Shown here one piece after another: positions 1-64,000 of a DNA stretch of 64,000 nucleotides. This DNA comes from Candidatus Kuenenbacteria bacterium. GTDB lineage: Bacteria; Patescibacteriota; Patescibacteriia; UBA2196; GWA2-42-15. Both the position numbers and the translations under genes were made by a program. The DNA is taken from positions 12,815 to 76,814 of the forward strand of contig JAAZOM010000006.1 of assembly GCA_012797775.1 (NCBI GenBank), in the 5' to 3' direction. The notes beneath the pieces were generated by a model. That model ran no database searches, had not been told where the DNA came from, and worked only from the letters and a program-made list of their open reading frames with translations. Within the stretch, counting starts at the first letter, position 1, and each line of letters opens with the position of its first letter.

Positions 1-161
1 GAGATGACGTTAAAGAAAAGATTATTGCTGCTGAAAAAAACAAAGAAATCACCGAAGATGAACGCTATAAAGCAGTAGAAGACTTAGACAAACTTGTTCG
101 TGAATACAACGACAAAGTTGAAGAGTTGGGCAAAAAGAAAGAAGAAGAAATCAAGTTATAA
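1..161 (+). CDS. frr: Ribosome recycling factor, 3' end only; the start lies upstream of the window.
   Basis: The frame starting at nt 3 translates to ...DDVKEKIIAAEKNKEITEDERYKAVEDLDKLVREYNDKVEELGKKKEEEIKL*. This matches the typical Frr C-terminal coiled-coil tail. The stop is at 159-161. Confidence 0.7.
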   Translation, partial: DDVKEKIIAAEKNKEITEDERYKAVEDLDKLVREYNDKVEELGKKKEEEIKL

Positions 162-174
162 AATTATATAAAGT

Positions 175-361
175 TTATCCTGAACGGGCCTGACCTCCAG
201 CCTAGAATTATCCTAGAACGAGTGAAGGATCCCAGCTGGGTCAGCCCCAACTGTGATTAGTACAGTTGCTTTGCGGCACGGGATCTTTTCATAGATTCAA
301 GATAAATTAATTGCCCACGGGATCCTTCGTCCCGCAAACTCAATGCGGGGCTCAGGATAAA
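175..361. repeat. Interspersed repeat element, copy A. It has terminal inverted repeats TTATCCTGA...TCAGGATAA and internal cggga-tcc-...-tcccg hairpins centred on GGATCC.
   Basis: Shares a 5' end (TTTATCCYGARCG), a middle block (CGAG.GAAGGATCCCA) and a 3' end (CCCGC-loop-GCGGGGCTCAGGATAAA) with the copies at 34897-34980 and 49617-49740. The terminal 8-mers are exact reverse complements in this copy. Confidence 0.6.
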
Positions 362-373
362 ATAATAAAAATT

Positions 374-1537
374 ATGCTAATAACTGCCCTGACATTTTTT
401 ATCATCCTTGGTCTTCTTGTACTCGTTCATGAATTGGGTCATTTTTTGAGTGCCCGTCTTTTCAGAGTCAAAGCTGATGAGTTTGGTTTTGGTTTGCCCC
501 CAAGAGCTATTGGCTGGGTAAAAAATAATAATAAGTGGCAACGCGTCAAAGCTAGCGACCCGGCTGAAAATTATCAAAACACAGTTTGGTCTCTCAACTG
601 GTTGCCGATTGGTGGCTTTGTCAAAATCAAAGGAGAAGATGGTCAGGGAGAAAATAATCCTAATAGTTTTTCCAGCAAAAAAATCTGGCAAAGATTTATC
701 ATGCTTTTTGCCGGAGTCTTTATGAACTTTGTTTTGGCTTTTTTCCTGCTCTCAATCGGCTTTGCTTCGGGTATTCCTACTATGGTTGATGATGTGCCTG
801 CTGCCAACCTCAATCTAAAAAATGAAAAAATCCAGGTTATCTCTTTGAGTGAAAACTCTCCGGCCGCCAAAGCGGGTGTCACCATTGGCGATGCTATTTA
901 TCTGATAGATGGAGAAGCCGTTGCCACCATTAAAGACCTGCAGGAAAAAGTTAATAACCGCCAAGGTCAACCCACTGATTTTGTCTTTTTGCGTGGTCAG
1001 GAAGAAATCAAAAAAATCATTACTCCAGAAGTTGTACCAGACTCTGGTGGTCGCGCCGTGATTGGTGTTGGTTTGGTCAAAACAGCCACCGTCACTTATC
1101 CTTGGTATGAAGCTATCTGGGAGGGCGCCAAGAACAGCTTTGGTTTGTCGGTCGCTATCGTGAAGGCTTTTGGCCAGATAATTGGGGATATCTTTGCCCA
1201 CGGCAAGGTCGCAGCCGAAGTTTCCGGACCCGTGGGGATTGCTGTTTTGACTGGCCAGGTAGTTAAGCTTGGTTTTATTTATATCCTCCAATTCGCCGCC
1301 ATGTTATCTTTAAATTTGGCCATTGTTAATTTATTACCCATTCCCGGGCTAGATGGTGGCCGCATTTTATTTTTGCTCTTTGAAAAAATTAAAGGCCGAC
1401 CACTCCGCCAGAAATATGTGGAATGGACACATCAGGCCGGCTTTTTCTTTCTGATCGCTCTGATCATCCTTGTTACCTTCCGCGATTTGCGCACTTATGG
1501 TGCTGGCATCCTCAATGCTTTTAAATCATTTTTTTAA
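374..1537 (+). CDS. rseP: RseP-type site-2 protease (M50 zinc metalloprotease with PDZ domain).
   Basis: HELGHF zinc-binding motif sits in the first TM helix. An internal PDZ-like segment and an LNLLPIPGLDGG motif are present. Start moved to the ATG at 374 because the upstream part of the track ORF is covered by the repeat element. Confidence 0.85.
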   Translation: MLITALTFFIILGLLVLVHELGHFLSARLFRVKADEFGFGLPPRAIGWVKNNNKWQRVKASDPAENYQNTVWSLNWLPIGGFVKIKGEDGQGENNPNSFSSKKIWQRFIMLFAGVFMNFVLAFFLLSIGFASGIPTMVDDVPAANLNLKNEKIQVISLSENSPAAKAGVTIGDAIYLIDGEAVATIKDLQEKVNNRQGQPTDFVFLRGQEEIKKIITPEVVPDSGGRAVIGVGLVKTATVTYPWYEAIWEGAKNSFGLSVAIVKAFGQIIGDIFAHGKVAAEVSGPVGIAVLTGQVVKLGFIYILQFAAMLSLNLAIVNLLPIPGLDGGRILFLLFEKIKGRPLRQKYVEWTHQAGFFFLIALIILVTFRDLRTYGAGILNAFKSFF

Positions 1538-1559
1538 TTTTTTCGTCTCTCAAAAAAAT

Positions 1560-2519
1560 ATGAAGATTATTAAACGCTTTTATTCATTTGATGGCACTGT
1601 AAAATATTTACTGCAGTTAGAAGACAATTCAATTATTGAAACCGTTTTCTACCCATATTCCAGAATATCTAGCTTAATAATCAAATTAATTTTTTGGGGG
1701 AGCTACTTCAAAATACCCTATTTCCTCTATAATTTTTCCCCATTAAAATTTTTATATCAACACACAGATTTTTATGGTATTTGTATCTCTTCTCAGATCG
1801 GCTGTGCGCTTGGTTGCAAGTTTTGTGCCACCGGTAAACAGAGTTTTGTTCGCAATCTCACCACTGAGGAGATAATAGCCCAGGTAGTTACTGTCCTTAA
1901 TGATTATCAACCAAAAAATATAAAAAAAATTGAAATAACCTTCGCTGGCATGGGTGAGTCACTATTAAATTATCAAAATGTCACCGCGGCTATTAAGGAA
2001 TTTCCTCTTCGGCTAAAAAAATTTGGTATTGAGGAAATAATTAATTCTCTCATGACCGTTGGCATTTTATCTGGATTGTCCGAGCTCATTAAAGACAAGA
2101 TAATCCTGAACCTTTTTATTTCTTTACATTCTGTTTCTGATGAATTAAGATCAAAATTAATGCCGATAGGCGAGACTTTAAAGATCAGAGAAATTTTAGA
2201 GCTGGCGGCCGAATATCAAAAAGAAACAAATGCTCGCCCTGTCAGACTAAACTATACCCTAATAAAAGGTATTAATGACAGCGAAAGAGATGCCCAAAAA
2301 TTAGCCGATCTATCAAAAGAATTTGGATTCATTGCTCAGATAAAAATGTTCAATCCTGTTATTGACCTGCCTTATCAGCGAGTTTCTTTGCCAGCGTTAA
2401 AAAAGTTTTTGAAAATCCTTAAAACCTCAAGTGCCGGCTACGTGTTTGATATTAGCAAGGGTATCAGTAATACTTCAGGCTGTGGGCAATTAAAATATCA
2501 TTATAATAAAATTAATTAA
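1560..2519 (+). CDS. rlmN: Radical SAM 23S rRNA/tRNA adenine-C2 methyltransferase, RlmN/Cfr family.
   Basis: DGTVKYLLQLEDNSIIETV block followed by the GCALGCKFCATG CxxxCxxC cluster, then AGMGESL and other RlmN-like blocks. Start taken at ATG 1560 just after the rseP stop. A roughly 40-aa low-complexity insertion sits before the Cys cluster. Confidence 0.8.
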   Translation: MKIIKRFYSFDGTVKYLLQLEDNSIIETVFYPYSRISSLIIKLIFWGSYFKIPYFLYNFSPLKFLYQHTDFYGICISSQIGCALGCKFCATGKQSFVRNLTTEEIIAQVVTVLNDYQPKNIKKIEITFAGMGESLLNYQNVTAAIKEFPLRLKKFGIEEIINSLMTVGILSGLSELIKDKIILNLFISLHSVSDELRSKLMPIGETLKIREILELAAEYQKETNARPVRLNYTLIKGINDSERDAQKLADLSKEFGFIAQIKMFNPVIDLPYQRVSLPALKKFLKILKTSSAGYVFDISKGISNTSGCGQLKYHYNKIN

Positions 2520-2524
2520 AATCT

Positions 2525-3748
2525 ATGCGCCAATCACAACTTTTCACCAAAACCAAAAAAGAATTTGCCAAAGACGAGGAATCAATCAATGCCAAGCTTC
2601 TAATCAAAGCTGGTTTTATCGATAAATTAATGGCTGGCAGTTACACCTTTTTACCGCTGGGTCTTCGGGCCTTGGTCAAGATTGAAAATATTATCCGCGA
2701 AGAGATGAATGCCGCCGGTTGTCAGGAAATTTTGATGCCCGCCCTCCACCCCAAGGAAAATTGGGTCAAGACCGGTCGCTGGGATGGTATTCATGAGATT
2801 CTCTTCAAATTGCAGGGCGTTCGCGGCAGTGAGTTTACTCTCGGGCCAACCCACGAAGAAATTGTTACCCCCCTGGCCAAACAGTACATTTTTTCCTATA
2901 AGGATCTGCCCTTTGCTGTTTACCAAATTCAAAGTAAATTTAGAAATGAGGCCCGGGCCAAATCCGGACTTCTGCGCGGTCGGGAATTCCGCATGAAAGA
3001 TGTTTATTCTTTTCATGCCAACGAAAAAGATCTGGAAGATTTTTATGAGCGCATGGCCAAGGCTTACGAACGGGTTTGGGCTAGGCTATCTCTCGGCGAT
3101 ATCACTTACAAGACATTTGCTTCTGGCGGCAGTTTTTCCAAGTATTCTCACGAGTATCAGACTGTTTGTGAGTCTGGCGAAGACGAGGTTTATCTTTGTG
3201 AAAAATGTCGTCTGGGCATCAATAAAGAGATTATCGCCGAGCAAGACTCTTGCCCTGAGTGCGGCAACAAAAAGTTGATCAAAAAGAATGGCATTGAGGT
3301 CGGCAATATTTTTCAACTTAAAACCAAGTACTCCGAGCCATTTAAGCTGGTTTATCAAGATGAAAAAGGTGGTAATAATTTGGTGCAAATGGGTTGCTAC
3401 GGCATTGGTCCTTCGCGCTTGATGGGCACTATTGTGGAGGTCTTTCATGACGACAAGGGCATGATCTGGCCAGAGGCTGTAGCGCCCTTCAAATATCATT
3501 TGCTAAATTTGTCAAAAGAGGGTAAGGTAAAGAAACAGGCTGAAGATATTTACGCCAAATTGGCGGCTAGGGGCGAGGAAATTCTCTATGATGACCGCTC
3601 CGAGAGCTCTCCCGGAGAAAAACTCCAAGACGCTGACCTTCTTGGTCTACCCACAAGACTCGTCGTCTCTGACAAGACGGATAATAAAATAGAAGTTAAA
3701 AAAAGAGTCTCTAAAAATGTTGACTTGAAAAATTTTAATAATTTATAA
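2525..3748 (+). CDS. proS: Prolyl-tRNA synthetase of bacterial type that lacks the INS editing domain and carries a small C4 zinc-ribbon insertion.
   Basis: MRQSQLFTKTKKE...AGSYTFLPLGLRALVKIENIIREEM...GRW and GREFRMKDVYSFH (motif 2) align with ProRS. MGCYGIGPSRL is motif 3. The CEKC...CPEC insert is the zinc ribbon. At 407 aa the protein is too short to contain an editing domain. Confidence 0.8.
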   Translation: MRQSQLFTKTKKEFAKDEESINAKLLIKAGFIDKLMAGSYTFLPLGLRALVKIENIIREEMNAAGCQEILMPALHPKENWVKTGRWDGIHEILFKLQGVRGSEFTLGPTHEEIVTPLAKQYIFSYKDLPFAVYQIQSKFRNEARAKSGLLRGREFRMKDVYSFHANEKDLEDFYERMAKAYERVWARLSLGDITYKTFASGGSFSKYSHEYQTVCESGEDEVYLCEKCRLGINKEIIAEQDSCPECGNKKLIKKNGIEVGNIFQLKTKYSEPFKLVYQDEKGGNNLVQMGCYGIGPSRLMGTIVEVFHDDKGMIWPEAVAPFKYHLLNLSKEGKVKKQAEDIYAKLAARGEEILYDDRSESSPGEKLQDADLLGLPTRLVVSDKTDNKIEVKKRVSKNVDLKNFNNL

Positions 3749-3753
3749 TTTTC

Positions 3754-4794
3754 ATGTTGAACAGTGTATTCAAAAATATCAGACCTGATATTGGCATTGA
3801 TCTTGGCACCAGTAATACCCTCGTTTATATCAAAGGCAAGGGTATTGTTGTTAATGAACCATCCGTTGTCGCCATCAATACCAGAACTGATCAGGTTTTG
3901 GCCATTGGCGAAGATGCCAAAAGGATGGTCGGCAAGACACCCAGCCACATTATTACTTCCAAACCTTTGGTGGAAGGGATAATTTCTGATTTTGAAGTGG
4001 CGGAACAAATGCTCAAATATTTTATCAATAAATTTGTCGGCAATAAGCTTGGATTTTTTTCCGGCAAGCCGCGTATTGTTATTGGTATACCGCTCGATGT
4101 TACCGAGGTGGAGAGAAAAGCAGTCGAAGATGCCGCTCTCGGCGCTGGCGCCAAGGAGGTTTTCCTAGTTGAAGAGCCCATGGCCGCCGCTATCGGCGCT
4201 CGCCTGCCCGTCCAGGAGTCCACTGGCAATATGGTAGTGGATATTGGGGGCGGCACGACCCAGATTGCCGTTATTTCACTCTCTGGTATTGTCGCCTGGA
4301 AGTCACTGCGTCTAGCCGGTGATACCTTGAATAAAAATATTATTCAATATATTAGAGAAAATTTTAATCTTTTAATTGGTGACACAACAGCAGAAAAAAT
4401 AAAAATTGCCATTGGATCTGTTTTTGCTTCTGATCGGCCGGTTGAAATGGCTGTTAGCGGCCGTGATCTTATCAACGGTTTGCCCAAAGAGATTGTTATT
4501 TCTGATAGTGAAGTGCGAGAAGCGATCAGCCGTAGCGTTAGGACCATCGTCAGTAGTATCAAATCAACAATAGAATCCACTCCACCCGAGTTGGTAGCTG
4601 ATATTTATAAGCGCGGCATAGTCCTTTCTGGCGGTGGGGCCCTCTTGCGTGGGCTCGATTCTCTTATCGGCCAGGAAACGCGCATCCCCGTTGCAATTAT
4701 TGATGATCCGCTGACTTGTGTTGTGCGTGGGACTGGCCTAGTTTTAGAAGATTTAGAAAACCTCAAGGACGTCTTACTGCCTTCTACAAAATAA
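3754..4794 (+). CDS. mreB: Rod shape-determining actin homologue MreB.
   Basis: IGIDLGTSNTLVYIKGKGIVVNEPSVVAI at the N-terminus, plus DIGGGTT and LSGGGALLRGLD motifs. Confidence 0.92.
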   Translation: MLNSVFKNIRPDIGIDLGTSNTLVYIKGKGIVVNEPSVVAINTRTDQVLAIGEDAKRMVGKTPSHIITSKPLVEGIISDFEVAEQMLKYFINKFVGNKLGFFSGKPRIVIGIPLDVTEVERKAVEDAALGAGAKEVFLVEEPMAAAIGARLPVQESTGNMVVDIGGGTTQIAVISLSGIVAWKSLRLAGDTLNKNIIQYIRENFNLLIGDTTAEKIKIAIGSVFASDRPVEMAVSGRDLINGLPKEIVISDSEVREAISRSVRTIVSSIKSTIESTPPELVADIYKRGIVLSGGGALLRGLDSLIGQETRIPVAIIDDPLTCVVRGTGLVLEDLENLKDVLLPSTK

Positions 4795-4805
4795 TTTATT
4801 TTTTT

Positions 4806-5621
4806 ATGGCTCGTCGCTCTCTATCTTTTAAGATAACCCTTGGGGCCATCATTTTTTGTGGCCTTATTTTTTTGGGTTATTATTCTGGGCTAACCAGATA
4901 TTCCAGCTCTCTTTTAATTTCTATCTTCAATCCCTTGATTCGGGCCAGCAGCCACTTAGCCGACAGTTTGGGTGATTTTTTTTCTATTTATCAAAATCAA
5001 GATGATATTATCAAACAAAATGATTTTCTCAAAAGCGAGCTCATCTCCCTAGCCAAAAAAAACGCCGTTCTCTCCCTTGTTCAAAAAGAGAACGAAATTC
5101 TCAAACAAGAACTCCAATTTGTTGATGAATATAAATATAATTATGTTGTTGCCAGGGTGGTTGGCCGCAGTTTTGATTTTGATAAAAATTATTTTCTGAT
5201 TGACAAAGGCGCTCGTCATGGGCTCTCTGTTGGTCTGCCAGTCACCATGGATCAGGGCCTAGTCGTCGGTCGTTTGATCCGCGTAGAAGAAAACATTGCC
5301 GAGGTTCGGCTCTTGACCGATAGTGAAAGTCAAATAGCTGTCACTATCATTGGCGAAGAGGGATCTGCCGGCTTGGCTAAGGGTGAACACAATATTAATC
5401 TAAGGATAGAGATGTTGCCCAAAGAAGCAAAAATAGCAATTGGTGATCTAGTGGTTACTTCCAATCTCAATCTAAATACCCCCCCCGGTTTGGTCTTGGG
5501 CAGGGTGCAAAAAATAGAATTTTCTGATAATAACCTTTGGCAATCAGCCGTGGCCGAGCCCCTAGTCGATTATTCTAATTTATCACTGGTCACCATTATT
5601 TTGCCGGCGAATAGCCAATAA
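4806..5621 (+). CDS. mreC: Rod shape-determining protein MreC.
   Basis: N-terminal TM helix, then a coiled-coil (LKSELISLAKKNAVLSLVQKENEILKQEL) and a beta-rich C-terminal domain. Lies directly downstream of mreB. Start set at ATG 4806 after the mreB stop. Confidence 0.75.
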   Translation: MARRSLSFKITLGAIIFCGLIFLGYYSGLTRYSSSLLISIFNPLIRASSHLADSLGDFFSIYQNQDDIIKQNDFLKSELISLAKKNAVLSLVQKENEILKQELQFVDEYKYNYVVARVVGRSFDFDKNYFLIDKGARHGLSVGLPVTMDQGLVVGRLIRVEENIAEVRLLTDSESQIAVTIIGEEGSAGLAKGEHNINLRIEMLPKEAKIAIGDLVVTSNLNLNTPPGLVLGRVQKIEFSDNNLWQSAVAEPLVDYSNLSLVTIILPANSQ

Positions 5622-5625
5622 TTTT

Positions 5626-6132
5626 ATGACCCGTTTTATTTTAATTTTTTTGGCAATTATTTTTATTACCCTTTTACATCTTGGTTTTTTGCCAAGCATT
5701 TTGGGCGGTAATTTTTTCTATTTGCATCTGCCCTTGCTTTTTATTGTTTTTGTGTCATTTTTTGCCGCCCTTGATCTGGGTGTCTTCGCGGTTTCTATGC
5801 TCGGTCTTTTTTTGGATCTTTATTCCCCATTATTTTTTGGTTTTTATAGCCTTGTATTTATTATAACGATTTTGATTATAAAATTCTTTATCTTCAATTT
5901 TTTTCAACACAAGAATTTTTTCTCTCTGCTGCTTTCCAGCTCCATTGGCCTTATTGTTTTTCATCTATTTTCCCTTGGCTACAATTTTTTATCCCTGGGC
6001 TCTAGCGCCTTCAATCCTCATTACTTAGTAGTTTTCTTCTATCAATTACTTTTTCACTCACTTTTTGTTGTTTTGGCATCCTTGACTCCGAACCCCTTAG
6101 GTCGCCAACTCAAAAACCAGGTAATTTCTTGA
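5626..6132 (+). CDS. mreD: Polytopic membrane protein, probably MreD.
   Basis: Very hydrophobic 168-aa protein sitting between mreC and PBP2. Its stop overlaps the mrdA start by 4 nt. Confidence 0.55.
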   Translation: MTRFILIFLAIIFITLLHLGFLPSILGGNFFYLHLPLLFIVFVSFFAALDLGVFAVSMLGLFLDLYSPLFFGFYSLVFIITILIIKFFIFNFFQHKNFFSLLLSSSIGLIVFHLFSLGYNFLSLGSSAFNPHYLVVFFYQLLFHSLFVVLASLTPNPLGRQLKNQVIS

Positions 6133-8036
6133 TTATTATGAAAAAAACAGATCCCTTTTGCGTTCAGGATACCATCTCCGATATTTCCGGTTTTAGCCGC
6201 CTTCGAGAAGAGGGGGATAGTTTTTGGTTTGGTGACTTTGGGGAAAAAATTTCTCTTTTTATCAATCAATCAAAGATAAAAATAATTTTTTTTGTTCTTA
6301 TTTTTTGTTTTATTGTTCTTTTTGGTAGGCTCTTTTATCTCCAGCTATTTCGTGGCGGGGATTATCTTGTGATTGCCGAGGGCAATCGTCTGCGTCTCAA
6401 TATTCTCCCGGCCAGTCGTGGTATAATTTACGATCGCTTCAACACGCCCCTTGTCAAAAACACTGCCCACTTCTCTTTATCCTTTATCCCCGGTGATTTA
6501 CCCAAAGAGCCCGCTGCACGAGAATCTTTGGCTGAAGAAATTTATAATCTTTCTGGTAAAAACAAAGATGAAATTTTGCGTTTATTTGCCTCGACCGCAG
6601 ACAAATCTTACGAATCAATTACCATTACTGAAGATTTGACACACGAGCAGTCCATCAGGATTTCTCTTTATGAAAAAGAGCTTCCCGGCATCAAACTTTA
6701 TATCGAACCGCGCCGTGAATATTTGACCGTTGGCGGACTTTCGCATCTCCTCGGTTTTTTGGGAGAAATAAACATTGAGGAGCTAAAAAAGTTAAAAAAT
6801 TTTGGCTACCGCCAAGGTGATTACCTTGGCAAGAGCGGTATTGAATATGTTTATGAGAATATTTTGCGTGGCAAAAATGGTTTGGAGGAAGTAGAAGTTG
6901 ATTCTTTGGGCAAGCCCAAAAAGATTATTGCCCGAGAAGAGCCGGTCGATGGCGGGGATTTGGTTTTGAGCCTTGATCTTGATCTGCAAAAAAAAATGGC
7001 CGAGAGCCTGAATCGGGCTATTTCTACCGCCGGTGGCTCTGGCAGTGGTTCGGCCATCGCCATGGATCCCAGGAACGGTGAGATCCTAGCTATGGTCAGC
7101 CTGCCTGATTTTGATAATAATTTTTTCAGCGCCGGTATTGACAAAGAAGCTTATAATAATTATCTCTCGGATGAGCGTAAACCACTTTTTAACCGTTCTA
7201 TCGCCGGTGCTTACCCGCCCGGCTCTACCTTCAAGCCAGTCGTCGCTCTAGCCGCCCTTGAAGAGGGGATTATCAATGAGTCAAAAACTTTCTTGTCCAG
7301 CGGCGGACTACGTATTGGCAGTTGGTTTTTCCCAGACTGGAAGGCCGGTGGGCATGGTCGTATAAATGTTATTGGTGCTTTGGCTGAGTCAGTTAATACT
7401 TTTTTTTATTATATCGGTGGCGGCTATGGAGACTTCGACGGCTTGGGTGTAGAAAAAATAAAAAATTATTCCAACCGGATCGGGCTGGGTACTATATTGG
7501 GTATTGATCTGCCGAGTGAAGTGGCGGGCTTTCTCCCGGATGAAGATTGGAAGCTTTCGAACAAAAAAGAACCTTGGTATATTGGTGACACCTATCATCT
7601 CTCTATCGGTCAGGGAGATATTTTGGTTACCCCCCTTCAGGTGGCGGCTTATACTTCAGTTATTGCCAATGGCGGTACTCTTTACCGCCCACATTTATTG
7701 CGACAGGCCGAGGGTGAAGCCCCTTCCCAAAATTATATTATAAAAAGCAATTTTTTCTCTCCCAAAAATATAGAAATTGTTCGGCGCGGTCTGCGCGCAA
7801 CCACCCTTACTGGGTCAGCTAGATCTCTTGGCTCCATGCCCTTCACAAGTGCTGGCAAAACCGGCACCGCTCAGGTCGGCGGCGATGATCGCACCCATGC
7901 TTGGTTTACGGGTTTTGCCCCTTACGATGAGCCCTCAATCGTTATCACAATTTTGGTAGAATATGGTGGCGAGGGCAGTTCTGTGGCTGTGCCGGTTTTC
8001 AAAGAAGTTACCAGTTGGTATTTTAGTGAAAACTAA
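6129..8036 (+). CDS. mrdA: Penicillin-binding protein 2 (elongasome transpeptidase).
   Basis: N-terminal TM helix and dimerisation domain (YLQLFRGGDYL...NRLRL...RGIIYDRFNTPLV). Transpeptidase motifs STFKP, SVN and KTGTAQ are present. Confidence 0.88.
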   Translation: MIIMKKTDPFCVQDTISDISGFSRLREEGDSFWFGDFGEKISLFINQSKIKIIFFVLIFCFIVLFGRLFYLQLFRGGDYLVIAEGNRLRLNILPASRGIIYDRFNTPLVKNTAHFSLSFIPGDLPKEPAARESLAEEIYNLSGKNKDEILRLFASTADKSYESITITEDLTHEQSIRISLYEKELPGIKLYIEPRREYLTVGGLSHLLGFLGEINIEELKKLKNFGYRQGDYLGKSGIEYVYENILRGKNGLEEVEVDSLGKPKKIIAREEPVDGGDLVLSLDLDLQKKMAESLNRAISTAGGSGSGSAIAMDPRNGEILAMVSLPDFDNNFFSAGIDKEAYNNYLSDERKPLFNRSIAGAYPPGSTFKPVVALAALEEGIINESKTFLSSGGLRIGSWFFPDWKAGGHGRINVIGALAESVNTFFYYIGGGYGDFDGLGVEKIKNYSNRIGLGTILGIDLPSEVAGFLPDEDWKLSNKKEPWYIGDTYHLSIGQGDILVTPLQVAAYTSVIANGGTLYRPHLLRQAEGEAPSQNYIIKSNFFSPKNIEIVRRGLRATTLTGSARSLGSMPFTSAGKTGTAQVGGDDRTHAWFTGFAPYDEPSIVITILVEYGGEGSSVAVPVFKEVTSWYFSEN

Positions 8037-8131
8037 TTTATCTGCCCCATTGACAGAAAATTCCCTTTATAATATCATAGGGAGTATATATAAAATTTAT
8101 TATCATCATTAACCATAACTTTTAACCAAAC

Positions 8132-8587
8132 ATGTATATAACCAAAGAAGGCCTAGTCAAACTAAAAGAAGAATACAGCCAACTTGTAAACATGGAACGC
8201 AAAAAAATCGCTGAGCGCATCCAGGAAGCCAAAGAGCTCGGCGATCTAAGTGAAAACGCCGAATACGCAGCTGCCAAAGAAGAGCAGTCTTTTTTAGAAA
8301 TGAAGATTGCTGAATTGGACAATATTATCAAAAATGCCTCTATCATTGAAGAAAATAATCATTCAACCAATGTGGTAAGCGTCGGTTCGACCATTACCTT
8401 TTTGGACAGCAATGGCCAGAGTCGAGAGTATACTATCGTTGGTAGCCAGGAGGCCAATCCATCTCTCGGCAAAATTTCCAACGAATCTCCCTTGGGCCGA
8501 GCCTTCCTCGGCAAAAAAGCCGGCGACACCGTAGAATTCCAGGCGCCCAAAGGACCGGTTAGTTTTACTATTGAAAAGATTAAATAA
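8132..8587 (+). CDS. greA: Transcription elongation factor GreA.
   Basis: MYITKEGLVKLKEEY...ELGDLSENAEYAAAKEEQSFLEMKIAELDNII followed by an FKBP-like C-terminal domain. Confidence 0.9.
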   Translation: MYITKEGLVKLKEEYSQLVNMERKKIAERIQEAKELGDLSENAEYAAAKEEQSFLEMKIAELDNIIKNASIIEENNHSTNVVSVGSTITFLDSNGQSREYTIVGSQEANPSLGKISNESPLGRAFLGKKAGDTVEFQAPKGPVSFTIEKIK

Positions 8588-8702
8588 TTTTATACACAGG
8601 AAAATTTAGAGAATATTTTGATCTGTGATATAATAATCTTGTCCCTTATTTATTAACATGATAGGTGCCTTTTTTTACTACACCTGTCAAAAAGGAGAAT
8701 TT

Positions 8703-9254
8703 ATGGCTATGGATTTCAATCCAGAAACAAAACCCGATACCGGGTTGGAACTACCCGAGAGCCTCAAGGAAACCAAAAAAGAAAAATGCTCTTGTGGTGG
8801 TAAAGGCATGGGTGGCCTCGTTGTCGCCCTTGTCGTGGTCGTCTTGGTTTTAGTGGCCGGCTTTGTGGTCGACCGCTACACCAGCGTTAGTCTTTTTGGC
8901 GAAAAAGATTCCGCCTCTCTTAGTATGGTCTACAGCAAAGACAGCTATTATGCAGTCTTTTTGAGCAACGGCCAAGTATATTTTGGTAGGGTTTCCAAAA
9001 CCGATGCCAAATACACCACGATTGAAGATATTTATTATCTCCAAGTATCCAATCCTCTGCAACAGGTCCCCCCGACTGGTGAGCAACAGCAAGCCCAGCT
9101 TTCTTTGGTCAAACTGGGCCAAGAGCTCCACGGGCCACAGGATTTTATGCAGGTTAACAACGACCATATAATTTTTGTAGAAGAGCTAAAAAATGATGGC
9201 AAGGTGGTCGAGGCTATCACTAGTTATAAAACTAGCAATCAGCCTACCCAGTAA
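8703..9254 (+). CDS. Hypothetical single-pass membrane protein.
   Basis: An AAAGGAG ribosome-binding site precedes the ATG at 8703. One TM helix (GLVVALVVVVLVLVAGFVV) is present. No recognisable family. A terminator lies downstream. Confidence 0.5.
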   Translation: MAMDFNPETKPDTGLELPESLKETKKEKCSCGGKGMGGLVVALVVVVLVLVAGFVVDRYTSVSLFGEKDSASLSMVYSKDSYYAVFLSNGQVYFGRVSKTDAKYTTIEDIYYLQVSNPLQQVPPTGEQQQAQLSLVKLGQELHGPQDFMQVNNDHIIFVEELKNDGKVVEAITSYKTSNQPTQ

Positions 9255-9276
9255 AATTGTTATTTGAGACAAAAAA

Positions 9277-9312
9277 GCCAAAAGAACCGCCTTCAAAAGC
9301 GGTTCTTTTATT
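9277..9312 (+). terminator. Intrinsic terminator.
   Basis: aaaagaaccgcc-ttcaaaa-gcggttctttt hairpin followed by a T-run, just after the stop of the 8703-9254 gene. Confidence 0.7.
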
Positions 9313-9336
9313 AGCCCTTGACAGATTTTCTATTTG
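9308..9336 (+). promoter_or_regulatory. Sigma70-like promoter, TTGACA-17-TATTAT.
   Basis: The -35 TTGACA is at 9308-9313 and the -10 TATTAT at 9331-9336, separated by exactly 17 nt. No protein gene lies downstream on the + strand before the terminator at 9502-9533. Confidence 0.5.
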
Positions 9337-9342
9337 GTGTTA

Positions 9343-9533
9343 TTATTATGTAATACTTTTAAAAGCAATTTTTGCCTATATTTCCTTCAACAGTGGCGAA
9401 AGTGAAGACACCCCTCCTTGTCAGATCAATTAGCCGCAAGTCCAGGGTAGCTGGGTTCTCCCAGTCTATTCTGGCACTGTTGGGGGTAATATGGGCAAAA
9501 GAAACCCCGCGACGATTATCGGCGCGGGGTTTT
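9343..9533 (+). ncRNA. Candidate small RNA of unknown class, about 190 nt, running from the promoter to a strong terminator.
   Basis: Bounded by the consensus promoter upstream and the aaaccccgcg-acgattatcgg-cgcggggtttt terminator downstream. GC-rich relative to its surroundings, with internal complementarity. No credible ORF. Confidence 0.35.
9502..9533. terminator. Bidirectional intrinsic terminator.
   Basis: 7-bp GC stem (ccccgcg/cgcgggg), flanked by an A-run on one side and a T-run on the other. It ends the minus-strand dipeptidase gene and also the + strand candidate sRNA. Confidence 0.75.
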
Positions 9534-9542
9534 AGGTTAATA

Positions 9543-10619
9543 TTATTTTATGGCCGCTTTCAGCCATTCTTTTGCGTTAGTTCTCATTATGCCTTTTATT
9601 TGCTCATCTTGAAAGCCAAATCGTTCAGAAAGCGCGTCGGCAATTTTTACCAAATCTTCTGGCCCCTTTATATCCGTGGTTAGTCCCGGCGGCAATCCGC
9701 CAAAATCACTGCCAATTGCCAAGCGATTTGGTTGCCCAGTTTTTTGGGCTACCTGATCTATCCTTCGGGCTATATGTTCTGCGCCCGAAAAAAATGGTTG
9801 GGAAACACCTAATCCTATCATGCCGCCCATTTTAATAATCCTTTCAACCTCTTCTTCCTTGAGAGCCCTTTCGCCAATCCTGTTAATCCAATCAGCCGAA
9901 ATGTCTTCTTCGGTGGAGCCATGCGTGTATGACACGCGATTGCCGGCATCTGCTTCCTCCGCTATATCCATCACTTCTTGCCTAGTTTTATAACCAGAAT
10001 GTGCCAAATCAACCACTAAATGATTATCCAAAAAATATTTTACCACCTGCCGACCGAATTGTGTCAGGCCACCTTTGCTGGTGATAGTATTCTGTGTCTC
10101 GTCACCACCATACTGTAAACCAAATATTTTTATGCCTGCATCAACCATTTTCTTTGCGTCTTCACCAGAGTGGATTAAATGCGCTCCGCCCTCCAGCGTC
10201 ATTACCAAATTATTTTTTTCCTGAAAATCTCCGCCTCCTCTAATTATTTGCATGCCAGGGATTGCTCCTAGCCCGTGGTATTTTTCCGTCATTTCTATTA
10301 GTTCTCTAAATCTCTGGTTTTGTTCCGGGTTTACTTCATTTTGATATAAATATTTATCAAAAACTGAGGACACAACCACGTCGTAATATCTATTAATTAA
10401 TTCCGCCATCAATTCGTTATATTCGCCCCAACTCAATTCCTCAGCCTTTTTTCCAAATTTTTCCTCTACTTGAGATTTGGTTATGCCAAACTGCTCTATT
10501 CTGTCTGTGATATTGGCACCGTAGATTCTCTCGCCATTGTCTCCAATTTTATATTCCTGCCCTTCTCCTTTGGGTCGGTATGCGTCTGTATGCAGAGTCG
10601 AAGTCAGTTGCTCGTTCAT
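9543..10619 (-). CDS. Membrane dipeptidase homologue (peptidase family M19-like).
   Basis: LAIGSDFGGLPPG resembles the M19 GxGSDFDG block. VVDLAHSG and SYTHGST resemble the VDLSH and SHS blocks. An extra roughly 100-aa N-terminal region is present. Confidence 0.6.
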   Translation of the reverse strand: MNEQLTSTLHTDAYRPKGEGQEYKIGDNGERIYGANITDRIEQFGITKSQVEEKFGKKAEELSWGEYNELMAELINRYYDVVVSSVFDKYLYQNEVNPEQNQRFRELIEMTEKYHGLGAIPGMQIIRGGGDFQEKNNLVMTLEGGAHLIHSGEDAKKMVDAGIKIFGLQYGGDETQNTITSKGGLTQFGRQVVKYFLDNHLVVDLAHSGYKTRQEVMDIAEEADAGNRVSYTHGSTEEDISADWINRIGERALKEEEVERIIKMGGMIGLGVSQPFFSGAEHIARRIDQVAQKTGQPNRLAIGSDFGGLPPGLTTDIKGPEDLVKIADALSERFGFQDEQIKGIMRTNAKEWLKAAIK

Positions 10620-10623
10620 ATTT

Positions 10624-12084
10624 TTATGTTAAATTATTAAATTTATTTTCAAAGATTTTTTTTAGATCAGCTTCTGTATATGGGAGAGGCACGGCATTTT
10701 CTAAATTTCCATATTTACTCAAACCATAGGTATAAGCAAAAGCTAGATAGGGGATTAATAGATCTTTGTATTGAATGCGACCTATTTTGTTTAGTACTCT
10801 CTTGTCAAAACCGCCATTAAAAATAACATCAAAAGCGTAAAGTTCCTTCCAGCCACCATGGCCATCAGAACCGAGGGTTATCGAAGCCACATTCATACTA
10901 TTCAAGACGATTTTTTCTGAAAGTTGGTATTCGTCAGGAAAATCTTCTTTCAATAGTTCTCTGATGGCCCTGACCATGCGTGTAGTATATTCCAAAGAAA
11001 AACCAGTCAACGTCTTCATGCCCAAATAAACTATTACTAGGGCAAATTTTAAAAGCATACAGGGGATTAATTTTCTCTCTGTTAATAATTTAATAATTGC
11101 TTCTGGCATTATTGGTATTCTGTGTTCTGCGCCAACCAAATATTCCCCTTCGACCGTCAGGCGCACACGCTTGTTGTCATCATCCACCAACCAAAACAAT
11201 TGGCTACCGACTTCTTTTTCATCGTTCCAAGCGCCGGGTATACCTTCAAATTTTTTTAAAGCCCTTGTTCTAAAATTATTATCAAAAATCATTTGATAAA
11301 TAAAACTATTTTGTTGTTTCCTGATTAATGCTATTAAATAGTCAGTAAAAACCGTGTCCTCAATAACCACCAGATTGGCAATTTGTTTCCGGTCTTCTAG
11401 CGGGAATAATCTTTTCCATAAATAAAAATTTATTTTGGTCATTTCATCGCCCAAATATTGGCAACCGGACAAATCCAAACCTCTTAATTCCCCCGTTATT
11501 TCTTCCAAAAATTTTTGCTCCTCGGTATTAAATAAATGCCATTGATGTTTTTCTTTTAATCTGCCAGCTATATCAAAATCATATTTGGGCATGCCCCACA
11601 TCAGCTTGTGTTCATATTTTTTGGGGAATAAATTTATTTTTTTGTCATGGAAAATTATTCCTCTTTTATGAAAGGGATCGTTAAACGGTACTTTGGAAGT
11701 GGCAAAAGTCAAAATGTCACCGAACTCTTCTCGATTATATAGCTTATAAAAATTTGTTAAGGCGTGAATCGAGGTCAAAATCGGGTGGTTCAAAATCCCA
11801 TGGTGATCCATACTGCCGGCTATTAGACCCCCCTCATCAGTTAAGCGTAAGTCAATATTTTTTCTTTCCCCCGGATTAAAAATAGATTCTATTTTATTCC
11901 TAATTAATATTTTTAGTTCTTTTTGCCGCTCGATGTGTGGCGCAGGTGCATCGTAAGTATTGATCCTCCTAGAATATTCGCTCAAGGTTTCCTCACTACG
12001 AAAAAACTGTGCCAAGGTCGGCATCAGTTCCACTACCAGATTAGCCATGTTATTTAATCCTGGATCATCGTAAAATTTTTCCAT
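10624..12084 (-). CDS. Hypothetical protein, 486 aa.
   Basis: Long ORF with no recognisable motifs. Start trimmed to the internal Met (MEKFYDD...) at 12084 so that it does not run into the tRNA at 12090-12164. Confidence 0.5.
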   Translation of the reverse strand: MEKFYDDPGLNNMANLVVELMPTLAQFFRSEETLSEYSRRINTYDAPAPHIERQKELKILIRNKIESIFNPGERKNIDLRLTDEGGLIAGSMDHHGILNHPILTSIHALTNFYKLYNREEFGDILTFATSKVPFNDPFHKRGIIFHDKKINLFPKKYEHKLMWGMPKYDFDIAGRLKEKHQWHLFNTEEQKFLEEITGELRGLDLSGCQYLGDEMTKINFYLWKRLFPLEDRKQIANLVVIEDTVFTDYLIALIRKQQNSFIYQMIFDNNFRTRALKKFEGIPGAWNDEKEVGSQLFWLVDDDNKRVRLTVEGEYLVGAEHRIPIMPEAIIKLLTERKLIPCMLLKFALVIVYLGMKTLTGFSLEYTTRMVRAIRELLKEDFPDEYQLSEKIVLNSMNVASITLGSDGHGGWKELYAFDVIFNGGFDKRVLNKIGRIQYKDLLIPYLAFAYTYGLSKYGNLENAVPLPYTEADLKKIFENKFNNLT

Positions 12085-12089
12085 ATTTT

Positions 12090-12164
12090 TGGCGGCCCGT
12101 GAGGGAATCAAACCCCCGTCTCCCTAAAAACATTAGGGTGTCCTAAACACTAGACGAACAGGCC
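12090..12164 (-). tRNA. tRNA, probably Asn (anticodon GTT), with atypical U37 and U56.
   Basis: Manual cloverleaf: GGCCTGT/ACGGGCC acceptor stem, GTCT/GGAC D stem, CCCTA-ATGTTTT-TAGGG anticodon arm, GGGGG-TTTGATT-CCCTC T arm, discriminator G and encoded CCA. Total 75 nt. Confidence 0.6.
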
Positions 12165-12207
12165 ATATTGACTTATCTTATAATAATTTTTTACTACTTA
12201 CAAATTT

Positions 12208-13674
12208 TTATTTTATTTTCCTCACTATTCCCTTGTCCGCATCTACCTCTACCAGATCCCCGTCTCGTAAAATCTGCGTAGCAACTTTAGTGCCGATCAC
12301 ACACGGAACAGCCAACTCCCTAGCTACGATTGCCGCGTGGCAAGTTATTCCACCCATATCAGTCACAATTGCCGCCGCCTTTTTCATAGCGGGTACAACA
12401 CTGGGGTTTGTCATGTGTGAGACTAAAACATTTCCAGCGTGCATTTTAGCCATCTCTTGCATGGTATTAATAATTTTTACTCTTCCTTTTGCACTACCTC
12501 CATAAGCTGTTTGCCCCCGCAACTCTTCCTCGGATGCAATCTCTTCTTGGTATTTTTGAATTTTTATTTTTTTCATTATTTGTTTAGCTTCCTTGCCAAC
12601 CCAGCAAGCTGTTTTCCCCTTATGGGCTATGGTCAAGCTGTAATTCTGTCTCCCTGTTGTCATTTTGGCCAACTTGTTATTTTTAGACAGTGCTTGTTTA
12701 AAATCGCTAGGCAGTAAAAATCTGACTTGTTCTAAAGTGACTCCTGCCCGCTTAGCGACCTCTCTGAAAATATTTTCCATAGCATAATAACTAAAAAACT
12801 GGGCATCTTTGCTGTATAATCTGACGGACAGAGAATCCCTTACTATTTTAAAAATCTTTTCATGTGTTTTCCCAACATTGTATAAATGCTCAACCTCTCT
12901 TTGCTCCCTTAATAATTTTGCTGTTTCTCGTTCTAGTTTTTTCTCATAATCTTCATATTTTATTTTTTCTAAAGATTCTTCAAAATCTGCCAACATTAAT
13001 ATTTTACCTTGTAGCCCATATTCTAGCCACTCATATTTTTTGGCGTGCCGTTTCAGGAGCTTCTTTTGCACCCCATTATTTTTTACTTTGGCAATTTTGG
13101 ACAACTCTTTTTTTTCTTTTATCCAATTGCTTTCTCCTGTCGGAGTAGTCAAAATTCTCAACGCCTCCTGCGGTGGGTACTTTATTTTTCTTGTCTCTTG
13201 GTATATTTCATCCAAATAATCATGCAAGTAATTAGTAATAATATTCTCCGGCGTCTCCAAAATCCACATCGGTAGCCTCGGTACATGCACACTAGCCTGC
13301 CCAGATTGAAAAAGTTTTATCCATTTTATCAGTTCTCTGTTACTCAATTTTTCCGCTCTTATCTTTTTTATAATTTTGCTTAACTTTAGTAGCTTATCGG
13401 AGTTATCTCGGTTAATATCATGTAGCTTGTCCCACAATTTTGGATTATTAAATAAAAGCTGAAAACTACTTCGGTTTACTCGATCATACGATTCCTTCGA
13501 GCAAAAAAGATTACAGGCTGATTTGATATATTCAGCTCCGGCGTATTCTATAGGTTCAAACCCCCATTTTTTAGGTGTCAATGTTGCGCCTTCCCAATTA
13601 ATAGCCACAAATAAATAATTTGCGTAATCTTCTCGTTCAATTAGCTCAAATTTTTTATGGTAGGGTATTTTCAT
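12208..13674 (-). CDS. PEP-utilising-enzyme mobile (phosphohistidine) domain protein with an unknown approximately 380-aa N-terminal region. Paralog 2.
   Basis: The C-terminal ~100 aa (GGITCHAAIVARELAVPCVIGTKVAT...GDLVEVDADKGIVRKIK) is the swivel His domain of PEP synthase, PPDK and rifampin phosphotransferase. Confidence 0.7.
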   Translation of the reverse strand: MKIPYHKKFELIEREDYANYLFVAINWEGATLTPKKWGFEPIEYAGAEYIKSACNLFCSKESYDRVNRSSFQLLFNNPKLWDKLHDINRDNSDKLLKLSKIIKKIRAEKLSNRELIKWIKLFQSGQASVHVPRLPMWILETPENIITNYLHDYLDEIYQETRKIKYPPQEALRILTTPTGESNWIKEKKELSKIAKVKNNGVQKKLLKRHAKKYEWLEYGLQGKILMLADFEESLEKIKYEDYEKKLERETAKLLREQREVEHLYNVGKTHEKIFKIVRDSLSVRLYSKDAQFFSYYAMENIFREVAKRAGVTLEQVRFLLPSDFKQALSKNNKLAKMTTGRQNYSLTIAHKGKTACWVGKEAKQIMKKIKIQKYQEEIASEEELRGQTAYGGSAKGRVKIINTMQEMAKMHAGNVLVSHMTNPSVVPAMKKAAAIVTDMGGITCHAAIVARELAVPCVIGTKVATQILRDGDLVEVDADKGIVRKIK

Positions 13675-13759
13675 ATTTTTATTGTTTTATTTTTTACAAC
13701 GTCGTTATCGGCCTAAATCGCTAGATTCATTTCATCTTTGGTTATCTCTTGTCGCATTA

Positions 13760-13781
13760 TTCTGTACCCATCTGTACAGAA
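13760..13781. promoter_or_regulatory. Perfect 8-bp inverted repeat TTCTGTAC-N6-GTACAGAA, an operator-like site.
   Basis: Seen directly in the sequence about 90 nt upstream of the start of the 12208-13674 gene. Confidence 0.35.
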
Positions 13782-13836
13782 TAAAATAATGTCAAATTTT
13801 CTAGCACTGGGTGAAGACCAAATTCGTTTATTTTTT

Positions 13837-13879
13837 AGTCTAAATATTAGTCTAAAGTTTGGTCTAATCTATAGTCTAA
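13837..13879. repeat. Four direct repeats of RGTCTAA with an exact 12-bp phase.
   Basis: agtctaa, agtctaa, ggtctaa and agtctaa start at 13837, 13849, 13861 and 13873. They lie between two PEP-utiliser genes and overlap the stop of the upstream one. Confidence 0.6.
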
Positions 13880-14907
13880 TTTTTCATTTTTCTCACTATT
13901 CCTTTATTCGCATCCACTTCTACCAGATCGCCATCTTTTAGAGCTTTCGTCGCGATTTTTGTCCCCACAATGCAAGGAATTTTTAATTCTCTAGAAATTA
14001 TGGCCGCATGACAGGTTGCTCCCCCTTCATCAGTAATAATTGCTGCAGCTTTTTGAATAATTGGTATGAACATTTGATTTGTCATGGTGGCGACCAGAAT
14101 GTCATTTTTTTTAATTTTTGGAAAATCAGACTTATTTTTTATAATTTTAACCCGCCCATTTTTTATTCCCGGAAACGCTATAGCCCCCCTTAGGTTTTTA
14201 TTTAAATTAAATTTATTTTTTTCTTTTAGACCCAGAGAAACGGCCATTTTTTTAGCTTCATTCCCAATCACAAGTAAATTTTTATCCGCATAATATAAAT
14301 AAGCTGTCTGACGCGCGGCCGCCCTACTATAATCAATTAGTTTGTTAGAAATCAATAGTTGTATTTCCATTAAGCTCAGGCTGTTAATTATTTTTGTGTT
14401 TATATTTTTAAAACTGCGAGCAGTTTTAAAAATATAAACGCCAAGCTCTACCCATATACCCTGAATCTTATGCTTAATTATTTTTTGACGATACTCTGGA
14501 TTTTCCTCCAAGAATTTTTTATTTAAAGCGTATCCTATATAAGCACATATAATATAGTAAGCCCAGTATTTTATCATTATATGTTTTATTTTTTTATGAT
14601 CAAAACGTAGGGATTTCCCATCTATAATTTTTTGAATTTTTTTTTCGCAATCGTTTATTTTATTGAAATAAGTTAGATATTTTTTGGGATAAATTTTTAT
14701 CTCCCGCTCGATTTTTTTTATTATTCTTTTGTATTGAAAAACATTTCGGTATATTTCGCAGACATTGTTTTCGGCAAAATAATAAACACGACTAAAGGGT
14801 GATTTTAAAATTCTCCCAACCAATTTATAAGCCCCCAAATGAGTTTCCATCAAAAAGAAAGGCAGTTCCCTGGTAATTTTTTCATATTGATCTCGCTTTA
14901 TAGGCAT
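13876..14907 (-). CDS. PEP-utilising-enzyme mobile (phosphohistidine) domain protein. Paralog 1.
   Basis: The C-terminus (GGATCHAAIISRELKIPCIVGTKIAT...GDLVEVDANKGIVRKMK) is nearly identical to the C-terminus of 12208-13674. The N-terminal ~240 aa is of unknown function. Confidence 0.7.
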   Translation of the reverse strand: MPIKRDQYEKITRELPFFLMETHLGAYKLVGRILKSPFSRVYYFAENNVCEIYRNVFQYKRIIKKIEREIKIYPKKYLTYFNKINDCEKKIQKIIDGKSLRFDHKKIKHIMIKYWAYYIICAYIGYALNKKFLEENPEYRQKIIKHKIQGIWVELGVYIFKTARSFKNINTKIINSLSLMEIQLLISNKLIDYSRAAARQTAYLYYADKNLLVIGNEAKKMAVSLGLKEKNKFNLNKNLRGAIAFPGIKNGRVKIIKNKSDFPKIKKNDILVATMTNQMFIPIIQKAAAIITDEGGATCHAAIISRELKIPCIVGTKIATKALKDGDLVEVDANKGIVRKMKN

Positions 14908-14967
14908 ACATTATAAATTATTTTTTTGGCCATTTTTAGGATTATTATCGTCTGCCCGCCACATTTA

Positions 14968-15906
14968 CTACAAAGTAGTAATCGGTCGGCTCTGGGTAAT
15001 ATACAAGTTATTTTTCTCCATCGCCCACTCAATATCGCAGGGAAAGCCATAATGTTTTTCAATTTGCCCGCACAATTTGGCTAGCTCAATGATTTTTTTG
15101 CCTGGCAATTTTTGTTTCTCCTGGATATTTTTGGCCACCTTGGCGTGAATAGTTACCTCGCCTTTTTTGGTGATCATCATAACTTGGCTCGCAATATTAA
15201 TATCCATTATTGACCAATCGCGCTTGTCCAGCACGTAAGAATCTGGTGTTATCTGCCCAGACACGATCGCCTCACCGAGCCCAAAGCCTGCTTCCAAAAT
15301 CATCTGGTTTTTGTCTTTAGTCACCGGATGGACCGTAAAACAGATTCCCGACACCTCTGATTGCACCATCTTTTGTACGACCACTGCGACAGACACATGG
15401 GATTTGAGGAGTTTTTTCTCATGGCGATAAAAAATCGCCCTTGGGGTAAACAAAGACGACCAGCATTTTTTGACATTATTCAATAATTCTTTTTCTGTTG
15501 TATTGAGATAGGTTTCCAATTCCCCAGCCCAGGAAGCAGTCTTAGAATCTTCCGCTGTGGCCGAACTTCGAACTGCCACATAAGGCGCTTTGAGTTTTTT
15601 AAATTCACTCGTTATTTCTTTGCCCAGATCAGCTGGGAATTTTGTATCAGCAATCATATCTCGGATTTCATTGGACGCTCGATCCACCGAATTAGTGTCT
15701 TTATAATTTACCTTATCCAGCTCTGCCTGAATTTCTTGTTTCAAATCAGTTTCTTCCAAAAATCGATCAAAGGCCGTAGCCAAAACCACAAAGCCCGGCG
15801 GCACTGGAATTTTGGCGTTTAGCATTTCTCCAAGCGACGCGCCCTTGCCCCCAGCAATCCCTACATCTTTTTTAGTAATTTCTCGGAAATTTTTGGTGAA
15901 TTGCAT
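14968..15906 (-). CDS. Stand-alone PEP/pyruvate-binding (PPDK_N-type ATP-grasp) domain protein.
   Basis: VGIAGGKGASLGEM...IPVPPGFVVLATAF...VAVRSSATAEDSKTASWAGELETYLN matches the N-terminal nucleotide-binding domain of PEP synthase and rifampin phosphotransferase. Confidence 0.75.
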   Translation of the reverse strand: MQFTKNFREITKKDVGIAGGKGASLGEMLNAKIPVPPGFVVLATAFDRFLEETDLKQEIQAELDKVNYKDTNSVDRASNEIRDMIADTKFPADLGKEITSEFKKLKAPYVAVRSSATAEDSKTASWAGELETYLNTTEKELLNNVKKCWSSLFTPRAIFYRHEKKLLKSHVSVAVVVQKMVQSEVSGICFTVHPVTKDKNQMILEAGFGLGEAIVSGQITPDSYVLDKRDWSIMDINIASQVMMITKKGEVTIHAKVAKNIQEKQKLPGKKIIELAKLCGQIEKHYGFPCDIEWAMEKNNLYITQSRPITTL

Positions 15907-16090
15907 AGGATTTTACTTAATTTATTTATATTTTAATTCTACCAAATCTAGCCAAAAAAGCCACAAAAAGGTGAATTATGAAGAATGAATTAAGAATTAT
16001 GGTTAAAAACTGAGCAATTTATATCCCATGATTTAGTTTAAAAGCAAAACAATCTGAAGGCATAATTCATAATTCTAAATTCATAATTCA

Positions 16091-16125
16091 AAAAAGAGCG
16101 CAGTCGCCCACGCTCTTTTTTTCTG
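16091..16125. terminator. Bidirectional intrinsic terminator.
   Basis: aaaaaagagcg-cagtcgccca-cgctcttttttt hairpin, downstream of the 16166-17764 gene. Confidence 0.65.
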
Positions 16126-16165
16126 TATTGTTCCGCGCCTCTTTCGTTTCCGTGTTAGTTCCGTT

Positions 16166-17764
16166 TTAGTTGCAGCTGCCTGCCGGCGCGCTTGTCGCAC
16201 TCTGGCCTGTCAGCGTTTTCTCACAGCCAGCTACATCATTGTACTGGCAGAAATTTTTTCTGACTGTTTCGGCATCGATACCATTAAAAGTATAACGGTT
16301 ATTGACCATCCAGGTCGGACTGGCGCCGATATTCAATTCATTGGCCAGTTTTATATTTTCACTCAAGAGTTTTTTACCCTCATCGCCAGTAGCGCAGGCC
16401 TTGATCTTCCCGAAATTGGCCGCGCAGGTCGTCCAGTCGCCCTTGATATCTTTGTTGCGGCACCAGACATAATCCATAAAATTACTTGGGTAATATTTGG
16501 CCGCACATAACTCGCGGATATTTTCATCTACCTCACCCTGCCCATGGAGAGATTGGAAGGTGCCGTCAGCCTTTTCATTGGCAATATAGTAAAGATTGAA
16601 ATCAATATTCTGGCCAAAATTGTCCAGCACTTCTTTCATCGCATTCATCGCCTGGATACCATAGGGGCACTCGCTCATCACAAATAGATCCAATCTTTTT
16701 GTCTCTTCTGTCCGACAACCTAGAAACCCCGCGCAGTCGCTGTCATCGCAGTCCACTTGACCATTGCCCGTATCATCAGTCTTGTTATCGCAGATTTCTT
16801 TGGTCGGGTTGAAGCTCGCGCCAATAGCTAGATTGTACAGATCTTCTGTTTGCGTCAGATATCTTTCTACTTGGCTATATCCTTCGGCCTCTTTTACTTT
16901 CTCCTCAAAAAGCACGGCTGGCAAAAGAGCCAATTTGTATTTTTCATAAAACTTCTTGCCTTCTTCGGTGTTATAATCTTTTCTTTCAATTTTGATCTTT
17001 GGGAAAACGCCCGTGAGCTGGCTCTCTAGCCCGGCCGTGTCGCACTCTTCTTTCTGACAGCGGCTATCACCGAGGATATAGGCGGTAAATTCTTTGTCTT
17101 GGGGCAAATCACCGCAGACCTTTGATGGTCTGTTATTGGTCGCCGCACAGATGGCGCGACCAAGGGCCGTCTCTGTCCTCTGGCCAGTGTATTGTTTGCC
17201 GGCGATATAAAATGTTGGGCTGCCGGCCACATTGAGCGCCTGGGCTTTTTCTAGACTGGTAGTCAAAAGACTGGCCGACTCCTCGCCTTCGGCGCAGGTT
17301 TTTATACTTTCAAAATTGGCTCCGATTTCTTTGGCACAAGATTCAAAGCTGGATTTTAGATCCTGATAATTTTTGTTCTGGCAAGCCAGATAATCCCAAA
17401 ACTTATCCGGGTATTTTGTTTTGACACACAATTGGTAACGGTTGCCCTCGACCTCGTTTGGGCCGTGCAAGGATTGGAAGCTGCCGTCTGCTCCCTTGTC
17501 AGCGATGTATTCCACATTAAAATTAACCACCTCTTTGAAATCCGGGATGATTTTATAAACCAATTCCTCGGCTTGTGAGCCATAAGGACACTGGCTCATC
17601 ACATAGAGATCAAAATCGATCTTTTCACCACCCCCATTTTTACCCGCCTTGGTGGCGATATAGCCGCCGATGGCCACTACGATGATGAGAATGGCCAAAA
17701 ACAATATGCCGCGCCCACCGCTCTTTTTTGGCGTGAGAGGGGCGTCTTTTCGCATTTCTTCCAT
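16166..17764 (-). CDS. Signal-anchored protein with two tandem thioredoxin-fold (DsbA/GILT-like) domains carrying a CPYG motif.
   Basis: N-terminal TM helix. A roughly 200-aa module is present twice: DLYVMSQCPYG...FNVEYIA...GSFQSLHG and DLFVMSECPYG...FNLYYIA...GTFQSLHG. The protein is Cys-rich throughout. Confidence 0.55.
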   Translation of the reverse strand: MEEMRKDAPLTPKKSGGRGILFLAILIIVVAIGGYIATKAGKNGGGEKIDFDLYVMSQCPYGSQAEELVYKIIPDFKEVVNFNVEYIADKGADGSFQSLHGPNEVEGNRYQLCVKTKYPDKFWDYLACQNKNYQDLKSSFESCAKEIGANFESIKTCAEGEESASLLTTSLEKAQALNVAGSPTFYIAGKQYTGQRTETALGRAICAATNNRPSKVCGDLPQDKEFTAYILGDSRCQKEECDTAGLESQLTGVFPKIKIERKDYNTEEGKKFYEKYKLALLPAVLFEEKVKEAEGYSQVERYLTQTEDLYNLAIGASFNPTKEICDNKTDDTGNGQVDCDDSDCAGFLGCRTEETKRLDLFVMSECPYGIQAMNAMKEVLDNFGQNIDFNLYYIANEKADGTFQSLHGQGEVDENIRELCAAKYYPSNFMDYVWCRNKDIKGDWTTCAANFGKIKACATGDEGKKLLSENIKLANELNIGASPTWMVNNRYTFNGIDAETVRKNFCQYNDVAGCEKTLTGQSATSAPAGSCN

Positions 17765-17930
17765 AAAAAATAGTTAGTTTGTAAAGAGGACCCACTAGGG
17801 TATTTAGTAATTTACTTTAGCATATTTTAATAATAATTCAAAATTTGAGTAAAATAAAAAACCGGACCTATCTTTTTGGTAGACAGAGTCCGGTTGTTTG
17901 GTTCGGGGGTTTTCGCGATGGTTCTAGGCG

Positions 17931-18422
17931 CTAGCGGCGGGGCAAAATATGCCGCAGTACTTTCCCGACGATTTTTTCGTCGGGCAGTACTGGGTTGCCC
18001 CAGTCGCAGTCCCGGCCTAGCCGCTCGATAATGGCCCGGGTTGAGCCGTCGTTCAGGGGGATGAACTCGACGGCCCAGTCCATCTCGATCATCGACCGGC
18101 TGGACGGCCGGAAGCCCCGACCACTTTTGAGAGAGTCCTCGAACTGAGCCCGGAGTCTCAGGCTCCGCTGGTTTGTCGTGTCCGAGACGGACACAAAAAT
18201 ACGAACCAGTCCCTGCTGTCCTTCCCACAGATGGGGGATAGCCGGGCGGGGGGGCAATGTGGTGGGCAGGGTGGTGTCCGGGGCGGGGGTAAGCGGACCA
18301 ACCGTCGTGTTGATGACGGTGGTGTCGGAGTTGTTGCGGGGGGTGTAGAACAGGTAGGCGCGGAGCAAAAAGAATACTCCGGCCAAAACCAATAACGCCC
18401 CGATGATATACATCTTTTTCAT
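17931..18422 (-). CDS. Hypothetical signal-peptide protein (163 aa) sitting inside the GC-rich island.
   Basis: AGGAG ribosome-binding site 8 nt before the ATG. N-terminal signal/TM segment MKKMYIIGALLVLAGVFFLL. A consensus promoter lies upstream at 18478-18506. Coding sequence is about 60 percent GC. Confidence 0.5.
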   Translation of the reverse strand: MKKMYIIGALLVLAGVFFLLRAYLFYTPRNNSDTTVINTTVGPLTPAPDTTLPTTLPPRPAIPHLWEGQQGLVRIFVSVSDTTNQRSLRLRAQFEDSLKSGRGFRPSSRSMIEMDWAVEFIPLNDGSTRAIIERLGRDCDWGNPVLPDEKIVGKVLRHILPRR

Positions 18423-18477
18423 GACACATTTCTCCTTTTTGGTGATTGCAAATAAAATGAACTATTTTTATGTTAAA

Positions 18478-18506
18478 ATTATAGCATATTTATCTATTTT
18501 TGTCAA
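18478..18506 (-). promoter_or_regulatory. Consensus sigma70 promoter TTGACA-17-TGCTATAAT on the minus strand.
   Basis: The reverse complement reads TTGACAAAAATAGATAAATATGCTATAAT. It drives the 17931-18422 gene. The same extended -10 (ATATGCTATAAT) recurs at 33117-33145. Confidence 0.65.
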
Positions 18507-18622
18507 ATGGTTAAGTAATAAGCGAGGTAAGTAGTCATTAAGGTAAAAAACAAACGCTGATTTTATCGGTTTTCTATTATTTGCCTTATTTATCTCGCTT
18601 ATCGCTTATAGCGACCACTCTC

Positions 18623-18651
18623 TTGACAAGGGCCTGTCTTTGCTCTAAGAT
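18623..18651 (+). promoter_or_regulatory. Sigma70-like promoter TTGACA-17-TAAGAT.
   Basis: The -35 is at 18623-18628 and the -10 at 18646-18651, with a 17-nt spacer. It sits immediately upstream of the long structured non-coding region. Confidence 0.45.
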
Positions 18652-18657
18652 AATTTT

Positions 18658-19495
18658 ACAAACAAAATTGAAAATAATCTGGGTGGTGGTTCGTGGCACG
18701 GCTTTTGCTGCGTTGACATTCCACGTTGCGATTACCATCGCCCAGATTTGTTCTTTTAAAACGGGAGCTAGTTAGCTGGTTGATTACGACTGGCGGAGAC
18801 CCGCAGGGCGCATTATTGCCTTGTTGGCGGTCCCGTGGCTAGTACGGACATCGGCAGCTAGCTCCCTAAAATATAAAATGGGAGAGAGGGCTGGCGATAG
18901 CTGAAATTTGTCATTCGTTGGGCCGAGTCCTTTTGGCGACTTGGGCGAATGATCAGAGGACGGCCGTTGCCCTCCTCCCTTTATTTTACGACTGCGGACC
19001 AGTGTGCCAAAGAAATGGCTCACAGCTCGTGTGTTTCCCGAGCTTCGCGAGTGGCGTGTCTATTTTGCCGCCAGTTCCGCGGCCATCGGTACATTACCCC
19101 CAGCCTTCCAAGCGAGCGCACCACAGCATGGTGTTGGCAACCACTCTCCTCCCAAATACCTATGGCGAGGATGGAAGGACAGTTAGTCCCCATGGACTAG
19201 GTTCCGCAGTCGTTCATTTTTCGGCGGCATCTTGGCTTTCGACAAGACTGGTAACCCCCCTAACTCCAGCAGCTCACTGCCAGGGTGTCCGCCACTATTT
19301 TCGCTGCCTGATCAGCTCTTTGGGAATTGGTTCCCGAATGATCTTAGTCTCGGCTCTCAAAAGCGAGACGCAAAATAGGTCCAACCGTAAAGGTTGTGAG
19401 CTGGTAGCGAAATGCGGGTCACTCTTGCGCGCGTCAAAGCCGCAAATCGTGATCCCGCCGGGCCCTGATGACTTTGTCACCAGGGCCCCTTTTTT
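18658..19495 (+). ncRNA. Candidate large structured RNA (about 840 nt, about 58 percent GC) of unknown class.
   Basis: No credible ORF in any frame. Bounded by the promoter at 18623-18651 and the terminator at 19460-19495. Long-range stems include G-U wobbles: cugggUgGuggu (18679-18690) pairs with accaucgcccag (18735-18746), and gggagcuag..gcug (18764-18779) pairs with cagcuagcuccc (18855-18866). Confidence 0.45.
19460..19495 (+). terminator. Intrinsic terminator.
   Basis: gggccctg-atgactttgtcac-cagggccc hairpin followed by TTTTTT. Confidence 0.7.
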
Positions 19496-19496
19496 A

Positions 19497-19525
19497 TTGC
19501 CAAAAATATTTTTTTGATATATAAT
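19497..19525 (+). promoter_or_regulatory. Sigma70 promoter TTGCCA-17-TATAAT.
   Basis: The -35 is at 19497-19502 and the -10 TATAAT at 19520-19525, separated by exactly 17 nt. Confidence 0.55.
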
Positions 19526-19531
19526 ATTTTT

Positions 19532-19750
19532 ACCAAATAAAAAAACGGTCCGGCATTTCTCACTAGGTTATCCCCCTAGAGGCTGGTAGAGATTTTCACC
19601 ACTCCTTATTCTCTAGCAGTTTGAGATTTGCCGGGCCGCCAAATATCGGTCAGCAAATTGGCGCCTTTCTCTGGTGTCAGTAATGCTTGGCCAGCGGCAA
19701 ACGGAAAAATGGCCCCCTTCCCGGCCATAAAACCGTTTGCCGTTTTTTTA
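19532..19750 (+). ncRNA. Candidate structured small RNA of unknown class, about 220 nt.
   Basis: Runs from the promoter to the ggcaaacgg...ccgtttgcc hairpin plus T7 terminator at 19696-19750. Contains several internal hairpins (ctagag/ctctag, gccaa/ttggc, tggcc/ggcca). No ORF. Confidence 0.4.
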
Positions 19751-19756
19751 TTTCCC

Positions 19757-19886
19757 GTCATTGTGAGCGACCTAGCCTCTCAGGAGGGGAGCTTGGCAAT
19801 CTCGGGATTGCCCGCCTAGACTCGGCGAGGCTGGCTTCGTCGTGCTACTCCCTGCCTCGCCGGCAGGCGGGCTCGCAATGACAGAA
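19757..19886 (+). ncRNA. Candidate structured RNA domain of about 130 nt, closed by a 13-bp long-range stem.
   Basis: gucauugugagcg (19757-19769) pairs with cgcucgcaaugac (19874-19886). Nested stems ggcaauc/gauugcc and cggcgagg/ccucgccg lie inside. GC-rich with no ORF. Confidence 0.35.
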
Positions 19887-20330
19887 ATTTTTTGAAAAAA
19901 GTATTCATTTGACAATTTTTTGGGGTCTGTTAATATTAAATTATAAAGCTCCTTAAAAAAGTAAAAAAGCGGTCCGGCGGACCAGTCGCATTGTTCCATT
20001 GCAGTCGAAGATCGGGCATTCATGGCCTATATGTGTTCCACAATGGCGAAAAAAGAAGGGCAGCTTCATCGCCCATGCTTCTCATCCAAACCCTAATTCA
20101 CCATTCACCAAATTCCACTGCGAACCTTTTAACCGTTTCATCTCCATTCATGGTCCCGCCGGACCCGTTTTCTATAAAGGCAATCTTTGTTTATTTTAGT
20201 ACACCAAGTACTGAAAAAATGAAGGTTGCCGTTTTTTTATTTGCCAAAAAATTTAAAAGTGCTAAGGTAAAAGCACAAACCAAGGCAAAACTAAAATTTT
20301 GAAATACCCCAATTTGGGAGGGAGAGAAAG

Positions 20331-21272
20331 ATGGAACACGTAAAGATATTGGCCGTCAATCGCCGGTGGGATCTGCCAGTATTGATCACCAGACAACTGG
20401 GCTTGCCCCTTGTCTGGGTAGAGAAAAAAATTTTTGCCGACGGTGAGTGCTGGGTCAGACTCCCGGAAAGCGTACGCGGCAAAAGGGTATTTATCATTGC
20501 AGAAAATACACCGGCTGAGAAACTCATGGTTTTGTTGGTGATGATTGATGCTTGTCGCCGGGCTTCAGCCGCTGAAATCAATGTGGTTGTTCCCTATTTT
20601 GGCTGGGCGCGCCAAGATCGCATGAAGGGTCGTGATCCGGTCACTGTAAAATTGGTCTGCAATCTCATTGTCCAGGCCGGTGCTGATCGCCTGCTTTCGA
20701 TGCACCTACACTTCCCCCAGCTTACCAGCTTCGTGGACATTCCTTGGGATCATCTGTATTCGGCCTATGCTATCATCGACTGGGCGAGAAAGCAAGGTAA
20801 AAAATTTACTGTAGCTGGTCCTGATTATGGCGCTTCGCCCTTGGCAGACTTCGTCGCCAGAAAACTGGATATGCCCTTGGCAATTTTGAGAAAAAAACGG
20901 CCGGCGCACAATCAGGCAAAAACTAGTGGTATTATGGGCAGTGTTAAAAACTCGGACGTTTTGATGGTCGATGATATTTCAGACACTGTTCGGACCATGA
21001 TTGGTGGCTGTGAATATTTGGGAGAGCTGGGAGCCAGAAATATTTATCTCACCGCCACCCATGGTTTGTTATCAGCTGGCGGGGCCAAAAGGATAGAAGA
21101 GTGCTCTCGTGTTAAAAAAGTATTGATTACCAATACGACGCCCATGACGGCCAGAAAAAAATCACCAAAAATTGAGCGTATATCAGTACATGACATTTTT
21201 GCCAAGGCCATCAATGCTATCATCAGGGAGGAATCGGTCAAAGATCTTTTTGAAAAAGAACTTTTCGCCTAA
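20331..21272 (+). CDS. prs: Ribose-phosphate pyrophosphokinase (PRPP synthetase). Copy 1, GC-rich.
   Basis: FADGECWVRLPESVRGKRVFIIAENTPAEKLMVLLVMIDACRRASAAEINVVVPYFGWARQDR matches the Prs N-terminal and PRPP-binding blocks. A strong ribosome-binding site GGGAGGGAG precedes the ATG. Confidence 0.8.
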   Translation: MEHVKILAVNRRWDLPVLITRQLGLPLVWVEKKIFADGECWVRLPESVRGKRVFIIAENTPAEKLMVLLVMIDACRRASAAEINVVVPYFGWARQDRMKGRDPVTVKLVCNLIVQAGADRLLSMHLHFPQLTSFVDIPWDHLYSAYAIIDWARKQGKKFTVAGPDYGASPLADFVARKLDMPLAILRKKRPAHNQAKTSGIMGSVKNSDVLMVDDISDTVRTMIGGCEYLGELGARNIYLTATHGLLSAGGAKRIEECSRVKKVLITNTTPMTARKKSPKIERISVHDIFAKAINAIIREESVKDLFEKELFA

Positions 21273-21317
21273 ACAAAACCCCTGCCGGATTTCCGACAGG
21301 GGTTTCTTTTTTTATTT

Positions 21318-21381
21318 CTACTTTTCTACCACCCTACTTTCCTACCGACCTACATCCCTACTGTCCTACCTCCCTATCTTC
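21318..21381. repeat. Array of eight CTAC(N4) units with an exact 8-bp phase.
   Basis: CTAC (CTAT in the last unit) starts at 21318, 21326, 21334, 21342, 21350, 21358, 21366 and 21374. The array sits in the convergent gap between prs and the AMP phosphorylase gene and overlaps the latter's stop. Confidence 0.7.
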
Positions 21382-22865
21382 ACCACCTGATTTTTTCTAG
21401 CCGCGACCAGCCCTAGCTTCAGCCGGCCTTCATTTTCCGCATACAGAGTGAAAAGTTTTTGCCCTTTTGCTACCTTGTCATTAATTCTCACATGCATATG
21501 GATGCCCGCCAGTTTTTCTCTTGGCGCACCCAAATTTACGCAGATTTCTTCTATCGCCTTATTATTTACCGCCACTACCTTACCATCGCGCTTGGCATGC
21601 ATCTCATAATTTAGAGCCCCGAGCGCTACTGCATCAGCTTTGATTTTTTGATTGCCTCCCTGTGCTTTGATGATCTCCTGCATTTTTTTCCAAGCCGCCA
21701 GACTTTTTAGTTGTTGCTCGGCAATTTTTCTACCTTGGCCTTTTTTGCAAAATCCTTTCAACTCCAAAAGTTTGCCTGACAGATAAACACCTTTTTTCTC
21801 GAGATCGATCGGCCGGAGTTTGTGCTGTTGCAAGACCCGGAGCACATCTCTCGCTTCGAGTGCCGGACCCACACCCGCCCCCACCGGCTCTTTGGCCTCG
21901 AGCATTTCTACTTCTACTTTTATTTTAAATCTCTTCCCCACCGCCACAAATTTCTTGGCTATTTCTTTGGCGGTTTTCAGGCTGTGCACCTTGGCTGTTG
22001 GCCCATAGGGCAGGTCAATTACGAGGTAATCTACTCCCATCGCCACTTTTTTGGCGAGAATAGAAATAATCATTTTATCATATGGCTCCAAGGACAATGG
22101 CTTGGACACTTTGATAATAATGTCATCAGCTGGTGCCATACTGACCGCTCCGCCCCAGACCATACAGGCTTTGGTTTTCTCAATGACTTTTTTTATTTTT
22201 TCTACGCTCAGATCGACCGGCGCCAAGACTTCCATCGTATCCGCTGTGCCCGATGGCGAGGTGATCGCCCGTGAAGAAGTTTTTGGGATATAGAGCCCAA
22301 GCGAGGCGATAATCGGGATGACTATCATTGTGGTCCGATTGCCCGGTATGCCCCCAATAGAGTGTTTGTCCACCACCCTCTCTTTTAAATTCAATTTTTC
22401 TCCGCATTCAGCCATGGCCTTGGTCACATAGTAAAGCTCATCCAGGCTATATGGTTTTACAAAACTGGAAGCTACATAGTAGGTAGTTTCGATTTGTCCT
22501 AGTTTGCCCGTAGAAATATCCGAGATGATGGAATATATTTCTTCATAATTTAGTCTCTTGCCCAACATTTTTTTATTGATCGCCTTGATTGACTCTGGCC
22601 GGGAGTAGAGCATTATTTCCACGATATCTTCACTGTCAATTTGGTTTTTCTTCCAAATCTCCTCAAATAATCCCACTTCCCCATAATCAACCTTGCTGTC
22701 AGAAACATCCACGGTGGCAATCATGGTTTTGTTTTTGCTCCATTTTAGGTTTACCCGGTCGCCCGGCCGGATACCCTGATTTTCCGCTTCTTTTTCTTGG
22801 AGCACTACCGTTGGCTCACCACCGGATGAAAAGTCTATTTTTTTGCATTTGTAGAATAGGCGCAT
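21366..22865 (-). CDS. AMP phosphorylase (thymidine phosphorylase family with the AMPpase-type N-terminal extension).
   Basis: DKHSIGGIPGNRTTMIVIPI...TSSRAITSPSGTADTMEVLA are core thymidine-phosphorylase-family blocks. The N-terminus MRLFYKCKKIDFSSGGEPTVVLQEKEAE matches archaeal-type AMP phosphorylase. Start set at the internal Met at 22865. Confidence 0.75.
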   Translation of the reverse strand: MRLFYKCKKIDFSSGGEPTVVLQEKEAENQGIRPGDRVNLKWSKNKTMIATVDVSDSKVDYGEVGLFEEIWKKNQIDSEDIVEIMLYSRPESIKAINKKMLGKRLNYEEIYSIISDISTGKLGQIETTYYVASSFVKPYSLDELYYVTKAMAECGEKLNLKERVVDKHSIGGIPGNRTTMIVIPIIASLGLYIPKTSSRAITSPSGTADTMEVLAPVDLSVEKIKKVIEKTKACMVWGGAVSMAPADDIIIKVSKPLSLEPYDKMIISILAKKVAMGVDYLVIDLPYGPTAKVHSLKTAKEIAKKFVAVGKRFKIKVEVEMLEAKEPVGAGVGPALEARDVLRVLQQHKLRPIDLEKKGVYLSGKLLELKGFCKKGQGRKIAEQQLKSLAAWKKMQEIIKAQGGNQKIKADAVALGALNYEMHAKRDGKVVAVNNKAIEEICVNLGAPREKLAGIHMHVRINDKVAKGQKLFTLYAENEGRLKLGLVAARKNQVVKIGR

Positions 22866-23009
22866 AAAATTAGTATCAAGATATAAAGTATTTATTGTGT
22901 GTAATTTTATTTCTGTCTTTATTTTACCGCACCCCGTCTGAAAAATCAAAAAAGCTAAAAGGTTATATCTATAAGATTTTTTAATTGTAGCATGGCCCCT
23001 TGACGCGCC

Positions 23010-23038
23010 GGATAAAATATTTTATTCTTATTTCAAAG
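23010..23038 (+). promoter_or_regulatory. Possible sigma70 promoter TTGACG-17-TATTCT.
   Basis: 17-nt spacing. Lies about 100 nt upstream of the 23139 gene, which has the ribosome-binding site AAGGAGAAGG. Confidence 0.3.
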
Positions 23039-23138
23039 TTTTTTAAAAAGAAGAGACTAAACATAAAAAGGAGCAGGAAAATTTGTTGTTTTCAATTCAC
23101 GAGAAATTAAACCAGCCAAATGACAAGGAGAAGGTCTC

Positions 23139-23711
23139 ATGCAGACAACTTTAAATCTCCCGCTAATTCCCAGTGAAGTTTTTTTCACCAGGGGTTGGGG
23201 CAATGGCAGAAGCAAAGACATTTCACGGCGGCTGGCTCTTCGCGCTGCAGGCATCGGGGATTATAACATCGTGAATGTAGATGATGCTATTTTGCCCCCT
23301 AAATGTAAAGTTATCAGCCGATTTGCTGGCTTGTCAAAGTTAAGGCGCGGCGAATTTATTTTTTGTGTCTTATCTTGTTCTTCTGACAGCGAGCCCAACC
23401 GCCTAGTCTCGAGCGCTGTTGGTTGGGCCTGGACACCAGACACCGAGCAAGACGGCTTTGTCTCCAGGTGTGCTTTGAATGGCCAAACCGGCATAAAAAC
23501 CGGCGACGAGGCAGAAGACCTTGCCGCCACTATGCTGGCCAGTAATTTGGGGATAGAATTTGACCCCGAAAAAGCCTGGAGAGAAAGGGAGGAAACTTAT
23601 CAAGCGGCTGGTCAGGATATTCGCACCTCGCGCCTTTTCCAATCTCGGAGGTGCGGGCCAGATAAAAATATTTGGACTACCGTAGTGACAGCTGCGGTTT
23701 TCCTCATGTAA
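23139..23711 (+). CDS. Pyruvoyl-dependent arginine decarboxylase (PdaD) family protein.
   Basis: FFTRGWGNG...LALRAAGIGDYNIVNVDDAILPP parallels the archaeal PdaD N-terminal region (F.T.G.G...AL..AGIGN.N...SIMPP). The gene is GC-rich. Confidence 0.5.
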   Translation: MQTTLNLPLIPSEVFFTRGWGNGRSKDISRRLALRAAGIGDYNIVNVDDAILPPKCKVISRFAGLSKLRRGEFIFCVLSCSSDSEPNRLVSSAVGWAWTPDTEQDGFVSRCALNGQTGIKTGDEAEDLAATMLASNLGIEFDPEKAWREREETYQAAGQDIRTSRLFQSRRCGPDKNIWTTVVTAAVFLM

Positions 23712-23730
23712 TAAGTAATTATCCCAAACG

Positions 23731-23760
23731 AAAAACTCCACCCCTAGGGGCGGAGTTTTA
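23731..23760. terminator. Bidirectional terminator between convergent genes.
   Basis: aaaaactccacccc-ta-ggggcggagtttta. Confidence 0.6.
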
Positions 23761-23761
23761 T

Positions 23762-24691
23762 TTATATATTTTTTACAAACAGCTCGGCCACCGTCAGCAC
23801 TTCAAATTTTTTATCCTTCTTAAAATCCTTGGTCGAGACAATGGAATTTGTGGTAAATATTTTTTTAATATTTTTCTCGCGCCGCAGATTGGCTACCACT
23901 GGTCCAGTGGCTACCAAGTGTGTCAAAACTACATAAATATCTTTTGCTCCTTTGGCCTTCAGGGTTTTGGCCGCCTGGATCAGCGTCCCTCCGGTCTGGC
24001 TCAAGTCATCCACCATCACCACTGTTTTATTTTTCACCTCTCCTCGAAATTTGGTCACCTTCGCCTCATCCACTCGCGGCCGGATTTTTTCTATGGCGGC
24101 CAGATTTTTTATCCCTAATTCATCCGCAAAATTTTTACTGCGCTCGTCAGCGCCCAGATCCGGCGCTAAAACCACCACATCTTTCAGTTTTAATTTTTTG
24201 ATCTTTTCTATAAAAAGTCCCCGCGCTTTTAATTCGGTTATTTTCACTCGGAAATATTTGGCCACTTGGCGGCTGTGCAGATCTAGGGCCACGATTTCAT
24301 CTACTCCTGCATCTTCAATAATTTTTGCCATGAGCTTTGCACTCATCGCATCCCCAGAATATTTTATCCTGTCCTGCTTGCCATAACCAAAGTAGGGGAT
24401 AAGAGCCACTATTTTTTTCGCCCCGTTTTCCTTTAGCGTGTTGATGAGAATTATCAATTCCAACATATTTTCCGCTGGTGAAAAAGTCGAGCCCAAGACA
24501 TAAACTTTTTTGCCGCGGACATTTTCGTTTATATGTACCAAAATTTCCCCGTCTTTATAGTGGGATATCAGGCACCTGCCTTTTTTGATTTTTTTTGTCC
24601 GCCGGTTGGCGGATTGTAATATCTCTCCAACCAATTCTTCATTGCTATGGGTGGAGAAAAGAAAGTTAGACATTCTATTTGAGTTTAGCAC
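23762..24691 (-). CDS. prs: Ribose-phosphate pyrophosphokinase (PRPP synthetase). Copy 2, AT-rich.
   Basis: KDGEILVHINENVRGKKVYVLGSTFSPAENMLELIILINTLKENGAKKIVALIPYFGYGKQDR and VVLAPDLGA blocks. Confidence 0.8.
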   Translation of the reverse strand: MLNSNRMSNFLFSTHSNEELVGEILQSANRRTKKIKKGRCLISHYKDGEILVHINENVRGKKVYVLGSTFSPAENMLELIILINTLKENGAKKIVALIPYFGYGKQDRIKYSGDAMSAKLMAKIIEDAGVDEIVALDLHSRQVAKYFRVKITELKARGLFIEKIKKLKLKDVVVLAPDLGADERSKNFADELGIKNLAAIEKIRPRVDEAKVTKFRGEVKNKTVVMVDDLSQTGGTLIQAAKTLKAKGAKDIYVVLTHLVATGPVVANLRREKNIKKIFTTNSIVSTKDFKKDKKFEVLTVAELFVKNI

Positions 24692-26432
24692 TCCCTGGGA
24701 TCAGCGGATCATAGCCATGCTCTACTTCATCGCCATCTTTATAGCCATCACCATCAGTATCAGCTTTTGATGGATCAGTCTCCCAAATAAATATTTCTTC
24801 TTCATCAGTGATACCATCATTGTCTGTATCTAGATCGGTGCCCATTTCCAAGCCCATTCCATAGTCTTCCCCATTGTTCATCGAGCTTATGCCGTTGGGC
24901 GTGGCCACATTTTCTCCGGCCTTCAGATTGCCGCTGTCACCCAGCAACTGGAAGACCAAAGTATAATCATTTGGTTTTATGCTGGTATACAAATAGCCAC
25001 CATCTATTATTTTGTCTCCGCCCGGTACTTCACTCATATAGACTGTTGAGCCGGCACACTCTTCTATACTAGCCCTAAATCCCTTGGAACACAAAACTTT
25101 CATATTGCCGACACCCGTAGCCGCCGGTATCTCGTTTTTTGGATAGCCATTATTATCGACGAAATAAAGCTCTAGCGCCGTTTGTATCTGCTTTATTTCG
25201 CTCACCGTTTTGGCGTCACTATTTTTTGTCTGCGCTTTGTCCAACGCCCCAAACATACCTCCGCCAAAAGCCTCACTTAATAATTTTTCTAATTCCACTG
25301 GGTCTTTTGGTGACTCTATCTCCATTATCTGGTTAAAATTATCAAATGTTATGGTCATCGCCCCTCCCAAAGTCTGGTTGCCGTCTTTGTCTTTGCCGAT
25401 ATTATCAAAAGGGATTTCTATTTTTCTTATAAAATATTCTTTTTTATCTATCCAGATATCTAGGCTGAAATTTTTAACAAAGCGGTCAAAATTCTGCCAG
25501 TCTTCTTCTTTCATCTCGGCCATGTTTTTTTCTATCTCGGCTTTATTTTTAGAAACAGTTTTTATCTTTTCTATCATATCCAAAATACCCTGTTTATCCA
25601 GACCCAACTGATAGTGGTATGTTTTATTTTCTCCCAATGTTTCCACGCCGTAGTCATTTTTTAATATTATTATCTTGTCCGCATCTTGCTCTAGGATTTC
25701 CCCAATTTTCTTTGTATCCTCATCCTCTTGGCCGGCAAATTTATCCAAGACCGTCGTATTAATACTATATTTCACCCATTTATCTTTTATACTGCTAGTG
25801 TCAATAAACATAGCCAGCATAATTGGCAGTTGGTTTATTTTGAAATAAAGATTTTTCCCCAGAGTTACTACCTCGCCGGCTATATTATTAGTTGTACCGC
25901 CAATATCCAAACCAATATCTATTTTAAATTTTGAACGCAGATTATTTTCGTCGGTATTATCAGTGTATCCTTCTATTTCTGCGTACATCTTTTGTTTTTC
26001 CGTTCCAAGCAGCCCCCCAATTAAATTTAGCGTTGGGGTCGAAGTGGCTTGCTCCGCAGCTTGTTTTTCCTGAAATTCCAATTTCAAATCAAGCTTAAAA
26101 CTGGAAGCCTTTATTTGATTGGTGGCTTGGACGGATTTTTTTAGTACCTTGTCGGGTGTATTGGCGATATATTTGCTATAGCCCCAATATCCACCAAGTG
26201 CTACTCCAGCAAAAATTAAAACTCCAGCTACAATAGCCAGTATTTTTTTTATACCACCACTTGTTTGTGGCATCTCTGGATTCAAAAATTGAGAAGCATC
26301 CACGCTGGGTGGGTTATTCGGTACTGCGACGTTAGGGGTTGTCTCGTAAAGTGGGGTATGACAACTTTGGCAAACGTGGCTTTCCGGGCTATTTTCCAGC
26401 CCGCATTTTTGACAGCGCATATTGTTTTGCAT
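24675..26432 (-). CDS. Hypothetical membrane-anchored protein with an N-terminal zinc ribbon and a C-terminal Asp-rich calcium-binding-like repeat.
   Basis: CQKCGLEN...CQSCHT zinc ribbon, then a TM helix and a large extracytoplasmic region. C-terminal DTDNDGITDEEE...DTDGDGYKDGDE repeats resemble TSP3 or calcium-binding motifs. Confidence 0.5.
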   Translation of the reverse strand: MQNNMRCQKCGLENSPESHVCQSCHTPLYETTPNVAVPNNPPSVDASQFLNPEMPQTSGGIKKILAIVAGVLIFAGVALGGYWGYSKYIANTPDKVLKKSVQATNQIKASSFKLDLKLEFQEKQAAEQATSTPTLNLIGGLLGTEKQKMYAEIEGYTDNTDENNLRSKFKIDIGLDIGGTTNNIAGEVVTLGKNLYFKINQLPIMLAMFIDTSSIKDKWVKYSINTTVLDKFAGQEDEDTKKIGEILEQDADKIIILKNDYGVETLGENKTYHYQLGLDKQGILDMIEKIKTVSKNKAEIEKNMAEMKEEDWQNFDRFVKNFSLDIWIDKKEYFIRKIEIPFDNIGKDKDGNQTLGGAMTITFDNFNQIMEIESPKDPVELEKLLSEAFGGGMFGALDKAQTKNSDAKTVSEIKQIQTALELYFVDNNGYPKNEIPAATGVGNMKVLCSKGFRASIEECAGSTVYMSEVPGGDKIIDGGYLYTSIKPNDYTLVFQLLGDSGNLKAGENVATPNGISSMNNGEDYGMGLEMGTDLDTDNDGITDEEEIFIWETDPSKADTDGDGYKDGDEVEHGYDPLIPGSAKLK

Positions 26433-26440
26433 AATTTATT

Positions 26441-27709
26441 TTACTTTTTTAATTTCCAATATTCCAAGGCCCGCTTTAATTCCAGACGAGTTTCAGCATA
26501 AATTTTGGCTGGGATTTTTTTGACCACTGCTTCTACTGATTGTCGACAAGCTCTAGCTCCGGCGATTGAGCCATCCGGGTGGCCATGTAGTCCGCCCCCG
26601 AAATTAATCACCAGATCAGCCCCGAGTATTTTGACCAATTTTTCCACCAGTCCCGGATGCAATCCGCCCGAAGCAATCGGCAAAACCGGCTTGATCTTTT
26701 CCCAATTGGTTATTTCCTTATTCACTCCAAACCAATCTTCCTCCATTTCCAGATTTATTTCCGTCACTTCCTCGGCCGTGCCTTCCATTTTCCCGACCAC
26801 TGTACCCGTGTGCAGCTGATCAATGCCTGTCAATCTGGCCAGTTTGGCCAAAAGCAGCATGGTCATGCCGTGGCGTGAATTTTTGGTAAACATCGAATGC
26901 CCAGCTCGGTGGCCATGCAAAATCAAGCCCAGATTTTGTTCTCTCAAAAATTGGATATTATCCAACCCAGCCACCACGAGATCAATCATTGCTACCTTGC
27001 CACCGTATTTTTTGACTAGTTTAGCCCGTTTGAGCATCACATCAGCTGGTCCAGTCACATTAAAAACATAAACTTTTTTCTCGCCTGTCTCTTGCTCCAC
27101 TTGTTTTTTGAGTTTCATTACTTCTTTCACCCGTTCTTCAAATTTATTAAAAACCATATCTGTCAAATTCTCATCATCCTTGACTAGATCCACACCGTTT
27201 TTCCAGATTTGATAAGCGAGTCTAGCCTGCTCTTTGGCCGAGAGTCCCACCTTGGGTTTGATGATTGAGCCGATAATCGGCCGCTTGTAAATTTTCAGAT
27301 ATCTTCTCACTCCCTCGATACCAAAGGCCGGTCCCCTGAATGAATCCAGATATTTTTTGGGGAACTGAATATCCAAGAGGCGCAGATTGGCTATCACTTT
27401 CATACTAAAAACATTGCCAGCCAAAGCAGAGAGCAATTGCGTGATATTGCCGAGCTCAAACAATGCCAGTGGGTAGGCAATGTGCACTGTTTTTTTCTTG
27501 TTATCCAGTTTGAAAATCTTTGGCCCCAGCTTTTTTAGGGTTGCCTCTTTGAGCGTGCCGAGTTTTGTCCAGGTGCCGATGGATGATTCAGCGGCGATAT
27601 GCGCGGCCGCCTCGGCCAAGGGTAGTTTGCTTTCTAGATAATAGCTTACCACCAATTCTTCTTTGTAATTTGGCCGGTAGCCCAGCCGGAGATAAGGAGA
27701 TTTACTCAT
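26441..27709 (-). CDS. rbcL: RuBisCO large subunit, form II/III-like.
   Basis: GxxVKPKVGLSAKE catalytic-lysine block, KDDENL block and HxHRAGH block (LHGHRAGH). Start set at MSKSPYLRLGY (27709). The upstream part of the track ORF merely translates the GTAGG array. Confidence 0.85.
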   Translation of the reverse strand: MSKSPYLRLGYRPNYKEELVVSYYLESKLPLAEAAAHIAAESSIGTWTKLGTLKEATLKKLGPKIFKLDNKKKTVHIAYPLALFELGNITQLLSALAGNVFSMKVIANLRLLDIQFPKKYLDSFRGPAFGIEGVRRYLKIYKRPIIGSIIKPKVGLSAKEQARLAYQIWKNGVDLVKDDENLTDMVFNKFEERVKEVMKLKKQVEQETGEKKVYVFNVTGPADVMLKRAKLVKKYGGKVAMIDLVVAGLDNIQFLREQNLGLILHGHRAGHSMFTKNSRHGMTMLLLAKLARLTGIDQLHTGTVVGKMEGTAEEVTEINLEMEEDWFGVNKEITNWEKIKPVLPIASGGLHPGLVEKLVKILGADLVINFGGGLHGHPDGSIAGARACRQSVEAVVKKIPAKIYAETRLELKRALEYWKLKK

Positions 27710-27715
27710 AGGGTT

Positions 27716-27808
27716 GTAGGTTAGTAGGTATGTAGGGAGGTAGGTTAGTAGGATGTAGGTCAATAGTTAGCTTTTTCCTACGACGCTACTTTCCTACCAA
27801 CCTACTAC
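27716..27808. repeat. Inverted pair of 8-bp-phased arrays: GTAGG six times, then CCTAC four times.
   Basis: GTAGG starts at 27716, 27724, 27732, 27740, 27748 and 27755. CTAC starts at 27778, 27786, 27794 and 27802. The pair lies between rbcL and the four-helix-bundle gene. Confidence 0.65.
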
Positions 27809-28173
27809 TCTCTGTTATTAATCATTTTATTTAATATTTTCATTACTTCATTTAATATATTATCTGCTTTTATAAAGCTACTTTCTTTTGCTAGTTTTAA
27901 TCTTTTCGCTATTTCAATTTGTGTTTCCAGTTCCGCGCCAGAGCCGAGGGCGATAATTAAGAAATGCCGAAAATCTGTGACACTACCACGCCTTCTTCCC
28001 TCGGCGATATTGGATGGTATAGAAACAACGGTTTTCTTTGTGTGTGTTGTTAAACCATATAATTCTGATGGTGGGTATTCTCGAGTCAACTCATAAACTG
28101 CAATAACAAGTTCCATTGCTTTCTGCCAGACAATTAGATCTCTATAATCTCCCCATTTATAATTCCCTTCCAT
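27805..28173 (-). CDS. Four-helix-bundle protein of the 23S rRNA intervening-sequence protein family.
   Basis: About 120 aa, with ...ELTREYPPSELYGLTTHTKKTVVSIPSNIAEG...FRHFLIIALGSGAELETQIEIAKRL, typical of that family. Flanked on both sides by CCTAC arrays. Confidence 0.65.
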   Translation of the reverse strand: MEGNYKWGDYRDLIVWQKAMELVIAVYELTREYPPSELYGLTTHTKKTVVSIPSNIAEGRRRGSVTDFRHFLIIALGSGAELETQIEIAKRLKLAKESSFIKADNILNEVMKILNKMINNRE

Positions 28174-28193
28174 AGTATTTAATAATTAATTTC

Positions 28194-28229
28194 CTACTTC
28201 CCTACCCACCTACACCCCTACTTCCCTAG
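28194..28229. repeat. Five CTAC(N4) units with an exact 8-bp phase.
   Basis: CTAC or CTAG starts at 28194, 28202, 28210, 28218 and 28226. Confidence 0.65.
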
Positions 28230-29159
28230 TATCCACGGATAATATTTCTTCACATATTTATCTACCTCATTCGGTTTGATCACCCCAAATTCGGTGATAT
28301 AGCCGGTGATCAGCTGCGCTGGTATTTTGTCAAAAGCAAAATTGATAATCTTTAGTTGTGCTGGGCTGTTCTTCCAAATTTCGGTTTTGGCGCGCAATTC
28401 TATCCCCATTTTTTTATTGGTTTTTTTCATGAGTGTGCCAGCCAGATAGACCGGGATCTTGGAAGTGTAGGCCGCGAGCGCAATGCCAAAACTACCCACT
28501 TTATTCAAAGCGGAATTGTCCGCCAAGATCACGTCAAAACCGATTATCACTTTGTCTATTTTTACTTTGTCGCCGGAAAAATTGGAAATCAGAAATTCGG
28601 CGGCTGAATCCACCACCATGGTATTATCAATTTTTAGTCTAGCCAGATCTTCAGAGGTTTTTCGTCCCTGCATGAGTGGCCGAGTTTCATCATTATAAAC
28701 GTGTATTTTCTTTTTCTGTTCTTTGGCCGCGCCCAAAATATTGATGACTGTTTGCGCATGGCAGTGCGTGAAAATATTTTCTTTGTTTTTTATCGTTCTA
28801 CTACCATAGAGAGAAATCCGCTGGCCATTTTTATGGAGTAATTCTGAAAAATCGGTTGCCTGTTTTTTGGCCAGTTTTTTCAATTCTACCACTTCACTAG
28901 CCCTGCTTTTGATCCCATGTTTTTCTGCCAGACGCAGATGCAAGTATTTAAAAGCATTAATCGTTAGTGGTTCATCTGGTCGGGCTTTGGCCAAGAGCTC
29001 GCCAGCGCGCTTGGCTTCATTCAGGAAAGTCACCGGATTTCTCATCTTCAGGATTGATAAATAGGCGACCCATGCTTCAATGCTCGCCCGGCAGATATTG
29101 CTGGCGCCCTGTATTTTTATAGAACGGATATCTTTTATTGTTTGGTTTAGACTAGCCAT
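28218..29159 (-). CDS. Ribose-1,5-bisphosphate isomerase (eIF-2B alpha/beta/delta-like, e2b2).
   Basis: IQGASNICRASIEAW, THCHAQTV and VIIGFDVILADNSALNKVGSFGIALAAYTSKIPVYLAG match the eIF2B-like MtnA/R15P isomerase fold. Sits next to RuBisCO. Confidence 0.75.
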   Translation of the reverse strand: MASLNQTIKDIRSIKIQGASNICRASIEAWVAYLSILKMRNPVTFLNEAKRAGELLAKARPDEPLTINAFKYLHLRLAEKHGIKSRASEVVELKKLAKKQATDFSELLHKNGQRISLYGSRTIKNKENIFTHCHAQTVINILGAAKEQKKKIHVYNDETRPLMQGRKTSEDLARLKIDNTMVVDSAAEFLISNFSGDKVKIDKVIIGFDVILADNSALNKVGSFGIALAAYTSKIPVYLAGTLMKKTNKKMGIELRAKTEIWKNSPAQLKIINFAFDKIPAQLITGYITEFGVIKPNEVDKYVKKYYPWILGK

Positions 29160-29268
29160 AGTTCAAAATTTAATGATGCTTTAATTTTACCAATTTTCGG
29201 GCGCCAAAGCAAAATTTGATTTTTTTGGCTGTTATTATATACTTGCTACATCAACTAATTTAATTTTT

Positions 29269-29760
29269 ATGGACAAAAGAATTCGACCTGACCACCATTT
29301 CCTTCGTCCAGAAGGCGACAAGAGCGCAGACAAAAAAGAAAGAAGTGAGCTCGAACAAGCGCTGGCCGATATTGCTCTCGAATTTATTACCAAAACAGAA
29401 CCGCACCCTGATAATGAAAAAATAGAAACACCGCTTTACTCGCCTTTAATTTTAAGAACACCAAGCAAGGCCAGACTTCGATCCGGGCTAAGGGAGAAGA
29501 AACTCTCTGAAGCTATAAAAATAAGAATATCAGATCAGCGATTAACAATTGATCTTCGTGAGGCCATTGAAAATCTTAACGGAGAGACCGAAGCGATGGA
29601 TGCGCAGGCTTTTAAAAATACCCTAGTCCAGGATGCTAGACCAGATCTCTTCAATGAGGCGACAGCCTATCTGCAAAATGACCTTACCGATTTTATTAGG
29701 GAAAAGTATCCCCAATTTACAGATATCAGAATTCTTCTTACCTACGAACCCACTCCATAA
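29269..29760 (+). CDS. Hypothetical protein, 163 aa.
   Basis: Charged, helical sequence with no recognisable family. A terminator follows. Confidence 0.45.
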   Translation: MDKRIRPDHHFLRPEGDKSADKKERSELEQALADIALEFITKTEPHPDNEKIETPLYSPLILRTPSKARLRSGLREKKLSEAIKIRISDQRLTIDLREAIENLNGETEAMDAQAFKNTLVQDARPDLFNEATAYLQNDLTDFIREKYPQFTDIRILLTYEPTP

Positions 29761-29761
29761 T

Positions 29762-29788
29762 AAAAAGCCCCTTCATGGGGCTTTTTTT
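29762..29788. terminator. Intrinsic terminator.
   Basis: aaaagcccc-ttcat-ggggcttttttt. Confidence 0.7.
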
Positions 29789-30045
29789 AGTAGAAGATAA
29801 ATTGCGACCGCTTGAGCTAAAATTATGAGATACATTATCAGATAAAAGTTAGCCTTGCGTCTTTTGTGTCTGGCTATCTCCATAGCCATTATCCCACCGA
29901 GTGACCCGCCGAGCAAAGACAACAGCCAGAGCACTTTTTCTGGTATGCGCCAGCCACCATATATTGAGCGCTGTTTGTCAAAAACAAAAATAATGAACGT
30001 TAAAACATTAATAGTGATGAGGTAGTAGAATAAATATTGAGTCAT
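29773..30045 (-). CDS. DUF1294 small membrane protein.
   Basis: FIIFVFDKQRSIYGGWRIPEKVLWLLSLLGGSLGGIMAMEIARHKRRKANFYL matches the DUF1294 pattern. Confidence 0.6.
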   Translation of the reverse strand: MTQYLFYYLITINVLTFIIFVFDKQRSIYGGWRIPEKVLWLLSLLGGSLGGIMAMEIARHKRRKANFYLIMYLIILAQAVAIYLLLKKAP

Positions 30046-30060
30046 TCTATCTTTAGTAGC

Positions 30061-30081
30061 GAGTAACGAGTGACGAGTAAT
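30061..30081. repeat. Three GAGTRAY heptamers with a 7-bp phase.
   Basis: gagtaac, gagtgac and gagtaat. This is the inverted partner of the array at 30490-30515. Confidence 0.55.
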
Positions 30082-30096
30082 GTGCTAAAGGGCGAC

Positions 30097-30468
30097 CTAA
30101 GTGTTTATTGATCTGATTAATCCATTTATTATTTGTCTAGTCTGATTACCCAGTTCGCCCAGTCTTTTGCATGTTTCCAAATTAATATACTCCAAGTCTT
30201 TTGATAATATCAAAAAATTTTGTACTTCGGCCACCGAGCCGCGCGCTTGATAATAAAACTTAGTCTTATCTTTAAAATGATATCTAGCAAAACCCTCAGC
30301 GATATTAGCACCAACAGAACTAGCTGCCCTTCTTAATTGGTTGGTGATTCCATATGTTTCGTCAGTCGGGAAAAGTTTTGTTATTTTATAAATTTCCAAT
30401 GCCAAAATGTGGGAGTATTTCCAGGCCTCTAAATCATAAAAATTATTTATTATATTTTTCTTTGACAT
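30097..30468 (-). CDS. Four-helix-bundle protein of the 23S rRNA intervening-sequence protein family. Paralog 2.
   Basis: About 123 aa, with ...ITNQLRRAASSVGANIAEGFARYHFKDKTKFYYQARGSVAEVQN. Flanked by inverted heptamer arrays. Confidence 0.65.
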   Translation of the reverse strand: MSKKNIINNFYDLEAWKYSHILALEIYKITKLFPTDETYGITNQLRRAASSVGANIAEGFARYHFKDKTKFYYQARGSVAEVQNFLILSKDLEYINLETCKRLGELGNQTRQIINGLIRSINT

Positions 30469-30489
30469 ATTAATTATTCATTTCCCTTA

Positions 30490-30515
30490 TTACCTATTAC
30501 ACATTACTCATTACT
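30490..30515. repeat. Four ATTACNN heptamers with a 7-bp phase (reverse complement GTAAT).
   Basis: TTAC starts at 30490, 30497, 30504 and 30511. Confidence 0.55.
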
Positions 30516-31902
30516 AAAGTACCACTCGTTCTCCCTTTTCTGGCATCACAATCTGCCCAATCTGATTTTTATCTAGCTTCTCCGCCAAGACACTCATCGC
30601 TCCTGCTTCACCATGGACTAGAAATAATTTTTTCAGTTTGCCAACGCCCCCAATAAATTTAACCAGATCATACTGATCCGCGTGGGCGGACAGAGAATTT
30701 AAAACCACTATTTTCGCCTTGACTGCCAGATTTTCATTCAAGATATTTACCTTTTCTGCTCCCTCGAGTAGTTTTCTACCCAAGGTATTCTCGGCCATGA
30801 AACCAACTATCACTACGGTATTTCTCGGGTCACTGATGCTATTTTTCAGATGGTGCCGGATGCGTCCGAACTCACACATACCCGAAGCTGAGATAATTAT
30901 GCATGGCTGTTTTGTATTATTCAATTTTTTTGATTCTTCTGGCGTTTCTACAAAACGCAGTGTGGTAAAAATAAAGGGATCTTTGCCTTGCTCCAAAAAA
31001 GTTTTCTGTGTTTCTTCGTCCAGTAGATCAGGATAATCAGAAAAAGCCTCACTCACTCTTTCTGTTAGTGGACTGTCCAAATAGACAAATAAAGGCGGTA
31101 TGGCTTTTTGATTGATCAATTCATGGATAATATACAAGAGTTCCTGCGCGCGCTCTAAGGCAAAAGAGGGGATGATCACCTTGCCGCCTCGGGCATAGGT
31201 CTCATTGATTGCTTTGGCCAGGTCGAGATATGAAGTGGACAGGCTGTCATGGACCCGGTCGCCATAAGTACTTTCCGAGATCAGATAATCAACCGCCCGG
31301 ATTTGCTCCGGGTCTTTGAGAATCGGTAAAAATTTGCGACCCAAATCTCCGGTGAATCCGAGGCGCACTATTTGTCCATTTTCCGTTAATTCCAAAGTCA
31401 ATAAAGCTGAGCCAAGTACATGCCCAGCATCGCGGAAATAAGCTTTGACCCCCGGCAATGGTTCAAATTCTTCATGATAATTCACGCCCACAAATTGCTT
31501 CATGGCTGGAGCCACATCATCAGGTGTATAGATTGGTTCTAGCGGTGTTGTCTCTGGTAATTGTTTGCGATTCAGATATTCCACATCATAAACCTGCACT
31601 CGGGCACTATCCTCGAGCATCAATTCCGTGATCTGCTCAGTAGCTTTGGTGCAATAAATTTTGCCCTTGAAACCCTGCTTGACCAGATTGGGAATATTGC
31701 CCGAGTGGTCAATATGGGCATGGCTCAAGATCATGGCATCAATACTCTTGGGGTCAAAAGGAAATTCTCTGTTTATACTTTCCATATCCCGCCTTTGTCC
31801 TTGCCAAAAGCCGCACTCCAAAAGGAGTTTTTTATTATTTATAGTGATCACATATTGTGAGCCAGTGACAGTTTTGCAGGCCCCGAAAAATTCTATTTTC
31901 AT
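30514..31902 (-). CDS. Metallo-beta-lactamase / beta-CASP family ribonuclease (RNase J / CPSF-like).
   Basis: HAHIDHSG motif within an MBL fold, plus a beta-CASP region and a C-terminal HGE block. Confidence 0.7.
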   Translation of the reverse strand: MKIEFFGACKTVTGSQYVITINNKKLLLECGFWQGQRRDMESINREFPFDPKSIDAMILSHAHIDHSGNIPNLVKQGFKGKIYCTKATEQITELMLEDSARVQVYDVEYLNRKQLPETTPLEPIYTPDDVAPAMKQFVGVNYHEEFEPLPGVKAYFRDAGHVLGSALLTLELTENGQIVRLGFTGDLGRKFLPILKDPEQIRAVDYLISESTYGDRVHDSLSTSYLDLAKAINETYARGGKVIIPSFALERAQELLYIIHELINQKAIPPLFVYLDSPLTERVSEAFSDYPDLLDEETQKTFLEQGKDPFIFTTLRFVETPEESKKLNNTKQPCIIISASGMCEFGRIRHHLKNSISDPRNTVVIVGFMAENTLGRKLLEGAEKVNILNENLAVKAKIVVLNSLSAHADQYDLVKFIGGVGKLKKLFLVHGEAGAMSVLAEKLDKNQIGQIVMPEKGERVVL

Positions 31903-31905
31903 AAA

Positions 31906-31945
31906 TAAGCGAGTTAAGCAGTAAGTGAGGTAAGCAAGATAAGCA
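31906..31945. repeat. TAAGYRAG-type array with an 8-9 bp phase.
   Basis: TAAG starts at 31906, 31915, 31922, 31931 and 31940, immediately upstream of the beta-CASP gene start. A similar array lies at 18512-18545, upstream of the 18478-18506 promoter. Confidence 0.5.
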
Positions 31946-32109
31946 ACTTAAAAGAAACTTTTTGCCCATCACCTCTTTGTAATTATAATTTTATCCCATA
32001 TCACCGCCCTTTGACAAATTTTCAAAAATAGTTTATTTTAAAAAGCACTATCTCAGACACAAAAGAACGGTAAACAAAAAAGAAAAAACGGAACAGAAAG
32101 GAGCAGAAA

Positions 32110-32271
32110 TTGGAGGAGTGTATTTTTTGTAAAAAAAGAAGGCTCATTGGCAATCCGCACTTCATCCACTGGGAACATCTGCCCAGCCCGTACTCAATTC
32201 GGGGCCAGGAACTGCGGACGGTCAATGTCCAGATGGTAGTCTGTGAGGAGTGCAAGGGCAAACAATCGTGA
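32110..32271 (+). CDS. Small C4 zinc-ribbon protein, paralog a (53 aa, TTG start).
   Basis: AAGGAG ribosome-binding site 6 nt before the TTG. CIFC...HWEHLPSP...CEEC. The gene is GC-rich. Confidence 0.4.
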   Translation: MEECIFCKKRRLIGNPHFIHWEHLPSPYSIRGQELRTVNVQMVVCEECKGKQS

Positions 32272-32284
32272 GGAGGTGTGTGGT

Positions 32285-32521
32285 ATGATAAGGAACCGAA
32301 AAGCAGCAGCAGTAGGTAAATGCCGGGTTTGCGGAAGGCATCGCTGGGAGGGTGCTTGGCATAGTCGTGGCTCTGAACCCCAGTCTCTTCGGGCTATTTT
32401 AAACAATCCCTTGGGACACAGGGTGAAGCCGACCATTTGCAGTAACTGTCAGACTGCCAAAGATCAGCTCACTACCCGGTCAGTACCAGCCAATCTTCGC
32501 CGAGTTAGGAGGCAAGAGTGA
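32285..32521 (+). CDS. Small C4 zinc-ribbon protein, paralog b (78 aa).
   Basis: GAGGAGG ribosome-binding site before ATG 32285. CRVC...W..AWHSRGSEP...CSNC. Confidence 0.45.
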   Translation: MIRNRKAAAVGKCRVCGRHRWEGAWHSRGSEPQSLRAILNNPLGHRVKPTICSNCQTAKDQLTTRSVPANLRRVRRQE

Positions 32522-32679
32522 TAAGATACCCCCAATGTCCCATCTGTAACTTAGTGGAGGTAGAGAATGGCCGGTGGCAGCCACTCTATACTTTCTCTAA
32601 GGAGGAACAGCGAAAAATAGTTCCTCATCTCCACCGGGTGGACGGCTGCCATTGCCAAAGGGGAGGAGAACGCGGATAA
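32518..32679 (+). CDS. Small zinc-ribbon protein, paralog c (53 aa, GTG start overlapping the upstream stop).
   Basis: GTGA start-stop overlap with paralog b. CPIC...RWQPLYT...CHC. Confidence 0.35.
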   Translation: MIRYPQCPICNLVEVENGRWQPLYTFSKEEQRKIVPHLHRVDGCHCQRGGERG

Positions 32680-32738
32680 ATAAACTTCCGCGGGCCCTTC
32701 CTAGCCATACGAGGCGCAACTGTTTTAAAGGTTGTGCC

Positions 32739-32768
32739 TTATTTTTTACCAAAACAAAATCCACTCGC
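32739..32768 (-). terminator. Intrinsic terminator on the minus strand.
   Basis: ccactc-gccatg-gagtgg hairpin followed on the minus strand by a T-run. Lies downstream of the 32883-33059 gene. Confidence 0.5.
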
Positions 32769-32882
32769 CATGGAGTGGATTAAAATATGATCTTCTATTT
32801 TCAGTTGGCAAACCGCTTTTACCAGCTAAAAATAAAAGGGGGAGAGCAGTAAGCCACCACACCACACCCCCCGATTTTGCTT

Positions 32883-33059
32883 TCAGTCGGCCATAAAGTC
32901 AATGGCCCAAAGAAAGGCTTCGCCCAGTCCCTCCCAGCGCGCCTGCGCCAGAAAGAACAGGGTGACGAGCCCCAGTCCGAAGCCGAACAGCTCAGCCCGG
33001 TGCTCTTTTAGGGTTTCGAGGAGGTCCTCGACCCCATTAAAAATAAAATCAATCAGCAT
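32883..33059 (-). CDS. Small hydrophobic protein, 58 aa.
   Basis: GGAG ribosome-binding site about 7 nt before the ATG. Driven by the consensus promoter at 33117-33145. Sequence MLIDFIFNGVEDLLETLKEHRAELFGFGLGLVTLFFLAQARWEGLGEAFLWAIDFMAD. GC-rich. Confidence 0.45.
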   Translation of the reverse strand: MLIDFIFNGVEDLLETLKEHRAELFGFGLGLVTLFFLAQARWEGLGEAFLWAIDFMAD

Positions 33060-33116
33060 ATTTTTTCTCCTTTCTGCTGATTTTTATTTTTTTGGTTTTT
33101 AATGTTCAATTAATAT

Positions 33117-33145
33117 ATTATAGCATATATTAATACTTTTGTCAA
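33117..33145 (-). promoter_or_regulatory. Consensus sigma70 promoter TTGACA-17-TGCTATAAT on the minus strand.
   Basis: The reverse complement reads TTGACAAAAGTATTAATATATGCTATAAT. It is near-identical to the promoter at 18478-18506. Confidence 0.65.
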
Positions 33146-33203
33146 TAGACAAAAGTAAACAAAAACCGCTTAAAATTTGTCTAAACGGTTTTTATTAAAA
33201 AAA

Positions 33204-33533
33204 TTAAAGTAACTTTTCCAATTCTGCTTTCAGGATTTCTTTGGGTCTAAAACCAACAATTTCATAAATCAGCTTGCCAGCTTTGAAAACCTTGAGGTTG
33301 GGGATACTCATGACTAGATATTTCTCTGATAATTCATAATTATCTTCCTCGTTGGTATCCAGCTTGGTAATTTTTATTTTACCTTCCATTTCTTCAGCTA
33401 GCTGATCAAGAACTGGAGCCATCATCTGGCACGGCCCACACCATGGCGCATAAAAGTCCACCAAGACCGGCAACTCCGATTCTAGGACTTCTTTTTGAAA
33501 ATTATCTTTGGTTAGTTCCATTGCTTTTAACAT
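33204..33533 (-). CDS. trxA: Thioredoxin.
   Basis: WCGPC active site in the FYAPWCGPCQMMAP context. Confidence 0.92.
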   Translation of the reverse strand: MLKAMELTKDNFQKEVLESELPVLVDFYAPWCGPCQMMAPVLDQLAEEMEGKIKITKLDTNEEDNYELSEKYLVMSIPNLKVFKAGKLIYEIVGFRPKEILKAELEKLL

Positions 33534-33673
33534 ATATTTTTTTGATTGATTTATAAGGTGTGTCTATCTTAGCATATAATATTTTTGCGGTAAAGTTTGA
33601 CATATTTTTCTTTATTTAGTAAGTTTAGCTCAAAAGAAAATCACCCACAGAACCATAAAAGGAGGTAGCTGTC

Positions 33674-34420
33674 ATGAGTACGCATATTGGAGCAAAAAAA
33701 GGCCAGATCGCCGACGTAGTCTTATTGCCCGGTGATCCGCTCCGAGCTGCCTGGCTGGCAAAAAAATTCTTAAAGGCCCCAGAGACAGTTCATGATGTCC
33801 GCGGTATGCCCTGCTACACCGGGTTCCGTCATTGTTTCAGGGCCCTCCCCGGTCAACTCGCTTGTACCAAAAAATTGATATCCATCCAGTCCAGCGGCAT
33901 GGGCATGCCATCACTCGGCATTTATGTCGAGGAGCTGGCAAGAGACTTCGGGGTCAAAAAAATTATCCGTCTCGGCACCTGCGGAGCCTTGCAAGAAAAA
34001 ATTAATCTTCGCGATATTATCATCGCGATGGGGGCTTGCTCTGATTCGGCCTCCAATATTCACCGCTTTGGGCCAGCCATGAGTTTCGCTCCTATCGCCG
34101 ATCCGGCTCTTTATCGTGACGCCGTCCTCCAGGCCGAAGACCGGGGATTGCCTTTCCACACTGGCAATGTCTTTGCCACGGATGATTTCTATGATCACAG
34201 TGAGCCGCCGAGGTGGCAAAAGTTTGCTCGATATGGTGCTCTGGCTGTTGAAATGGAAACAGCAAAGCTCTATACCCTGGCCGCCTATTATGGGATACAG
34301 GCGCTGTCGCTACTCGTGGTCAGCGACCACCTGGCTCGCGAGGAAAAGCCCCTGACCTCAGAAGAGCGGGTGACCTGCTGTAGCGACATAGCTATGATCG
34401 CCCTGAGCATTGTTGCCTAG
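33674..34420 (+). CDS. deoD: Purine nucleoside phosphorylase, DeoD type (PNP/UDP family 1).
   Basis: VVLLPGDPLRA, GMGMPS, RLGTCG, GACSDS and EMETAKLY blocks align closely with DeoD. The gene is GC-rich. Confidence 0.8.
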   Translation: MSTHIGAKKGQIADVVLLPGDPLRAAWLAKKFLKAPETVHDVRGMPCYTGFRHCFRALPGQLACTKKLISIQSSGMGMPSLGIYVEELARDFGVKKIIRLGTCGALQEKINLRDIIIAMGACSDSASNIHRFGPAMSFAPIADPALYRDAVLQAEDRGLPFHTGNVFATDDFYDHSEPPRWQKFARYGALAVEMETAKLYTLAAYYGIQALSLLVVSDHLAREEKPLTSEERVTCCSDIAMIALSIVA

Positions 34421-34686
34421 TGGCTATCCGTCTCAAAAACAAAGAGCATTCGATTTTATTGAGTGCTCTTTTTATTATTGTTCAAAACAAAAAATACCCT
34501 CTCGCGAGGATATTTTTTTACGCTGTACAGCCCGCCTGCCGGCGAGGCAGTGATTGAACTGTTAAAAAGATTCACTGGATCTTTTTAACCTTTCTCCTTA
34601 GTTGAGAAGTGCCGGGGGCACTTCCAACGGAGCTGCTCGCCGCTCCCTTTTAAACAAAAAACATTCGCCGCAACGAATGTCTTTTG

Positions 34687-34762
34687 TGGTACGCTGTACA
34701 GGATTCGAACCTGTGACCTTCTCCTTAAAAGGGAGCTGCTCTACCAACTGAGCTAACAGCGC
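34687..34762 (-). tRNA. tRNA-Lys (anticodon TTT).
   Basis: Manual fold: GCGCTGT/ACAGCGT acceptor stem, GCTC-AGTTGGTAGAGC D arm, GCTCC-CTTTTAA-GGAGA anticodon arm, ACAGG-TTCGAAT-CCTGT T arm, encoded CCA. Confidence 0.85.
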
Positions 34763-34896
34763 ATATGGCAAAAACTCAAAATTCAAAAATTAAAAGTCAA
34801 AATTAAGGTTAATTTATTTTATTAGGCGAAGTTGGTCCAACTGCCTGCCCCGCACCTTTATGGCTGCGGGGAGCTAACAGCGCATAAGTTTTGTAA

Positions 34897-34980
34897 TTTA
34901 CCCTGAACGTCAGTGAAGGGTCCCATCTCAATTTGATAAAACGCGAGATTTTTCCCCTGCGTCTGTGGGGTAAGGATAAA
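34897..34980. repeat. Interspersed repeat element, copy B (short form).
   Basis: TTTACCCTGAACG...AGTGAAGGGTCCCA...CCCCTGCGTCTGTGGGGTAAGGATAAA. It abuts a 16-bp copy of the tRNA-Lys 5' end. Confidence 0.5.
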
Positions 34981-35049
34981 CTCAATACAACATATCTAAA
35001 AAAATCTTAACAGAAAATTAAAAATCAATCAAGGCTTTGGCTAATTATT

Positions 35050-35093
35050 TTATTTAAAAAAAGAGGGCGTCAGGAAATTTTTCCTAACGCCCA
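35050..35093 (-). terminator. Intrinsic terminator on the minus strand.
   Basis: gggcgtcagga-aattttt-tcctaacgccc hairpin, downstream of the 35111-35257 ORF. Confidence 0.55.
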
Positions 35094-35110
35094 AAATTGG
35101 GCCACTCAGC

Positions 35111-35257
35111 TTACATAGTCTGGGTTACATTCCCATTATTATCAACCCTGATTATGTTCACTTTATCCCATCTGGAGCAGCTATGGGAGCCGCCCCAGCG
35201 CACCATGTGTGTACAGCGGCACAGATTGCAAGTAACTTGTTTGTATCTTAAACTCAT
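35111..35257 (-). CDS. Small Cys-rich protein, 48 aa.
   Basis: AGGAGG ribosome-binding site about 7 nt before the ATG. MSLRYKQVTCNLCRCTHMVRWGGSHSCSRWDKVNIIRVDNNGNVTQTM. GC-rich. Confidence 0.4.
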   Translation of the reverse strand: MSLRYKQVTCNLCRCTHMVRWGGSHSCSRWDKVNIIRVDNNGNVTQTM

Positions 35258-35400
35258 CCCGCCCTCCTCTGGCTATTTATATTACTATTTTTGCTCTATT
35301 TTTTGTCTTATCAATACAATCTAGACAACCTAACTTTTTTGCATTATTTTGCCAAACAACAAAACCTGCCAGTAGCTTTGCCAGCCGACCTATGTCTTTT

Positions 35401-35688
35401 TTAATAGAAAAGTTTTGCTCCCTTGAGAGCAGAAAACATTATCTCTGTCATTGGCTCAGGGATTTTTATTTCAAAAGACTTACCTCTTCCCCGAGCCAAT
35501 TCCTGGGCATCCGCCAGTCCTCGAGCCTCACTAGGGTCGATAGCCACCAACTTGGTCAGGTCCACTACGATCAGCTCAGCCTTTTGCCGGCGGATGAGGG
35601 CGCCCACCTCCGGTGCTAGGTTGAACAGGTCATTTCCGTTTTGAACCATCAGAGAGAAAACCCTGGCACCCAAATTTTTTACTATCAT
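35401..35688 (-). CDS. STAS-domain protein (anti-sigma-factor-antagonist-like). Paralog 1.
   Basis: ELIVVDLTKLVAIDPSEARGLADAQELARGRG resembles the STAS LDLSxVxFIDSSGLG core. Confidence 0.5.
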   Translation of the reverse strand: MIVKNLGARVFSLMVQNGNDLFNLAPEVGALIRRQKAELIVVDLTKLVAIDPSEARGLADAQELARGRGKSFEIKIPEPMTEIMFSALKGAKLFY

Positions 35689-35702
35689 CTAATGCCTCCA
35701 TT

Positions 35703-35999
35703 TTATAAATCCAGACACCCTCGCAATTGTCTATTATTTTGTAGGCTTGTCACCACTGATTCATGCGCCCGAAAAGTAGAAATTTGGAAAGTGGCATCAG
35801 CCTCTTCTATCCGTTCTTTGGCTGCCATCAAGCAGGCGATGTCTGCTTCAAAAAGCAACTCAGCCTCTGGCAGATCAATAATTATTCTTTGAGAGCCGTC
35901 ATCTATTGCCGCCTCTATAGCCTCAGTCATTCTTTGATAGTCACCGCTCACCTCCAGCATAATCTGGGAGGCATCATCTCCAAAAGGCAGTAATTTCAT
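35703..35999 (-). CDS. STAS-domain protein (anti-sigma-factor-antagonist-like). Paralog 2.
   Basis: QRIIIDLPEAELLFEADIACLMAAKERIEEADATFQIS follows the STAS pattern. Confidence 0.5.
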   Translation of the reverse strand: MKLLPFGDDASQIMLEVSGDYQRMTEAIEAAIDDGSQRIIIDLPEAELLFEADIACLMAAKERIEEADATFQISTFRAHESVVTSLQNNRQLRGCLDL

Positions 36000-36123
36000 A
36001 TTTTATCCTTCCTATATTTATTTTATTTTTCTGGTTTTTTATTTTTATTAAAACTACTCTTTTCCTTCTTTTTTGTCAAATAAAAAAACCGGCGAAGAGA
36101 AACTCTCCGCCGGTTCGATTGTC

Positions 36124-36414
36124 TTAGCTCAACAGGCCGGCCGCATCAAGGGCTTCAAGCATCCCTTCTCCATCGCCGTTGGCCCCGTTGACTCCGCTAA
36201 GATCAAAACGGGCGCCAGCTTTCCTGACAGCATCTCGAGCCGCCAAAAGGGCCCTGATGACTTCATCATCTACCCTCCGGAAGTACCCAATGTCCAGCAA
36301 GACGGTCTTTGTCTTTTTGGTCATCATTCCGGTGACGGCCACCGGCAAGTTGCCGATGTCCTCGCTGTCTATACGAAGACCAAGGTTAATTCTATCTTGA
36401 GAAAATTGTTGCAT
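36124..36414 (-). CDS. STAS-domain protein (anti-sigma-factor-antagonist-like). Paralog 3.
   Basis: TVLLDIGYFRRVDDEVIRALLAARDAVRKAGARFDLSGVNG follows the STAS pattern. Confidence 0.5.
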   Translation of the reverse strand: MQQFSQDRINLGLRIDSEDIGNLPVAVTGMMTKKTKTVLLDIGYFRRVDDEVIRALLAARDAVRKAGARFDLSGVNGANGDGEGMLEALDAAGLLS

Positions 36415-36432
36415 CGTAAATCCTCCTAAATT

Positions 36433-37977
36433 TTATGTTGCGTTTTTTCTTCCAAACAAATATTTTTTGTAATTTTCACTCTGCCTCCAGACTGGTGCCA
36501 AAATTCTTGGATGCACTGCTCTGGGGCCATTTTGGATCGTATCAGCTATTTCCTCCACTGTGTATTGCCCATAGACATAGGCATTTAAAAGCGTTGGCCA
36601 ACTGATTTTCGATCCCCACACCTTACCACTGCCAATGAGTTTTGTCAAGGTAGTTTTCAATTCTTGTGCCTTCTTTTTCTCTATCTCCAAAGGCAATTTC
36701 AACTGCCCATAATTTTTATCTCTTTCTCCGATTTTAAAGCGATAATATTTCAAGGTATTCTTATTGCCAGACTGGTCGAGCATCAGCCCTAGATTATTAA
36801 AAACAACCAAATCACCCCTATTAATTATGGTTATTTTTGGGCTGACTGTTTCTGTCGGTATATTTATCATTCTCTCCTGAAAAAGAAATTTCATATCACC
36901 AAAATAATTATCCGCTAGCAAAAGCTCGGCCATATTGGAAAAAGAAATATCATCATGATAGCGCGGCTCACGCCCACTGACTGTGGCGTGATATTCCAGT
37001 CTGTCTGGATGATCTCGGTCTGAAAAAAATCTGTCGCCCCAAGCATAATTTAAATAAGTAGAAAAATCGGCATAGCCAAAACGATAATTCAAGATTCCCG
37101 CTCCCAGATAAAACTGTGCCCCCAGCCCCACTGGCCGGATTCCAATGCTTGCCTCCACCATCCCATTTTTGAAAGTTATCGCCCGGAGGTTTTCTGCCAT
37201 TTTTTTACTTAAGTTCAAAATCTGCTGATCGCTCGTCAAGTCTCCATAAATCATGAGCGCTGTGGCTGTCACCAGATGATAGTGGGGGTTGAAGGCCATT
37301 GGCTTGCCCTCTTCATACCAGCCACTATTTATGTCCTCTTTTATCACTTTCTCGATTTTGTTTTTTATTAATTTATCAAAATATTGTTTTCTGTCTGCTG
37401 TTAGAAAAGTCTTTGCATAAAAATTATTCACCACGGCCTGCCAGTATACTGCCGACAGCGCCGCCCGGTTGGAAGTATCATCGGCCAAAATTCCCGCTTC
37501 TATTCTTTCATAAACCGTTTGATAAAGTTGACTTTTTTCTTCAGTGGTCAAAATATCTGGCAACTGGTCAGCTAGTCGTACCAGAGCAAAGGCGGCAAAG
37601 GCCTCAGAAAAAGACTGGCTTTGAACCAAGCGGTTGGCCAGAGCCACCCGGCAGCCAAGCATGCTTTGGCGCAATTTTTCTCTGGCTATATTATCACCAG
37701 CCAAAGCGCGGTATTTATAATAAAGTCCCAGGCTGATTATTTCTCTGGGTTCGCCCGGCGTGGTAAATTCTGGCGCGCCATAGTCTGGGGCCTGGTAAAC
37801 AAAACCAAAATTGTCCAAGTGTCGGCTATAGCGATTATAAAAATAGGACAGATATTTTTCCAAAGACAAATCATTTTCTGCCGCCTTGGTTTTTGGTGTG
37901 CTAATAAAAAAATTACCAGCGACGATTAGGGCTAGTAAGGTTATAATAGAGGTAGTGTGCAAATACTTGGATAACAT
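36433..37977 (-). CDS. Hypothetical secreted protein, 514 aa.
   Basis: N-terminal signal/TM segment. No recognisable motifs. Confidence 0.5.
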   Translation of the reverse strand: MLSKYLHTTSIITLLALIVAGNFFISTPKTKAAENDLSLEKYLSYFYNRYSRHLDNFGFVYQAPDYGAPEFTTPGEPREIISLGLYYKYRALAGDNIAREKLRQSMLGCRVALANRLVQSQSFSEAFAAFALVRLADQLPDILTTEEKSQLYQTVYERIEAGILADDTSNRAALSAVYWQAVVNNFYAKTFLTADRKQYFDKLIKNKIEKVIKEDINSGWYEEGKPMAFNPHYHLVTATALMIYGDLTSDQQILNLSKKMAENLRAITFKNGMVEASIGIRPVGLGAQFYLGAGILNYRFGYADFSTYLNYAWGDRFFSDRDHPDRLEYHATVSGREPRYHDDISFSNMAELLLADNYFGDMKFLFQERMINIPTETVSPKITIINRGDLVVFNNLGLMLDQSGNKNTLKYYRFKIGERDKNYGQLKLPLEIEKKKAQELKTTLTKLIGSGKVWGSKISWPTLLNAYVYGQYTVEEIADTIQNGPRAVHPRILAPVWRQSENYKKYLFGRKNAT

Positions 37978-38041
37978 AATTTTATTCTAACAAATGATGA
38001 GAAATAAAAAAAGCCCCAGGCGTAGCGCCAAGGGCTTATCG

Positions 38042-38137
38042 TCAGGGGATACAGTAGAGGCTGACACAAATTGCCAAAATTCCATAGGCAATAATTATTA
38101 CCAAACCCACAACGGTTCCCCAATTATACTTTTTCAC
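38042..38137 (-). CDS. Small membrane peptide (31 aa, GTG start).
   Basis: AGGAGG ribosome-binding site 4 nt before GTG. MKKYNWGTVVGLVIIIAYGILAICVSLYCIP. Confidence 0.3.
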   Translation of the reverse strand: MKKYNWGTVVGLVIIIAYGILAICVSLYCIP

Positions 38138-38151
38138 TGTGCCTCCTTATT

Positions 38152-38268
38152 TTATATTGACCCGAGCCACAGCATTGCTCCGCCAACGACAATTGCTAAT
38201 AATGCCGCCAGCAGGAGAATCTCCCCAAAATCGAGCTGCAATAGTTTATCAAAAAATTTTTCTATCAT
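38152..38268 (-). CDS. Small membrane peptide (38 aa).
   Basis: AAGGAGGTGGG ribosome-binding site before the ATG. MIEKFFDKLLQLDFGEILLLAALLAIVVGGAMLWLGSI. Lies directly downstream of trxB. Confidence 0.45.
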   Translation of the reverse strand: MIEKFFDKLLQLDFGEILLLAALLAIVVGGAMLWLGSI

Positions 38269-38360
38269 GCCCACCTCCTTTTTGTTGTTTATTTTTCTCC
38301 TTACTATATATTAAAAGCAAAATAAAAACAAGGGCCATGAGCCCCTGTCTTTAAATTAAG

Positions 38361-39278
38361 CTATTTTTTCAGGATATATTCATAGGCCGAGAGTGCCGCC
38401 TTTACTCCATCGCCAGCCGAGATATTATTTTGCTTATAGGCCTCATCCGTCACATCACCGGCCGCAAAAATACCAGGCATGGAGGTGGCTGAAGTCCGGT
38501 GATCCAAAACTATTTCTCCGCCGCTATTCAATTCCACCAGATCTTTGACCAAATCCGAATTAGGGACTGCGCCTATTTCTACAAATACACCTTGAACAGC
38601 CAGGGTTTTTCCTTCACCCGTCAGTCGGTCTTTGTATTTTAGGCCATTGACCAACTGTTCGCCAGTGATTTCTGTTGTCTCGGCATTATAAATCACACCT
38701 TTAAAATTTTCAGCACTTTGGATTTTTTCCAGGGTGCTCGGATCGCCTTTTATCTTGTCAGAATAATTTAAAAGATAAACCTCGCTGACATAAGGCAACA
38801 AATCTTGGACTGCCTCGAGTCCGGAATTCCCGCCGCCCACCACCGCCACTACCTTGCCGCGAAACATCGGCGCATCGCAGGTAGAACAATAAGCCACGCC
38901 CTTGCCGTCAAATTCCGCTTCGCCCAAAACATTCAATTTTCTATGCCTAGCGCCTGAGCAGACTATGACCGTTCTGGTTTCATAGGAGCTGGTATTGGTC
39001 GTGACCCGAAAGCCATTAGTGATCTTTTCTACCAGTTGAGCCCTCTCACCCTCTTTTATTTCTATTCCTTCTTGCGCTTTTAGGTGCTCTTCCAGATCTT
39101 TGGCCAATTGTATTCCGGCAATAGATTTGTGTCCGATCCAATTGCCAATGTCATCAGATACCACTGACTGACCGCCAAAACCCTCGGTTATAAATAAAGC
39201 TTTCATTTTTTTTCTGGCCGCATAGACTCCGGCCGAGACTCCGGCTGGTCCGCCGCCAATGATGATTGTATCATACAT
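38361..39278 (-). CDS. trxB: Thioredoxin-disulfide reductase.
   Basis: GGGPAG FAD-binding site. CSTC redox-active disulfide where CATC is the more usual form. GGGNSG NAD(P)H-binding site. Confidence 0.85.
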   Translation of the reverse strand: MYDTIIIGGGPAGVSAGVYAARKKMKALFITEGFGGQSVVSDDIGNWIGHKSIAGIQLAKDLEEHLKAQEGIEIKEGERAQLVEKITNGFRVTTNTSSYETRTVIVCSGARHRKLNVLGEAEFDGKGVAYCSTCDAPMFRGKVVAVVGGGNSGLEAVQDLLPYVSEVYLLNYSDKIKGDPSTLEKIQSAENFKGVIYNAETTEITGEQLVNGLKYKDRLTGEGKTLAVQGVFVEIGAVPNSDLVKDLVELNSGGEIVLDHRTSATSMPGIFAAGDVTDEAYKQNNISAGDGVKAALSAYEYILKK

Positions 39279-39397
39279 AAAATTATAAAGCTTAATTAGA
39301 GTATCTTTATCATATAACGCTTTATCTTTTTTTTCAAGAAAAAACGCCGGCTCTTTTTTGCTAAAGAGTCCAGCGTTCAGGTAGGGCTAGGGAAGAC

Positions 39398-39682
39398 CTA
39401 TCTCGGTACTGTCCCTCGCCCACTGCACTTTTTGCAGGGGCCGACAGGGCGCTCAGCATCGTCCGGCCAGTCTGAACCCCCGCCGCCACAATCAGGGCAG
39501 TCGCTAAGCTCCGTCCCATCGGGCCAGGGCGGGACATCAAGCTTCCCGTCCCCACCACAGACGGTGCATTTCTCGTCGCCCCACATTCCGTCACCCGAGC
39601 AGGTGACACAACTGGCCTGCTTACAGCCGGCTACAAAAGCAACCAGCAGCAAGGCCACGAAGACAACCATTAATTTTTTCAC
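39398..39682 (-). CDS. Lipoprotein with four CxxCxGxG (DnaJ CR-type zinc-finger-like) repeats.
   Basis: GTG start with an AGGAGG ribosome-binding site. Lipobox LVAFVAGC. Repeats CVTCSGDG, CTVCGGDG, CPDCGGGG and CKKCSGRG. Coding sequence is about 62 percent GC. Confidence 0.55.
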   Translation of the reverse strand: MKKLMVVFVALLLVAFVAGCKQASCVTCSGDGMWGDEKCTVCGGDGKLDVPPWPDGTELSDCPDCGGGGSDWPDDAERPVGPCKKCSGRGTVPR

Positions 39683-39860
39683 TAAATCCTCCTGTTGTTT
39701 TGGTTTTTAGGATTCGTGAAAAGTTACCATATTTTTATCTCTTTGTCAATCATTACCCAAAATAATAAAAACAAGCCGACCACTATAATGATTTTTTTTC
39801 AAGAAAAAACAACCGCTGGTTTATCAGCAGTTGTTTTTTTGAACTTCTATCTGAAGAAGT

Positions 39861-40115
39861 TTATTGCCCTATGCGATTTCTATTCATCTGGCAGCCACCG
39901 CCACACTGGCAGGTTTTGCCTTCTTTTCCGCAATTGCCCCCGCAAGCAGAGTTTGCTCCGCAACCACAGGTAGCAGCTTGCACCACATTAGCATTATTGG
40001 CGCCGACTTGGACGCCCGCTGGGGCTGAATTTTGGCTGGCCGCGCTGGCAACGCTAAAGATCACCACTGCCATTACCAGAGCTATAAAGCCTCCCAAAAA
40101 CCAAAGTTTATTCAT
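39861..40115 (-). CDS. Secreted Cys-rich peptide (84 aa precursor).
   Basis: Signal peptide followed by TCGCGANSACGGNCGKEGKTCQCGGGC. A terminator lies downstream. Confidence 0.5.
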   Translation of the reverse strand: MNKLWFLGGFIALVMAVVIFSVASAASQNSAPAGVQVGANNANVVQAATCGCGANSACGGNCGKEGKTCQCGGGCQMNRNRIGQ

Positions 40116-40182
40116 ATGCTAGGTTTATTAGTTTTTAATTGGGCCCTCTATACACTAATACGCACTTCGCCTAGCTTTTATT

Positions 40183-40917
40183 TCAATGTTGGCAATTGCC
40201 ATCGCAATTTTTGGGTTTTAGGCAGCCGCCACAGCCACACCAAGGGCGGATTTCCTCGGCCGTAAACTGGTTTTCTAGGGTTATATCGCCGATAATTTTT
40301 ATACGTTCGCCAATTTTTAAAATTGCATCGTTTTGTACATTGGCGGTGAGTGCGTTGATCTGCCAGTGATCTCCACTCAAATCCTGCAAGATAAAGCCAT
40401 TTTTGGTGATCGCCACTATTTCTCCGGCCAAAAGACCCTGGTCAGTCTTTTGCCACAGTCGGTGCTCATAATTCAGCTGAGCATAGCCAGGCAATTTTTC
40501 GTTAAAAATATTATTTAATTTGTAGCCAAGCCCAAAATTATAAATCAAAATCCCCAAAATTACCGTTGCCAACAAATAAAAAATTATCAGTCTGGCCAGG
40601 GGCAGGCGATAGCCAAATTTGGTATTTTTATAATTATAATAACCCAACCCAACAAAAACCACTAAAGCTGCCAGCCAGAAATATGGCAAGGTTAGGAGTA
40701 AGATTTTTCCAAAGTTCATTTCAATCCGTTGGTAGATGTCCCATTCCTGATTGGCCAAAATAAATATTGATATCCCGACCGCGAGCGCACCAAAAATTAT
40801 TGACAACCCAAACAAAAACCAAAGCAATAAATTTTTTGCCCGAAGATTTGATTTCGGCGTTGGTTTTAGCCCTTGATCTTTTATAGTTTCTAATATTTTA
40901 TCACTTATTTGGCTCAT
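40183..40917 (-). CDS. Membrane protein, putative anti-sigma factor, with a Cys-rich C-terminus.
   Basis: Overlaps the ECF sigma gene by 17 nt. Has about four TM helices. The C-terminus WCGCGGCLKPKNCDGNCQH shares the CGCGG..C.GNC motif with the 39861-40115 peptide. Confidence 0.5.
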   Translation of the reverse strand: MSQISDKILETIKDQGLKPTPKSNLRAKNLLLWFLFGLSIIFGALAVGISIFILANQEWDIYQRIEMNFGKILLLTLPYFWLAALVVFVGLGYYNYKNTKFGYRLPLARLIIFYLLATVILGILIYNFGLGYKLNNIFNEKLPGYAQLNYEHRLWQKTDQGLLAGEIVAITKNGFILQDLSGDHWQINALTANVQNDAILKIGERIKIIGDITLENQFTAEEIRPWCGCGGCLKPKNCDGNCQH

Positions 40918-41491
40918 AGTATTCAGGATTAATTTTAATAAACTCTTCTTTAAATTTTCTTCTAGCCCTGGCGATCAGCGTCCCGACGGTACTAACCGGC
41001 AAACGCAGAATGTCGGAAATTTCTCGATAGTCCAGCTCTTCCACAAAGCGCAAAATAAAAATTTCTCGATATTTTTCTCCCAGCCGGCTGATTATTTTTT
41101 CCAACATCGCCCGGTCATATTTGGTATTTATTTCTTTATTCAGATCAGTATCAGCCGTTATCTTTTGCCATTCCTCGTCATCGAGTATTATCTGTGGCCG
41201 CGCTTGTCTTTTGCGCAGTTCACTCACTGTTTCATTGTGGGCGATCCGGTAAGCCCAAGAAGAAAATTTTAGCTTATCATCAAAATCATTAAGGTTATAA
41301 AAAATTTTTATAAAAACCTCCTGCAAAACATCTTCGGCGTCCTCTTGACCGAGACCTGATATTCTCCGAACATAAACCAACAGCTGTCTTTCATAGCGTT
41401 TTATTAGACAAGCAAAATAATCGGCGCTCTTGAGAGACAGAGCGACGAGTTCATTATCCGAGAGCTGTATACAGCTTTCCTGAGTGACCAT
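40901..41491 (-). CDS. ECF-type RNA polymerase sigma-70 factor.
   Basis: Region 2 (EDVLQEVFIKIFYNLNDF...SWAYRIAHNE) and region 4 (DYREISDILRLPVSTVGTLIARARRKFKE). Confidence 0.8.
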   Translation of the reverse strand: MVTQESCIQLSDNELVALSLKSADYFACLIKRYERQLLVYVRRISGLGQEDAEDVLQEVFIKIFYNLNDFDDKLKFSSWAYRIAHNETVSELRKRQARPQIILDDEEWQKITADTDLNKEINTKYDRAMLEKIISRLGEKYREIFILRFVEELDYREISDILRLPVSTVGTLIARARRKFKEEFIKINPEYYEPNK

Positions 41492-41600
41492 ATTAATTAT
41501 AATACGTGTTAGGCCTTAATTTTATTTCAGGTTGCTTTATCATAACATAAATTTTTGTTTCCAAAAATCCCGCCCTGAGGCGGGATAATTTTTTGGATTA

Positions 41601-41671
41601 TCGGGGCGCGGGGAATTGAACCCCGGCTACAAGACCCCCAGCCTTGCGTACTACCGTTATACGACGCCCCG
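41601..41671 (-). tRNA. tRNA-Pro (anticodon GGG), with no encoded CCA.
   Basis: Manual fold: CGGGGCG/CGCCCCG acceptor stem, CAAGG-CTGGGGG-TCTTG anticodon arm, CGGGG-TTCAATT-CCCCG T arm. Total 71 nt. Confidence 0.7.
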
Positions 41672-41926
41672 GTAAAAAATTAATTTAAAAGCCCCAAAGC
41701 AACCATTCCTCAATCTAGTTCCTATTGGGAAACCGGTACGCTCCAAACTGTTAAGGCCAGCGGAGAATATCACTCATAGGGAACAAAACAATAATATCAT
41801 TTTGTCCTTAAAGGGAAATCTGCCCGGTGAACCGCAATCCCGAAACTTTTCGGGAAATACGAGTTGCCAAAAGAACTGATTGTCGAACATAGAAAAAGGA
41901 AATCAAGTGCGCTCTGGGGCAAGGGT

Positions 41927-41955
41927 ATTATAACATCAAAAAAACAAGAAATCAA
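41927..41955 (-). promoter_or_regulatory. Sigma70 promoter TTGATT-17-TATAAT on the minus strand.
   Basis: The reverse complement reads TTGATTTCTTGTTTTTTTGATGTTATAAT. It would yield a roughly 245-nt leader ahead of tRNA-Pro. Confidence 0.5.
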
Positions 41956-42086
41956 CAATGAACAAAAGCACAAAATCCCAAATCCAAAATCCAAAATAAA
42001 TCACAATTCTCAATAAGCAATACCCAAGTCAATCTATGTTTTGGAATTTGTGATTTGAAATTTATTTTGAGCTTGGAACTTGGAAT

Positions 42087-42533
42087 TTAATTATCAATCA
42101 ACCTTTGTTTCCGCCGTTCAAATTCCTTTTTCTTTATACTTTCCCGCTTGTCAAATTTCTTTTTGCCCCGCCCCACTCCGATTTCTAGTTTGATCAGCCC
42201 GCCCTTCAAATAAACCTTCAAAGGCACAATCGTGATGCCCGGCTCGCGTGATTTGCCAAAAAGATATTTCAACTGTTTTTTATGCAAGAGCAATGACCGG
42301 TTTTGATATGGATCATAGTCTTTTTGGTATATTGCCGCTGGCTTGTAAGGAGCGACATGCGCCTTTATCAGAAAAGCACTACTCGTACCATCGAGACCAA
42401 CGTATGATCCCTTAAGATTAATTTGTCCTTTTTTTATAGATTTTGCCTCTGGTCCAGACAACGCCAAGCCAGCCTCAAGCGTCTCGAGGATCTCATAATC
42501 AAAATATGCTTTTTTATTATCAGCAATAGACAT
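42087..42533 (-). CDS. smpB: SsrA-binding protein SmpB.
   Basis: NKKAYFDYEILETLEAGLALSGPEAKSIKKGQINL, and later ...LLLHKKQLKYLFGKS, followed by a basic C-terminal tail. Confidence 0.88.
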   Translation of the reverse strand: MSIADNKKAYFDYEILETLEAGLALSGPEAKSIKKGQINLKGSYVGLDGTSSAFLIKAHVAPYKPAAIYQKDYDPYQNRSLLLHKKQLKYLFGKSREPGITIVPLKVYLKGGLIKLEIGVGRGKKKFDKRESIKKKEFERRKQRLIDN

Positions 42534-42591
42534 ACACCCTTTTATTATACCAAACTTTACTATATAATAAATTCAGAATTAAGTTTCAGCT

Positions 42592-44304
42592 ATGACTATC
42601 AAAGATACCCTAAAAAAGCAAATTAATCAAGCTGTTTCCAAACAATATCGCCTAGTCGGCCTTGGTTTCAACGTTGATTATCCTCCCTCCGTTGAGCTCG
42701 GCGATTATTCCACCAACGTTGCGCTGATGCTTGGCCACCAATTTAAAAAGAATCCTCTTGATATTGCAGCAGGGCTGGCCAAAGAATTATCTACTCATAA
42801 AATGTGGCGGCTGGTTTCCGTTGCTCCGCCAGGCTTTATCAATTTTTATTTGGATAATCATTGGGCCGCCAGGCAGCTATCTGTTGTTGCCAGAGAGGGG
42901 ACCAAATATGGCAGTAGTCGTCTTGGCCGGAACCAGACAGTAGTCATTGATTATTCCTCCCCAAATATTGCCAAAAAAATGCACGTCGGCCACCTACGCT
43001 CTACCGTCATTGGCGCCGCTATTTGTAATTTATATAAATTTCTCGGCTACAAAGTCATCAGCGACAACCATCTCGGTGATTGGGGCACGCAGTTTGGCAA
43101 GTTGATCTATGAATACAAGCAGATCTATGGCCACAAAATCAAGAAAAATATTACCGTCGAAGAGATGGAGTCTCTTTATTTGGGTTTTCACCAAAAAGCC
43201 AAAGAAAATCCTGTGTTAGAAGAGGAGGCCAGAAAGGAACTCAAAAAACTTCAGGACAAAGAAAGGTTCAATTATCAGCTCTGGCAGCTTTTTTATCAGG
43301 TGAGCCTCAAAGAATTTAGAAAAGTTTATAATTTGCTCGGAGTTAAATTTAATTATTGGCACGGCGAAAGCTTTTACCACCCCATGCTTGCCGCCATTGT
43401 TGATGAATTGTTGAGAAAGGGTGTCGCTCAAAAAAGTGAGGGGGCAATTATTATAAATTTGTCTGACCTTGGCCTGCCGCCCCTAATGATCCAAAAATCA
43501 GACAGTGCTTATCTCTATGGCACTTCGGATTTGGCTACTATCAAATATCGCCGCTCTCATTTTCACCCCGTCAAGAACATTTATGTTGTCGCCAACCAGC
43601 AAGCCCTTCATTTTGAACAGTTGTTCAAGGCGAGCTCCCTCGCTGGCTATCACGACAAAGAAGATATGGTACACGTAAAATTTGGCTTGATCCTCGGCGC
43701 CAACGGCAAAAAAATGTCTACCAGAGAAGGCGAAGTAGCCGACCTTATAAAGATGATCGAAGAGGGGATCTCTAAGGCGAGAAAAATTATTAAAGAAAAA
43801 AATAAAAAACTCTCCGGCCGGAAGTTGGATCAGATAGCCAAACAAATCGCTCTTGGTGCTATCAAATACAATGATCTTTCCCAAAACCGTCTAACAGACA
43901 TTGTTTTTGATTGGAACAAAATGTTGAACTTTGAATCTGGCTCTGCTCCTTACTTGCAATATACTTATGTTCGCATACAAAGTATTTTCAAAAAAGCCCC
44001 GCGTTCAAAAAATAAAAAAATAGATTATAAAATACTTATTGAACTCTCGGAGACTCAGCTCATAAGAGATATTATAAAATTTCCCGAAGTCATAGAGTCT
44101 GCCGCTTTGGAGTATAAGCCAAATGTCGTTGCCCTTTATCTCACCGAACTTTCCGGAGACTTTCATTCTTTTTATGAAAAGATAGCAGTTCTCTCGGCCG
44201 ATAAAAAATTACAGCAGGCCAGACTCGCCCTCCTTCGGGCGGTTTCTGTTGTTATGAAAAATGGGCTGGCCCTACTCGGCATAGAGGCGCCCGAACAGAT
44301 GTAG
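42592..44304 (+). CDS. argS: Arginyl-tRNA synthetase.
   Basis: Class I HVGH motif (NIAKKMHVGHLRSTVIG) and the KMSTR region (GKKMSTREG). Length 570 aa. Confidence 0.9.
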   Translation: MTIKDTLKKQINQAVSKQYRLVGLGFNVDYPPSVELGDYSTNVALMLGHQFKKNPLDIAAGLAKELSTHKMWRLVSVAPPGFINFYLDNHWAARQLSVVAREGTKYGSSRLGRNQTVVIDYSSPNIAKKMHVGHLRSTVIGAAICNLYKFLGYKVISDNHLGDWGTQFGKLIYEYKQIYGHKIKKNITVEEMESLYLGFHQKAKENPVLEEEARKELKKLQDKERFNYQLWQLFYQVSLKEFRKVYNLLGVKFNYWHGESFYHPMLAAIVDELLRKGVAQKSEGAIIINLSDLGLPPLMIQKSDSAYLYGTSDLATIKYRRSHFHPVKNIYVVANQQALHFEQLFKASSLAGYHDKEDMVHVKFGLILGANGKKMSTREGEVADLIKMIEEGISKARKIIKEKNKKLSGRKLDQIAKQIALGAIKYNDLSQNRLTDIVFDWNKMLNFESGSAPYLQYTYVRIQSIFKKAPRSKNKKIDYKILIELSETQLIRDIIKFPEVIESAALEYKPNVVALYLTELSGDFHSFYEKIAVLSADKKLQQARLALLRAVSVVMKNGLALLGIEAPEQM

Positions 44305-44342
44305 CTATTATCAACACAAAAATAAAATGTTATTATAAAATC

Positions 44343-45245
44343 ATGGCCAACAAAAATAATGAAATTCAAACTACTATTACCGAGGAGATACCTGACTGGA
44401 AGATAAGGCTTGCTTATTTTTATACCGAGCACAAGACCACCATAAAGCGCGCGTTGGTTTTTAGTGTCTTTTTTCTAGATCTGATTATCGTTTTTGTTTT
44501 CGGCTCTGCCTTTGTAAATTATCGTACCGGCCTTATCAGCGATGAAAAATATTTATCAGATTTGCCAAAAAATTTGGTCAACAATAATGTCGCCAGTCAG
44601 CTCTTGGCGCCCAGCCCTTTGATTTTTGGTACAACAAAGGCCCTAAGGAGCACCGACAGAACTGACAATCTTTTGCTGACAGTAAAAAATGAAAATACCG
44701 ACTGGGCGGTAAAAAAATTAGTTTATACAATTGAACCAGCCACCCAAGACGCCAAAGTTCTTTCTACTTTTATTTTGCCCCAGAGTGAAAAAAATATTTT
44801 ATATTTTAATGTGCCGTCTGGTAGCGGCGCCAGTATCAAGATCATCGAAACAGAGTGGGAGAGGATAAGAGATTTTAGTTTGGTCAGCTATAAAGACGCT
44901 GTCAAAGTAGAGTCATCGGAATTTATACCGAGTCAGTCGAGTGTGGTCTCTGGCCAAGTAAAGATAAAAATTTTCAACGATACACCCTTTAGTTTTTGGG
45001 AGGTCGGTCTGCCGGTAGTCCTTTATGATTCATCTGGCGAGCCAATTTCTGCAAACTATACAGTTATAAACAAACTCAAATCTTTGGAGGAAAGGGAAGT
45101 CTCTCTTGGCTGGTCCGATGATCTTTTCCGCACAGTTTTCCGGGCAGGCGTTTATCCGGAGATAAATCTTCTGGACAACAGTTCTCTCATGCGTCTCGAT
45201 CCCGGCCCCGGCTCACCTCCCGGCCTAGAAATAAAAAAACAATAA
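44343..45245 (+). CDS. Hypothetical membrane-anchored protein.
   Basis: One N-terminal TM helix. No recognisable family. Confidence 0.45.
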   Translation: MANKNNEIQTTITEEIPDWKIRLAYFYTEHKTTIKRALVFSVFFLDLIIVFVFGSAFVNYRTGLISDEKYLSDLPKNLVNNNVASQLLAPSPLIFGTTKALRSTDRTDNLLLTVKNENTDWAVKKLVYTIEPATQDAKVLSTFILPQSEKNILYFNVPSGSGASIKIIETEWERIRDFSLVSYKDAVKVESSEFIPSQSSVVSGQVKIKIFNDTPFSFWEVGLPVVLYDSSGEPISANYTVINKLKSLEEREVSLGWSDDLFRTVFRAGVYPEINLLDNSSLMRLDPGPGSPPGLEIKKQ

Positions 45246-45314
45246 TTAAAACTAATATTTACAAGCTATCATAATAATTCTAGACTAAATTCAGTGGTCT
45301 AGAATTTTGTTTTT

Positions 45315-46424
45315 ATGTCTTTTTTCGCATATTTTTCCTATATAAAAAAAATAGACTGGCTTCTTTTGTTGCCGGTTATTTTATTAATTGTGCTCGGTCT
45401 AGCCACCCTCTATACGACCAATCTAAATATTGAAAACCCGGACTGGTCATCACTCCAAAAGCAATTATTGTTTTTTATTTTGGGCCTGTTTATCCTTATC
45501 TTTTTCGGTTTTTTTGATTATCGGCGTCTGGGCAGCTACAGCTGGCCACTGTATATTTTTTCTGTTATTCTTTTGATCGTCGTCCTTTTGTGGGGTCGGA
45601 CTATCCGGGGGACTACCGGCTGGTTTTCTTTTTTGGGCTTTAATTTTCAGCCGGTTGAGCTGGCCAAATTTTCTCTCGTCTTGGTCTTATCATTTTTTTA
45701 CAGTCGTCGCCGGGGCCGGGAAAAAGAATCCCAGACCGTTTTTTCTCTCGCCATTATTACTGCCATACCCACTTTTCTCACGATGCTCCAGCCAGACCTC
45801 GGCTCAGCCGCCATGCTTTTGGGCATTGGGCTTTGCTATTTTATTTTTTTGAGCCTGCGCCCTAGACAGATAATTTTTATTATTTTGGGTATTTTAATTT
45901 TATTTTTTTTACTGTGGAATTTGTTTTTGGTAGATTATCAAAAACAAAGAATTCTGACCTTCATCGATCCTATGAGAGATCCTCTTGGACGTGGATACAA
46001 TGTTCGTCAAGCCATCATCGCCATTGGCTCGGGTGGCCTTGCCGGCCGCGGTTTGGGACTCGGCACCCAGAGTCAACTCCGTTTTTTACCAGAGACTTCG
46101 ACTGATTTTATTTTTTCCACCATTGCCGAATCGCTGGGTTTTATTGGGAGCACCTTGGTTATGTTCTTATTTTTTTGGTTTTTTTATCGACTAATTTTGC
46201 TTATTAAAAATTCACGTGATAACGTTAGTTCTTATTTGGTTTTTGGTTTTGGGGCAGCTTTTTTTATTCAAACACTTGTCAATATCGGTATGAATATTGG
46301 TATTGTACCTGTCACCGGGTTGCCCCTGCCCTTTGTTAGCTATGGCGGCTCCTTTCTGATCATCTCTATGGTGTCGGTAGGTATCATTGCCAATATTTCT
46401 TCTCGACAGAAAATAAACAGCTGA
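45315..46424 (+). CDS. SEDS-family peptidoglycan polymerase (RodA/FtsW).
   Basis: Polytopic membrane protein with IGSGGLAGRGLGLGTQSQLRFLPETSTDFIFSTIAESLGFIGS. Probably RodA, given the mre-PBP2 cluster elsewhere in the window. Confidence 0.8.
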   Translation: MSFFAYFSYIKKIDWLLLLPVILLIVLGLATLYTTNLNIENPDWSSLQKQLLFFILGLFILIFFGFFDYRRLGSYSWPLYIFSVILLIVVLLWGRTIRGTTGWFSFLGFNFQPVELAKFSLVLVLSFFYSRRRGREKESQTVFSLAIITAIPTFLTMLQPDLGSAAMLLGIGLCYFIFLSLRPRQIIFIILGILILFFLLWNLFLVDYQKQRILTFIDPMRDPLGRGYNVRQAIIAIGSGGLAGRGLGLGTQSQLRFLPETSTDFIFSTIAESLGFIGSTLVMFLFFWFFYRLILLIKNSRDNVSSYLVFGFGAAFFIQTLVNIGMNIGIVPVTGLPLPFVSYGGSFLIISMVSVGIIANISSRQKINS

Positions 46425-46509
46425 GGACATTTTCATGGTGTTCTAGTTGTTTGACATTGGCGCCCTTTTCTATTATACTGACCTTACTCTAAAACAAAAT
46501 TATAAAAAT

Positions 46510-46809
46510 ATGTCCATTATTTTGAGCAAATTAAAAAAAGAAACCCTTATTTATTGTCCTTTGTGCAATAAGGATTATAGCCCACAAAATCTGCAGATTG
46601 TTGATCAGGCCGAGGAAACAGTACTCGCCCATAGCAACTGTCCTATTTGCGGGGGCTCCGTCCTTTCTCTGCTTTACAAGGATTTTTTGGGCCTTACCCT
46701 GCTTGGGTTGGCGACCGATATGAGCTATGAGGATGTTTCTCGTTTAAAAAAAGCCGAAGTGGTGGACAGCGACGAAGTACTCTCGCTTTATGAGCGTTTA
46801 GCCCATTAA
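46510..46809 (+). CDS. Hypothetical small zinc-ribbon protein.
   Basis: CPLC...CPIC. Start set at the internal Met 46510. Confidence 0.4.
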   Translation: MSIILSKLKKETLIYCPLCNKDYSPQNLQIVDQAEETVLAHSNCPICGGSVLSLLYKDFLGLTLLGLATDMSYEDVSRLKKAEVVDSDEVLSLYERLAH

Positions 46810-46831
46810 TTATTAAATAAGCAAAAGATAT

Positions 46832-47500
46832 ATGACCGCTATTTCCCTTCAAGCAGAAACCAGAGAAAAAGGTAAGAAAGATTTTTCTTCAAATGAGCAG
46901 AAAAAAATCCCTGCCGTGGTTTATGGCCCCAAAGTAGAAAACCAAAATATTTTTATCAACTATCGTGATTTTGAACGCGTCTTGAGAGACGCCGGCGAAT
47001 CCACCCTAGTCGACCTCGCTATTGGTGGCAAGGATCCGGTCAAGGTTTTGATTCACGATATGCAAAAAGATCCCCTGAATGGGGAATGTATTCATGTGGA
47101 TTTTTATGAACTCGACATGAGCAAAAAGACTCGCGTTGACGTGGAACTAAAATTTTTAGGCGCCGAAGAAGTTATGAAGTTGACCGGTGGGGAAATTTCT
47201 GAAAGTGTTGACCACCTCGAAGTGGAATGCTTACCCAAAGACCTAGTCAAGGAAATAGACATTGATTTGTCCACTCTCAAGAGCATTGGTGATGTTATTT
47301 ACGCCAAAGACATAAAGTTGCCAGCCGGGCTGGAATTAATTTCTGATCCCGAGTTGCCAGTCGCCAGCCTCCAGGCCATTGTTGAAGAAAAAATAGAAGA
47401 AACTGCTCCGGCCGCCGAGGGTGAGGCTCCGGCGCCAATGACCGAAAGGGAAGCCAAGGCTGCCGAAGCCACTGAGAGTGAAGAGGGAACAGAATCCTAG
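46832..47500 (+). CDS. rplY: Ribosomal protein L25 / general stress protein Ctc.
   Basis: KIPAVVYGPKVENQNIFINYRDFERVL...IHVDFYEL, followed by the Ctc-type C-terminal domain and an acidic tail. Confidence 0.8.
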   Translation: MTAISLQAETREKGKKDFSSNEQKKIPAVVYGPKVENQNIFINYRDFERVLRDAGESTLVDLAIGGKDPVKVLIHDMQKDPLNGECIHVDFYELDMSKKTRVDVELKFLGAEEVMKLTGGEISESVDHLEVECLPKDLVKEIDIDLSTLKSIGDVIYAKDIKLPAGLELISDPELPVASLQAIVEEKIEETAPAAEGEAPAPMTEREAKAAEATESEEGTES

Positions 47501-47517
47501 TCCTAATTTTCTCTAAA

Positions 47518-48615
47518 ATGATTAACAATCTTTTTATTAGAAATATTTTTAAATACCAGCTAATTATCTTAGTTGGTATTTTTGTTGTTTTGTTTGGGCT
47601 TTTATTTTATCATCTGATTTTTTGTTTGTCTTTTCGGCCGGCTGATTATTCTTCACCTGCCAATACTATAGCCGACCAAGATAAAATTCCAGCTGGTCAA
47701 AAAATTATCAATGGTTTGCCGGCCCCACTCGGAGAGGAAAATGTCTGGCCAGTAGCGGTCTCTATCGACAATCATCCTGATGCCCGGCCGCTTTATGGCT
47801 TGTCCAAAGCAGATATTGTTTATGAGTTTTTGGTCGAAGGCGGGGCCACTCGTTTTCTGGCTTTTTATACCCCGACTAGTACCATGGCAAATAAAATCGA
47901 AAAAATCGGGCCAGTCCGTTCTGTCCGTCCTTATTTTCTCCCTATTGCCAAAGAGTATGAGGCCCTTTTGGCTCACTCTGGCGGTTCAGTCGATGCATTA
48001 AAAGATATTGAGAAGTTAGAAGTCTATAACCTAGAAGAGATCGCCTGGTGGGGGCCTGATTATTTTTGGCGCGTTTATTCGAGGACCTCTCCGCACAATC
48101 TTTTTACATCATCGGACAAATTGGCCACAGCCATCATAGACTGGAAGCTAGGAGGCAAAATTCCCGTTTATACCGGCTGGCGTTTTTTTTCTGAATTGGA
48201 GCGTAATTTGGAGAAAGATAGGGTAGAAAAAATTGCTTTTGATTTTTCTGGCAATACCAATTACCGCGTAGAATATGTTTACAGTACTTCTACGAAGAGC
48301 TACCTACGCTCTACTGGCGGCTCCAAAGATATTGATGCTCTGAGCAAAAAACAAGTCTCTCCCGAAAATATTCTAATTCAATTTATCCCGGCGGAAAAAA
48401 CCCTCGATGCCATCGGTCGCCTGTCACTTGATCTCCTTGGCGATGGTGAAGTCTGGCTTTTTCGTGATGGCGTGAAAATATTGGGCCAATGGCAAAAAAC
48501 ATCTCCAGAATCGCGTACCCAATTTTTTGATGCCAATGGCAATTACCTGCCACTGAAGCCCGGCCAGATCTGGATAGAGATCATTCCCGGTGCGCGAGAG
48601 ATAGAGCTTGATTGA
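47518..48615 (+). CDS. DUF3048 (YerB-like) secreted protein.
   Basis: N-terminal TM helix. NHPDARPLYGLSKADIVYEFLVEGGATRFLAFY matches the DUF3048 core. Confidence 0.55.
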   Translation: MINNLFIRNIFKYQLIILVGIFVVLFGLLFYHLIFCLSFRPADYSSPANTIADQDKIPAGQKIINGLPAPLGEENVWPVAVSIDNHPDARPLYGLSKADIVYEFLVEGGATRFLAFYTPTSTMANKIEKIGPVRSVRPYFLPIAKEYEALLAHSGGSVDALKDIEKLEVYNLEEIAWWGPDYFWRVYSRTSPHNLFTSSDKLATAIIDWKLGGKIPVYTGWRFFSELERNLEKDRVEKIAFDFSGNTNYRVEYVYSTSTKSYLRSTGGSKDIDALSKKQVSPENILIQFIPAEKTLDAIGRLSLDLLGDGEVWLFRDGVKILGQWQKTSPESRTQFFDANGNYLPLKPGQIWIEIIPGAREIELD

Positions 48616-48712
48616 TTCAATAAATACAGAACAAACCGCCAGCCGGGTCAATCCCGCTGGCTTTTTTATTCATTCATTTTTTGAGTTTTGTTAATTGCGT
48701 TTTGTATTTTGT

Positions 48713-49603
48713 TCAAATATTTCCTCCATGTACCCACTTGAGCCCAGCCCGCTTCCCGATTTCTATCGCTTCCATAATTTTGTTTTTGGGCGTCGGTGGC
48801 AAATTAGTTATTTTATGTGTCGGATAAAAAGCGCTCACATGCCACGGTGTGTCTAGCCCTAGTTTTTCAAAAATAAATTTAGCGATTTTTGTCAACTCTT
48901 TAGCCGAATCATTTTTGGTTGGGATTATGAGAGTGGTTACTTCTAGGTGGATGCCTAGTTTTTTTATTTTTACCAAATTATCTAGGACCGGTTGCAGTCG
49001 CGCCCCGCAAGTTTCCTGGTAAAATTTGTCGGAAAATGATTTCAGATCCACGTTAATCGCATCGAGATATGGCGCGATTAGCTCCAGCGTTTTCTCCGAC
49101 ATAAAGCCATTACTCACCCAGATATTTTTTAGATTCTTTTTCTTGGCCAGCTTCATGGTCTCAAGTGCGTATTCGAGAAAAACAGTTGGCTCATTGTAAG
49201 TATAGGAAATAGAAGGCAATTTGTTTTTTAGTGCTGTAGCCACGATTTTCTCCGGTGTTATTTCCTCAATTCTTTCCTTTTGATAAATTTGCAGTTCCTC
49301 ATCATCTTCTGCCACTTGGCTGATAAAAAAATTCTGGCAATGCAAGCAATAAAAATTACAGCCAAGTGTTCCAAATGACAGAGTGTGGGTACCCGGCAAA
49401 AAATGATACAGCGGTTTTTTCTCAACTGGGTCAATAGACAGGCCAGTTGATTTTCCATAATTCAACACAAAGATTTTGCCGCCCTGATTTTCCCGCACCC
49501 GGCACTTGCCCTTCTCTCCCGGCTTTAAAACGCAAAAATGGCAGCAGGTCTCGCACTGGGTTATGTTATTTTTGAGTTTTTTGTAGAGCATGGATTCTTT
49601 CAT
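48713..49603 (-). CDS. AmmeMemoRadiSam-system-like radical SAM enzyme (AmrS-like).
   Basis: N-terminal C-rich region, then IDPVEKKPLYHFLPGTHTLSFGTLGCNFYCLHCQN (CxxxCxxC). Neither an AmrA nor an AmrB partner is seen nearby. Confidence 0.55.
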   Translation of the reverse strand: MKESMLYKKLKNNITQCETCCHFCVLKPGEKGKCRVRENQGGKIFVLNYGKSTGLSIDPVEKKPLYHFLPGTHTLSFGTLGCNFYCLHCQNFFISQVAEDDEELQIYQKERIEEITPEKIVATALKNKLPSISYTYNEPTVFLEYALETMKLAKKKNLKNIWVSNGFMSEKTLELIAPYLDAINVDLKSFSDKFYQETCGARLQPVLDNLVKIKKLGIHLEVTTLIIPTKNDSAKELTKIAKFIFEKLGLDTPWHVSAFYPTHKITNLPPTPKNKIMEAIEIGKRAGLKWVHGGNI

Positions 49604-49616
49604 AATTTTTTAGTAA

Positions 49617-49740
49617 TTTATCCCGAGCCCCGATGAATATCGGGACGAGGGATCCCGTTTAGATAGCCACTTACTATAATTAATATAATATTCATTTTAG
49701 CACGGGATCCTTCCCCCGCCCATGGCGGGGTCAGGATAAA
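49617..49740. repeat. Interspersed repeat element, copy C.
   Basis: TTTATCCCGAGCC...GGGACGAGGGATCCCG...GCACGGGATCCTTCCCCCGCCCATGGCGGGGTCAGGATAAA. Confidence 0.55.
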
Positions 49741-49758
49741 TTTGATGGAATTTAAAAA

Positions 49759-49784
49759 GCCACCATTGCGGTGGCTTTCATCTT
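49759..49784 (-). terminator. Intrinsic terminator of rpmB.
   Basis: gccaccgc-aat-ggtggc hairpin followed by a T-run on the minus strand. Confidence 0.65.
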
Positions 49785-49785
49785 T

Positions 49786-49962
49786 TTACTTTGCTTTTTT
49801 CTTCAAAGTCTTCAAACATCTAGTACAGACTTTCTTTTTCACCCCATCAATAATTTTGCTTTGGAGATTTATATATTTGCGTGTCAGGGTTTTATTTTGA
49901 GCGTGGGAACTTTGGACAAATTTTTGCGGACCACGGCCGCACAAATCACAGATTCGAGACAT
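49786..49962 (-). CDS. rpmB: Ribosomal protein L28.
   Basis: 58 aa: [58 protein letters not shown]. The ORF is below the size cutoff of the provided track. Confidence 0.75.
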
Positions 49963-50025
49963 ATAAAAGTTTGATTAATTATTGGAATTATAATACCATA
50001 AAGATATTATAAGTCAAGCTTTTAT

Positions 50026-50631
50026 ATGGATTTTACACATCTTATTTTTTATTTCCTCATTATTATCCCTTCGGCTATCATCCACGAATATTCTCATGGT
50101 TGGATGGCTGATCGCTTGGGCGACCCAACCGCCAAATATGCTGGCCGCCTGACCCTTGACCCGCGAGCTCACATTGATATTTATGGCACTCTTCTTTTGC
50201 CCCTATTTTTACTCTTGGCCTCTGGCGGCAGTTTTATGTTTGCCTATGCCAAGCCCGTGCCTTACAATCCTTACAATCTAAAAAATAAAAAATGGGGGCC
50301 GGCCTTGGTCGGCTTGGCTGGTCCGCTGTCCAATCTCATTGTCGCTATTTTCTTCGGTGCGCTCTTCAGACTCCTACCAATCAGCACGTTCTCCTCACTG
50401 CTCGGCTTGATCGCTTTTGCCAATATCATTCTATTGGTTTTCAATTTGGTGCCCATTCCTCCCTTAGATGGTTCCAAGGTTTTATTTGCTATCCTGCCAG
50501 ATTCTTGGGGTAATTTTAAAATTGTATTAGAAAGATATGGTATAATTTTTCTTCTAATTTTTGTTTTTTATTTTTCTGGGGTCATCAACCCGATTGTTAA
50601 TTGGATATTCCGACTTGTGGTCGGAGTATAA
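50026..50631 (+). CDS. Site-2 protease family (M50, SpoIVFB-like) membrane metalloprotease.
   Basis: HEYSH zinc motif in the first TM helix. NLVPIPPLDG motif. Confidence 0.7.
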   Translation: MDFTHLIFYFLIIIPSAIIHEYSHGWMADRLGDPTAKYAGRLTLDPRAHIDIYGTLLLPLFLLLASGGSFMFAYAKPVPYNPYNLKNKKWGPALVGLAGPLSNLIVAIFFGALFRLLPISTFSSLLGLIAFANIILLVFNLVPIPPLDGSKVLFAILPDSWGNFKIVLERYGIIFLLIFVFYFSGVINPIVNWIFRLVVGV

Positions 50632-50636
50632 ATTTT

Positions 50637-51092
50637 ATGTCTCAAATCACCGCTCATTCAATCTCGGAAACCCAAAAGTTGGCTGTTAATTTTATTCATA
50701 AAATTACAGGTCCAGCGGTTTTGGGTTTGGTTGGCGCTCTCGGCTCTGGCAAGACGCATTTCACCAAAGGTCTGGCCCAAGGTCTGAAAATCAAAAAACA
50801 CATCACCAGCCCGACTTTTGTTTTACTCAAGATTTATCCCGCTCCCCAAAACAAAAAAGGGATCAAAAACTTGATCCACGTTGATTGCTACCGCCTTGGC
50901 CACGAAGAAGAATTATTGGCGCTTGGTTGGGAAGAAATATTAAGAAAGAATGATAGCTTGATCGTCGTCGAGTGGGCGGACAAGATAAAAAGTATTATGC
51001 CCCAAAATACTATTTGGTTCAATTTCCGTCAGGGTAGGGGAGAGGAAGAGCGAATTATAAGCACCAAACCCCAAATTCAAAATCCAAAATAA
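50637..51092 (+). CDS. tsaE: tRNA threonylcarbamoyladenosine biosynthesis ATPase TsaE.
   Basis: LGLVGALGSGKTHFTKGLAQGL P-loop, SPTFVLLKIY, HVDCYRL and VVEWAD blocks. Confidence 0.8.
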   Translation: MSQITAHSISETQKLAVNFIHKITGPAVLGLVGALGSGKTHFTKGLAQGLKIKKHITSPTFVLLKIYPAPQNKKGIKNLIHVDCYRLGHEEELLALGWEEILRKNDSLIVVEWADKIKSIMPQNTIWFNFRQGRGEEERIISTKPQIQNPK

Positions 51093-51190
51093 ACCTTAAA
51101 AACCATAAACCCCCCTTAGTGTTTATTTGACATTTTTGTAACCATGTGTGATGATAAATAAAATGTAAAATATAGTATAAACACATATAT

Positions 51191-52201
51191 ATGAAAAACA
51201 ACAACAAATTAAAAGTTGGTGTTATCGGGCTGGGTCATCAATCTTTAGAAGACCACATCCCAGCAATAAAAGCATCATTAGATGTTAATCTAGTTGCTGT
51301 TGTTGAGATTGATAAAAACAGACTGCAGTCTTTTCTTAAAGACAATCCTGCCGTCAGGGGCTATAAGAGTTTAGATAATTTTTTAAAAAAGGAGAAAGTC
51401 GATTTTATAATTTTGGCTGTTCCTCACTATCTGCATGATGAAATGACGAAAAAAATAATAAAAAATAAAATACATATTTTAAAAGAAAAACCATTTTCTA
51501 CAAACCTAAAAGAGGCAAAAGAAATAATTAAAATGGCCAATAAATATAATGTTAAAGTTAGCACTACCCTACAAAGAAGATTTAACCCAATTTATTCAAC
51601 CTTTTTCCAATTAGCTGACAAAATTGGGAAACCATTCTATATTGAAATAAAATATACTTTTTTTACTGATAAACCAGGGGAAGGATGGCGGGGAAAAAAT
51701 AAATTAGCTGGTGGTGGATGTCTTTTAGACATGGGTTATCACATGGTTGATCTTTTAATGTGGTATTTTGGACTAGCGGACAAAGTAATGGCTGAGACCT
51801 CCTGTACTGGCAATGATTTTCAGCAATATGACGCAGAAGACACAGCCCAAGTTCTATTTAAATGGGAATCTAAAAGTTTGTGGGGCTCGTTATTGGTCTC
51901 CAGGGTAATTCCACCCAAACAAGAATTTTTGAATTTATATGGAACCAGAGGATGCATACACTTAGAGCGTGGCAAGATTGAGCGTTATTCTTCTAACGGC
52001 GAACTGTGTGAATCTTTAAAAAGAGAAAATAGTTGGCCCTCAGCTGCTCAAGACCAGTTAGATTACTTTATCAAGGTGATCAGAGGAGAAAAAGAAAATA
52101 TTAATAGCCCAGAATCTCATCTTTGTCACTTAGCCTTTATTGAGGCCGCCTATAAATCAAAAATATTAAATAAATATATTAATCCAAAAGAGTTTTTTTA
52201 A
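51191..52201 (+). CDS. Gfo/Idh/MocA family NAD(P)-dependent oxidoreductase.
   Basis: KVGVIGLGHQSLEDHIPA Rossmann N-terminus and a C-terminal alpha/beta domain. Confidence 0.75.
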   Translation: MKNNNKLKVGVIGLGHQSLEDHIPAIKASLDVNLVAVVEIDKNRLQSFLKDNPAVRGYKSLDNFLKKEKVDFIILAVPHYLHDEMTKKIIKNKIHILKEKPFSTNLKEAKEIIKMANKYNVKVSTTLQRRFNPIYSTFFQLADKIGKPFYIEIKYTFFTDKPGEGWRGKNKLAGGGCLLDMGYHMVDLLMWYFGLADKVMAETSCTGNDFQQYDAEDTAQVLFKWESKSLWGSLLVSRVIPPKQEFLNLYGTRGCIHLERGKIERYSSNGELCESLKRENSWPSAAQDQLDYFIKVIRGEKENINSPESHLCHLAFIEAAYKSKILNKYINPKEFF

Positions 52202-52219
52202 TTTGTTAATCATAAATAT

Positions 52220-53482
52220 ATGACCACGGAAAAATTAGCTATATTAGGCGGAGCCAAGACAATAAACAAAAAAGCCCCACACTACTCATGGCCCATAATT
52301 ACTAAAACCATTAAAGACTCTGTCGTAAAGCAGTTGAGCGAGAGCATATCTATTTATAATAAATCTGGGATTATTGAAAAGTTCGAAAATTATTTTGCGA
52401 ATTATCATGATGTAAAGCATGCTGTTTTATGTAATTCTGGGACCACCGCAATTTACTCTATGTTTATTGCAGCTAGATTTAAAGAAGGAGATGAGATAAT
52501 TTGTCCGGCATATACATTTTTTGCTTCTGTCACCCCACTTCTTTTTACCGGGGCAAAACCAGTTTTATGTGATTGTGATGATAATGGCAATATAGATCCA
52601 GCCGAGATTTTAAAAAAGATAACCCCCAAAACCAAGGGCGTCGTTGTTACTCACATGTGGGGTGTTCCCTGCCAGATGGATAAAATTGTTAGTCTGTGTA
52701 GAAAAAATAACCTGTTACTCTTAGAAGACTGTTCCCATGCTCACGGCGCCAAATTTAAAGGAAAAAAAGTTGGGTCATTCGGAGACTTATCAGCGTGGAG
52801 TTTGCAGGGCCCCAAAATTATAAGCGGTGGAGAAGGTGGCATTGTTACTACAAATAATAAAGAGTTCTATTATAGGATTCTTCTGCTAGGGCATTATAAC
52901 AAAAGATGTAAAGATGAAATTAATAAAGAACACAATTTATATAAATACTCAACTACAGGTATGGGTTTAAAATTTAGAAGCCACCCAGTAGCTGTTCGTA
53001 TAGCTTATAGCATGTTGAGTAATCTAGACACAATTCTGAGAGTTAAAAGAATGTTTGCTAAAAAAATAATAAAAGAATTTAAAAAAATACCATATTTTGC
53101 ATTACCGCCAGCTTTTTCGGACCCCGCATATGAACCAGCTTGGTATGGTTTGGTTTTTCAATACAAAGGTTATAATTATAAGTATCCATCAATTGATAAT
53201 TTTTTTAGAGCGATACAAGCAGAGGGCTTATTGGAGGTTGATCGACCCGGTTCAACCTCGCCCCTTAATTTATTACCACTTTTCCAGAACCCCACTGAAT
53301 TATTCCCCATATATAAAAAAAATTATTTTTCTTATAAACCCGGAGATTTCCCCAAAGCAGAGAAATTCTATAAATATGCTATCAAATTGCCAGTCTGGGC
53401 ATTGAAGAAGGAACACAAAATGGTGGATTATTATATAAAAGGTTTTAAAAAAGTGTGTAATAATCTTGATAAAATAATTTGA
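52220..53482 (+). CDS. DegT/DnrJ/EryC1/StrS-family PLP-dependent sugar aminotransferase.
   Basis: CNSGTTAIYSMFIAARFKEGDEIICPAYTF and a lysine region (SLQGPKIISGGEGG). Confidence 0.75.
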   Translation: MTTEKLAILGGAKTINKKAPHYSWPIITKTIKDSVVKQLSESISIYNKSGIIEKFENYFANYHDVKHAVLCNSGTTAIYSMFIAARFKEGDEIICPAYTFFASVTPLLFTGAKPVLCDCDDNGNIDPAEILKKITPKTKGVVVTHMWGVPCQMDKIVSLCRKNNLLLLEDCSHAHGAKFKGKKVGSFGDLSAWSLQGPKIISGGEGGIVTTNNKEFYYRILLLGHYNKRCKDEINKEHNLYKYSTTGMGLKFRSHPVAVRIAYSMLSNLDTILRVKRMFAKKIIKEFKKIPYFALPPAFSDPAYEPAWYGLVFQYKGYNYKYPSIDNFFRAIQAEGLLEVDRPGSTSPLNLLPLFQNPTELFPIYKKNYFSYKPGDFPKAEKFYKYAIKLPVWALKKEHKMVDYYIKGFKKVCNNLDKII

Positions 53483-53913
53483 GTATGTTAAACAATGTTA
53501 TTTCGCAAGTAGTCTTGGGCGCTGTTATATTTAGTGGGAATAAAGTCCTAATAGTTCAACGCAATAAAGATGAAAATATTTTTCCAAACATGTGGGAATT
53601 GCCCAGTGGAAAAAAAGAATTGCTTGAAGGGTGTATAACATCTTTACTTAGAGAAATAAAGGAAGAAACAGGATTAAGGGTTAAAGTTATTAATATTCTT
53701 TCCGTTTTCAATTATCAAATTAAAAAAGAAAAGATTATAAAAGACTGTACGCAAATTAATTTTTTGGTGAGAGCAGTTGGCCATAAAGTTGTTATCAGCA
53801 AAGAACATCAGGATTATGCTTGGATATCAAAGAATCATATTAGAAGATATAATTTATCCAAAGAAACAAAAAAAGTCATTAGGCAAGGTTTTAAATTAAT
53901 ATATAAAAAATAA
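53479..53913 (+). CDS. NUDIX hydrolase.
   Basis: Nudix box: GKKELLEGCITSLLREIKEETGL. Start overlaps the DegT stop by 4 nt. Confidence 0.75.
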   Translation: MSMLNNVISQVVLGAVIFSGNKVLIVQRNKDENIFPNMWELPSGKKELLEGCITSLLREIKEETGLRVKVINILSVFNYQIKKEKIIKDCTQINFLVRAVGHKVVISKEHQDYAWISKNHIRRYNLSKETKKVIRQGFKLIYKK

Positions 53914-53951
53914 AATATAATTTAACAAATTAAAATAAACAAAAAGGAGAA

Positions 53952-54422
53952 TTGGCCATGAAGCATTATATGCTGGAAAAAACATGGGAATTGTTGATGG
54001 AAGAGGCTGAGGGGCTGCGCAAAAAATTAACAAAAGAAATATCCGCAGACATCGGTGTGGGTTATGAAACTGGTGGCGGTTGGCACGACAACGCTCTTTT
54101 TGAGAGCGCTTTAGTAGATCAAGCAGTTGCGGCTTCCAAGCTCGCAGAGGTCAGTAGATTAATGCAATATCCCGTTTTTATTGATAATTTAGAAATACCA
54201 GGCAATATGGTTACTATCGGAGTAGAGGTCCATCTGGAATTCGACGGCGAGGAAGCAATTTCTTATCAAGTTTTGGGGGCAGCTGATGCTAGATATAATG
54301 ATTCTGTTATTTCATCCACATCCCCGCTAGCCAAAGTTATCATGCAACACAAGGTCGGCGATATTGTCATGGGCCCAGGTGGCAAGACAATAAAAATTGT
54401 GGGGATTAAAAAAATAATATAA
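53952..54422 (+). CDS. GreA/GreB-family-like protein.
   Basis: N-terminal coiled-coil, and WHDNALFESA resembling the Gre finger region, plus an FKBP-like C-terminus. Assignment is tentative. Confidence 0.45.
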   Translation: MAMKHYMLEKTWELLMEEAEGLRKKLTKEISADIGVGYETGGGWHDNALFESALVDQAVAASKLAEVSRLMQYPVFIDNLEIPGNMVTIGVEVHLEFDGEEAISYQVLGAADARYNDSVISSTSPLAKVIMQHKVGDIVMGPGGKTIKIVGIKKII

Positions 54423-54495
54423 ATTTTCTTAACTTTAAATTGAGGCGCTATGATTTTAATACAATAGCGTCTTTTTTATTAAAATTTATTTAGAT

Positions 54496-55275
54496 CTAAC
54501 CCCGGGCCAATGCCGCCCCCCACACTTCTTTGGCTCCGGCCTCTTTCAATATCTTGGCACACTCATTCATCGTTGTCCCTGTTGTGATAATATCATCTAT
54601 CAAAAGCACAGTTTTATCTTTGAGCCCCTTTTCCAATTCATCACTCATCCCAAAAACTCCTTGTAAGTTTTTCTCCCGCTCTTCTTTTTTGAGTTTGGCC
54701 TGCGGTTTGGTATATTTGTTGCGCCGCATCAGTAGTGGCATTATCGGCCAGCCAAATTCTCTGCCAATTCTTTCTGCCAAAAGTTCCGCCTGATTAAAAC
54801 CTCGCCAATTGAGTCTTCTTCTGTGTAAAGGTATCGGCGCCAAAATTATATTCTTACTCTTTAATAATTGGACCATTTGCGGCTCACCTGCCCAGATAGC
54901 CTGTCTAGGCGGGGTTATTTTTTTTATCAAAATTTGTGCCAGAGGCTCGGCCAATCCTTTTACAAAACTATACTTATATTTATGAATCGCCTCTTGTAAT
55001 AATTTGTCCTCCCACTCCGCCGCCACAATCACCCCGTCCAAAGCTGTTTTTTCTTGGCACGAACGATGCGTCTGCCCGAACACCGTCGGCTCCTTGCACA
55101 CTACGCATTGATCAATTGTTTTCAATTTTATTTTCGCCTGGCAGAGTGGACACAGCCACTCGTTTTCTCGGCCGCAACCTAGACATTCGATTGGAAACAA
55201 AACATCCAAAAAACGCCCGGTCAATTTTTCCAAGGCGTTTTTTATCACTGGCCAATTCATATTAAGCCAAAACAA
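54496..55275 (-). CDS. comF: ComF/GntX-family phosphoribosyltransferase.
   Basis: N-terminal double zinc ribbon (CLGCGRENEWLCPLC...CVVC). C-terminal PRTase motif LLIDDIITTGTTM. Confidence 0.75.
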   Translation of the reverse strand: MFWLNMNWPVIKNALEKLTGRFLDVLFPIECLGCGRENEWLCPLCQAKIKLKTIDQCVVCKEPTVFGQTHRSCQEKTALDGVIVAAEWEDKLLQEAIHKYKYSFVKGLAEPLAQILIKKITPPRQAIWAGEPQMVQLLKSKNIILAPIPLHRRRLNWRGFNQAELLAERIGREFGWPIMPLLMRRNKYTKPQAKLKKEEREKNLQGVFGMSDELEKGLKDKTVLLIDDIITTGTTMNECAKILKEAGAKEVWGAALARG

Positions 55276-55684
55276 TTAAAATCGCTCCAATGGCCATCAT
55301 GGCCGCCCCGATGCCAATTTTCAGACTTATCTTTTCTCCGAGTATCAAAGCCGCCAAAATTATCGCAAACACTACACTTAACCGATCCAGGGGCGCCACT
55401 TGAGATACCTTTCCGAGCTTCAAAGCAAAAAAATAAAATAGCCACGAAAGAGCCCCAGCTATTCCTGACAAGACTATATAATAGAGAGCTTTTTTATTGG
55501 CTATTATATCATCAATATGGCCTATTTTTCCTTGGATCAAAATTACCACCAATAAAAATATAGCCATGACAATCGCTCTCATCGTTGTCGCCGTCGCTGT
55601 ATCAATGCCGTGCAAACCCATCTTGCCAAAGATGGCGACCAGCGCTGCAAATACAGCGGCCAAAAGTCCAAAGATGATCCACAT
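55262..55684 (-). CDS. EamA/DMT-family small membrane transporter (single EamA repeat).
   Basis: 140 aa with four TM helices and an EamA-like pattern. Confidence 0.55.
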   Translation of the reverse strand: MWIIFGLLAAVFAALVAIFGKMGLHGIDTATATTMRAIVMAIFLLVVILIQGKIGHIDDIIANKKALYYIVLSGIAGALSWLFYFFALKLGKVSQVAPLDRLSVVFAIILAALILGEKISLKIGIGAAMMAIGAILIVLA

Positions 55685-55688
55685 AAAT

Positions 55689-58172
55689 TTAGGTTAATTT
55701 TATTTTATTATTTTGGACGGTTATTTGGATAGTCTTATTTTTTATTTTCTCACCACCAATAATTTTGTCCGCCAAGGGCTCCTCTATTTCTTTTTGGAGG
55801 GTCTCTCTCACCGCCCTAGCCCCAGTCTCTCTTTTTTCACACTCTTTGAGTAGTTTGTCTACCACTGGTTTTCCCCAGCCAATTTTCAGTTTTTTATTTG
55901 CCAGTTTTTCATTTATTGCTTGCATTTCCAGCTCAATTATTTTTGCTAGTTCTTTTTTGCCCAAATTTTCAAATATCAAAATCTGGTCTATTCGGTTCAA
56001 AAATTCCGGCCGCAAAAATTCCTCCAAAGCTTCTTTAAAATTATCCCTTTCGGCCATTCTCTCCTCATCCCCAAAACCCAGTCTTTTCTGTTCACTTCTT
56101 TTTTTGAGCCCTATATTGGTCGTCATTATAATTATAGTATTCCTAAAATTTATCACCCGACCCTTGCTGTCTGTTATTTGCCCGTCTTCGAGGATTGATA
56201 GCCAGAGGTTAAAAATATCCGGATGGGCCTTTTCTATCTCATCGAGCAAGACCACCGAATAGGGGTTTCTTTTGATTTTTTCGGTCAAAACACCACCCTC
56301 ATCATAGCCCACATAGCCAGCCGGTGCCCCGATGATTTTTGAAGCATTAAATTTTTCTCCATATTCAGACATGTCCAACCTGATGAGTCCGTCTCCCCTA
56401 GGATTCAGGGTTTCTGCCAATACCTTGGCGGTATAGGTTTTACCAACACCCGAGGCCCCGGCAAAGACAAAAGAACCCAAAGGTCTTTTGTCGCCAGCGA
56501 GCCCCACGGCCGAGCGCTTTATTACGCCGGCTATTTTTTTTATTACTTTTTCTTGACCGATGATCTTGGCCTTGAGCTTGTCTTCTAGCGAGGCGATTTC
56601 CCCCGCCATTTTTTTCTTATCAGAAATATTGATCTTGGTTGCCTCAGCCATGAGTTCTCGGATATCGTCTCCTTTTATTATATTGCCAGCCAGAGATTTG
56701 GGGTTACTCTTCATTTTATTGTTCATCTCTTCTGTCTCGAGCTGATAAATTTTATTCACCAACTCAAACTCTTCCCCTTTGATTTTTATTGCCTCTTTGT
56801 ACTTTTCTTCTTTGACCAAATTATCCTTTTCTTTGCCGAGTCGTTGCAGCTCTTTTTTGAGCAGACTGATCTTTTGCCGGTTACCTCGACTCGGCCGCTC
56901 GACTCTTTTTTTACTGGCCGCTTCATCGATCAGGTCAATCGCCTTATCTGGCAAAAATTGGTTTGGCAAATATCGCTCTGACAGGCGGACCGCTTCCTCT
57001 ATGGCTTCATCGCTGATTTTCAGGAGGTGATGTTTTTCATAGGCCGGCCGGATGCCTTTGATTATTTCTATAGCTTCCTCTGCTGTCGGTTCACCGACCA
57101 TTACTTTTTGCAGCCTTCTCCCCAAGGCGCTGTCTGGCTCAATATGCTTTTTGTAGTCTTCAAAAGTTGTTGCTCCTATACAGTGGATTTCCCCGCGGGC
57201 TAGAGCAGGTTTCAAAATATTGGCGGCGTCCATTGTACCCGAGCTCGAGCCCGCGCCGACGATATTGTGTATTTCATCAATGAATAAAATAATATTGGGA
57301 TCAGATTTGGCCTCATCAACGATCTGTTTCACGCGCGCTTCAAATTCTCCCCGGTAACTGGTGCCAGCTACCAAGAGGGGCATATCGAGGGAGTATATTT
57401 TTTTATCAACCAAAACATCAGGCACTTGCCCGAGCATTATTTTTTTGGCCAGCCCTTCCACGATAGCGGTTTTACCCACGCCCGGCTCGCCCAAGAGAAT
57501 CGGATTATTTTTGTTACGCCGTGACAAAATTTGGACCACTCTTTTTATCTCTGCTTCCCGGCCGATCACCGGATTGATATTCTTCTGTGCTACTGGGATA
57601 GTCAGGTCTGTACCAAAAAAATCCAAAATGGTCTCGCGTTTCTTTTTATTATTTTTTTCTTCCTGACGCAGTTTTTCCTTGAGGTTATTGACTGCCTCGG
57701 CGATCTCGCCAAATTTGGCCGTAGAGCCAAGCACCGATTCCAGGCTTTTGAGCAAATTTTTATTATTTACTTTGTATTTGTCCAGTATTTTATTTACCTC
57801 TTCGTTGTTTGCTTTTATCAGACTATATAAAAGATGTTCTGTGCCAATATAGTTGTGCTGGTATTTGGCGGCCACGGCGGCCGAGTCCACTACTATTTTT
57901 TTTGCTACTTTGCTTAGCCCCACCTCCTCTTTCGCCGAGAGAATTTTTTCCCATTCCTCTGTCTTTGCTTCTCCTGCGTCAGTCTCGAGCCCCGCCCTGA
58001 CCCCGGCCTTATTCAAGGTCTCGCCGCCGAGTGAGCCCTTCTCGGCGATCAGCCCCCAAAATATTTCTTCCACGCCGATTTCTTTTTTCTTATTGGCAAC
58101 AGACAGGCCAAAAGCCCGGACAATAGTCTTTTTGTAATGATTGGTAAATTTGTTTAAAATATTTTCTGTCAT
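55689..58172 (-). CDS. clpC: ClpC/ClpB-type double-AAA+ Clp ATPase.
   Basis: Clp N domain. NBD1 Walker A GEPGVGKTA and Walker B LFIDEIH. NBD2 GASGVGKT. Start set at the internal Met 58172. The track ORF extends to a TTG at 58217. Confidence 0.8.
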   Translation of the reverse strand: MTENILNKFTNHYKKTIVRAFGLSVANKKKEIGVEEIFWGLIAEKGSLGGETLNKAGVRAGLETDAGEAKTEEWEKILSAKEEVGLSKVAKKIVVDSAAVAAKYQHNYIGTEHLLYSLIKANNEEVNKILDKYKVNNKNLLKSLESVLGSTAKFGEIAEAVNNLKEKLRQEEKNNKKKRETILDFFGTDLTIPVAQKNINPVIGREAEIKRVVQILSRRNKNNPILLGEPGVGKTAIVEGLAKKIMLGQVPDVLVDKKIYSLDMPLLVAGTSYRGEFEARVKQIVDEAKSDPNIILFIDEIHNIVGAGSSSGTMDAANILKPALARGEIHCIGATTFEDYKKHIEPDSALGRRLQKVMVGEPTAEEAIEIIKGIRPAYEKHHLLKISDEAIEEAVRLSERYLPNQFLPDKAIDLIDEAASKKRVERPSRGNRQKISLLKKELQRLGKEKDNLVKEEKYKEAIKIKGEEFELVNKIYQLETEEMNNKMKSNPKSLAGNIIKGDDIRELMAEATKINISDKKKMAGEIASLEDKLKAKIIGQEKVIKKIAGVIKRSAVGLAGDKRPLGSFVFAGASGVGKTYTAKVLAETLNPRGDGLIRLDMSEYGEKFNASKIIGAPAGYVGYDEGGVLTEKIKRNPYSVVLLDEIEKAHPDIFNLWLSILEDGQITDSKGRVINFRNTIIIMTTNIGLKKRSEQKRLGFGDEERMAERDNFKEALEEFLRPEFLNRIDQILIFENLGKKELAKIIELEMQAINEKLANKKLKIGWGKPVVDKLLKECEKRETGARAVRETLQKEIEEPLADKIIGGEKIKNKTIQITVQNNKIKLT

Positions 58173-58360
58173 ATTTTGATGTGTTCCTATTCTAACACAA
58201 TTAAAGCACCTTTTCAATTCAGGATAGGGGAGTGTTTTCTCTTTTGACTTTTGTCAAAATTTATGCTACAATATAATTATATCACAAATGCTAATATTGG
58301 CGTTTGTCTAAAAGGCCATTAAAGGCCAAAAAATAAAAATAAAAACTAAAATATAAAGAT

Positions 58361-61300
58361 ATGCCTAGTCTTTACAAAAACAGGAAACTGTTTGTCGCTA
58401 TTTTTCTATTGTCAGTGGTACTACTTGGTGCCGCTTTTTTAATTCCTGAAAAAAAGCAGGGGATGGTGCTAGGAGAGACTACAGCTGACCCTACCATCTC
58501 TGCTCTCACTATTAGCAATATCACCGCCACATCGGCCAAAATCACCTGGACCACGAGTGACCCGATGACCACCGTTCTTACCTATTATGTTGCTGGCACT
58601 AATAATATAAAAATTGCTTATGGTGCCGGTGCTTCTTTTAGTAATACTCATGAGGTTAATTTGACTGGACTTGCACCAAACACCAGCTACCATCTTTTTG
58701 CCGAATCAGAAGATTCTGACGAGTATTATACCCTGAATGCCTATGGTGATTTTAAAACGTTAACAAGCGCCCCCGCCGCCAGCGATGCTTTGGCCTTTAC
58801 CAAAGAACCGTCCGTCGTCGTTACTAGTTCCTCAGCTACGCTTACTTGGACTACCAACATGGAGGCTACCCACTTGGTAAAATACAAGACCAACTCAGAA
58901 ACCACTTACCGCCAGGCCTATCTTTCTGGTCAGTCCTCTACCCACACTATTTCTATCACCTCCCTCACTCCCAATACCATCTATAATTATATTGTTGAAT
59001 CAGAAGAGCAAGGTGATCGTGGTTTTATTTCCAAGAGTGGGTCATTTACCACCTCAGCTGGTTCGCTCACTCCTACGATCTCCGAGCCCAAAGTTGCCAA
59101 CCTCAGTGCTACCTCAGCCAAGATTTATTGGACCAGCAACGTACCCATGAGTACTGAGATAAGGTATGCCAAGGATGGCACCACCAGCTATACCTATGAT
59201 TCCATCGATTGGGAAGATGAGAGGGAGTGGGGCGTTGATCACGAAATAACGTTAAGCGGTCTCTTACCTGGCACTAAATATAATTTTTACGCCGGTGGCG
59301 AGGATGGTCGCACCTCTATTGAAAAAGTGGGATCCTTCCAGACTTTATCTGCCTCTCCTAGTTTTTCCAGTCTGGTTGTTCAAAGTATCACTACCACCAT
59401 CAGCACGCCAACAGCCAATCAATTGGTCCCACTTACTATTGGTGTAAAAAATAATGATAATATCAATGCTCTTACCAACGTGCCCATCGAGATAAAAGTC
59501 AATGGCTTGGCCATTTGCAGCGGCACTGTTATGCCTCGGATCTCTCCCAGCGCAACTGGTTATGCTGCTTGCAACTGGACTCCGACAGCTAGTGGTTCTC
59601 ATACCATTACCGCTTCTATCTCTGTTGGGGGCTCGGTTATTTCCACAAAGAATGTGACTTTTACCGTGGTTGGTAGTTCTGCTTACGTCACCCTGACCAC
59701 TAGCCCCTCTACTGTGGCCGTAGGCCAGAAAGTCATTTTGACTGGCAAGATTACTGGGGAACACACTTTTCAGATAGCTCAGTTCAAAGAATTATATAAT
59801 GATCCGACCCCAGATAAGGTTATTTGTGATACGACTACCAAAAATAGCACCGGTTTATACACATGCGAGTGGACACCCAAAACAGCCGGCGACTACCAAT
59901 TAGCCTTTAGAGTAAACTATGATGATGCCTTAACTGCTACAGCCAACTACGCCGTAACCGCCGCCAGTGTTACTCCCACCTACGCTTGGGTCGAAGGTGC
60001 GTGGGGATCTTGTAATGCCAATGGCACCCAATCAAGAACTGTTGTCTGTAGAAAAACAGAAGGTACTTCAGTTACCGATGTTGAGGAAAGATATTGTGCC
60101 AATGCCGGTGCCAAACCAGCTACGACTCAGGTCTGCAGTAAATTATCTATTTTAAGTATCACCACCACCAAGACCAGTATTCTCCCCAATGAGGTTATTC
60201 CCCTAAGTATTGCCATTAAGAATAGCGATCAGATAAACCCTTATACTAATATTTTATTGGAATTAAAAAGTGGGTCAGCCGTTATTTGCAACCCAACCAT
60301 TTCAAGGGTCTCTGCCGGCGTCACTGGCTATCAAACTTGCAACTGGACTCCGACAGCTAGTGGTTCTCATACCATTACCGCTTCTATCTCTGTTGGAGGC
60401 TCGGTTATTTCCACAAAGAATGTGAATTTTACCGTGGTTAACTCCACCACTAGTTATGTTACTTTGGGAGTTAGCCCCACCACCGTGGCGGTCGGCCAGA
60501 CTGTTGTTCTAGGCGGTAATATTATTGGCGACCACACCTTCACTATTGCTCAATTCAAAGTCCTAAAAGACGGCAATGATACTATTTTGTGCGAAACCAG
60601 AAATAAATCCAGCAACAATTCTTACGCTTGTAGCTGGACTCCAACAACCGCCGGTACTCATCAGTTAGTTTTTCGGGTTAATTATAGTGATCAATTGACT
60701 GCCACGACGAACTACACTGTGACCGCCGCCAGCGTTACTACCACCTACGCCTGGGCCGAAGGTGCGTGGGGTCCTTGCAATAATGGCACTCAGGTCAGAA
60801 CCGTATCTTGTAAAAAAACAGAAGGCACGACTGTCACCACGGTCATTGATAACTATTGTGTCAATGCCGGTGCCAAACCAAACACGACGCAAGGTTGTAC
60901 TTTGGGCGCGACGGCTGTCACACTTTCTGCCACTCCTACGACCGCGGCCATCGACACAAAAGTCGTCCTGACTGGGACCATAACTGGTACTCATGATTTC
61001 TATTGGGCTGAATTTAAAGATAACAAAAAATATCCGATACCAGATGATGTTCTTTGCAGCGTAAAAGAAAACGATGCTGATATCTATACCTGTGAGTGGA
61101 TACCCAAAACCGCCGGCAGTCACGAACTGGTTTTTAGGGTGAATTCGGATCCTGATCTGACAGCGACTCTTTTCTTTACCGTCACCGGTTCAAACTTAGC
61201 TACTTACTCCTGGTACTCCGGTGCCCCTCTTGGTGCCTGTACCGGAGGTAGTCAGACCGTTACTGTCTACTGCAAAGATTCTAATGGTGCTAGGGCTGAT

Positions 61301-63349
61301 GACTCCAAATGTATTGTTGCCAATGCCGGTGCCAAACCAGCTACGACACAAAGTTGCAGTAATATTACTTTTGCCTGGGGTGAACCTAGCGCCTGGGGTG
61401 TTTGCACTGATGGTAATCAAACAAGAACTGTCGTCTGTAAAAAAATAGAAGGTACGACTGTCACCGACGTTAATGATAGTTTCTGCCCTCCTGCTACCAA
61501 GCCAGTCACATCGCAGTCTTGTATATCTGATGAACCCGACCTTACCTTTACCGCCTTTTCCGTCAGCTTGAACAATGGTGGTGTTAGCGGCACAAAAACC
61601 AGAACTGTAAGATGCCTAGATAGTAATGGCGATGTTATTGCTGATGCTTTGTGTCTTGGCCCTAAGCCAAAAGAAGTAGACAGTTGTCAAAATAATTCTC
61701 TATCCTTTGAGCTATTTGAGTTTTTTATTTATTCTGAAGATGGGGAGGAACTGCTGGTTTTTAGAGGTGTCTTACCTTCTATAATAGATGAAAGGATGGA
61801 CATGTTTTTCTTTATCGATGACCATAAAAGTGAATGGCTGTCGACTATTGATAGGACCCTTTTTTTTGAATCTACTACTGAAGGAGTAAGGTCATTTTTT
61901 GCTGATGGTTTTGATCCATTTACTAATGGTGACCATGTTTTTAAGGTAAGAGTCTGTAGTCAAAACAACCCCACTTTTTGTTTTGAAGAAGAAAGATTTT
62001 ATAATATTGGAGGAGAAAAATCAGGAAACTCTTGGGAAACGTCGTTTTGGCAAACGCAAGCTTGTTCCGCCGGTACTGGCGCTAGCTCTCTGACTTTGGT
62101 TCCAGCTATCCAAAATATTGGCACCGTCGCCGTTTCTACGCCTTTCAATATCAAAGTAGAAGTCAGCATAAATGATGACCCCATCGCCGGCTCCGAGGAA
62201 ACGTTCACAGTTACTGATGGTTTTGCTCCGGGCTTTGGCAATTATTTGACCCACATTTATAATAAATATATTTTTGATGATCCGGGCAACTATGTTATTA
62301 AGCTCACTATGTTAGATGTTGCCGGTGAAACCAATACTGCCAACAACAGCATCACTAGTAATTTGGCCGTTTCTCCTGATAATAATATTGTTATCTCCAA
62401 TTTGCGGGTTTCCGATATCACCAGCACTTCGGCTACTGTCAATTTCAGCACCAACATCGCTACCAAAGGCGCGGTTTGGTATGGTACCACTGATACGATT
62501 CAGGGTCGCAATTTTAGAGCCTATGATGGTGGTAGCCATGAGGCATATCAAACAATTACACCGAGCATGATTCACCAGATTCGACTTGCCAACTTGGCCC
62601 CCGATACCACTTATTATTATCGTGGCGACGCCCTTGTCATCGCCGATCAGGTCGCGGAAACCGCTTCATATAGTTTCAAAACAAAGGCATTGGAGACTTA
62701 TTCTTGGGTTAATGTCGGTTGGTCAGATTGTGTTGATGGAAAACAAGAGTTAATGGTTGAGTGCCGCAATCAATCTGGTTCCAAAGTATCTGACAGCCAG
62801 TGCACTGGCACAAAGCCATCTGACAGTCGCGATTGTGAAATTTCTGATAATGCGACAGGCGAACGGCTCGCCGGCCGCTTACTTCTAGCGGCTGAAGACC
62901 ATGGTCGCGTCTATTATATTTACCCGGAAGATTATAAAAAATATGAAGTAACCTTTGGTAATGTCATGAAACTTTTTCAGGATTTATCTTTGGGTATTAG
63001 TAATAGTGATCTAAACAAAATTCTCATCAACCCCAATGCCGTGAGTGTGGACAAAGACAGTGACGGTGATGGCTATAATGACAAATCAGAAGTGACCAAT
63101 GGCTACAATCCATATCTAGCTTCTGACCCAGCCCATCGTGGCAATGACAAGGTTCAAGTTGATACTGTCTTGAGCAACCGTTTAATCGGCAGGTTATTGC
63201 TCCAAGTCGAGGATCGTGGTCGTATCTGGTATGTGGATCAAGAGGCCAAACGTTGGGAAGTCACCTGGGAAAATGTCATGAATTTATTCACATCTCTTTC
63301 ATTAGGTACTAATAATGATGATCTAGCAAGGATACAAAGTGGCAACTAA
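58361..63349 (+). CDS. Giant secreted repeat protein (1662 aa). It combines Fn3-like domains, repeated Ig-like plus thrombospondin-type-1-like Cys modules, and a C-terminal tandem repeat.
   Basis: N-terminal signal/TM segment. Three Fn3-like units (ITATSAKITWTT...LTGLAPNTSY). Five W..W..C...Q.R.V.C...C...KP...Q.C modules (for example AWVEGAWGSCNANGTQSRTVVCRK...YCANAGAKPATTQVC). An internal roughly 88-bp DNA repeat at 59570-59657 and 60338-60425 is almost identical. Two C-terminal RLxGRLLLxxEDxGR modules. Confidence 0.8.
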   Translation: MPSLYKNRKLFVAIFLLSVVLLGAAFLIPEKKQGMVLGETTADPTISALTISNITATSAKITWTTSDPMTTVLTYYVAGTNNIKIAYGAGASFSNTHEVNLTGLAPNTSYHLFAESEDSDEYYTLNAYGDFKTLTSAPAASDALAFTKEPSVVVTSSSATLTWTTNMEATHLVKYKTNSETTYRQAYLSGQSSTHTISITSLTPNTIYNYIVESEEQGDRGFISKSGSFTTSAGSLTPTISEPKVANLSATSAKIYWTSNVPMSTEIRYAKDGTTSYTYDSIDWEDEREWGVDHEITLSGLLPGTKYNFYAGGEDGRTSIEKVGSFQTLSASPSFSSLVVQSITTTISTPTANQLVPLTIGVKNNDNINALTNVPIEIKVNGLAICSGTVMPRISPSATGYAACNWTPTASGSHTITASISVGGSVISTKNVTFTVVGSSAYVTLTTSPSTVAVGQKVILTGKITGEHTFQIAQFKELYNDPTPDKVICDTTTKNSTGLYTCEWTPKTAGDYQLAFRVNYDDALTATANYAVTAASVTPTYAWVEGAWGSCNANGTQSRTVVCRKTEGTSVTDVEERYCANAGAKPATTQVCSKLSILSITTTKTSILPNEVIPLSIAIKNSDQINPYTNILLELKSGSAVICNPTISRVSAGVTGYQTCNWTPTASGSHTITASISVGGSVISTKNVNFTVVNSTTSYVTLGVSPTTVAVGQTVVLGGNIIGDHTFTIAQFKVLKDGNDTILCETRNKSSNNSYACSWTPTTAGTHQLVFRVNYSDQLTATTNYTVTAASVTTTYAWAEGAWGPCNNGTQVRTVSCKKTEGTTVTTVIDNYCVNAGAKPNTTQGCTLGATAVTLSATPTTAAIDTKVVLTGTITGTHDFYWAEFKDNKKYPIPDDVLCSVKENDADIYTCEWIPKTAGSHELVFRVNSDPDLTATLFFTVTGSNLATYSWYSGAPLGACTGGSQTVTVYCKDSNGARADDSKCIVANAGAKPATTQSCSNITFAWGEPSAWGVCTDGNQTRTVVCKKIEGTTVTDVNDSFCPPATKPVTSQSCISDEPDLTFTAFSVSLNNGGVSGTKTRTVRCLDSNGDVIADALCLGPKPKEVDSCQNNSLSFELFEFFIYSEDGEELLVFRGVLPSIIDERMDMFFFIDDHKSEWLSTIDRTLFFESTTEGVRSFFADGFDPFTNGDHVFKVRVCSQNNPTFCFEEERFYNIGGEKSGNSWETSFWQTQACSAGTGASSLTLVPAIQNIGTVAVSTPFNIKVEVSINDDPIAGSEETFTVTDGFAPGFGNYLTHIYNKYIFDDPGNYVIKLTMLDVAGETNTANNSITSNLAVSPDNNIVISNLRVSDITSTSATVNFSTNIATKGAVWYGTTDTIQGRNFRAYDGGSHEAYQTITPSMIHQIRLANLAPDTTYYYRGDALVIADQVAETASYSFKTKALETYSWVNVGWSDCVDGKQELMVECRNQSGSKVSDSQCTGTKPSDSRDCEISDNATGERLAGRLLLAAEDHGRVYYIYPEDYKKYEVTFGNVMKLFQDLSLGISNSDLNKILINPNAVSVDKDSDGDGYNDKSEVTNGYNPYLASDPAHRGNDKVQVDTVLSNRLIGRLLLQVEDRGRIWYVDQEAKRWEVTWENVMNLFTSLSLGTNNDDLARIQSGN

Positions 63350-63363
63350 CATTAGATTTTTCA

Positions 63364-63393
63364 AACACCGTTCCTATCAGGAACGGTGTTTGC
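63364..63393 (+). terminator. Intrinsic terminator.
   Basis: caccgttcc-tatca-ggaacggtg hairpin followed by a T-rich stretch. Confidence 0.6.
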
Positions 63394-63699
63394 ATTTTAT
63401 GAAAAATCATCGAGGCTAAATAAATATTGCGCGAGTATATCTTTGGCCAGCTTCTATGTTAGAACTGCATTATTTTTTTATAGCTAGGCATTGAACTTGG
63501 GTAATAGGCATTTGACTTTTTTAGGAGATTATGCTATACTTCAATTAGGTAATAAAGAACTTAAAGGCTCTTTTTAATTATGGTCTTAAAGCAAGAATTT
63601 TATATTATTAAATATTCTGTTAGCTCTCATTCACCCTGAAGCCGTATTTTTGTACGGTTTTTTTATTTATAAACTAATTTTTGTAATAATATGTACCGC

Positions 63700-64000
63700 G
63701 GAAAAACAAAGTCAAAATTTCAAAAAATAGCCGCCCTGGTTATTCTAGCCACTCTCTTTACGCCGTTTTTTAGTCTAGAAGCAGAGGCCGCCACCCTCGA
63801 TCTTACCCCCCGCATTTCTTATTGGGCGGGTAAAGTCAACCAGCACACCGAAGACGGAGTCTGGAAAACAGATCCCGATGGTGCTTCTGGCGCCAACATT
63901 GCCATGTTGACCTATTGCAAAAAATGGTATCCCAATACCGTCAGCGTTGAGTATTATGGGGAAACATCAGAACCAGTCTGGAGAGCTGCTGGCAACACTG
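63700..64000 (+). CDS. Secreted protein, 5' part only; the gene continues past the window end.
   Basis: ATG at 63700 followed by signal peptide MYRGKTKSKFQKIAALVILATLFTPFFSLEAEAA. The ORF is open to the window end. Confidence 0.5.

Follow-up and report, generated by a model that had tools for sequence, protein, structure and literature searches.

What are the short, phased CCTAC and GTAGG arrays that bracket a small gene beside the type III RuBisCO gene of a Candidatus Kuenenbacteria genome, and what ties them to that gene? The window, by which we mean the whole stretch of DNA that was analysed, comprises 64,000 nt from this member of the Patescibacteria (assembly GCA_012797775.1, contig JAAZOM010000006.1, positions 12,815 to 76,814). 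The four arrays reported in the initial annotation of the window are all present:

21318-21381: CTAC array, seven units at exactly 8 bp, then one CCTAT unit
27709-27759: (G)TAGG array, seven units with spacings of 8, 8, 8, 8, 8 and 7
27778-27808: CTAC array, four units at 8 bp
28193-28229: CCTA array, five units at 8 bp

The pattern CCTACNNNCCTAC has 12 matches on the two strands of the window, all within these four arrays, against a mean of 0.05 and a maximum of 1 in 100 dinucleotide-preserving shuffles. The window also holds 13 chains of at least four phased 4-mers, compared with 0.16 in shuffles. Because independent assemblies (ENA, JGI and Logan) of the relatives L001-L004 likewise carry GTAGG/CCTAC arrays around the orthologous gene, with differing copy numbers, the arrays are not assembly artefacts. 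The 8-bp phase had been described as exact, which is true of the CTAC and CCTA arrays; that of the GTAGG array is almost, but not strictly, exact because its last spacing is 7. The significance once read into 8 bp by way of the DNA helical repeat is beside the point: among 86 arrays at homologous loci, 8 is a minority variant (11 arrays) and 7 is the usual period (70 arrays).

On the transcribed (-) strand, where the 5′ array starts at the e2b2 stop and the CCUAC array runs up to the RuBisCO start codon, the order of elements is e2b2, five GUAGG units, a four-helix-bundle ORF, four GUAGG units, a loop, seven CCUAC units and RuBisCO:

28218..29159, (-) strand: e2b2, an R15P-isomerase-type (IF-2B) gene; a TAG of the 5′ arm is its stop codon
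28190..28232, (-) strand: 5′ arm, GUAGG-type, five 8-nt units; includes the UAG stop of e2b2 at 28218-28220
27805..28173, (-) strand: four-helix-bundle gene no. 1 (122 aa; PF05635 23S_rRNA_IVP, TIGR02436), carried in the loop as cargo
27776..27812, (-) strand: local arm, a second GUAGG-type array of four units; overlaps the UAG that ends the four-helix-bundle ORF
27706..27762, (-) strand: 3′ arm, CCUAC array of seven units; the A of the RuBisCO AUG (27709) falls within the last of them
26441..27709, (-) strand: type III RuBisCO gene (TIGR03326, 514 bits); its start codon adjoins the 3′ arm

The encoded protein belongs, as had been proposed, to the four-helix-bundle family of 23S rRNA intervening sequences (IVSs). 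It matches PF05635 with an E-value of 2.6e-33 (114.8 bits, cut-off 33.8) and TIGR02436 with 105.7 bits (E 1.4e-30, cut-off 24). A second four-helix-bundle protein encoded in the window matches the same models with 115.4 bits (E 1.7e-33) and 112.2 bits, so both genes lie above the curated cut-offs, although the two paralogues are just 26% identical as proteins. Both also match PDB 2GSC (E 7.5e-21 for no. 1 and 1.4e-15 for no. 2). This entry is XCC0516 of Xanthomonas, the structural prototype and a toroidal homopentamer. At least 7,989 significant relatives occur among the 8,000 candidates to which one search was limited, and to our knowledge this very common family has no established function. 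A dN/dS of 0.05 against the L001 and L004 orthologues indicates strong purifying selection on protein no. 1.

The MFE fold of 27700-28240 (-) consists of a long-range stem and a local hairpin (z -4.6). In this prediction the ORF is enclosed by pairing of the distal CCUAC units with the 5′ GUAGG array, a hairpin joins the proximal CCUAC units to the local GUAGG array, and the e2b2 UAG is paired with the CUA immediately 5′ of the RuBisCO AUG. The duplex between the 5′ arm and the CCUAC array has a predicted energy of -51.6 kcal/mol (z -5.8 relative to shuffles) and that with the local arm -36.5 kcal/mol (z -4.2; hairpin fold -35.2 kcal/mol, z -4.0). Arm-arm duplexes in the window span z -4.2 to -6.2. 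The same fold is predicted in L001, L004 and L005, whose proteins are 86%, 81% and 74% identical to that of the window (z -4.7 to -5.7). In L001 and L004, too, the e2b2 stop codon is a TAG of the arm; the local arm is degenerate in L004, and the L005 cassette lies in a MIP-SOD context unlike that of the window. A promoter and terminator scan gave no match in the cassette arms or spacers, its sole match within the cassette being a 9-of-12 promoter-like sequence inside the ORF (28089-28062). Between 15000 and 43000, Rfam yielded no rRNA, only two tRNAs and sub-threshold chance matches; one of the latter, a miRNA-hairpin match to the hairpin at 27721-27809, scored 26 bits against a cut-off of 59, and we do not regard this hairpin as a known RNA.

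The design is repeated about 2 kb from the first cassette, with different 7-base units, and one of the arrays listed above stands alone:

30048..30522, (-) strand: second cassette, four-helix-bundle gene no. 2 between a 7-nt array and its complement
30478-30522, (-) strand: GUAAU-type 7-nt array, one arm of cassette no. 2
30097-30468, (-) strand: four-helix-bundle gene no. 2, 123 aa
30048-30088, (-) strand: complement of the GUAAU-type array, the other arm
21316..21384, (-) strand: solo array of eight GUAGG units on the 3′ end of AMP phosphorylase, whose UAG (21366-21368) it supplies
21366-22949, (-) strand: AMP phosphorylase gene
20331-21272, (+) strand: prs

The arms of cassette no. 2 form a predicted duplex of -26.8 kcal/mol (z -5.1). 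A further array at 31905-31946 is not complementary to them (z -0.5 and +0.9) and stays solo. Next to the cassettes lie e2b2, RuBisCO, the genes for a beta-CASP nuclease and DUF1294, and an unassigned 163-aa ORF. The solo GUAGG array at 21318-21381 adjoins no four-helix-bundle gene and has no structure of its own (self-fold -1.5 kcal/mol), and a terminator-like hairpin follows it at approximately 21265-21303. Of all potential partners of the CCUAC array, located 6.3 kb farther upstream on this strand, the solo array is the strongest (-64.8 kcal/mol, z -6.2); one CCUAC array has three competing GUAGG arrays as potential partners in the window. A shorter GTAGG array occupies the same place, at the AMP phosphorylase stop codon, in L094-L096. 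The window also contains hairpins built from repeats but without an ORF, which, like cassette no. 2, have a period of 7. Such ORF-less hairpins are common in intergenic spacers of this lineage without any four-helix-bundle gene.

We surveyed 76 homologous loci from Patescibacteria, Bacteroidota, Acidobacteriota, Clostridia, Proteobacteria, Planctomycetota and others. The upstream flank of the gene bears a short tandem array and the downstream flank its reverse complement; the unit varies between loci while the arms remain complementary, and in 25 of 28 loci the two arms have equal periods. The mean energy of duplexes between upstream and downstream flanks is -45.9 kcal/mol, compared with -30.1 kcal/mol for flanks paired across loci (Wilcoxon p 6e-12), with z < -2 in 46 loci and z < -3 in 34; in a conservative 80-nt test, arms are significant in only ∼60% of loci. 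An inverted partner exists for 38 of the 53 strict arrays near the gene, nearly always 347-513 nt away (two are nearer and three farther), which is the length of the ORF. Among the other distant array pairs, L037 is a four-helix-bundle cassette with a distant arm and the remainder bracket ordinary genes. Same-strand ORFs lie on both sides of 63 of 77 cassettes, with median gaps of ∼48 and ∼45 nt. In the 850 kb of loci examined, the density of phased short arrays is 34 times as high within 150 nt of family genes as it is elsewhere. The association with the gene had been expected to fail if arrays proved common without it. Arrays are indeed frequent as ORF-less hairpins; the link, though not exclusive, is strong.

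Among trinucleotides, TAG shows the greatest enrichment in the upstream flanks (z 9.8) and CTA in the downstream flanks (z 11.6). Successive TAGs are 7 nt apart in 81 cases and 8 nt apart in 16, and at 31 of 75 loci, compared with 4.3 in shuffles, every reading frame contains a TAG. Of 68 upstream genes, 35 have TAG as their stop codon. Because the period (7, here 8) is not a multiple of 3, TAG-bearing units would place stops in every frame and so end the upstream ORF; this is not the only possible reading of the TAG core, since neither TAA nor TGA is enriched in the flanks. The idea that genes downstream of cassettes are short of Shine-Dalgarno sequences, and hence rely on the stem, was rejected: SD-like motifs precede 14% of them, and the figures for other ORFs (16%) and for the four-helix-bundle genes (17%) are no different. 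The position of the outermost RNAduplex pair relative to stop and start codons saturated at the segment ends and shows only that the arms fill the spacers.

Relatives confirm that the gene interrupts an otherwise contiguous salvage gene set and provide the empty sites for comparison. In L095-L097, L099 and L101-L105, e2b2, RuBisCO and AMP phosphorylase are adjacent with no four-helix-bundle gene, as is the e2b2-RuBisCO junction of L100, the only junction visible there because the contig ends inside RuBisCO. These spacers hold hairpins of other repeats with no ORF. The cassette boundaries are therefore undefinable, and no direct duplication of a target site is visible at the cassette ends. The arrays are not insertion scars, one of the possibilities raised at the outset; they are the two arms of one stem, with a competing local arm. 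They belong to the gene as an inserted cassette, so that part of the proposal of a mobile cassette is retained. The other suggestions made at the outset, an RNA-level structure and an origin in slippage, both fit, as the arms are complementary and predicted to pair and copy numbers differ between orthologues.

In our view, these arrays probably serve as arms in a stem-loop cassette like those of 23S rRNA IVSs, lodged in the spacer between two operon genes. The complementarity of the arms, their recurrence around this family across phyla, the empty sites and the purifying selection are direct observations. In the predicted fold, the base of the long stem would join the e2b2 stop to the RuBisCO start, and the inserted gene would therefore be looped out. 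By analogy with the rRNA-borne members of the family, the cassette may be promoterless and dependent on operon transcription, and RNase III may cut the double-stranded stem, freeing the four-helix-bundle mRNA and separating the e2b2 and RuBisCO messages. A scan of the 64-kb window, as opposed to the whole genome, gave no match to the RNase III signature motif. Comparison of loci suggests that slippage expands and contracts the short tandem units, which would be why the arms are made of them, while the two arms are kept complementary. RNase III excision in an IVS stem has been demonstrated in Coxiella only (PMC4990558). In that organism the IVS RNA proves unstable after excision, and its protein went undetected (PMC4990558); by the same analogy cutting need not serve expression of the ORF.

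The arms might instead act as DNA, as terminal inverted repeats or cruciform or hairpin ends of a foldback-type mobile cassette moved by a recombinase in trans or by template switching, with the gene as cargo or accessory factor. We judge this unlikely. In its favour, lineages of similar divergence may have or lack the gene at one and the same spacer (N-terminal RuBisCO identity to the window is 83% in L001, with the cassette, and 85% in L100, without it), and cassettes occur in contexts as unrelated as e2b2-RuBisCO, MIP-SOD, accB-accC, cas operons and rRNA (PMC3936711; PMC11270868). The ORF-less forms recall MITEs beside autonomous elements. Arm mismatches show no sense-strand G-U bias (103 sense-compatible versus 148 antisense-compatible), and sense and antisense duplex energies are equal (36 versus 38 loci). 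The same counts rule out a claim of RNA-specific covariation from selection on the sense strand. The absence of such a bias, expected if complementarity is renewed on DNA, fits maintenance at the DNA level and not selection on the sense RNA alone. Yet the cassettes are accompanied by neither a transposase nor a recombinase, and no target-site duplication is evident. Arm sequences differ between cassettes, even within the window (CCTAC versus GTAAT), which makes a single end-recognising enzyme unlikely, and the 26% identity of the window paralogues argues against recent copying. The cassette has also stayed at accB-accC across a whole order and at e2b2-RuBisCO through a dS of 1.5 or more, and its usual position between same-strand ORFs fits read-through expression better than random insertion.

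It is also conceivable, if rather improbable, that the phased units are binding sites of the encoded four-helix-bundle oligomer, forming an operator or RNA-binding platform for autoregulation or array spread. With this agree the conservation of the TAG core and the 7- or 8-nt phase beyond the needs of pairing, the persistence of the GTAGG core between orthologues with saturated synonymous sites, and an array size of 4-8 units, comparable with a pentamer. XCC0516 is a homopentamer, and the diversity-generating retroelement (DGR) protein Avd is a nucleic-acid-binding relative. In addition, the GGGAATC unit is kept across genera of the Xanthomonadales and occurs at ∼185 other sites in Xanthomonas genomes (PMC4692102), in the manner of REP and RAYT. 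However, the same genomes hold ORF-less hairpins of TAG-less units (CAAAATG, CCTGCCG, CATAATT), and units vary widely among cassettes with proteins 40-60% identical; co-inheritance of protein and flanks explains any correlation between protein and unit.

That the arrays are neutral by-products, slippage-born simple sequence repeats (SSRs) inverted by quasi-palindrome correction and tolerated by a hitch-hiking gene, strikes us as very unlikely. Heptameric SSRs are over-represented in many bacteria and slippage has been proposed as their origin (cited in PMC4692102 and PMC4679880), orthologues vary in copy number, and solo arrays and ORF-less hairpins do lie away from the gene. Neutrality leaves unexplained the 34-fold array density at one gene family, the close tie of partner spacing to ORF length, the conservation of arm sequence and register across an order beside the essential accBC, and the conserved array position at the AMP phosphorylase stop codon. 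We give almost no credence to regulation of transcription or translation by G-quadruplexes (G4s) on the G-rich strand (GG every 8 nt) and i-motifs on the C-rich strand, a role that has been suggested for the GGGAATC repeats of Xanthomonas: the GUAGG arrays have regularly spaced GG or GGG runs and GGGAATC oligonucleotides form G4s in vitro (Rehm et al., PMC4692102), but G-rich units are a minority in the 76 loci (others are TTAGC, GTCAGTA, CATAATT and CAAAATG), GG runs with 6-nt loops give only weak two-tetrad structures, and it is arm complementarity, not G content, that is universal.

The stem-loop cassette also has a counterpart beside the structural prototype itself. In Xanthomonadales, XCC0516 lies between accB and accC, with GGGAATC-type units after the accB stop and their complement ending at the accC ATG. 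This arrangement is kept from Xanthomonas to Dyella with the same stem predicted, the arms retaining the GGGAATC unit across genera. It is tempting to speculate, though we regard the idea as doubtful, that four-helix-bundle (23S_rRNA_IVP/Avd-like) genes and heptamer-class arrays form one bacteria-wide system, in which the protein is a trans-acting partner that binds, processes or propagates the arrays, as RAYTs may be compared with REPs. The evidence, namely the 34-fold enrichment and a Xanthomonas prototype flanked by its genome's dominant heptamer, shows association and says nothing on causation. We know of no accepted explanation for the excess of heptameric tandem repeats in bacteria. A single system, if real, would account for this excess, for cyanobacterial STRR and Xanthomonas GGGAATC-like repeats and for rRNA IVSs, with the ORF-less hairpins as its non-autonomous form. 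The rRNA IVSs, the orphan four-helix-bundle genes of operons (accB-accC, cas, RuBisCO) and the inverted heptamer arrays would then be a single element, and annotators could recognise cassettes as such, ending their labelling as ‘ribosomal protein S23’ or CRISPR-associated. The Xanthomonas accB-4HB-accC locus offers a tractable system for direct tests. Repeat-built hairpins occupy nearly all spacers of the RuBisCO/AMP-salvage operon; if genes and arrays do belong together, this would point to intercistronic processing or insulation as a routine feature of CPR gene expression. In the open-access literature we found no paper linking the family to flanking tandem arrays, a note on the Coxiella IVS aside.

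Several known systems share features with these cassettes. REP sequences are single ∼35-bp palindromes, uniform per genome and recognised by a tyrosine (HUH-type) transposase. REP/BIME elements with RAYT (TnpA-REP) resemble the cassettes in being hairpin-forming intergenic repeats within operons, with the gene typically between two inverted copies. Here, in contrast, the arms are 7-8-nt tandem arrays that differ by site, also between the window arrays, and the flanked gene is a PF05635 member whose product, a four-helix bundle of 120 aa, is not known to be catalytic. With regard to MITE and IS-type elements, the cassettes have inverted arms; no direct duplication is visible at their ends, and the two window copies are 26% identical as proteins. 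Avd of DGRs has a homologous four-helix-bundle fold in the same Pfam family (PMC10053308); beside either window gene there is no RT domain and no template/variable repeat pair.

Heptameric SSRs, such as cyanobacterial STRR, Xanthomonas GGGAATC and Beggiatoaceae TAACTGA, are likewise intergenic tandem arrays of variable copy number and conserved position. GGGAATC forms 70-75 convergent inverted pairs in Xanthomonas (Rehm 2015, PMC4692102). Our analysis shows that the Xanthomonas XCC0516 orthologue is itself flanked by GGGAATC units and their complement. Arrays of TAACTGA reach almost to start codons, overlap the stop codons upstream and place stops in all three frames (MacGregor 2015, PMC4679880). 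The full texts of both papers do not mention the four-helix-bundle gene. Whereas one unit dominates such genomes, each array pair of the window has its own unit, and the CCTAC/GTAGG arrays, with a period of 8, are an 8-nt variant where 7 is the norm.

The closest parallel is the rRNA IVS of Leptospira, Coxiella burnetii and Brucella. In CPR bacteria, the 23S_rRNA_IVP ORF also occurs in 16S and 23S insertions (PMC11270868). The Coxiella 23S IVS has a 28-bp terminal inverted-repeat stem that includes three to four tandem GACAGAT heptamers upstream of the S23p ORF; the heptamer copy number varies among strains, and the first heptamer is the site of RNase III cleavage (PMC4990558). The cassettes differ in their host, which is an mRNA spacer between protein genes with no rRNA helix at either window cassette, and in their unit, 8 nt here and 7 nt there; the presence of an additional, competing arm (the third) and of a fourth array farther off is a further departure. 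The Coxiella ORF is reported to be decaying, unlike gene no. 1 with its dN/dS of 0.05. In both, a protein of the same family is encoded in the loop, sense to the host transcript, and terminal inverted repeats make a stem of 25-30 bp or more; complementary termini enclosing the ORF are found as predicted stems in the window and at the homologous loci, and in the statistics of the 76 loci.

The phased arrays of the window are very probably the mutually complementary arms of a stem-loop cassette, an element typical of a gene family and here set co-directionally in an operon spacer. The 8-base arrays are real and not an artefact. Inspection of the sequence found all four where the initial annotation had placed them, and CCTACNNNCCTAC has 12 matches against 0.05 expected (100 dinucleotide-preserving shuffles), all 12 within the four arrays. 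Profile matches likewise bore out the gene identities first proposed, and records from a Candidatus Kuenenbacteria genome (Patescibacteria) include an identical protein. The arrays and genes, with a further gene of the family at the end, are:

20331-21272 (+): prs
21318-21369: CTAC array, seven units at exactly 8 bp; an eighth unit, CCTAT, reaches 21381 (the distant array)
21366-22949 (-): AMP phosphorylase
26441-27709 (-): RuBisCO, type III
27709-27759: (G)TAGG array, seven units, spacings 8, 8, 8, 8, 8, 7
27778-27805: CTAC array, four units
27805-28173 (-): 23S_rRNA_IVP (four-helix-bundle) gene of cassette no. 1 (PF05635, E 2.6e-33)
28193-28228: CCTA array, five units
28218-29159 (-): e2b2 / R15P-isomerase type
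30097-30468 (-): second 23S_rRNA_IVP gene, 123 aa, in cassette no. 2 (PF05635, E 1.7e-33)

Every gene from 29159 to 21366 is encoded on the (-) strand. The RNA order is e2b2, GUAGG ×5 (the 5′ arm), the four-helix-bundle ORF, GUAGG ×4 (the local arm), an 18-nt loop, CCUAC ×7, RuBisCO and the following genes, AMP phosphorylase, GUAGG ×8 and a terminator-like hairpin. The arrays merge with the gene ends: the first supplies the UAG stop of e2b2 (28218-28220), the second that of the four-helix-bundle gene, the A of the RuBisCO AUG (27709) is shared with the final CCUA unit, and the AMP phosphorylase stop is the UAG of the last GUAGG array. The MFE fold of 27700-28240 (-) contains two helices (z -4.6). 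In one, which surrounds the ORF, the 5′ arm is paired to the distal CCUAC units; in the other, the local arm is paired to the proximal ones. The long stem has at its base the e2b2 UAG paired to the CUA that immediately precedes the RuBisCO AUG. The CCUAC array has predicted duplexes of -51.6 kcal/mol with the 5′ arm (z -5.8), -36.5 kcal/mol with the local arm (z -4.2) and -64.8 kcal/mol with the distant GUAGG array at the AMP phosphorylase gene (z -6.2). By predicted duplex, its best potential partner is the GUAGG array at 21316-21384, 6.3 kb downstream on the same strand.

Cassette no. 2 spans 30048-30522 (-), between the beta-CASP nuclease and DUF1294 genes. Its arms are a GUAAU-type array of 7-nt units (30478-30522) and a complementary array at 30048-30088, and they are predicted to pair around the ORF. 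The two 23S_rRNA_IVP proteins of the window share only 26% identity, and the units of the two cassettes are unlike while the design is alike; this gave the earliest hint that the gene family, and not the locus, is what the arrays go with. A solo TAAGC-type array of irregular period (9, 7, 9, 9) lies at 31905-31946, directly upstream of the beta-CASP start (31902, - strand). This array has no complementary counterpart in its vicinity and matches neither arm of cassette no. 2.

The same design recurs across bacteria. Scanning one genome per species with the family alignment gave 80 loci from Patescibacteria, Bacteroidota, Acidobacteriota, Clostridia, Gamma- and Deltaproteobacteria, Planctomycetota, Verrucomicrobiota, Elusimicrobiota and others, including cultured isolates (e.g. 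Elizabethkingia, Capnocytophaga, Flavobacterium, Thiohalocapsa and Collinsella). Inspection of the flanks revealed, at most loci, a short tandem array just before the ATG and its reverse complement just after the stop, with a locus-specific unit (e.g. GTGGTTA/TAACCAC, GTCAGTA/TACTGAC or GTGACAA/TTGTCAC). The mean flank duplex is -45.9 kcal/mol versus -30.1 for cross-locus flank pairs (p 6e-12); with 80-nt flanks, z falls below -2 in 46 of 76 loci and below -3 in 34. Within 150 nt of the gene, the density of strictly defined arrays is 34 times that found elsewhere (850 kb). An inverted partner was found for 38 of 53 near-gene arrays, at a distance of 347–513 nt, the ORF length, for all but five. 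Same-strand ORFs stand on both sides of 63 of 77 cassettes, with median gaps of ∼48 and ∼45 nt. Both flanks have an equal period in 25 of 28 loci. The 8-bp phase that had seemed so distinctive is genuine but a minority variant of a family trait, period 7 being the commoner (7 in 70 arrays, 8 in 11, 9 in 3 and 6 in 2). Arrays far from the gene, in the wider sample, have a partner 16–135 nt away or are solo. A three-array topology also recurs, with an extra array of the same unit type, in opposite orientation, beyond the neighbouring gene (L050:3426-3456, in a comparison locus, with 3943-3990; window 27709-27759 with 21318-21381). Complementary arrays thus also bracket ordinary genes: in L050 the bracketed stretch is part of an rRNA dimethylase-like ORF, and in the window it runs from RuBisCO to AMP phosphorylase.

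The units share a TAG core. Over the 70 nt upstream, no trinucleotide is more enriched than TAG (209 observed versus 112 expected, z 9.8), and downstream the top one is CTA (z 11.6); trinucleotide counts at the same loci gave no enrichment of TAA or TGA in the flanks. Neighbouring TAGs stand 7 nt apart in 81 cases and 8 nt apart in 16, and at 31 of 75 loci, versus 4.3 in shuffles, every frame contains a TAG. TAG is the stop codon of 35 of 68 upstream genes versus 20 of 77 four-helix-bundle genes. With one TAG per unit and a period not divisible by 3, any incoming frame is ended within three units; MacGregor made the identical argument for TAACTGA arrays (PMC4679880). Frame termination may be why the TAG core exists, or it may simply follow from common descent or protein recognition.

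Orthologues of gene no. 1 were compared in loci from other genomes and metagenomes. L001-L003 (protein 86% identical) and L004 (81%) retain the order e2b2, four-helix-bundle gene, RuBisCO and the GTAGG/CCTAC arrays, with copy numbers unlike those of the window; in L004 the local arm is degenerate, and the 5′ arm and CCTAC array are longer. In L005-L012 (74%) the neighbours are a MIP channel gene and a superoxide dismutase gene, and the ORF lies within an almost perfect ∼28 bp inverted repeat of TAGG-type units. The long-range stem appears in the predicted folds of all three orthologous loci folded, L001, L004 and L005 (z -4.7 to -5.7). Between the window gene and that of L001 or L004, dN/dS is 0.05 and dS 1.5–1.9; the four-helix-bundle protein is therefore under purifying selection. 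The GTAGG array core has outlived the saturation of synonymous sites.

A metagenome scan with the RuBisCO protein as query yielded 16 loci. These agree with the proposal that the gene was inserted into a contiguous salvage set: e2b2, RuBisCO and AMP phosphorylase adjoin without it in L095-L097, L099 and L101-L105. It is also missing from the e2b2-RuBisCO junction of L100, whose contig ends inside RuBisCO. L095 lacks cassette no. 2 as well, and there the beta-CASP and DUF1294 genes adjoin with a hairpin with no ORF between them. Cassette presence does not follow RuBisCO similarity (N-terminal identity to the window is 83% in L001, with the cassette, and 85% in L100, without). On inspection, the empty spacers of L095, L096 and L100 hold inverted arrays of other units:

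e2b2-RuBisCO spacer (L095, L096, L100): CAAAATG / CATTTTG
RuBisCO-AMP phosphorylase spacer (L095, L096): CCTGCC(G) / GGTAGGCAGG
beta-CASP-DUF1294 spacer (L095): TTTCCAA / TTGGAAA

Hairpins are predicted with z of -2.3 to -6.1 (e2b2-RuBisCO in L100 and L095, RuBisCO-AMP phosphorylase in L095). The RuBisCO-AMP phosphorylase spacer holds an almost perfect palindrome of (CCTGCCTGCCG)n / (GGTAGGCAGG)n arrays (L095:6480-6570, L096:2115-2200), with a predicted fold of -63.5 kcal/mol (z -6.0). The window itself contains two hairpins with no ORF, each flanked by co-directional (-) strand genes, and these are the top two inverted repeats of the whole window:

15972-16001 / 16061-16090: inverted heptamer arrays, TGAATTA/CATAATT type
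41973-42013 / 42048-42088: inverted heptamer arrays, AAATCC/TTGGAA type, abutting the stop codon of ORF 42087-42533

Rfam RF00005 matches mark two tRNA genes, at 34690-34762 (-) (71.7 bits) and 41601-41671 (-) (56.1 bits), the latter just downstream of the hairpin at 41973-42088.

A short GTAGG array also marks the AMP phosphorylase stop in L094:3800-3835, L095:8065-8100 and L096:3700-3735, with three units versus eight in the window, and supplies the TAG stop each time. L094-L096 conserve this positional array, yet lack the CCTAC array and the four-helix-bundle gene. The 21318-21381 array is thus a conserved feature of the AMP phosphorylase end, and we reject its reading as a relic of cassette no. 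1. In the window, several (-) strand ORFs (22950-26440) separate RuBisCO from AMP phosphorylase, among them one for a 585-aa protein (24675-26432), which has a zinc ribbon as well as bacterial TSP3 repeats, and another of 309 aa (23762-24691). The two genes adjoin in L095-L097, L099 and L101-L106, so the salvage set is interrupted a second time in this genome.

A PDB sequence search with either window protein returned a sole match, XCC0516 of Xanthomonas campestris (PDB 2GSC). In six lineages of five genera (Xanthomonas, X. sacchari, Stenotrophomonas, Lysobacter, Dokdonella and Dyella; L109-L118), its orthologue occupies the accB-accC spacer. At these Xanthomonadales loci, GGGAATC GGGA(A/G)TG GAGAATC GGGAATC directly follows the accB stop; the ATG of the four-helix-bundle gene falls within it in most genera, so that two repeat units are translated (MENRES...). 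CCCATTC CCCATTC CCGATTC CCTATTCCC follows the four-helix-bundle stop. Four of the six lineages have its end precisely at the accC ATG, and the other two, Lysobacter and X. sacchari, have a ∼10 nt gap. Each array is the reverse complement of the other, and together they are predicted to form an enclosing stem. Because XCC0516 is flanked by complementary heptamer arrays, the family prototype is itself such a cassette, held at one site across an order and built of the heptamer that dominates Xanthomonas genomes. Heptameric SSRs are over-represented in bacteria, and Xanthomonas has ∼185 GGGAATC arrays, including 70–75 convergent pairs (PMC4692102); these repeats belong to the inverted-array architecture described here. 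TAACTGA arrays stand just before start codons in Beggiatoaceae and some cyanobacteria (PMC4679880). Searches of both papers found no mention of the four-helix-bundle gene.

The 23S rRNA intervening sequences (IVSs) are stem-loop insertions removed by RNase III; in Leptospira, Coxiella and Brucella they contain a 23S_rRNA_IVP family ORF. By analogy with these rRNA-borne members, the cassette stem would act as RNA and as an RNase III substrate. The overall explanation including this step is somewhat favoured and held less firmly than the cassette architecture, because the RNA and RNase III role is drawn from the rRNA-borne members. The main counter-evidence to an RNA role is that arm mismatches in homologous loci have no sense-strand G-U bias. 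This is compatible with complementarity being renewed on DNA through slippage plus quasi-palindrome correction, and gives scope for reading the arms as DNA-level foldback elements. Recognition of the arrays by a protein partner also has room: the TAG core and phase are conserved, and the Xanthomonas unit is genome-wide and also flanks the four-helix-bundle gene. The idea that genes downstream have no ribosome-binding site and rely on the stem was tested and is unsupported. The early suggestions of a mobile cassette, an RNA structure or slippage pointed in the right direction.

The stem-loop cassette reading has close counterparts in rRNA. The Coxiella IVS described by Warrier et al. has a 28-bp terminal inverted-repeat stem and, before its ORF, three or four tandem GACAGAT heptamers, which vary in number by strain and of which the first is the RNase III cut site (PMC4990558). 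The 16S and 23S insertions of CPR bacteria carry the 23S_rRNA_IVP ORF (PMC11270868). Family genes also occur within cas operons, e.g. between cmr3 and cmr2 (PMC3936711), and 23S_rRNA_IVP figures in two CRISPR surveys as a gene of cas loci or one associated with CRISPR (PMC3936711, PMC10910872). Given the cassette behaviour, these may be operon-spacer insertions instead of functional associations. Searchable literature yielded no description of TAG-cored inverted arrays around this family, and the finding that TAG-cored 7- or 8-nt units, in inverted arrays, bracket one gene family in phylum upon phylum may be new; the association is directly testable. Cassette no. 1 is itself an IVS-type four-helix-bundle cassette, and departs from the rRNA-borne ones in its host, here an mRNA spacer, in its 8-nt units and in its competing arms.

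Follow-up and report, generated by a model that had tools for sequence, protein, structure and literature searches.

The spacer between a gene for a beta-CASP/metallo-beta-lactamase RNA-metabolising hydrolase (30514-31902, minus strand) and a gene for a DUF1294 membrane protein (29773-30045, minus strand) is filled entirely by a cassette of ~470 nt (30051-30519, minus strand; here called p1) that includes two inverted arrays, all positions being those of the window, the whole 64-kb stretch of DNA that was analysed. The p1 open reading frame (30097-30468, minus strand), co-oriented with the host genes upstream and downstream of it, encodes a four-helix-bundle protein of the PF05635/TIGR02436 family (23S rRNA intervening sequence protein, 'S23p'), and the 123-aa paralogue of the original prediction thus stands with its coordinates. 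The 5' arm of the cassette (30489-30519, minus strand) reads CTT TAG TAATG AGTAATG TGTAATA GGTAAT on the sense strand, with four NNGTAAT heptamers, and takes in the end of the beta-CASP gene, its final sense codon together with its stop codon. On the plus strand it appears as the units ATTACCT, ATTACAC, ATTACTC and ATTACTA (ATTACNN) at 30489-30516, the four heptamers that had been expected on this side, the final ATTACTA unit holding the beta-CASP stop codon (30514-30516). A leader of 20 nt, AAGGGAAATGAATAATTAAT (30469-30488, minus strand), in which no sigma-70-like promoter is predicted, separates this arm from the ATG, and a spacer of 15 nt (30082-30096, minus strand) separates the stop codon of the ORF from the 3' arm (30051-30081, minus strand). 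The sense strand of the 3' arm is ATTACTC GTCACTC GTTACTC GCTACTA AAG, composed of RTYACNN heptamers, and on the plus strand the three predicted GAGTRAY heptamers are found at 30061-30081 (GAGTAAC, GAGTGAC and GAGTAAT), preceded by a degenerate fourth unit, TAGTAGC, at 30054-30060, such that the array (30054-30081) comprises three to four heptamers. The description of inverted arrays directly abutting the ORF proved correct as to their inversion (30051-30081 and 30489-30519 form an inverted pair of 31 nt, 74% complementary in the repeat search) but not as to their placement, since 20 nt intervene before the ATG and 15 nt after the stop codon; they abut the neighbouring genes rather than the ORF, the beta-CASP stop codon lying inside one array and the DUF1294 ATG (30043-30045) 5 nt from the end of the other. 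Annotation is affected too, as arrays of this kind run across the stop codons and start regions of host genes and end up translated as false N-terminal extensions. The GC content of the cassette is 0.32-0.37, compared with 0.40-0.47 for its neighbours.

Tandem Repeats Finder reports period 7 at 30055-30080 (3.7 copies) and at 30496-30515 (2.9 copies), and the period-7 scores of the upstream and downstream flanks (18/21 and 17/21; shuffle means 9-10) were reached in neither case by any of 2000 dinucleotide shuffles. The inverted-arm score of 15 compares with 8.4 +/- 1.4 in shuffles and was reached by 7/2000 of these and by 4/2000 random window pairs of equal spacing. When joined by a tetraloop the arms fold into 27 bp at -25.4 kcal/mol (z = -7.8); taken as a whole, p1 folds with no exceptional stability (z = -0.98). 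A chance or slippage artefact is ruled out by the shuffle tests together with recurrence of the arrangement in 74/85 relatives, and an assembly artefact of the metagenome bin by the same architecture on finished plasmids of isolates.

The only other PF05635 member found in the 64-kb window, the CCTAC-flanked paralogue p2 (122 aa; 27805-28173, minus strand), is 28% identical to p1 and is likewise set among repeats. On its 5' side, an array of GTAGG units of 8 nt, about four in number (sense; 28193-28228, minus strand), overlaps the stop codon of an IF-2B-like gene, a proximal GTAGG-type array (sense; 27774-27806, minus strand) lies directly 3' of the ORF, and an array of about six CCTAC-type units (sense; 27712-27760, minus strand), complementary to both GTAGG arrays, terminates at the RuBisCO ATG (27709-27711). 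Elsewhere in the window there are two ORF-less hairpins, one in an operon spacer with heptamer arms GAATTAT/ATAATTC (15969-16095, minus strand; RNA fold z = -4.2) and one with heptamer arms CAAAATC/GATTTTG (41971-42058, minus strand; RNA fold z = -3.3), as well as two solo arrays. The first of these, of the p2 type with GTAGG units on the minus strand (21318-21376), directly follows the stop codon of a minus-strand gene (21366-22949) and has neither partner array nor ORF; the second, an 8-9-nt array with a GCTTA core on the minus strand (31905-31946), lies directly upstream of the beta-CASP ATG, and no partner array was found for it. An Rfam scan of the window returned two tRNAs only, with no rRNA around p1.

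The p1 protein scores 115.4 bits against PF05635 (cut-off 33.8) and 112.2 bits against TIGR02436 (cut-off 24), and an AlphaFold2 model of the monomer (pLDDT 92.3) has four helices, for which Foldseek gives TM values of 0.85-0.93 to 2GSC and 0.70-0.86 to 2RLD; 2GSC is also matched by phmmer (E = 1.4e-15). The protein is basic (pI 9.4; median of family members 9.3) and is under purifying selection, with divergence at codon positions 1, 2 and 3 of 0.39, 0.29 and 0.60. The idea of a HEPN RNase was dropped because the survey of the HEPN superfamily (PMC3710099) makes no mention of this family. The model also matches the Avd structures 4DWL and 8UB7 (TM 0.7-0.8), and p2 has weak similarity to the Avd profile PF22296 (E = 0.0013), from which it could be argued that such genes are stray or decaying Avd genes of diversity-generating retroelements. 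However, the PF22296 score falls under the profile cut-off, no RVT family or reverse transcriptase is present among the called genes within 4 kb, no template/variable repeat pair is present within 8 kb, and flanking arrays are not a feature of diversity-generating retroelements, leaving this origin scarcely credible; the second and third of these absences also rule out a diversity-generating retroelement as such at the locus. Direct repeats in 22000-38000 do not exceed 37 nt, and those present are AT-rich (65-81%) chance matches.

About 100 related loci were compared in all, and flank statistics were drawn from 85 relatives. Period 7 is the best period in 79/85 upstream and 71/85 downstream flanks, and a clear inverted arm pair (median 32.5 nt, 83% Watson-Crick) is present in 74/85, with ~6 nt separating the arms from the ATG on one side and the stop codon on the other. 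In minimum-energy folds of whole elements the flanks are paired, by at least 15 pairs, in 76/85 elements as against 30/85 controls, and an element's own 3' arm is a better fit than the 3' arms of other elements (score 20.9 vs 16.8). The repeat unit differs by protein clade, but within an element both sides always carry the same unit, reverse-complemented; a 5-nt core (GTAAY/RTTAC) is kept across proteins 55-77% identical, while the other two positions of each heptamer drift and are just partly complementary between the arms. The upstream neighbour is co-oriented in 73/76 relatives, its stop codon and the cassette ATG being a median of 40 nt apart. Cyanobacteria, Bacteroidota and virus-classified contigs also have this architecture, the package is also found in CRISPR-cas operons, and none of 20 atypical CPR relatives is located in rRNA, only tRNAs lying nearby. 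The recurring arrangement that had been proposed, a small four-helix-bundle gene between short-period repeat arrays, is therefore seen in both window members, in 74/85 relatives and in most members from other phyla, and a check for family members that lack flanking repeats did not overturn it. The package thus colonises ordinary operon spacers in many CPR lineages and other phyla, and not rRNA alone.

Comparison of related strains and contigs bears out the proposal of a mobile or recombination-prone cassette, including the presence or absence across strains that had been suggested as its check. Strains whose beta-CASP protein is 85-88% identical have different occupants in the same slot, either ORF-less heptamer hairpins or a DUF559 cassette, and the p2 gene is absent from a 95%-identical strain. 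Two 100% identical cassettes (L043/L044) lie on one contig between unrelated flanks and match exactly from array to array, and cassettes that are 96.6% identical likewise share a contig while their flanks are unrelated. The number of repeat units differs between cassette copies, and ORF-less derivatives are present at several sites, among them one mini-element at three sites and hairpins with the same unit located near ORF-bearing cassettes. Each related strain has some hairpin or cassette in the slot and none has a truly empty one, as a result of which target-site duplications and exact termini are not definable. It could instead be proposed that nothing here is mobile, the heptamer hairpins being host intercistronic punctuation for mRNA processing or stability and the protein an RNA-binding regulator that has been domesticated and whose gene happens to fall within one such hairpin. 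Such a proposal accommodates the ORF-less heptamer hairpins held by other spacers of the same operon in every strain examined, the purifying selection on the protein, and the persistence of orthologous cassettes across species with an ORF conserved at least as well as the host flanks, although such persistence is as compatible with a useful, domesticated gene as with a parasite. However, host punctuation is improbable in view of the identical cassettes at unrelated sites, the exchange of slot content between closely related strains, the low GC content of the cassette, and the occurrence of the same package in rRNA helices, CRISPR-cas operons and virus-classified contigs.

Taken as a whole, these data show that ORF, inverted arms and tandem heptamers constitute one conserved package, copied as a unit and with ORF-less relatives, and on balance p1 is likely to be a selfish mobile cassette of the intervening-sequence (IVS) type residing in a protein-operon spacer, with arms that would pair in read-through RNA and be processed by RNase III. 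In many bacteria the package turns up repeatedly, changes place and is exchanged, which speaks for a selfish cassette rather than a host gene. Transcription of p1 would probably proceed by read-through from the beta-CASP gene, as p1 is co-oriented with it and no promoter-like site precedes p1. A promoter-like site does lie upstream of the beta-CASP gene (32017-31988). In the read-through transcript the arrays could then pair into a stem of ~27-31 bp, looping out the ORF, and RNase III may cut this stem, as has been mapped for the homologous Coxiella IVS (PMC4990558); cleavage would free the cassette RNA and uncouple the host cistrons, and the insertion would therefore be tolerable. A tblastn search of the 64-kb window with an E. 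coli Rnc query of approximate sequence gave no match to an RNase III gene. Arrays and ORF together are the unit copied to new sites, as the duplicate cassettes show, the arrays gain and lose units, as the copies differing in unit number attest, and the cassette probably gave rise to the ORF-less hairpins that share its arms. The probable binding targets of the basic, Avd-like protein are the arrayed arms or the RNA of the cassette, and the element would probably rely on this protein for maintenance or spread.

Arm pairing and RNase III processing are probable, but a bare stem leaves the conserved GTAAY core unaccounted for, and two comparisons that might have revealed RNA-specific selection on the arms were both neutral, G-U and A-C mismatches numbering 130 and 113 and arm hairpins having median energies of -27.6 (sense) and -27.1 kcal/mol (antisense; p = 0.73). 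The median length of the longest unbroken arm helix is 11 bp, just 7/81 elements having one of at least 20 bp, and inspection of six orthologous pairs disclosed no clear compensatory changes. Because the arms are without strand or wobble bias, they may have a role at the DNA level, in which the same cassette would carry its arrays as stacked, oriented sites for the encoded protein or a host factor, marking the ends for transposition, gene conversion or site-specific recombination, with RNA pairing as a by-product; comparable cases would be the subterminal arrays of repeats in transposons and the REP sequences that surround a RAYT gene. This alternative, possible though not probable, would account for a core that switches with the protein clade, for copies identical exactly from array to array, for the variation in unit number (also seen in Coxiella; PMC4990558), for same-unit hairpins near cassettes and a mini-element at three sites, for variants with direct instead of inverted arrays (loci L119, L129 and L131), which are unable to form a stem, and for a basic protein related to the nucleic-acid-binding Avd. 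However, the protein is without any known motif of a nuclease or recombinase, its neighbourhood includes neither a transposase nor an integrase nor a reverse transcriptase, and no target-site duplication can be defined. Further, co-orientation with the abutting upstream gene in 73/76 relatives is a prediction at the level of RNA or expression that DNA ends do not need, and the Coxiella stem is a proven RNase III substrate. The reading of p1 as an IVS-type cassette, probably processed by RNase III, supplies a testable model, namely cleavage by RNase III at the arms and binding of the protein to heptamer arrays, and it also suggests where the heptamer microsatellites described as unexplained in several papers may have come from.

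A bolder and rather doubtful extension would hold that PF05635 genes with heptamer arrays are the autonomous members of a widespread, unrecognised mobile class, in which ORF-less hairpins are non-autonomous and the protein recognises the heptamers, perhaps Avd-like with a reverse transcriptase acting in trans. If true, one element class would account for the 23S rRNA intervening sequences, for the 'four helix bundle protein' genes that are squeezed into operons, those of CRISPR-cas among them, and for the unexplained intergenic heptamers of cyanobacteria (the arrays known as STRR), Beggiatoaceae (TAACTGA) and Xanthomonas (GGGAATC). In the literature covered, from which subscription journals are excluded and in which an earlier description may thus be missed, no link between PF05635 genes outside rRNA and flanking heptamer arrays was found.

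Knowledge of IVS elements and of the 'S23p' ORFs in them dates back to the early 1990s. A point missing from the original prediction is that p1, at a site that is not in rRNA, has the architecture of those 23S rRNA intervening sequences that bear an ORF. Such sequences are described in Coxiella burnetii (PMC4990558) and, by literature, in Leptospira and Xanthomonas, and a PF05635 ORF of Azospirillum lipoferum proved to lie inside 23S rRNA, in the hairpin loop of helix 45 (Rfam LSU model positions 1205-1227), as a true IVS between inverted 7-nt arrays. The Coxiella IVS (428-444 nt, as against ~470 nt for p1) has two to three GACAGAT heptamers ahead of the S23p ATG, their copy number varying among strains, and a 28-bp terminal stem that RNase III cuts at the first repeat (PMC4990558). 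Like p1, the 23S rRNA IVS encloses a homologous PF05635 ORF in terminal inverted repeats of ~28-31 nt, has a 5' arm in which tandem heptamers precede the ATG (Coxiella, Azospirillum), is co-oriented with the host transcript, has a GC content below that of its host and is sporadic among strains. It differs in occupying the loop of an rRNA helix (9, 25 or 45), whereas p1 lies between the beta-CASP and DUF1294 coding genes, so that excision would cut an mRNA and not fragment rRNA; in processing that has been mapped for Coxiella and would be expected for p1; and in a protein regarded as expendable by the Coxiella authors (PMC4990558) but apparently constrained here. Avd (4DWL, 8UB7) shares with p1 the four-helix-bundle fold and a basic surface and belongs to a related family, although p1 lacks the nearby reverse transcriptase and template/variable repeat pair that accompany Avd in diversity-generating retroelements.

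Among hairpin elements, the Correia (nemis) hairpins of Neisseria are co-transcribed and cut by RNase III, and in REP systems a small gene lies between inverted copies of a short repeat, the repeat being spread over intergenic spacers as ORF-less hairpins too. REPIN-RAYT (REPtron) systems thus resemble p1 in a gene flanked by inverted units that are also present as ORF-less hairpins; however, the REPIN-RAYT protein is an HUH/Y1 (IS200/IS605-type) transposase, whereas only PF05635 is detected in the p1 protein, the repeat is a single palindrome where p1-type arms are tandem heptamer arrays, and, unlike REPIN-RAYT, PF05635 cassettes are present in several copies per genome. Unexplained intergenic arrays have been reported for TAACTGA heptamers in Beggiatoaceae, cyanobacteria and Bacteroidetes (PMC4679880) and for GGGAATC and GGGGAYT heptamers in Xanthomonas and Nostoc, with 70-75 inverted array pairs in Xanthomonas (PMC4692102). 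Like those of p1, the TAACTGA and GGGAATC arrays are tandem runs of 2-6 or more units of 7 nt located between the genes of operons, frequently end immediately ahead of a start codon or overlap the upstream stop codon, contain stop codons in all frames and vary in unit number between strains; the terms 'four helix', 'S23' and 'intervening' do not occur in PMC4679880 or PMC4692102, whereas the p1 arrays are an inverted pair around a four-helix-bundle gene. Integron gene cassettes, finally, share with p1 a promoter-less single ORF, an imperfect inverted-repeat site and exchange at a fixed slot, but they have an integrase and attI where the p1 neighbours include no integrase, a single attC 3' of the ORF where p1 has repeats on both sides, and a fixed slot where p1-type slots are dispersed in ordinary operons.

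On the minus strand, the 123-codon ORF p1 (30097-30468) lies between two short arrays which, read on the + strand, consist of GAGTAAC, GAGTGAC and GAGTAAT (30061-30081), preceded by a degenerate TAGTAGC (30054-30060), and of ATTACCT, ATTACAC, ATTACTC and ATTACTA (30489-30516). The three GAGTRAY heptamers and four opposing heptamers around a 123-aa ORF that made up the original prediction are thus present in the sequence where they had been placed. Both arrays have a period of 7 (Tandem Repeats Finder), with period-7 scores of 18 and 17 of 21 that were reached by 0/2000 dinucleotide shuffles, and a repeat search returned a 31-nt inverted repeat, 74% complementary, pairing 30051-30081 with 30489-30519. 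As the inverted-arm score of 15 was equalled in only 7/2000 shuffles and 4/2000 random window pairs of equal spacing, the proposed inverted pairing also holds, and neither the period-7 arrays nor the inverted arms of p1 are expected by chance. Joined by a tetraloop, the sense-strand arms fold into 27 base pairs (-25.4 kcal/mol, z = -7.8), and the antisense arms reach -20.9 kcal/mol. This cassette, i.e., the ORF and its arrays, takes up the whole spacer between two co-oriented host genes, beta-CASP and DUF1294: the beta-CASP stop codon (30514-30516) falls inside the last ATTACTA unit, and the DUF1294 ATG (30043-30045) follows 5 nt beyond the end of the other array. Its GC content is 0.32-0.37, against 0.40-0.47 in the surroundings. 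Promoter prediction placed a promoter-like site upstream of beta-CASP and found none between the beta-CASP stop and the p1 ATG.

The p1 product belongs to PF05635, the family of 23S rRNA intervening sequence proteins (115 bits against a cut-off of 33.8), and, by profile search, to TIGR02436 (four helix bundle protein). The closest solved structure by sequence is Xanthomonas XCC0516 (PDB 2GSC, E = 1.4e-15), and the AlphaFold2 model (pLDDT 92.3) contains four helices and superposes on 2GSC (TM 0.85-0.93), on BT_0352 (PDB 2RLD) and, less closely, on the diversity-generating retroelement protein Avd (PDB 4DWL and 8UB7, TM 0.7-0.8). A protein identical to the p1 product is on record for Candidatus Kuenenbacteria, which belong to the CPR (Patescibacteria). 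The family is basic (median pI 9.3), and the divergence of the four-helix ORFs at codon positions 1, 2 and 3 (0.39, 0.29 and 0.60) indicates that the protein is under purifying selection. When the 64-kb window was searched for PF05635, one further member, also array-flanked, was found and no others: p2 (27805-28173, minus strand), which is 28% identical to p1 and follows the same plan, but with 8-nt units. On the sense strand, one GTAGG array (28193-28228) overlaps the stop of an IF-2B-like gene, a second (27774-27806) lies 3' of the p2 ORF, and six CCTAC units (27712-27760) end at the RuBisCO ATG; in the fold of this cassette (z = -4.3) the CCTAC array is divided between both GTAGG arrays. 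Mechanical ORF calling moved the RuBisCO start to a TTG at 27763 and translated the repeat array (MTYILLTYLPTYLLTYNP), while the ATG at 27709-27711 agrees with the start in the related strain L001; arrays of this type can thus cause false N-terminal extensions in annotation. The region 26441-29159 encodes a homologue of the RuBisCO large chain and a protein of the IF-2B family (ribose-1,5-bisphosphate isomerase-like), and the gene set around both cassette slots presumably resembles the CPR nucleotide-salvage set. Elsewhere in the window are two heptamer hairpins that lack an ORF (15969-16095 and 41971-42058) and two solo arrays (21318-21376 and 31905-31946). Separately, about 1 kb that separates the thioredoxin gene from the beta-CASP promoter region (32150-33050) is richer in GC (0.50-0.54) than the window as a whole (mean 0.42) and contains neither an ORF of at least 100 aa nor an Rfam match; its counterparts in strains L001 and L002 are not alignable with one another.

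The architecture recurs, as had been proposed, well beyond p2. In 80 genome loci with relatives 47-75% identical, mostly from CPR metagenome bins, plus two contexts from the protein database, (NNGTAAY)n directly precedes the ATG and (RTTACNN)n directly follows the stop in almost every locus. The best period was 7 in 79/85 upstream and 71/85 downstream flanks, and a clear inverted arm pair was present in 74/85 elements, with a median arm length of 32.5 nt, 83% Watson-Crick pairs, and a median distance of about 6 nt from ATG and from stop. Protein clustering indicated that the GTAAY unit is common to proteins at least about 55% identical to p1; more distant subclades carry AAGATTT, GTCACTN, AGACATT, TTTAAAG or GTAAATA, and every subclade's unit is reverse-complemented on the opposite side of the gene. 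Only 4/32 control spacers from the same loci held strong 7-periodic arrays, some of which proved on inspection to be ORF-less versions of cassette arrays. The ORF and its inverted heptamer arrays therefore constitute a conserved unit. Variants were also observed. On one contig (L066), a GTAAC-type four-helix cassette is preceded, 430 nt upstream, by a near-perfect ORF-less GTAAC/GTTAC hairpin (965-1062; -42.5 kcal/mol, z = -6.5); elsewhere (L040, 1885-2260) about 330 nt separate the four-helix stop codon from the RTTAC 3' array, so that the arms seem to enclose a second ORF; and on a Moraniibacteriota contig (L080 and L083; JAXHLG010000002.1, 941100-947576) three GTCACTN-array cassettes alternate with host genes over 6.5 kb.

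The cassettes sit without a promoter of their own behind a co-oriented gene. The upstream neighbour was co-oriented in 73/76 cases (its stop lying a median of 40 nt before the cassette ATG) and the downstream neighbour in 52/69 (median gap 48 nt), such that the cassettes are embedded in operons and have no space for a promoter. A Shine-Dalgarno-like tetramer precedes only 2/83 ORFs (L020-L099), and 5' arrays close all three reading frames in 55/81 elements, against 28% of shuffles and 20/81 for 3' arrays. Cassette translation may require coupling to that of the preceding gene.

Slot contents differ between strains and identical copies occur with unrelated flanks, in support of the original reading of a mobile or recombination-prone cassette. 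In metagenome contigs that encode an 85-88% identical beta-CASP protein, the p1 slot holds an ORF-less hairpin with ATGATTT/AAGATTT arms (L100), inverted TTTCYAA heptamer arrays that are visible in the sequence but do not fold significantly (L102; z = -0.3), or GTAAC heptamers interrupted by a GC-rich hairpin and followed by a DUF559 ORF (L101, 3870-4356; L103, 1250-1850). This endonuclease-like ORF (116 aa; PF04480, E = 1.9e-35) has its own GC-rich inverted repeats; in L101 the heptamers form the last codons of the host gene. Presence or absence also varies at the second slot: L001, which matches the p1 region at 95% identity, has no p2 gene, retains the 5' GTAGG array, and carries the mini-element seen in L100. 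This ORF-less element of about 110 bp was found at three sites in two strains (L100, 3886-4026 and 5905-5975; L001, 6296-6405), with a conserved loop (GGCGCTGACTCGGC...) of which the identical 45 nt occur in both L100 copies; its ATGATTT/AAGATTT arms are similar to those of TTAAGAT-type four-helix cassettes (L085, L088, L091). Between L001 and L002 (6286-8372; window about 26100-28180), identity stays at 93-95% until the IF-2B-like gene ends and is only 76% in RuBisCO just past the p2 slot, which places a recombination breakpoint at the slot. A Saccharibacteria contig has two cassettes, 100% identical and 4.6 kb apart with unrelated flanks; the identical stretch takes in the 5' array, the ORF and the first 3'-array units, and unit numbers differ between the two. 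On a Moraniibacteriota contig, cassettes at different sites are 96.6% identical. ORF and arrays are thus copied as a unit. Orthologous cassettes are also kept from species to species, their ORFs being at least as similar as the flanks, and no truly empty slot was found among related strains.

A tblastn search of plasmids extended the family to cyanobacteria, Riemerella, Azospirillum and Gemmatirosa. Inverted short-period arrays with co-oriented operon nesting occur in Calothrix (GGGTGTA/TACACCC), Nostoc and Trichormus (AGTCAGG), Leptolyngbya, Riemerella (AAGGTTT), and Picosynechococcus, in which the four-helix gene lies between cas10 and cmr3. Virus-classified contigs showed flanking short-period arrays, mostly inverted, in about 10/15 cases by eye. 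Direct arrays were found in Gemmatirosa (L129), one of these viral contigs (L131), and a Pseudanabaena galeata plasmid (L119, 1090-1680), where about 14 AAAGCTA units lie upstream and about 10 AAAGCCA units downstream of a four-helix gene between cas6 and cas4. The Azospirillum lipoferum copy resides within a gene for 23S rRNA (2155 bits with the Rfam LSU model), replacing the hairpin loop at model positions 1205-1227, which we interpret as helix 45. Its two flanks read CAGAGGA CGGATGA CAGAGGA and TCCGTCC TCTGTCT TCTGTCA, and a classical intervening sequence (IVS) therefore shares the heptamer-armed architecture. The Coxiella IVS measures 428-444 nt with a 28-bp terminal stem, has two or three GACAGAT heptamers, in strain-dependent number, 5' of the ATG of S23p (its PF05635 product), and is cut by RNase III on the 5' side at the start of the first repeat (PMC4990558).

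These data favour, with moderate confidence, an IVS-type cassette processed at the RNA level. By analogy with the homologous Coxiella IVS, the arms would pair in the read-through transcript and create an RNase III site from which the cassette RNA could be released; such release would explain why insertion is tolerated in rRNA helices and operon spacers alike. The arms are able to pair: whole-element folds contained at least 15 flank-to-flank pairs in 76/85 cases, against 30/85 with the 3' flank reversed, and the 5' arm fits its own 3' arm better (20.9) than those of other GTAAY-type elements (16.8), with the own arm in the top tenth of fits for 17/37 elements. However, a plain RNA stem fits poorly with the lack of preference between G-U and A-C arm mismatches (130 vs 113), and sense and antisense hairpins are equal in stability (p = 0.73). 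In addition, the two variable positions per unit are only partly complementary, leaving an uninterrupted helix of median 11 bp, the 5-nt core is conserved beyond pairing needs, and a few members have direct arrays. These features favour the main rival, or an addition, to RNA-level processing, in which the arrays are putative stacked sites for the basic, Avd-like protein, acting on DNA as element ends; that they serve mainly at the DNA level is nonetheless rather unlikely. A domesticated host function and a remnant of a diversity-generating retroelement are, even jointly, less probable still. In sum, the predicted feature is real and its interpretation is supported.

Among known systems, the logic of a gene accompanied by ORF-less hairpins is common to REPIN-RAYT. 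The p1 protein is not a transposase, and identification as a REPtron was rejected, as were an integron cassette and a part of a diversity-generating retroelement, as no reverse transcriptase occurs among the called genes within 4 kb and no template/variable repeat pair within 8 kb. Earlier papers report intergenic heptamer arrays without known function from Beggiatoaceae, cyanobacteria and Bacteroidetes (TAACTGA; PMC4679880) and from Xanthomonas and Nostoc (PMC4692102), and the terms "four helix," "S23" and "intervening" are absent from both papers. A literature search, whose coverage excluded subscription journals, found no prior description of such a non-rRNA cassette. The cassette agrees with ORF-bearing IVSs in ORF family, enclosing inverted repeat, heptamers, and sporadic distribution, but, according to the Rfam scan of the window, the p1 cassette does not lie in an rRNA helix as they do. 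The IVS kind itself being known, the finding is best filed as new in placing an IVS-type cassette outside rRNA and in extending the heptamer-array architecture family-wide.

What the first reader, a model, noticed from the sequence alone, without database searches (positions are those of the whole stretch)
32097..33150. Tandem triplet of paralogous small zinc-ribbon ORFs, convergent to a strongly promoted 58-aa hydrophobic peptide
Three consecutive ORFs of 53, 78 and 53 aa lie at 32110-32271, 32285-32521 and 32518-32679. Each has a good Shine-Dalgarno site, and the last pair is translationally coupled through GTGA. Each encodes C-x2-C ... W ... (H)xxxP ... C-x(1-2)-C, so they appear to be diverged tandem duplicates of one small zinc-ribbon protein. 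On the opposite strand, a 58-aa hydrophobic peptide (32883-33059) sits behind a perfect TTGACA-17-TGCTATAAT promoter and a GGAG ribosome-binding site. The whole block is GC-rich relative to its neighbours. A small membrane peptide plus small basic zinc-binding partners is reminiscent of type I toxin-antitoxin loci or other small-protein conflict systems, but nothing matches a described family.
Basis: partly seen in the sequence, partly recalled or inferred. Interest (0 to 1): 0.6.

Follow-up and report, generated by a model that had tools for sequence, protein, structure and literature searches.

The report
Small zinc-finger protein operon in Kuenenbacteria
Three tiny cysteine-rich (zinc-finger type) protein genes sit in a row in an uncultured Kuenenbacteria genome; at least two are real, conserved, fast-evolving genes from an undescribed, very narrow family, and the neighbouring 58-residue gene looks like an unrelated orphan small gene, not a toxin partner.

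Summary

- **ORF1** is the ortholog of a small Cys4 protein encoded divergently upstream of a beta-CASP ribonuclease gene in four other Kuenenbacteria-type genomes.
- **ORF1 and ORF2** recur as a tandem pair in a second genome (E = 2e-15 and 9e-21). Synonymous sites are saturated and pN is about 0.4, so both are real genes.
- **ORF3** has only intrinsic support: the rare Cys-pair layout, a strong SD and the start/stop overlap.
- **Paralogy** is marginal for ORF1/ORF2 (profile-profile E = 0.002) and not shown for ORF3.
- **No known family or fold** matches in Pfam, NCBIfam, PHROGs, PADLOC or PDB.
- **The proteins evolve about ten times faster** than the adjacent beta-CASP gene, but remain constrained (omega about 0.27).
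- **The 58-aa ORF** is an orphan. Its codon usage is gene-like and its mRNA is strongly structured. The peptide is acidic with one borderline hydrophobic segment.
- **Nothing supports a type I toxin-antitoxin.** The two transcripts do not overlap and show no antisense complementarity, and the convergent partner differs between genomes.

Verdict: a new, lineage-restricted family of one-domain zinc-finger micro-proteins. Function is unknown; a nucleic-acid-binding role linked to the beta-CASP gene is my inference. Modest interest.

The parts
31988..32017 (-). Promoter-like site (TTGTCA-18-TAAAAT) for the divergent beta-CASP ribonuclease gene (30514-31902, -). Its -35 overlaps the operon's -35 block.
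   Evidence: 10/12 match. The block 32008-32022 is 100% conserved in L003, L004 and L005, and the block CTTTGACAA.TTTT is invariant across all five loci.
32011..32039 (+). Promoter of the zinc-finger operon (TTGACA-17-TATTTT), followed by an A-rich, unstructured leader of about 65 nt.
   Evidence: 10/12. The -35 and -10 are aligned and conserved in five loci. The leader windows give z of about +1.8.
32110..32271 (+). ORF1, 53 aa, TTG start with AAAGGAG 6 nt upstream. Cys4 micro-protein, ortholog of the family found in L003, L004, L005 and L043.
   Evidence: BLASTP E = 8e-5, 8e-6 and 2e-15 to the syntenic ORFs. HMM score 83.6 bits. pN 0.40 against pS 0.96. AF2 pLDDT 80. TTG start and SD conserved in L043.
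32285..32521 (+). ORF2, 78 aa, ATG start. The ORF1 stop codon is embedded in the ORF2 SD (TGAGGAGG). Very basic (net +13) Cys4 micro-protein.
   Evidence: Annotated as NMC51261.1. Syntenic homolog in L043 right after the ORF1 homolog, E = 9e-21, 42% identity, no gaps. pN 0.38 against pS 0.78, and 18 of 27 identical residues use different codons. Charge.
32518..32679 (+). ORF3, 53 aa, GTG start overlapping the ORF2 stop (GTGA), AGGAGG 5 nt upstream. Cys pairs C-x2-C and C-x-C, 34 residues apart. Probable third member, supported by intrinsic evidence only.
   Evidence: SD -10.2 kcal/mol, top 0.8%. The Cys-pair layout occurs in about 1% of ORFs. hhalign against the ORF2 pair gives E = 0.015. No ortholog is available because the L043 contig ends.
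32711..32740 (+). Intrinsic terminator of the operon (11-bp stem plus T-run), conserved in relatives.
   Evidence: 87-88% identical to the sequence immediately after the single zinc-finger gene in L003, L004 and L005.
32758..32781 (-). Intrinsic terminator of the 58-aa gene's transcript (9-bp stem plus T-run).
32782..32882 (-). Structured 3' UTR of the 58-aa gene (two long hairpins).
   Evidence: With the terminator, z = -5.7 on the minus strand against -2.8 on the plus strand.
32883..33059 (-). 58-aa orphan ORF (NMC51262.1). Acidic (net -7), with one borderline hydrophobic segment at residues 22-40.
   Evidence: No homolog. Codon-usage score 0.238, the 45th percentile of true genes, with 1.4% of decoys at or above it; GC1/2/3 is 0.68/0.32/0.67. 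CDS fold z = -4.2 on its own strand against -1.4 antisense.
33060..33116 (-). 5' UTR of the 58-aa gene with AAGGAG. The UTR pairs with codons 2-4, leaving the SD and AUG in the hairpin loop.
   Evidence: z = -2.9 for 33092-33028.
33117..33145 (-). Perfect extended-10 sigma-70 promoter, TTGACA-17-(TG)TATAAT.
   Evidence: One of 2 in the window against 0.02 expected.

Best explanation
The plus-strand block is a small operon: promoter 32011-32039, terminator 32711-32740, and three one-domain Cys4 zinc-finger micro-proteins. They belong to an undescribed family restricted to a narrow clade of Candidatus Kuenenbacteria.

**Shown**
- ORF1 and ORF2 are real, conserved genes under purifying selection.
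- The family gene always lies divergently next to a beta-CASP/RMMBL ribonuclease gene, with a conserved back-to-back promoter block.
- Relatives carry either one 82-aa gene or, as here and in L043, a short ORF1 followed by ORF2.
- The proteins evolve about ten times faster than the neighbouring gene.

**Inferred**
- Each protein folds around one Zn(Cys)4 site. The first Cys pair sits on a beta-hairpin and the second at the N-terminus of a helix.
- ORF3 is a third, translationally coupled member.
- ORF2 and ORF3 arose by local duplication and divergence.
- The proteins, above all the very basic ORF2 (net +13), bind nucleic acid. They would act as small regulators or cofactors tied to the beta-CASP gene, either at the shared promoter or on its RNA substrates.

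The 58-aa ORF is a separate, convergent, monocistronic gene with its own strong promoter and terminator. It is most likely an orphan small membrane-associated protein made from a very stable, structured mRNA. It is not a functional partner in a toxin-antitoxin sense.
For: **Conservation and synteny**
- ORF1-like genes lie upstream of the beta-CASP gene in L003, L004, L005 and L043.
- An ORF2 homolog lies directly after the ORF1 homolog in L043.
- The exhaustive profile search of 1.84 billion proteins found only these loci plus one spurious PAN-domain hit.

**Coding signature**
- pS is 0.78-0.96 against pN 0.38-0.40. Between 11/23 and 18/27 identical residues use different codons, and differences are in excess at third positions.
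- omega is about 0.27 when the beta-CASP dS of 2.06 is used as the yardstick; beta-CASP dN is 0.057.
- Between the window and L043, beta-CASP is 91% identical, against 46% and 42% for the zinc-finger proteins.

**Operon signals**
- Conserved -35/-10 elements and a conserved terminator.
- Strong SDs and the GTGA overlap.

**ORF3**
- The two-Cys-pair layout is rare (1.07%), and its pair spacing of 34 residues falls within the family range of 34-39.

**Fold**
- AF2 model of ORF1: pLDDT 80.3, pTM 0.58, with helix 46-52 starting at the second Cys pair.
- The ORF2 model has the same order of elements.

**The 58-aa ORF**
- Gene-like codon usage and periodicity.
- Perfect promoter, SD and terminator.
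- The only other perfect promoter in the window also drives a GC-rich membrane-protein gene with the same SD context. It is therefore a house strong promoter.
Against: - There is no functional evidence at all. No known family or fold matches, so nucleic-acid binding and the link to beta-CASP rest on charge, position and analogy.
- Adjacency to beta-CASP in five closely related genomes could simply be inherited synteny. GW2011_GWA2_42_15-type genomes keep the beta-CASP gene without the family.
- ORF3 has no ortholog, scores like a decoy in codon usage (as do ORF1 and ORF2), and shows no significant similarity to the others.
- Zinc binding is predicted, not shown. Some archaeal C(P)XCG proteins do not bind zinc (PMC11241148, abstract seen).
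- The 58-aa ORF has no homolog anywhere, and its RNA is unusually structured.
Confidence: 0.7

Rival explanations
1. The zinc-finger genes and the convergent small hydrophobic peptide form one functional module: a toxin-antitoxin-like or other small-protein conflict system.
For: - In all four loci where the downstream side is visible, the zinc-finger gene is followed, terminator to terminator, by a convergent, SD-preceded small hydrophobic ORF with its own TTGACA promoter. This holds even though the genes further out differ (thioredoxin, RRM protein, kinase-like).
- The zinc-finger proteins evolve fast.
- The 58-aa mRNA is highly structured, as many type I toxin mRNAs are (z = -8.6).
Against: - The convergent ORFs are three unrelated types: the 58-aa acidic peptide, 34-42-aa lipoprotein-like ORFs, and a 70-aa TM protein.
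- The transcripts do not overlap and show no excess complementarity. Direct repeats between the two units are only at chance level.
- In a type I system the antitoxin is an RNA, not a protein.
- The peptide has net charge -7 and only a borderline TM segment.
- There are no PADLOC, Pfam or NCBIfam toxin or antitoxin hits.
- Small hypothetical membrane ORFs are common in CPR genomes (general knowledge), so the recurrence may be coincidence.
Confidence: 0.08
2. The minus-strand unit (33110 to 32755) is a structured non-coding or dual-function small RNA, and the 58-codon ORF is fortuitous or secondary.
For: - Fold z = -8.6 for the whole transcript.
- The signal is strand-specific: CDS -4.2 against -1.4 antisense, and 3' UTR -5.7 against -2.8.
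- GC-rich island in an AT-rich intergenic setting, behind a consensus promoter typical of abundant RNAs.
- No protein homolog among 5.8 billion sequences.
Against: - Codon usage and GC1/2/3 periodicity are typical of this genome's genes; only 1.4% of decoys score as high.
- AAGGAG lies 7 nt from an ATG.
- No Rfam family matches, even at E up to 10.
- Much of the z-score comes from the terminator and UTR hairpins.
- No related sequence exists on which to test covariation.
Confidence: 0.15
3. Only ORF1 and ORF2 are genes. ORF3 is a chance ORF within the operon's 3' UTR, or a decaying duplicate.
For: - ORF3 has no relative at any level.
- No significant similarity to ORF1, ORF2 or the family.
- It was not called by NCBI.
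- Its second 'knuckle' is C-x-C.
Against: - The two-Cys-pair layout is rare (about 1% of ORFs), and ORF3 has the family's spacing.
- Its SD is in the top 0.8% of sites, and its start overlaps the ORF2 stop.
- C-x-C knuckles do occur in bona fide members (L003, L004).
- There is a marginal colinear profile match to ORF2 (E = 0.015).
Confidence: 0.25

Closest known systems
One-domain zinc-finger micro-proteins of haloarchaea (C(P)XCG proteins of Haloferax volcanii; Brz of Halobacterium salinarum)
   Same: - Proteins of about 50-80 aa that consist of little more than two Cys pairs.
- Several such genes per genome.
- Brz is encoded directly next to the gene it regulates (PMC2253796, PMC6562870 and PMC11241148, abstracts seen).
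- Some motifs here read CxxCG or CPxC.
   Different: - No sequence homology: the HVO_0649 model scores 13 bits against a cutoff of 70.
- Bacterial (CPR) rather than archaeal.
- Arranged as a tandem operon.
- Function untested.
Type I toxin-antitoxin loci (for example hok/Sok, TisB/IstR, Fst/RNAII)
   Same: A small ORF with a hydrophobic segment, a strong promoter and a highly structured mRNA.
   Different: - No antisense RNA gene or complementarity.
- The neighbours are proteins.
- The peptide is acidic rather than cationic.
- The transcripts are separated by two terminators.
Structural Zn(Cys)4 site of the Fur/PerR C-terminal domain (best, non-significant, fold match)
   Same: Two CxxC pairs hold together a small alpha/beta unit. 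These are the top Foldseek hits (2fe3, 2rgv).
   Different: E is about 1.1 and TM about 0.4, so the match is not significant. There is no DNA-binding winged helix and no sequence similarity.
Classic zinc ribbons (TFIIS/RPA12 C-terminal ribbons, Pfam zinc_ribbon families)
   Same: Four Cys in two pairs about 35 residues apart, with the first pair on a beta-hairpin.
   Different: The model places the second pair at the N-terminus of a helix, which is treble-clef-like, rather than on a second hairpin. No Pfam zinc-ribbon model matches. RPA12 gives E = 6.9.

Membership tests
Type I toxin-antitoxin | Antitoxin is an antisense RNA complementary to the toxin mRNA (overlapping or nearby) | tested here: not met
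   The convergent units end at separate terminators 17 nt apart. The best inter-transcript duplex is no better than shuffles (z = +0.5). Only chance-level 10-11-nt repeats were found.
Type I toxin-antitoxin | Toxin is a small (under 60 aa) hydrophobic, usually cationic, membrane-inserting peptide | tested here: inconclusive
   58 aa with one 19-residue segment at Kyte-Doolittle 1.63, which is borderline. Net charge is -7.
Type I toxin-antitoxin | Toxicity on expression, neutralised by the cognate antitoxin | not testable with these tools
   Needs an expression experiment.
Known anti-phage defence or conflict systems (PADLOC-DB) | A significant match of any component to a defence-system model | tested here: not met
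   Only a 13-bit partial match of ORF1 to a 1,100-position REase model. Nothing for ORF2, ORF3, the 58-aa ORF, P0003 or P0004.
Haloarchaeal C(P)XCG one-domain zinc-finger micro-proteins | Under about 70-80 aa with at least two C(P)XCG-type motifs | tested here: met
   53-82 aa with two Cys pairs. CxxCG appears in ORF2, L005 and L043, and CPxC in L003-L005 and ORF3. This is membership of a descriptive class only.
Haloarchaeal C(P)XCG one-domain zinc-finger micro-proteins | Sequence homology to a curated family (for example NF041911 HVO_0649) | tested here: not met
   13.1 and 9.3 bits against a cutoff of 70.
Zinc-binding Cys4 finger (generic) | Four conserved Cys ligands brought together in the fold | tested here: inconclusive
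   The four Cys are invariant in all five family members and in both ORF2 homologs. The AF2 model is confident (pLDDT 80), but metal binding cannot be computed here.
Classic zinc ribbon | Both Cys pairs on beta-hairpin knuckles, and a match to zinc-ribbon profiles | tested here: not met
   The second Cys pair (C45, C48) sits at the start of helix 46-52. No Pfam or NCBIfam zinc-ribbon hit.
Csf1 (type IV Cas8-like) N-terminal zinc finger | Score above the TIGR03114 cutoff | tested here: not met
   15.3 bits against a cutoff of 140.
Any Rfam RNA family (structured-RNA alternative) | A covariance-model match at or near the gathering score | tested here: not met
   Nothing at gathering score in the region. 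The best sub-threshold hit is 25 bits against a gathering score of 56, and it lies on the thioredoxin terminator.

The most novel reading that the evidence does not exclude
The zinc-finger micro-protein gene(s) and the ever-present but sequence-variable convergent small membrane or secreted peptide form a previously unrecognised, fast-evolving two-part module of CPR bacteria. It could be, for example, a peptide toxin or signal paired with small zinc-finger immunity or regulator proteins, possibly acting through the adjacent beta-CASP ribonuclease.
Probability: 0.07. Interest if true: 0.65.

Novelty: new member of a known kind. Interest (0 to 1): 0.3.

Why it matters
Small proteins are systematically under-annotated: two of these three ORFs were not called in the public record. 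CPR bacteria are full of unexplained small genes.

This work provides a verified case of a lineage-restricted, rapidly evolving zinc-finger micro-protein family with a fixed genomic partner, a beta-CASP ribonuclease gene that shares its promoter region. That gives a concrete, testable candidate for small-protein regulation of RNA metabolism in an uncultured, reduced-genome lineage.

It also shows that the 'toxin-antitoxin' reading of 'small hydrophobic ORF next to small basic proteins' is not warranted here.

Tried and rejected
- **Structured RNA for the triplet.** Plus-strand fold z = -1.2, with no Rfam hit. Rejected for ORF1 and ORF2 on the conservation evidence.
- **Word-indexed homology searches.** ORF2 and the 58-aa ORF found only themselves. 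The family profile found only P0003 and P0004.
- **Exhaustive profile search.** It added P0005, which is genuine, and P0006, an 811-aa PAN-domain protein rejected as a low-complexity artefact.
- **Concatenated four-ORF query** against viral and metagenome contigs: nothing.
- **Independent assemblies L001 and L002** are identical to the window, so they give no polymorphism data.
- **Codon-usage scoring.** Informative for the 58-aa ORF but not for the Cys/Arg-rich ORFs, because proven genes ORF1 and ORF2 score like decoys.
- **AF2 of ORF2 alone** gave low confidence (pLDDT 54), so it was not used for fold search.
- **MqsA/YgiT-type zinc finger.** I recalled a resemblance from memory, but no Pfam or NCBIfam hit supports it.
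- **Inverted repeat I1** (32264-32284 and 32856-32876, 76%) and the 11-nt perfect match I21 were judged chance-level. They are also of the wrong polarity for pairing between the two transcripts.
- **Phage or plasmid origin of the GC-rich block:** no DNA match.
- **Similarity of the two perfect promoters** (18478-18506 and 33117-33145): too short and too constrained by the consensus to claim duplication.
Full report
**1. What is in the sequence.** The window comes from a Candidatus Kuenenbacteria (CPR/Patescibacteria) metagenome bin. ORF2 and the 58-aa ORF are the hypothetical proteins NMC51261.1 and NMC51262.1 (GYA54_00840 and GYA54_00845). ORF1 and ORF3 were not called.

The block occupies a 1.3-kb gap between a 462-aa beta-CASP/RMMBL metallo-beta-lactamase-fold ribonuclease gene (30514-31902, minus strand) and a thioredoxin gene (33204-33533, minus strand).

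- Three consecutive plus-strand ORFs of 53, 78 and 53 aa.
- Strong SD sites, with duplex energies of -8.2, -12.8 and -10.2 kcal/mol. Across 5,889 start-like triplets, only 2.6% reach -8 or better and 0.8% reach -10 or better.
- The GTGA stop/start overlap of ORF2 and ORF3.
- A plus-strand terminator at 32711-32740.
- On the other strand, a 58-aa ORF with AAGGAG, a 12/12 extended-10 consensus promoter (33145..33117) and its own terminator (32781..32758).

A perfect TTGACA-N16-18-TATAAT occurs only twice in the 64 kb, against 0.02 expected.

The block is GC-rich (50-56% against 42%), but genes at 17.8-18.4 kb and 33.7-34.4 kb are just as GC-rich.

**2. ORF1 and ORF2 are real genes.** I used the beta-CASP protein as an anchor to fetch syntenic loci.
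- Three related genomes (L003=L025, L004=L026, L005; beta-CASP 85-87% identical) carry a single Cys-rich ORF of about 80 aa (82 aa in L003 and L004) in ORF1's position and orientation.
- ORF1 matches the L003 and L004 proteins at E = 8e-5 and 8e-6 and scores 83.6 bits on the family HMM.
- An exhaustive HMMER search of 1.84 billion representative proteins found one more genuine member, P0005 (E = 1.4e-7). It also found a spurious PAN-domain protein.

The contig of P0005 (L043, 1.5 kb) again starts with the beta-CASP gene on the opposite strand. It then has an ORF1 homolog with the same AAAGGAG-6 nt-TTG start and the same end just after the second CxxC (E = 2e-15, 45% identity). Eight bases later an ORF2 homolog begins and runs off the contig end (E = 9e-21, 42% identity over 65 ungapped residues).

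| Pair | pS | pN | Identical residues using different codons |
|---|---|---|---|
| ORF1, window vs L043 | 0.96 | 0.40 | 11 of 23 |
| ORF2, window vs L043 | 0.78 | 0.38 | 18 of 27 |

Differences are in excess at third positions. The 82-aa genes compared among themselves give pN/pS of 0.37-0.48.

The adjacent beta-CASP gene gives dS = 2.06 and dN = 0.057 for the same genome pair. Using that as the neutral yardstick, the zinc-finger proteins (dN 0.53-0.57) have omega of about 0.27, against about 0.03 for beta-CASP. They are constrained but evolve about ten times faster: beta-CASP is 91% identical where ORF1 and ORF2 are 46% and 42%.

The plus-strand RNA is not unusually structured (z = -1.2; per-ORF z values of -0.5, +1.8 and -1.3). 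No Rfam family matches.

**3. Architecture of the locus across genomes.** Three landmarks are conserved:
- The operon's promoter. The block CTTTGACAA.TTTT is invariant in the five-locus alignment, and a -10 element is aligned.
- On the other strand, a TTGTCA-18-TAAAAT match for the beta-CASP gene that overlaps the same block.
- The terminator hairpin, which is 87-88% identical.

Between promoter and terminator, relatives have one 82-aa gene. That gene is the zinc finger plus a 22-residue tail, SDRPVDPMW.ESR..VIC.SIFIG. The window and L043 instead have a short ORF1 without that tail followed by ORF2, and in the window also ORF3. GW2011_GWA2_42_15-type genomes (L006, L027, L030, L038) keep the beta-CASP gene but lack the family.

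**4. Paralogy.** BLASTP finds no alignment between ORF1 and either ORF2 or ORF3. Smith-Waterman shuffle tests give p = 0.13, 0.84 and 0.14.

Profiles do better. The ORF1 family against the ORF2 pair gives hhalign E = 0.0022 over 52 colinear columns that include both Cys pairs. The ORF2 HMM's best non-self hit among 8,298 ORFs is the L005 family member (E = 0.054, full length), and ORF1 also appears (E = 1.8). I read this as probable but unproven distant paralogy of ORF1 and ORF2.

ORF3 shows only E = 0.015 against ORF2 (38 columns) and 0.098 against the ORF1 family.

**5. ORF3.** No ortholog can be examined. The intrinsic evidence favours a gene:
- The two-Cys-pair layout occurs in 1.07% of ORFs of 45-95 aa, and 5 of those 19 are this family or the triplet.
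- Its pair spacing of 34 residues lies within the family's range of 34-39.
- Its SD is in the top 0.8% of sites, and its start is coupled to the ORF2 stop.
- C-x-C knuckles occur in genuine members (L003, L004).

I put the chance that it is a real gene at about 0.7.

**6. Fold and known families.**
- Pfam, PHROGs, NCBIfam and PADLOC give nothing significant for any member. The best hits are generic zinc-finger matches far below cutoff: Csf1 at 15 bits against 140, and HVO_0649 at 13 bits against 70.
- PDB sequence searches are negative.
- AF2 on ORF1 with the four-sequence alignment gives pLDDT 80.3 and pTM 0.58. The first Cys pair flanks an N-terminal beta element, there is a short central helix, and the second pair sits at the start of helix 46-52. 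That is treble-clef-like rather than a two-hairpin ribbon.
- The low-confidence ORF2 model has the same order of elements.
- Foldseek against PDB and BFVD finds nothing significant. The top hits are the Zn(Cys)4 domain of PerR/Fur at E about 1.1 and TM about 0.4.

The closest described kind is the one-domain zinc-finger micro-proteins studied in haloarchaea, including Brz, which is encoded next to the gene it regulates (PMC2253796, PMC6562870, PMC11241148). That is a shared class, not homology.

**7. The 58-aa ORF.** It has no homolog in 5.8 billion proteins, in the metagenome scan, or in any fetched locus.

Evidence that it codes for protein:
- Codon usage is typical of this genome's genes: 45th percentile of true-gene windows, with only 1.4% of wrong-frame decoys as high. 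GC1/2/3 is 0.68/0.32/0.67.
- It has a good SD and an ATG start.

Evidence for unusual RNA structure:
- Whole unit z = -8.6.
- CDS alone z = -4.2 on its own strand against -1.4 antisense.
- 3' UTR z = -5.7.
- A 5' hairpin leaves the SD and AUG in its loop.

The product is acidic (net -7) with one borderline hydrophobic segment (Kyte-Doolittle 1.63, residues 22-40).

The only other perfect promoter in the window (18478-18506) drives another GC-rich gene, for a protein of about 163 aa with an N-terminal membrane anchor, and has the same AATCA.CA.AAAGGAGAAA SD context. The promoter is therefore a strong house type, not something specific to a toxin.

I conclude it is most likely an orphan small-protein gene with a stable mRNA. 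A non-coding or dual-function RNA cannot be excluded (about 0.15).

**8. Test of the toxin-antitoxin or conflict idea.**

Against:
- The two units end at separate terminators 17 nt apart.
- Inter-transcript complementarity is no better than shuffles (z = +0.5).
- Repeats between the two units are at chance level, or of the wrong polarity for pairing.
- There is no defence-system match.
- The peptide is acidic.

For:
- In every locus where it can be seen, the zinc-finger gene is followed by a convergent, SD-preceded small hydrophobic ORF with its own TTGACA promoter. These are the 58-aa ORF here, lipoprotein-like ORFs of 42 and 34 aa in L003 and L005 (homologous to each other, E about 1e-4), and a 70-aa TM protein in L004. 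The outer flanks differ between loci.

These are three unrelated sequences from only four closely related genomes. I treat this as a lead (probability about 0.07-0.08), not as support.

**9. Most likely mechanism.**

Shown: a conserved operon of fast-evolving Cys4 micro-proteins, fixed next to a beta-CASP ribonuclease gene through a shared divergent promoter block.

Inferred: each protein is a single Zn(Cys)4 finger. ORF2 (net +13) in particular binds nucleic acid. The proteins act as small regulators or cofactors connected to the beta-CASP gene, at the shared promoter or on RNA.

The functional link could equally be inherited synteny.

This is a new, very narrow family within a known kind, one-domain zinc-finger micro-proteins. 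Interest is modest (0.3). It is a useful verified small-protein family for CPR biology, but it is not surprising and has no functional handle yet.

Noticed in passing
window 18422-17930 (-), promoter 18478-18506 (-): This is the only other perfect TTGACA-17-(TG)TATAAT promoter in the window. It drives a GC-rich (0.56) gene for a protein of about 163 aa with an N-terminal membrane anchor (MKKMYIIGALLVLAGVFFLL...). It has no Pfam family and shares the SD context of the 58-aa gene. The mechanical ORF list reports a different, overlapping frame (17827-18429), which is probably wrong.
   Followed up: partly
L003 4352-4480 (+); L005 219-323 (+): Tiny lipoprotein-like ORFs of 42 and 34 aa lie convergent to the zinc-finger gene. 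They have a lipobox (LGC/GGC), a mature part of only 17-23 residues, and a conserved C..PPQK.P motif. They are homologous to each other (E about 1e-4), and their 5' UTRs share a conserved ..CCAAGGTGG.. motif that appears to form a hairpin.
   Followed up: partly
window about 39864-40118 (-) (= L001 2945-3199): An 84-aa called gene with a signal peptide and a Cys/Gly-rich tail (..ATCGCGANSACGGNCGKEGKTCQCGGGCQ..). It lies directly downstream of an ECF sigma factor (40901-41491) and a 244-aa putative anti-sigma gene. It has no Pfam family.
   Followed up: no
window 30514-31902 (-) and loci L007-L022, L031-L037: Outside the Kuenenbacteria, the nearest relatives of the 462-aa beta-CASP/RMMBL protein are Ignavibacteria and Bacteroidota proteins at 45-48% identity. 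None of those loci has the zinc-finger gene upstream.
   Followed up: partly
window 21366-29159: A cluster of form III-type RuBisCO (26441-27763), an IF-2B-like ribose-1,5-bisphosphate isomerase (28218-29159), an AMP-phosphorylase-like gene (21366-22949) and PRPP synthase (23762-24691). From general knowledge this is the nucleotide-salvage pathway already described in CPR genomes. Two PF05635 (23S rRNA intervening-sequence) proteins lie nearby.
   Followed up: no
window 49789-49974 (-): A 61-aa Cys4 ORF ([13 protein letters not shown]...KKVCTRCLK...). It is one of the few other two-Cys-pair ORFs in the window and looks like a zinc-binding ribosomal protein (probably bL28).
   Followed up: no
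window 32264-32284 and 32856-32876: A 21-nt imperfect inverted repeat (76%). It means the 3' UTR of the 58-aa transcript carries a same-sense, G-rich near-copy of the ORF2 SD region (AAUCGGGGGGUGUGGUGUGGU against AAUCGUGAGGAGGUGUGUGGU). I judged it chance-level.
   Followed up: partly
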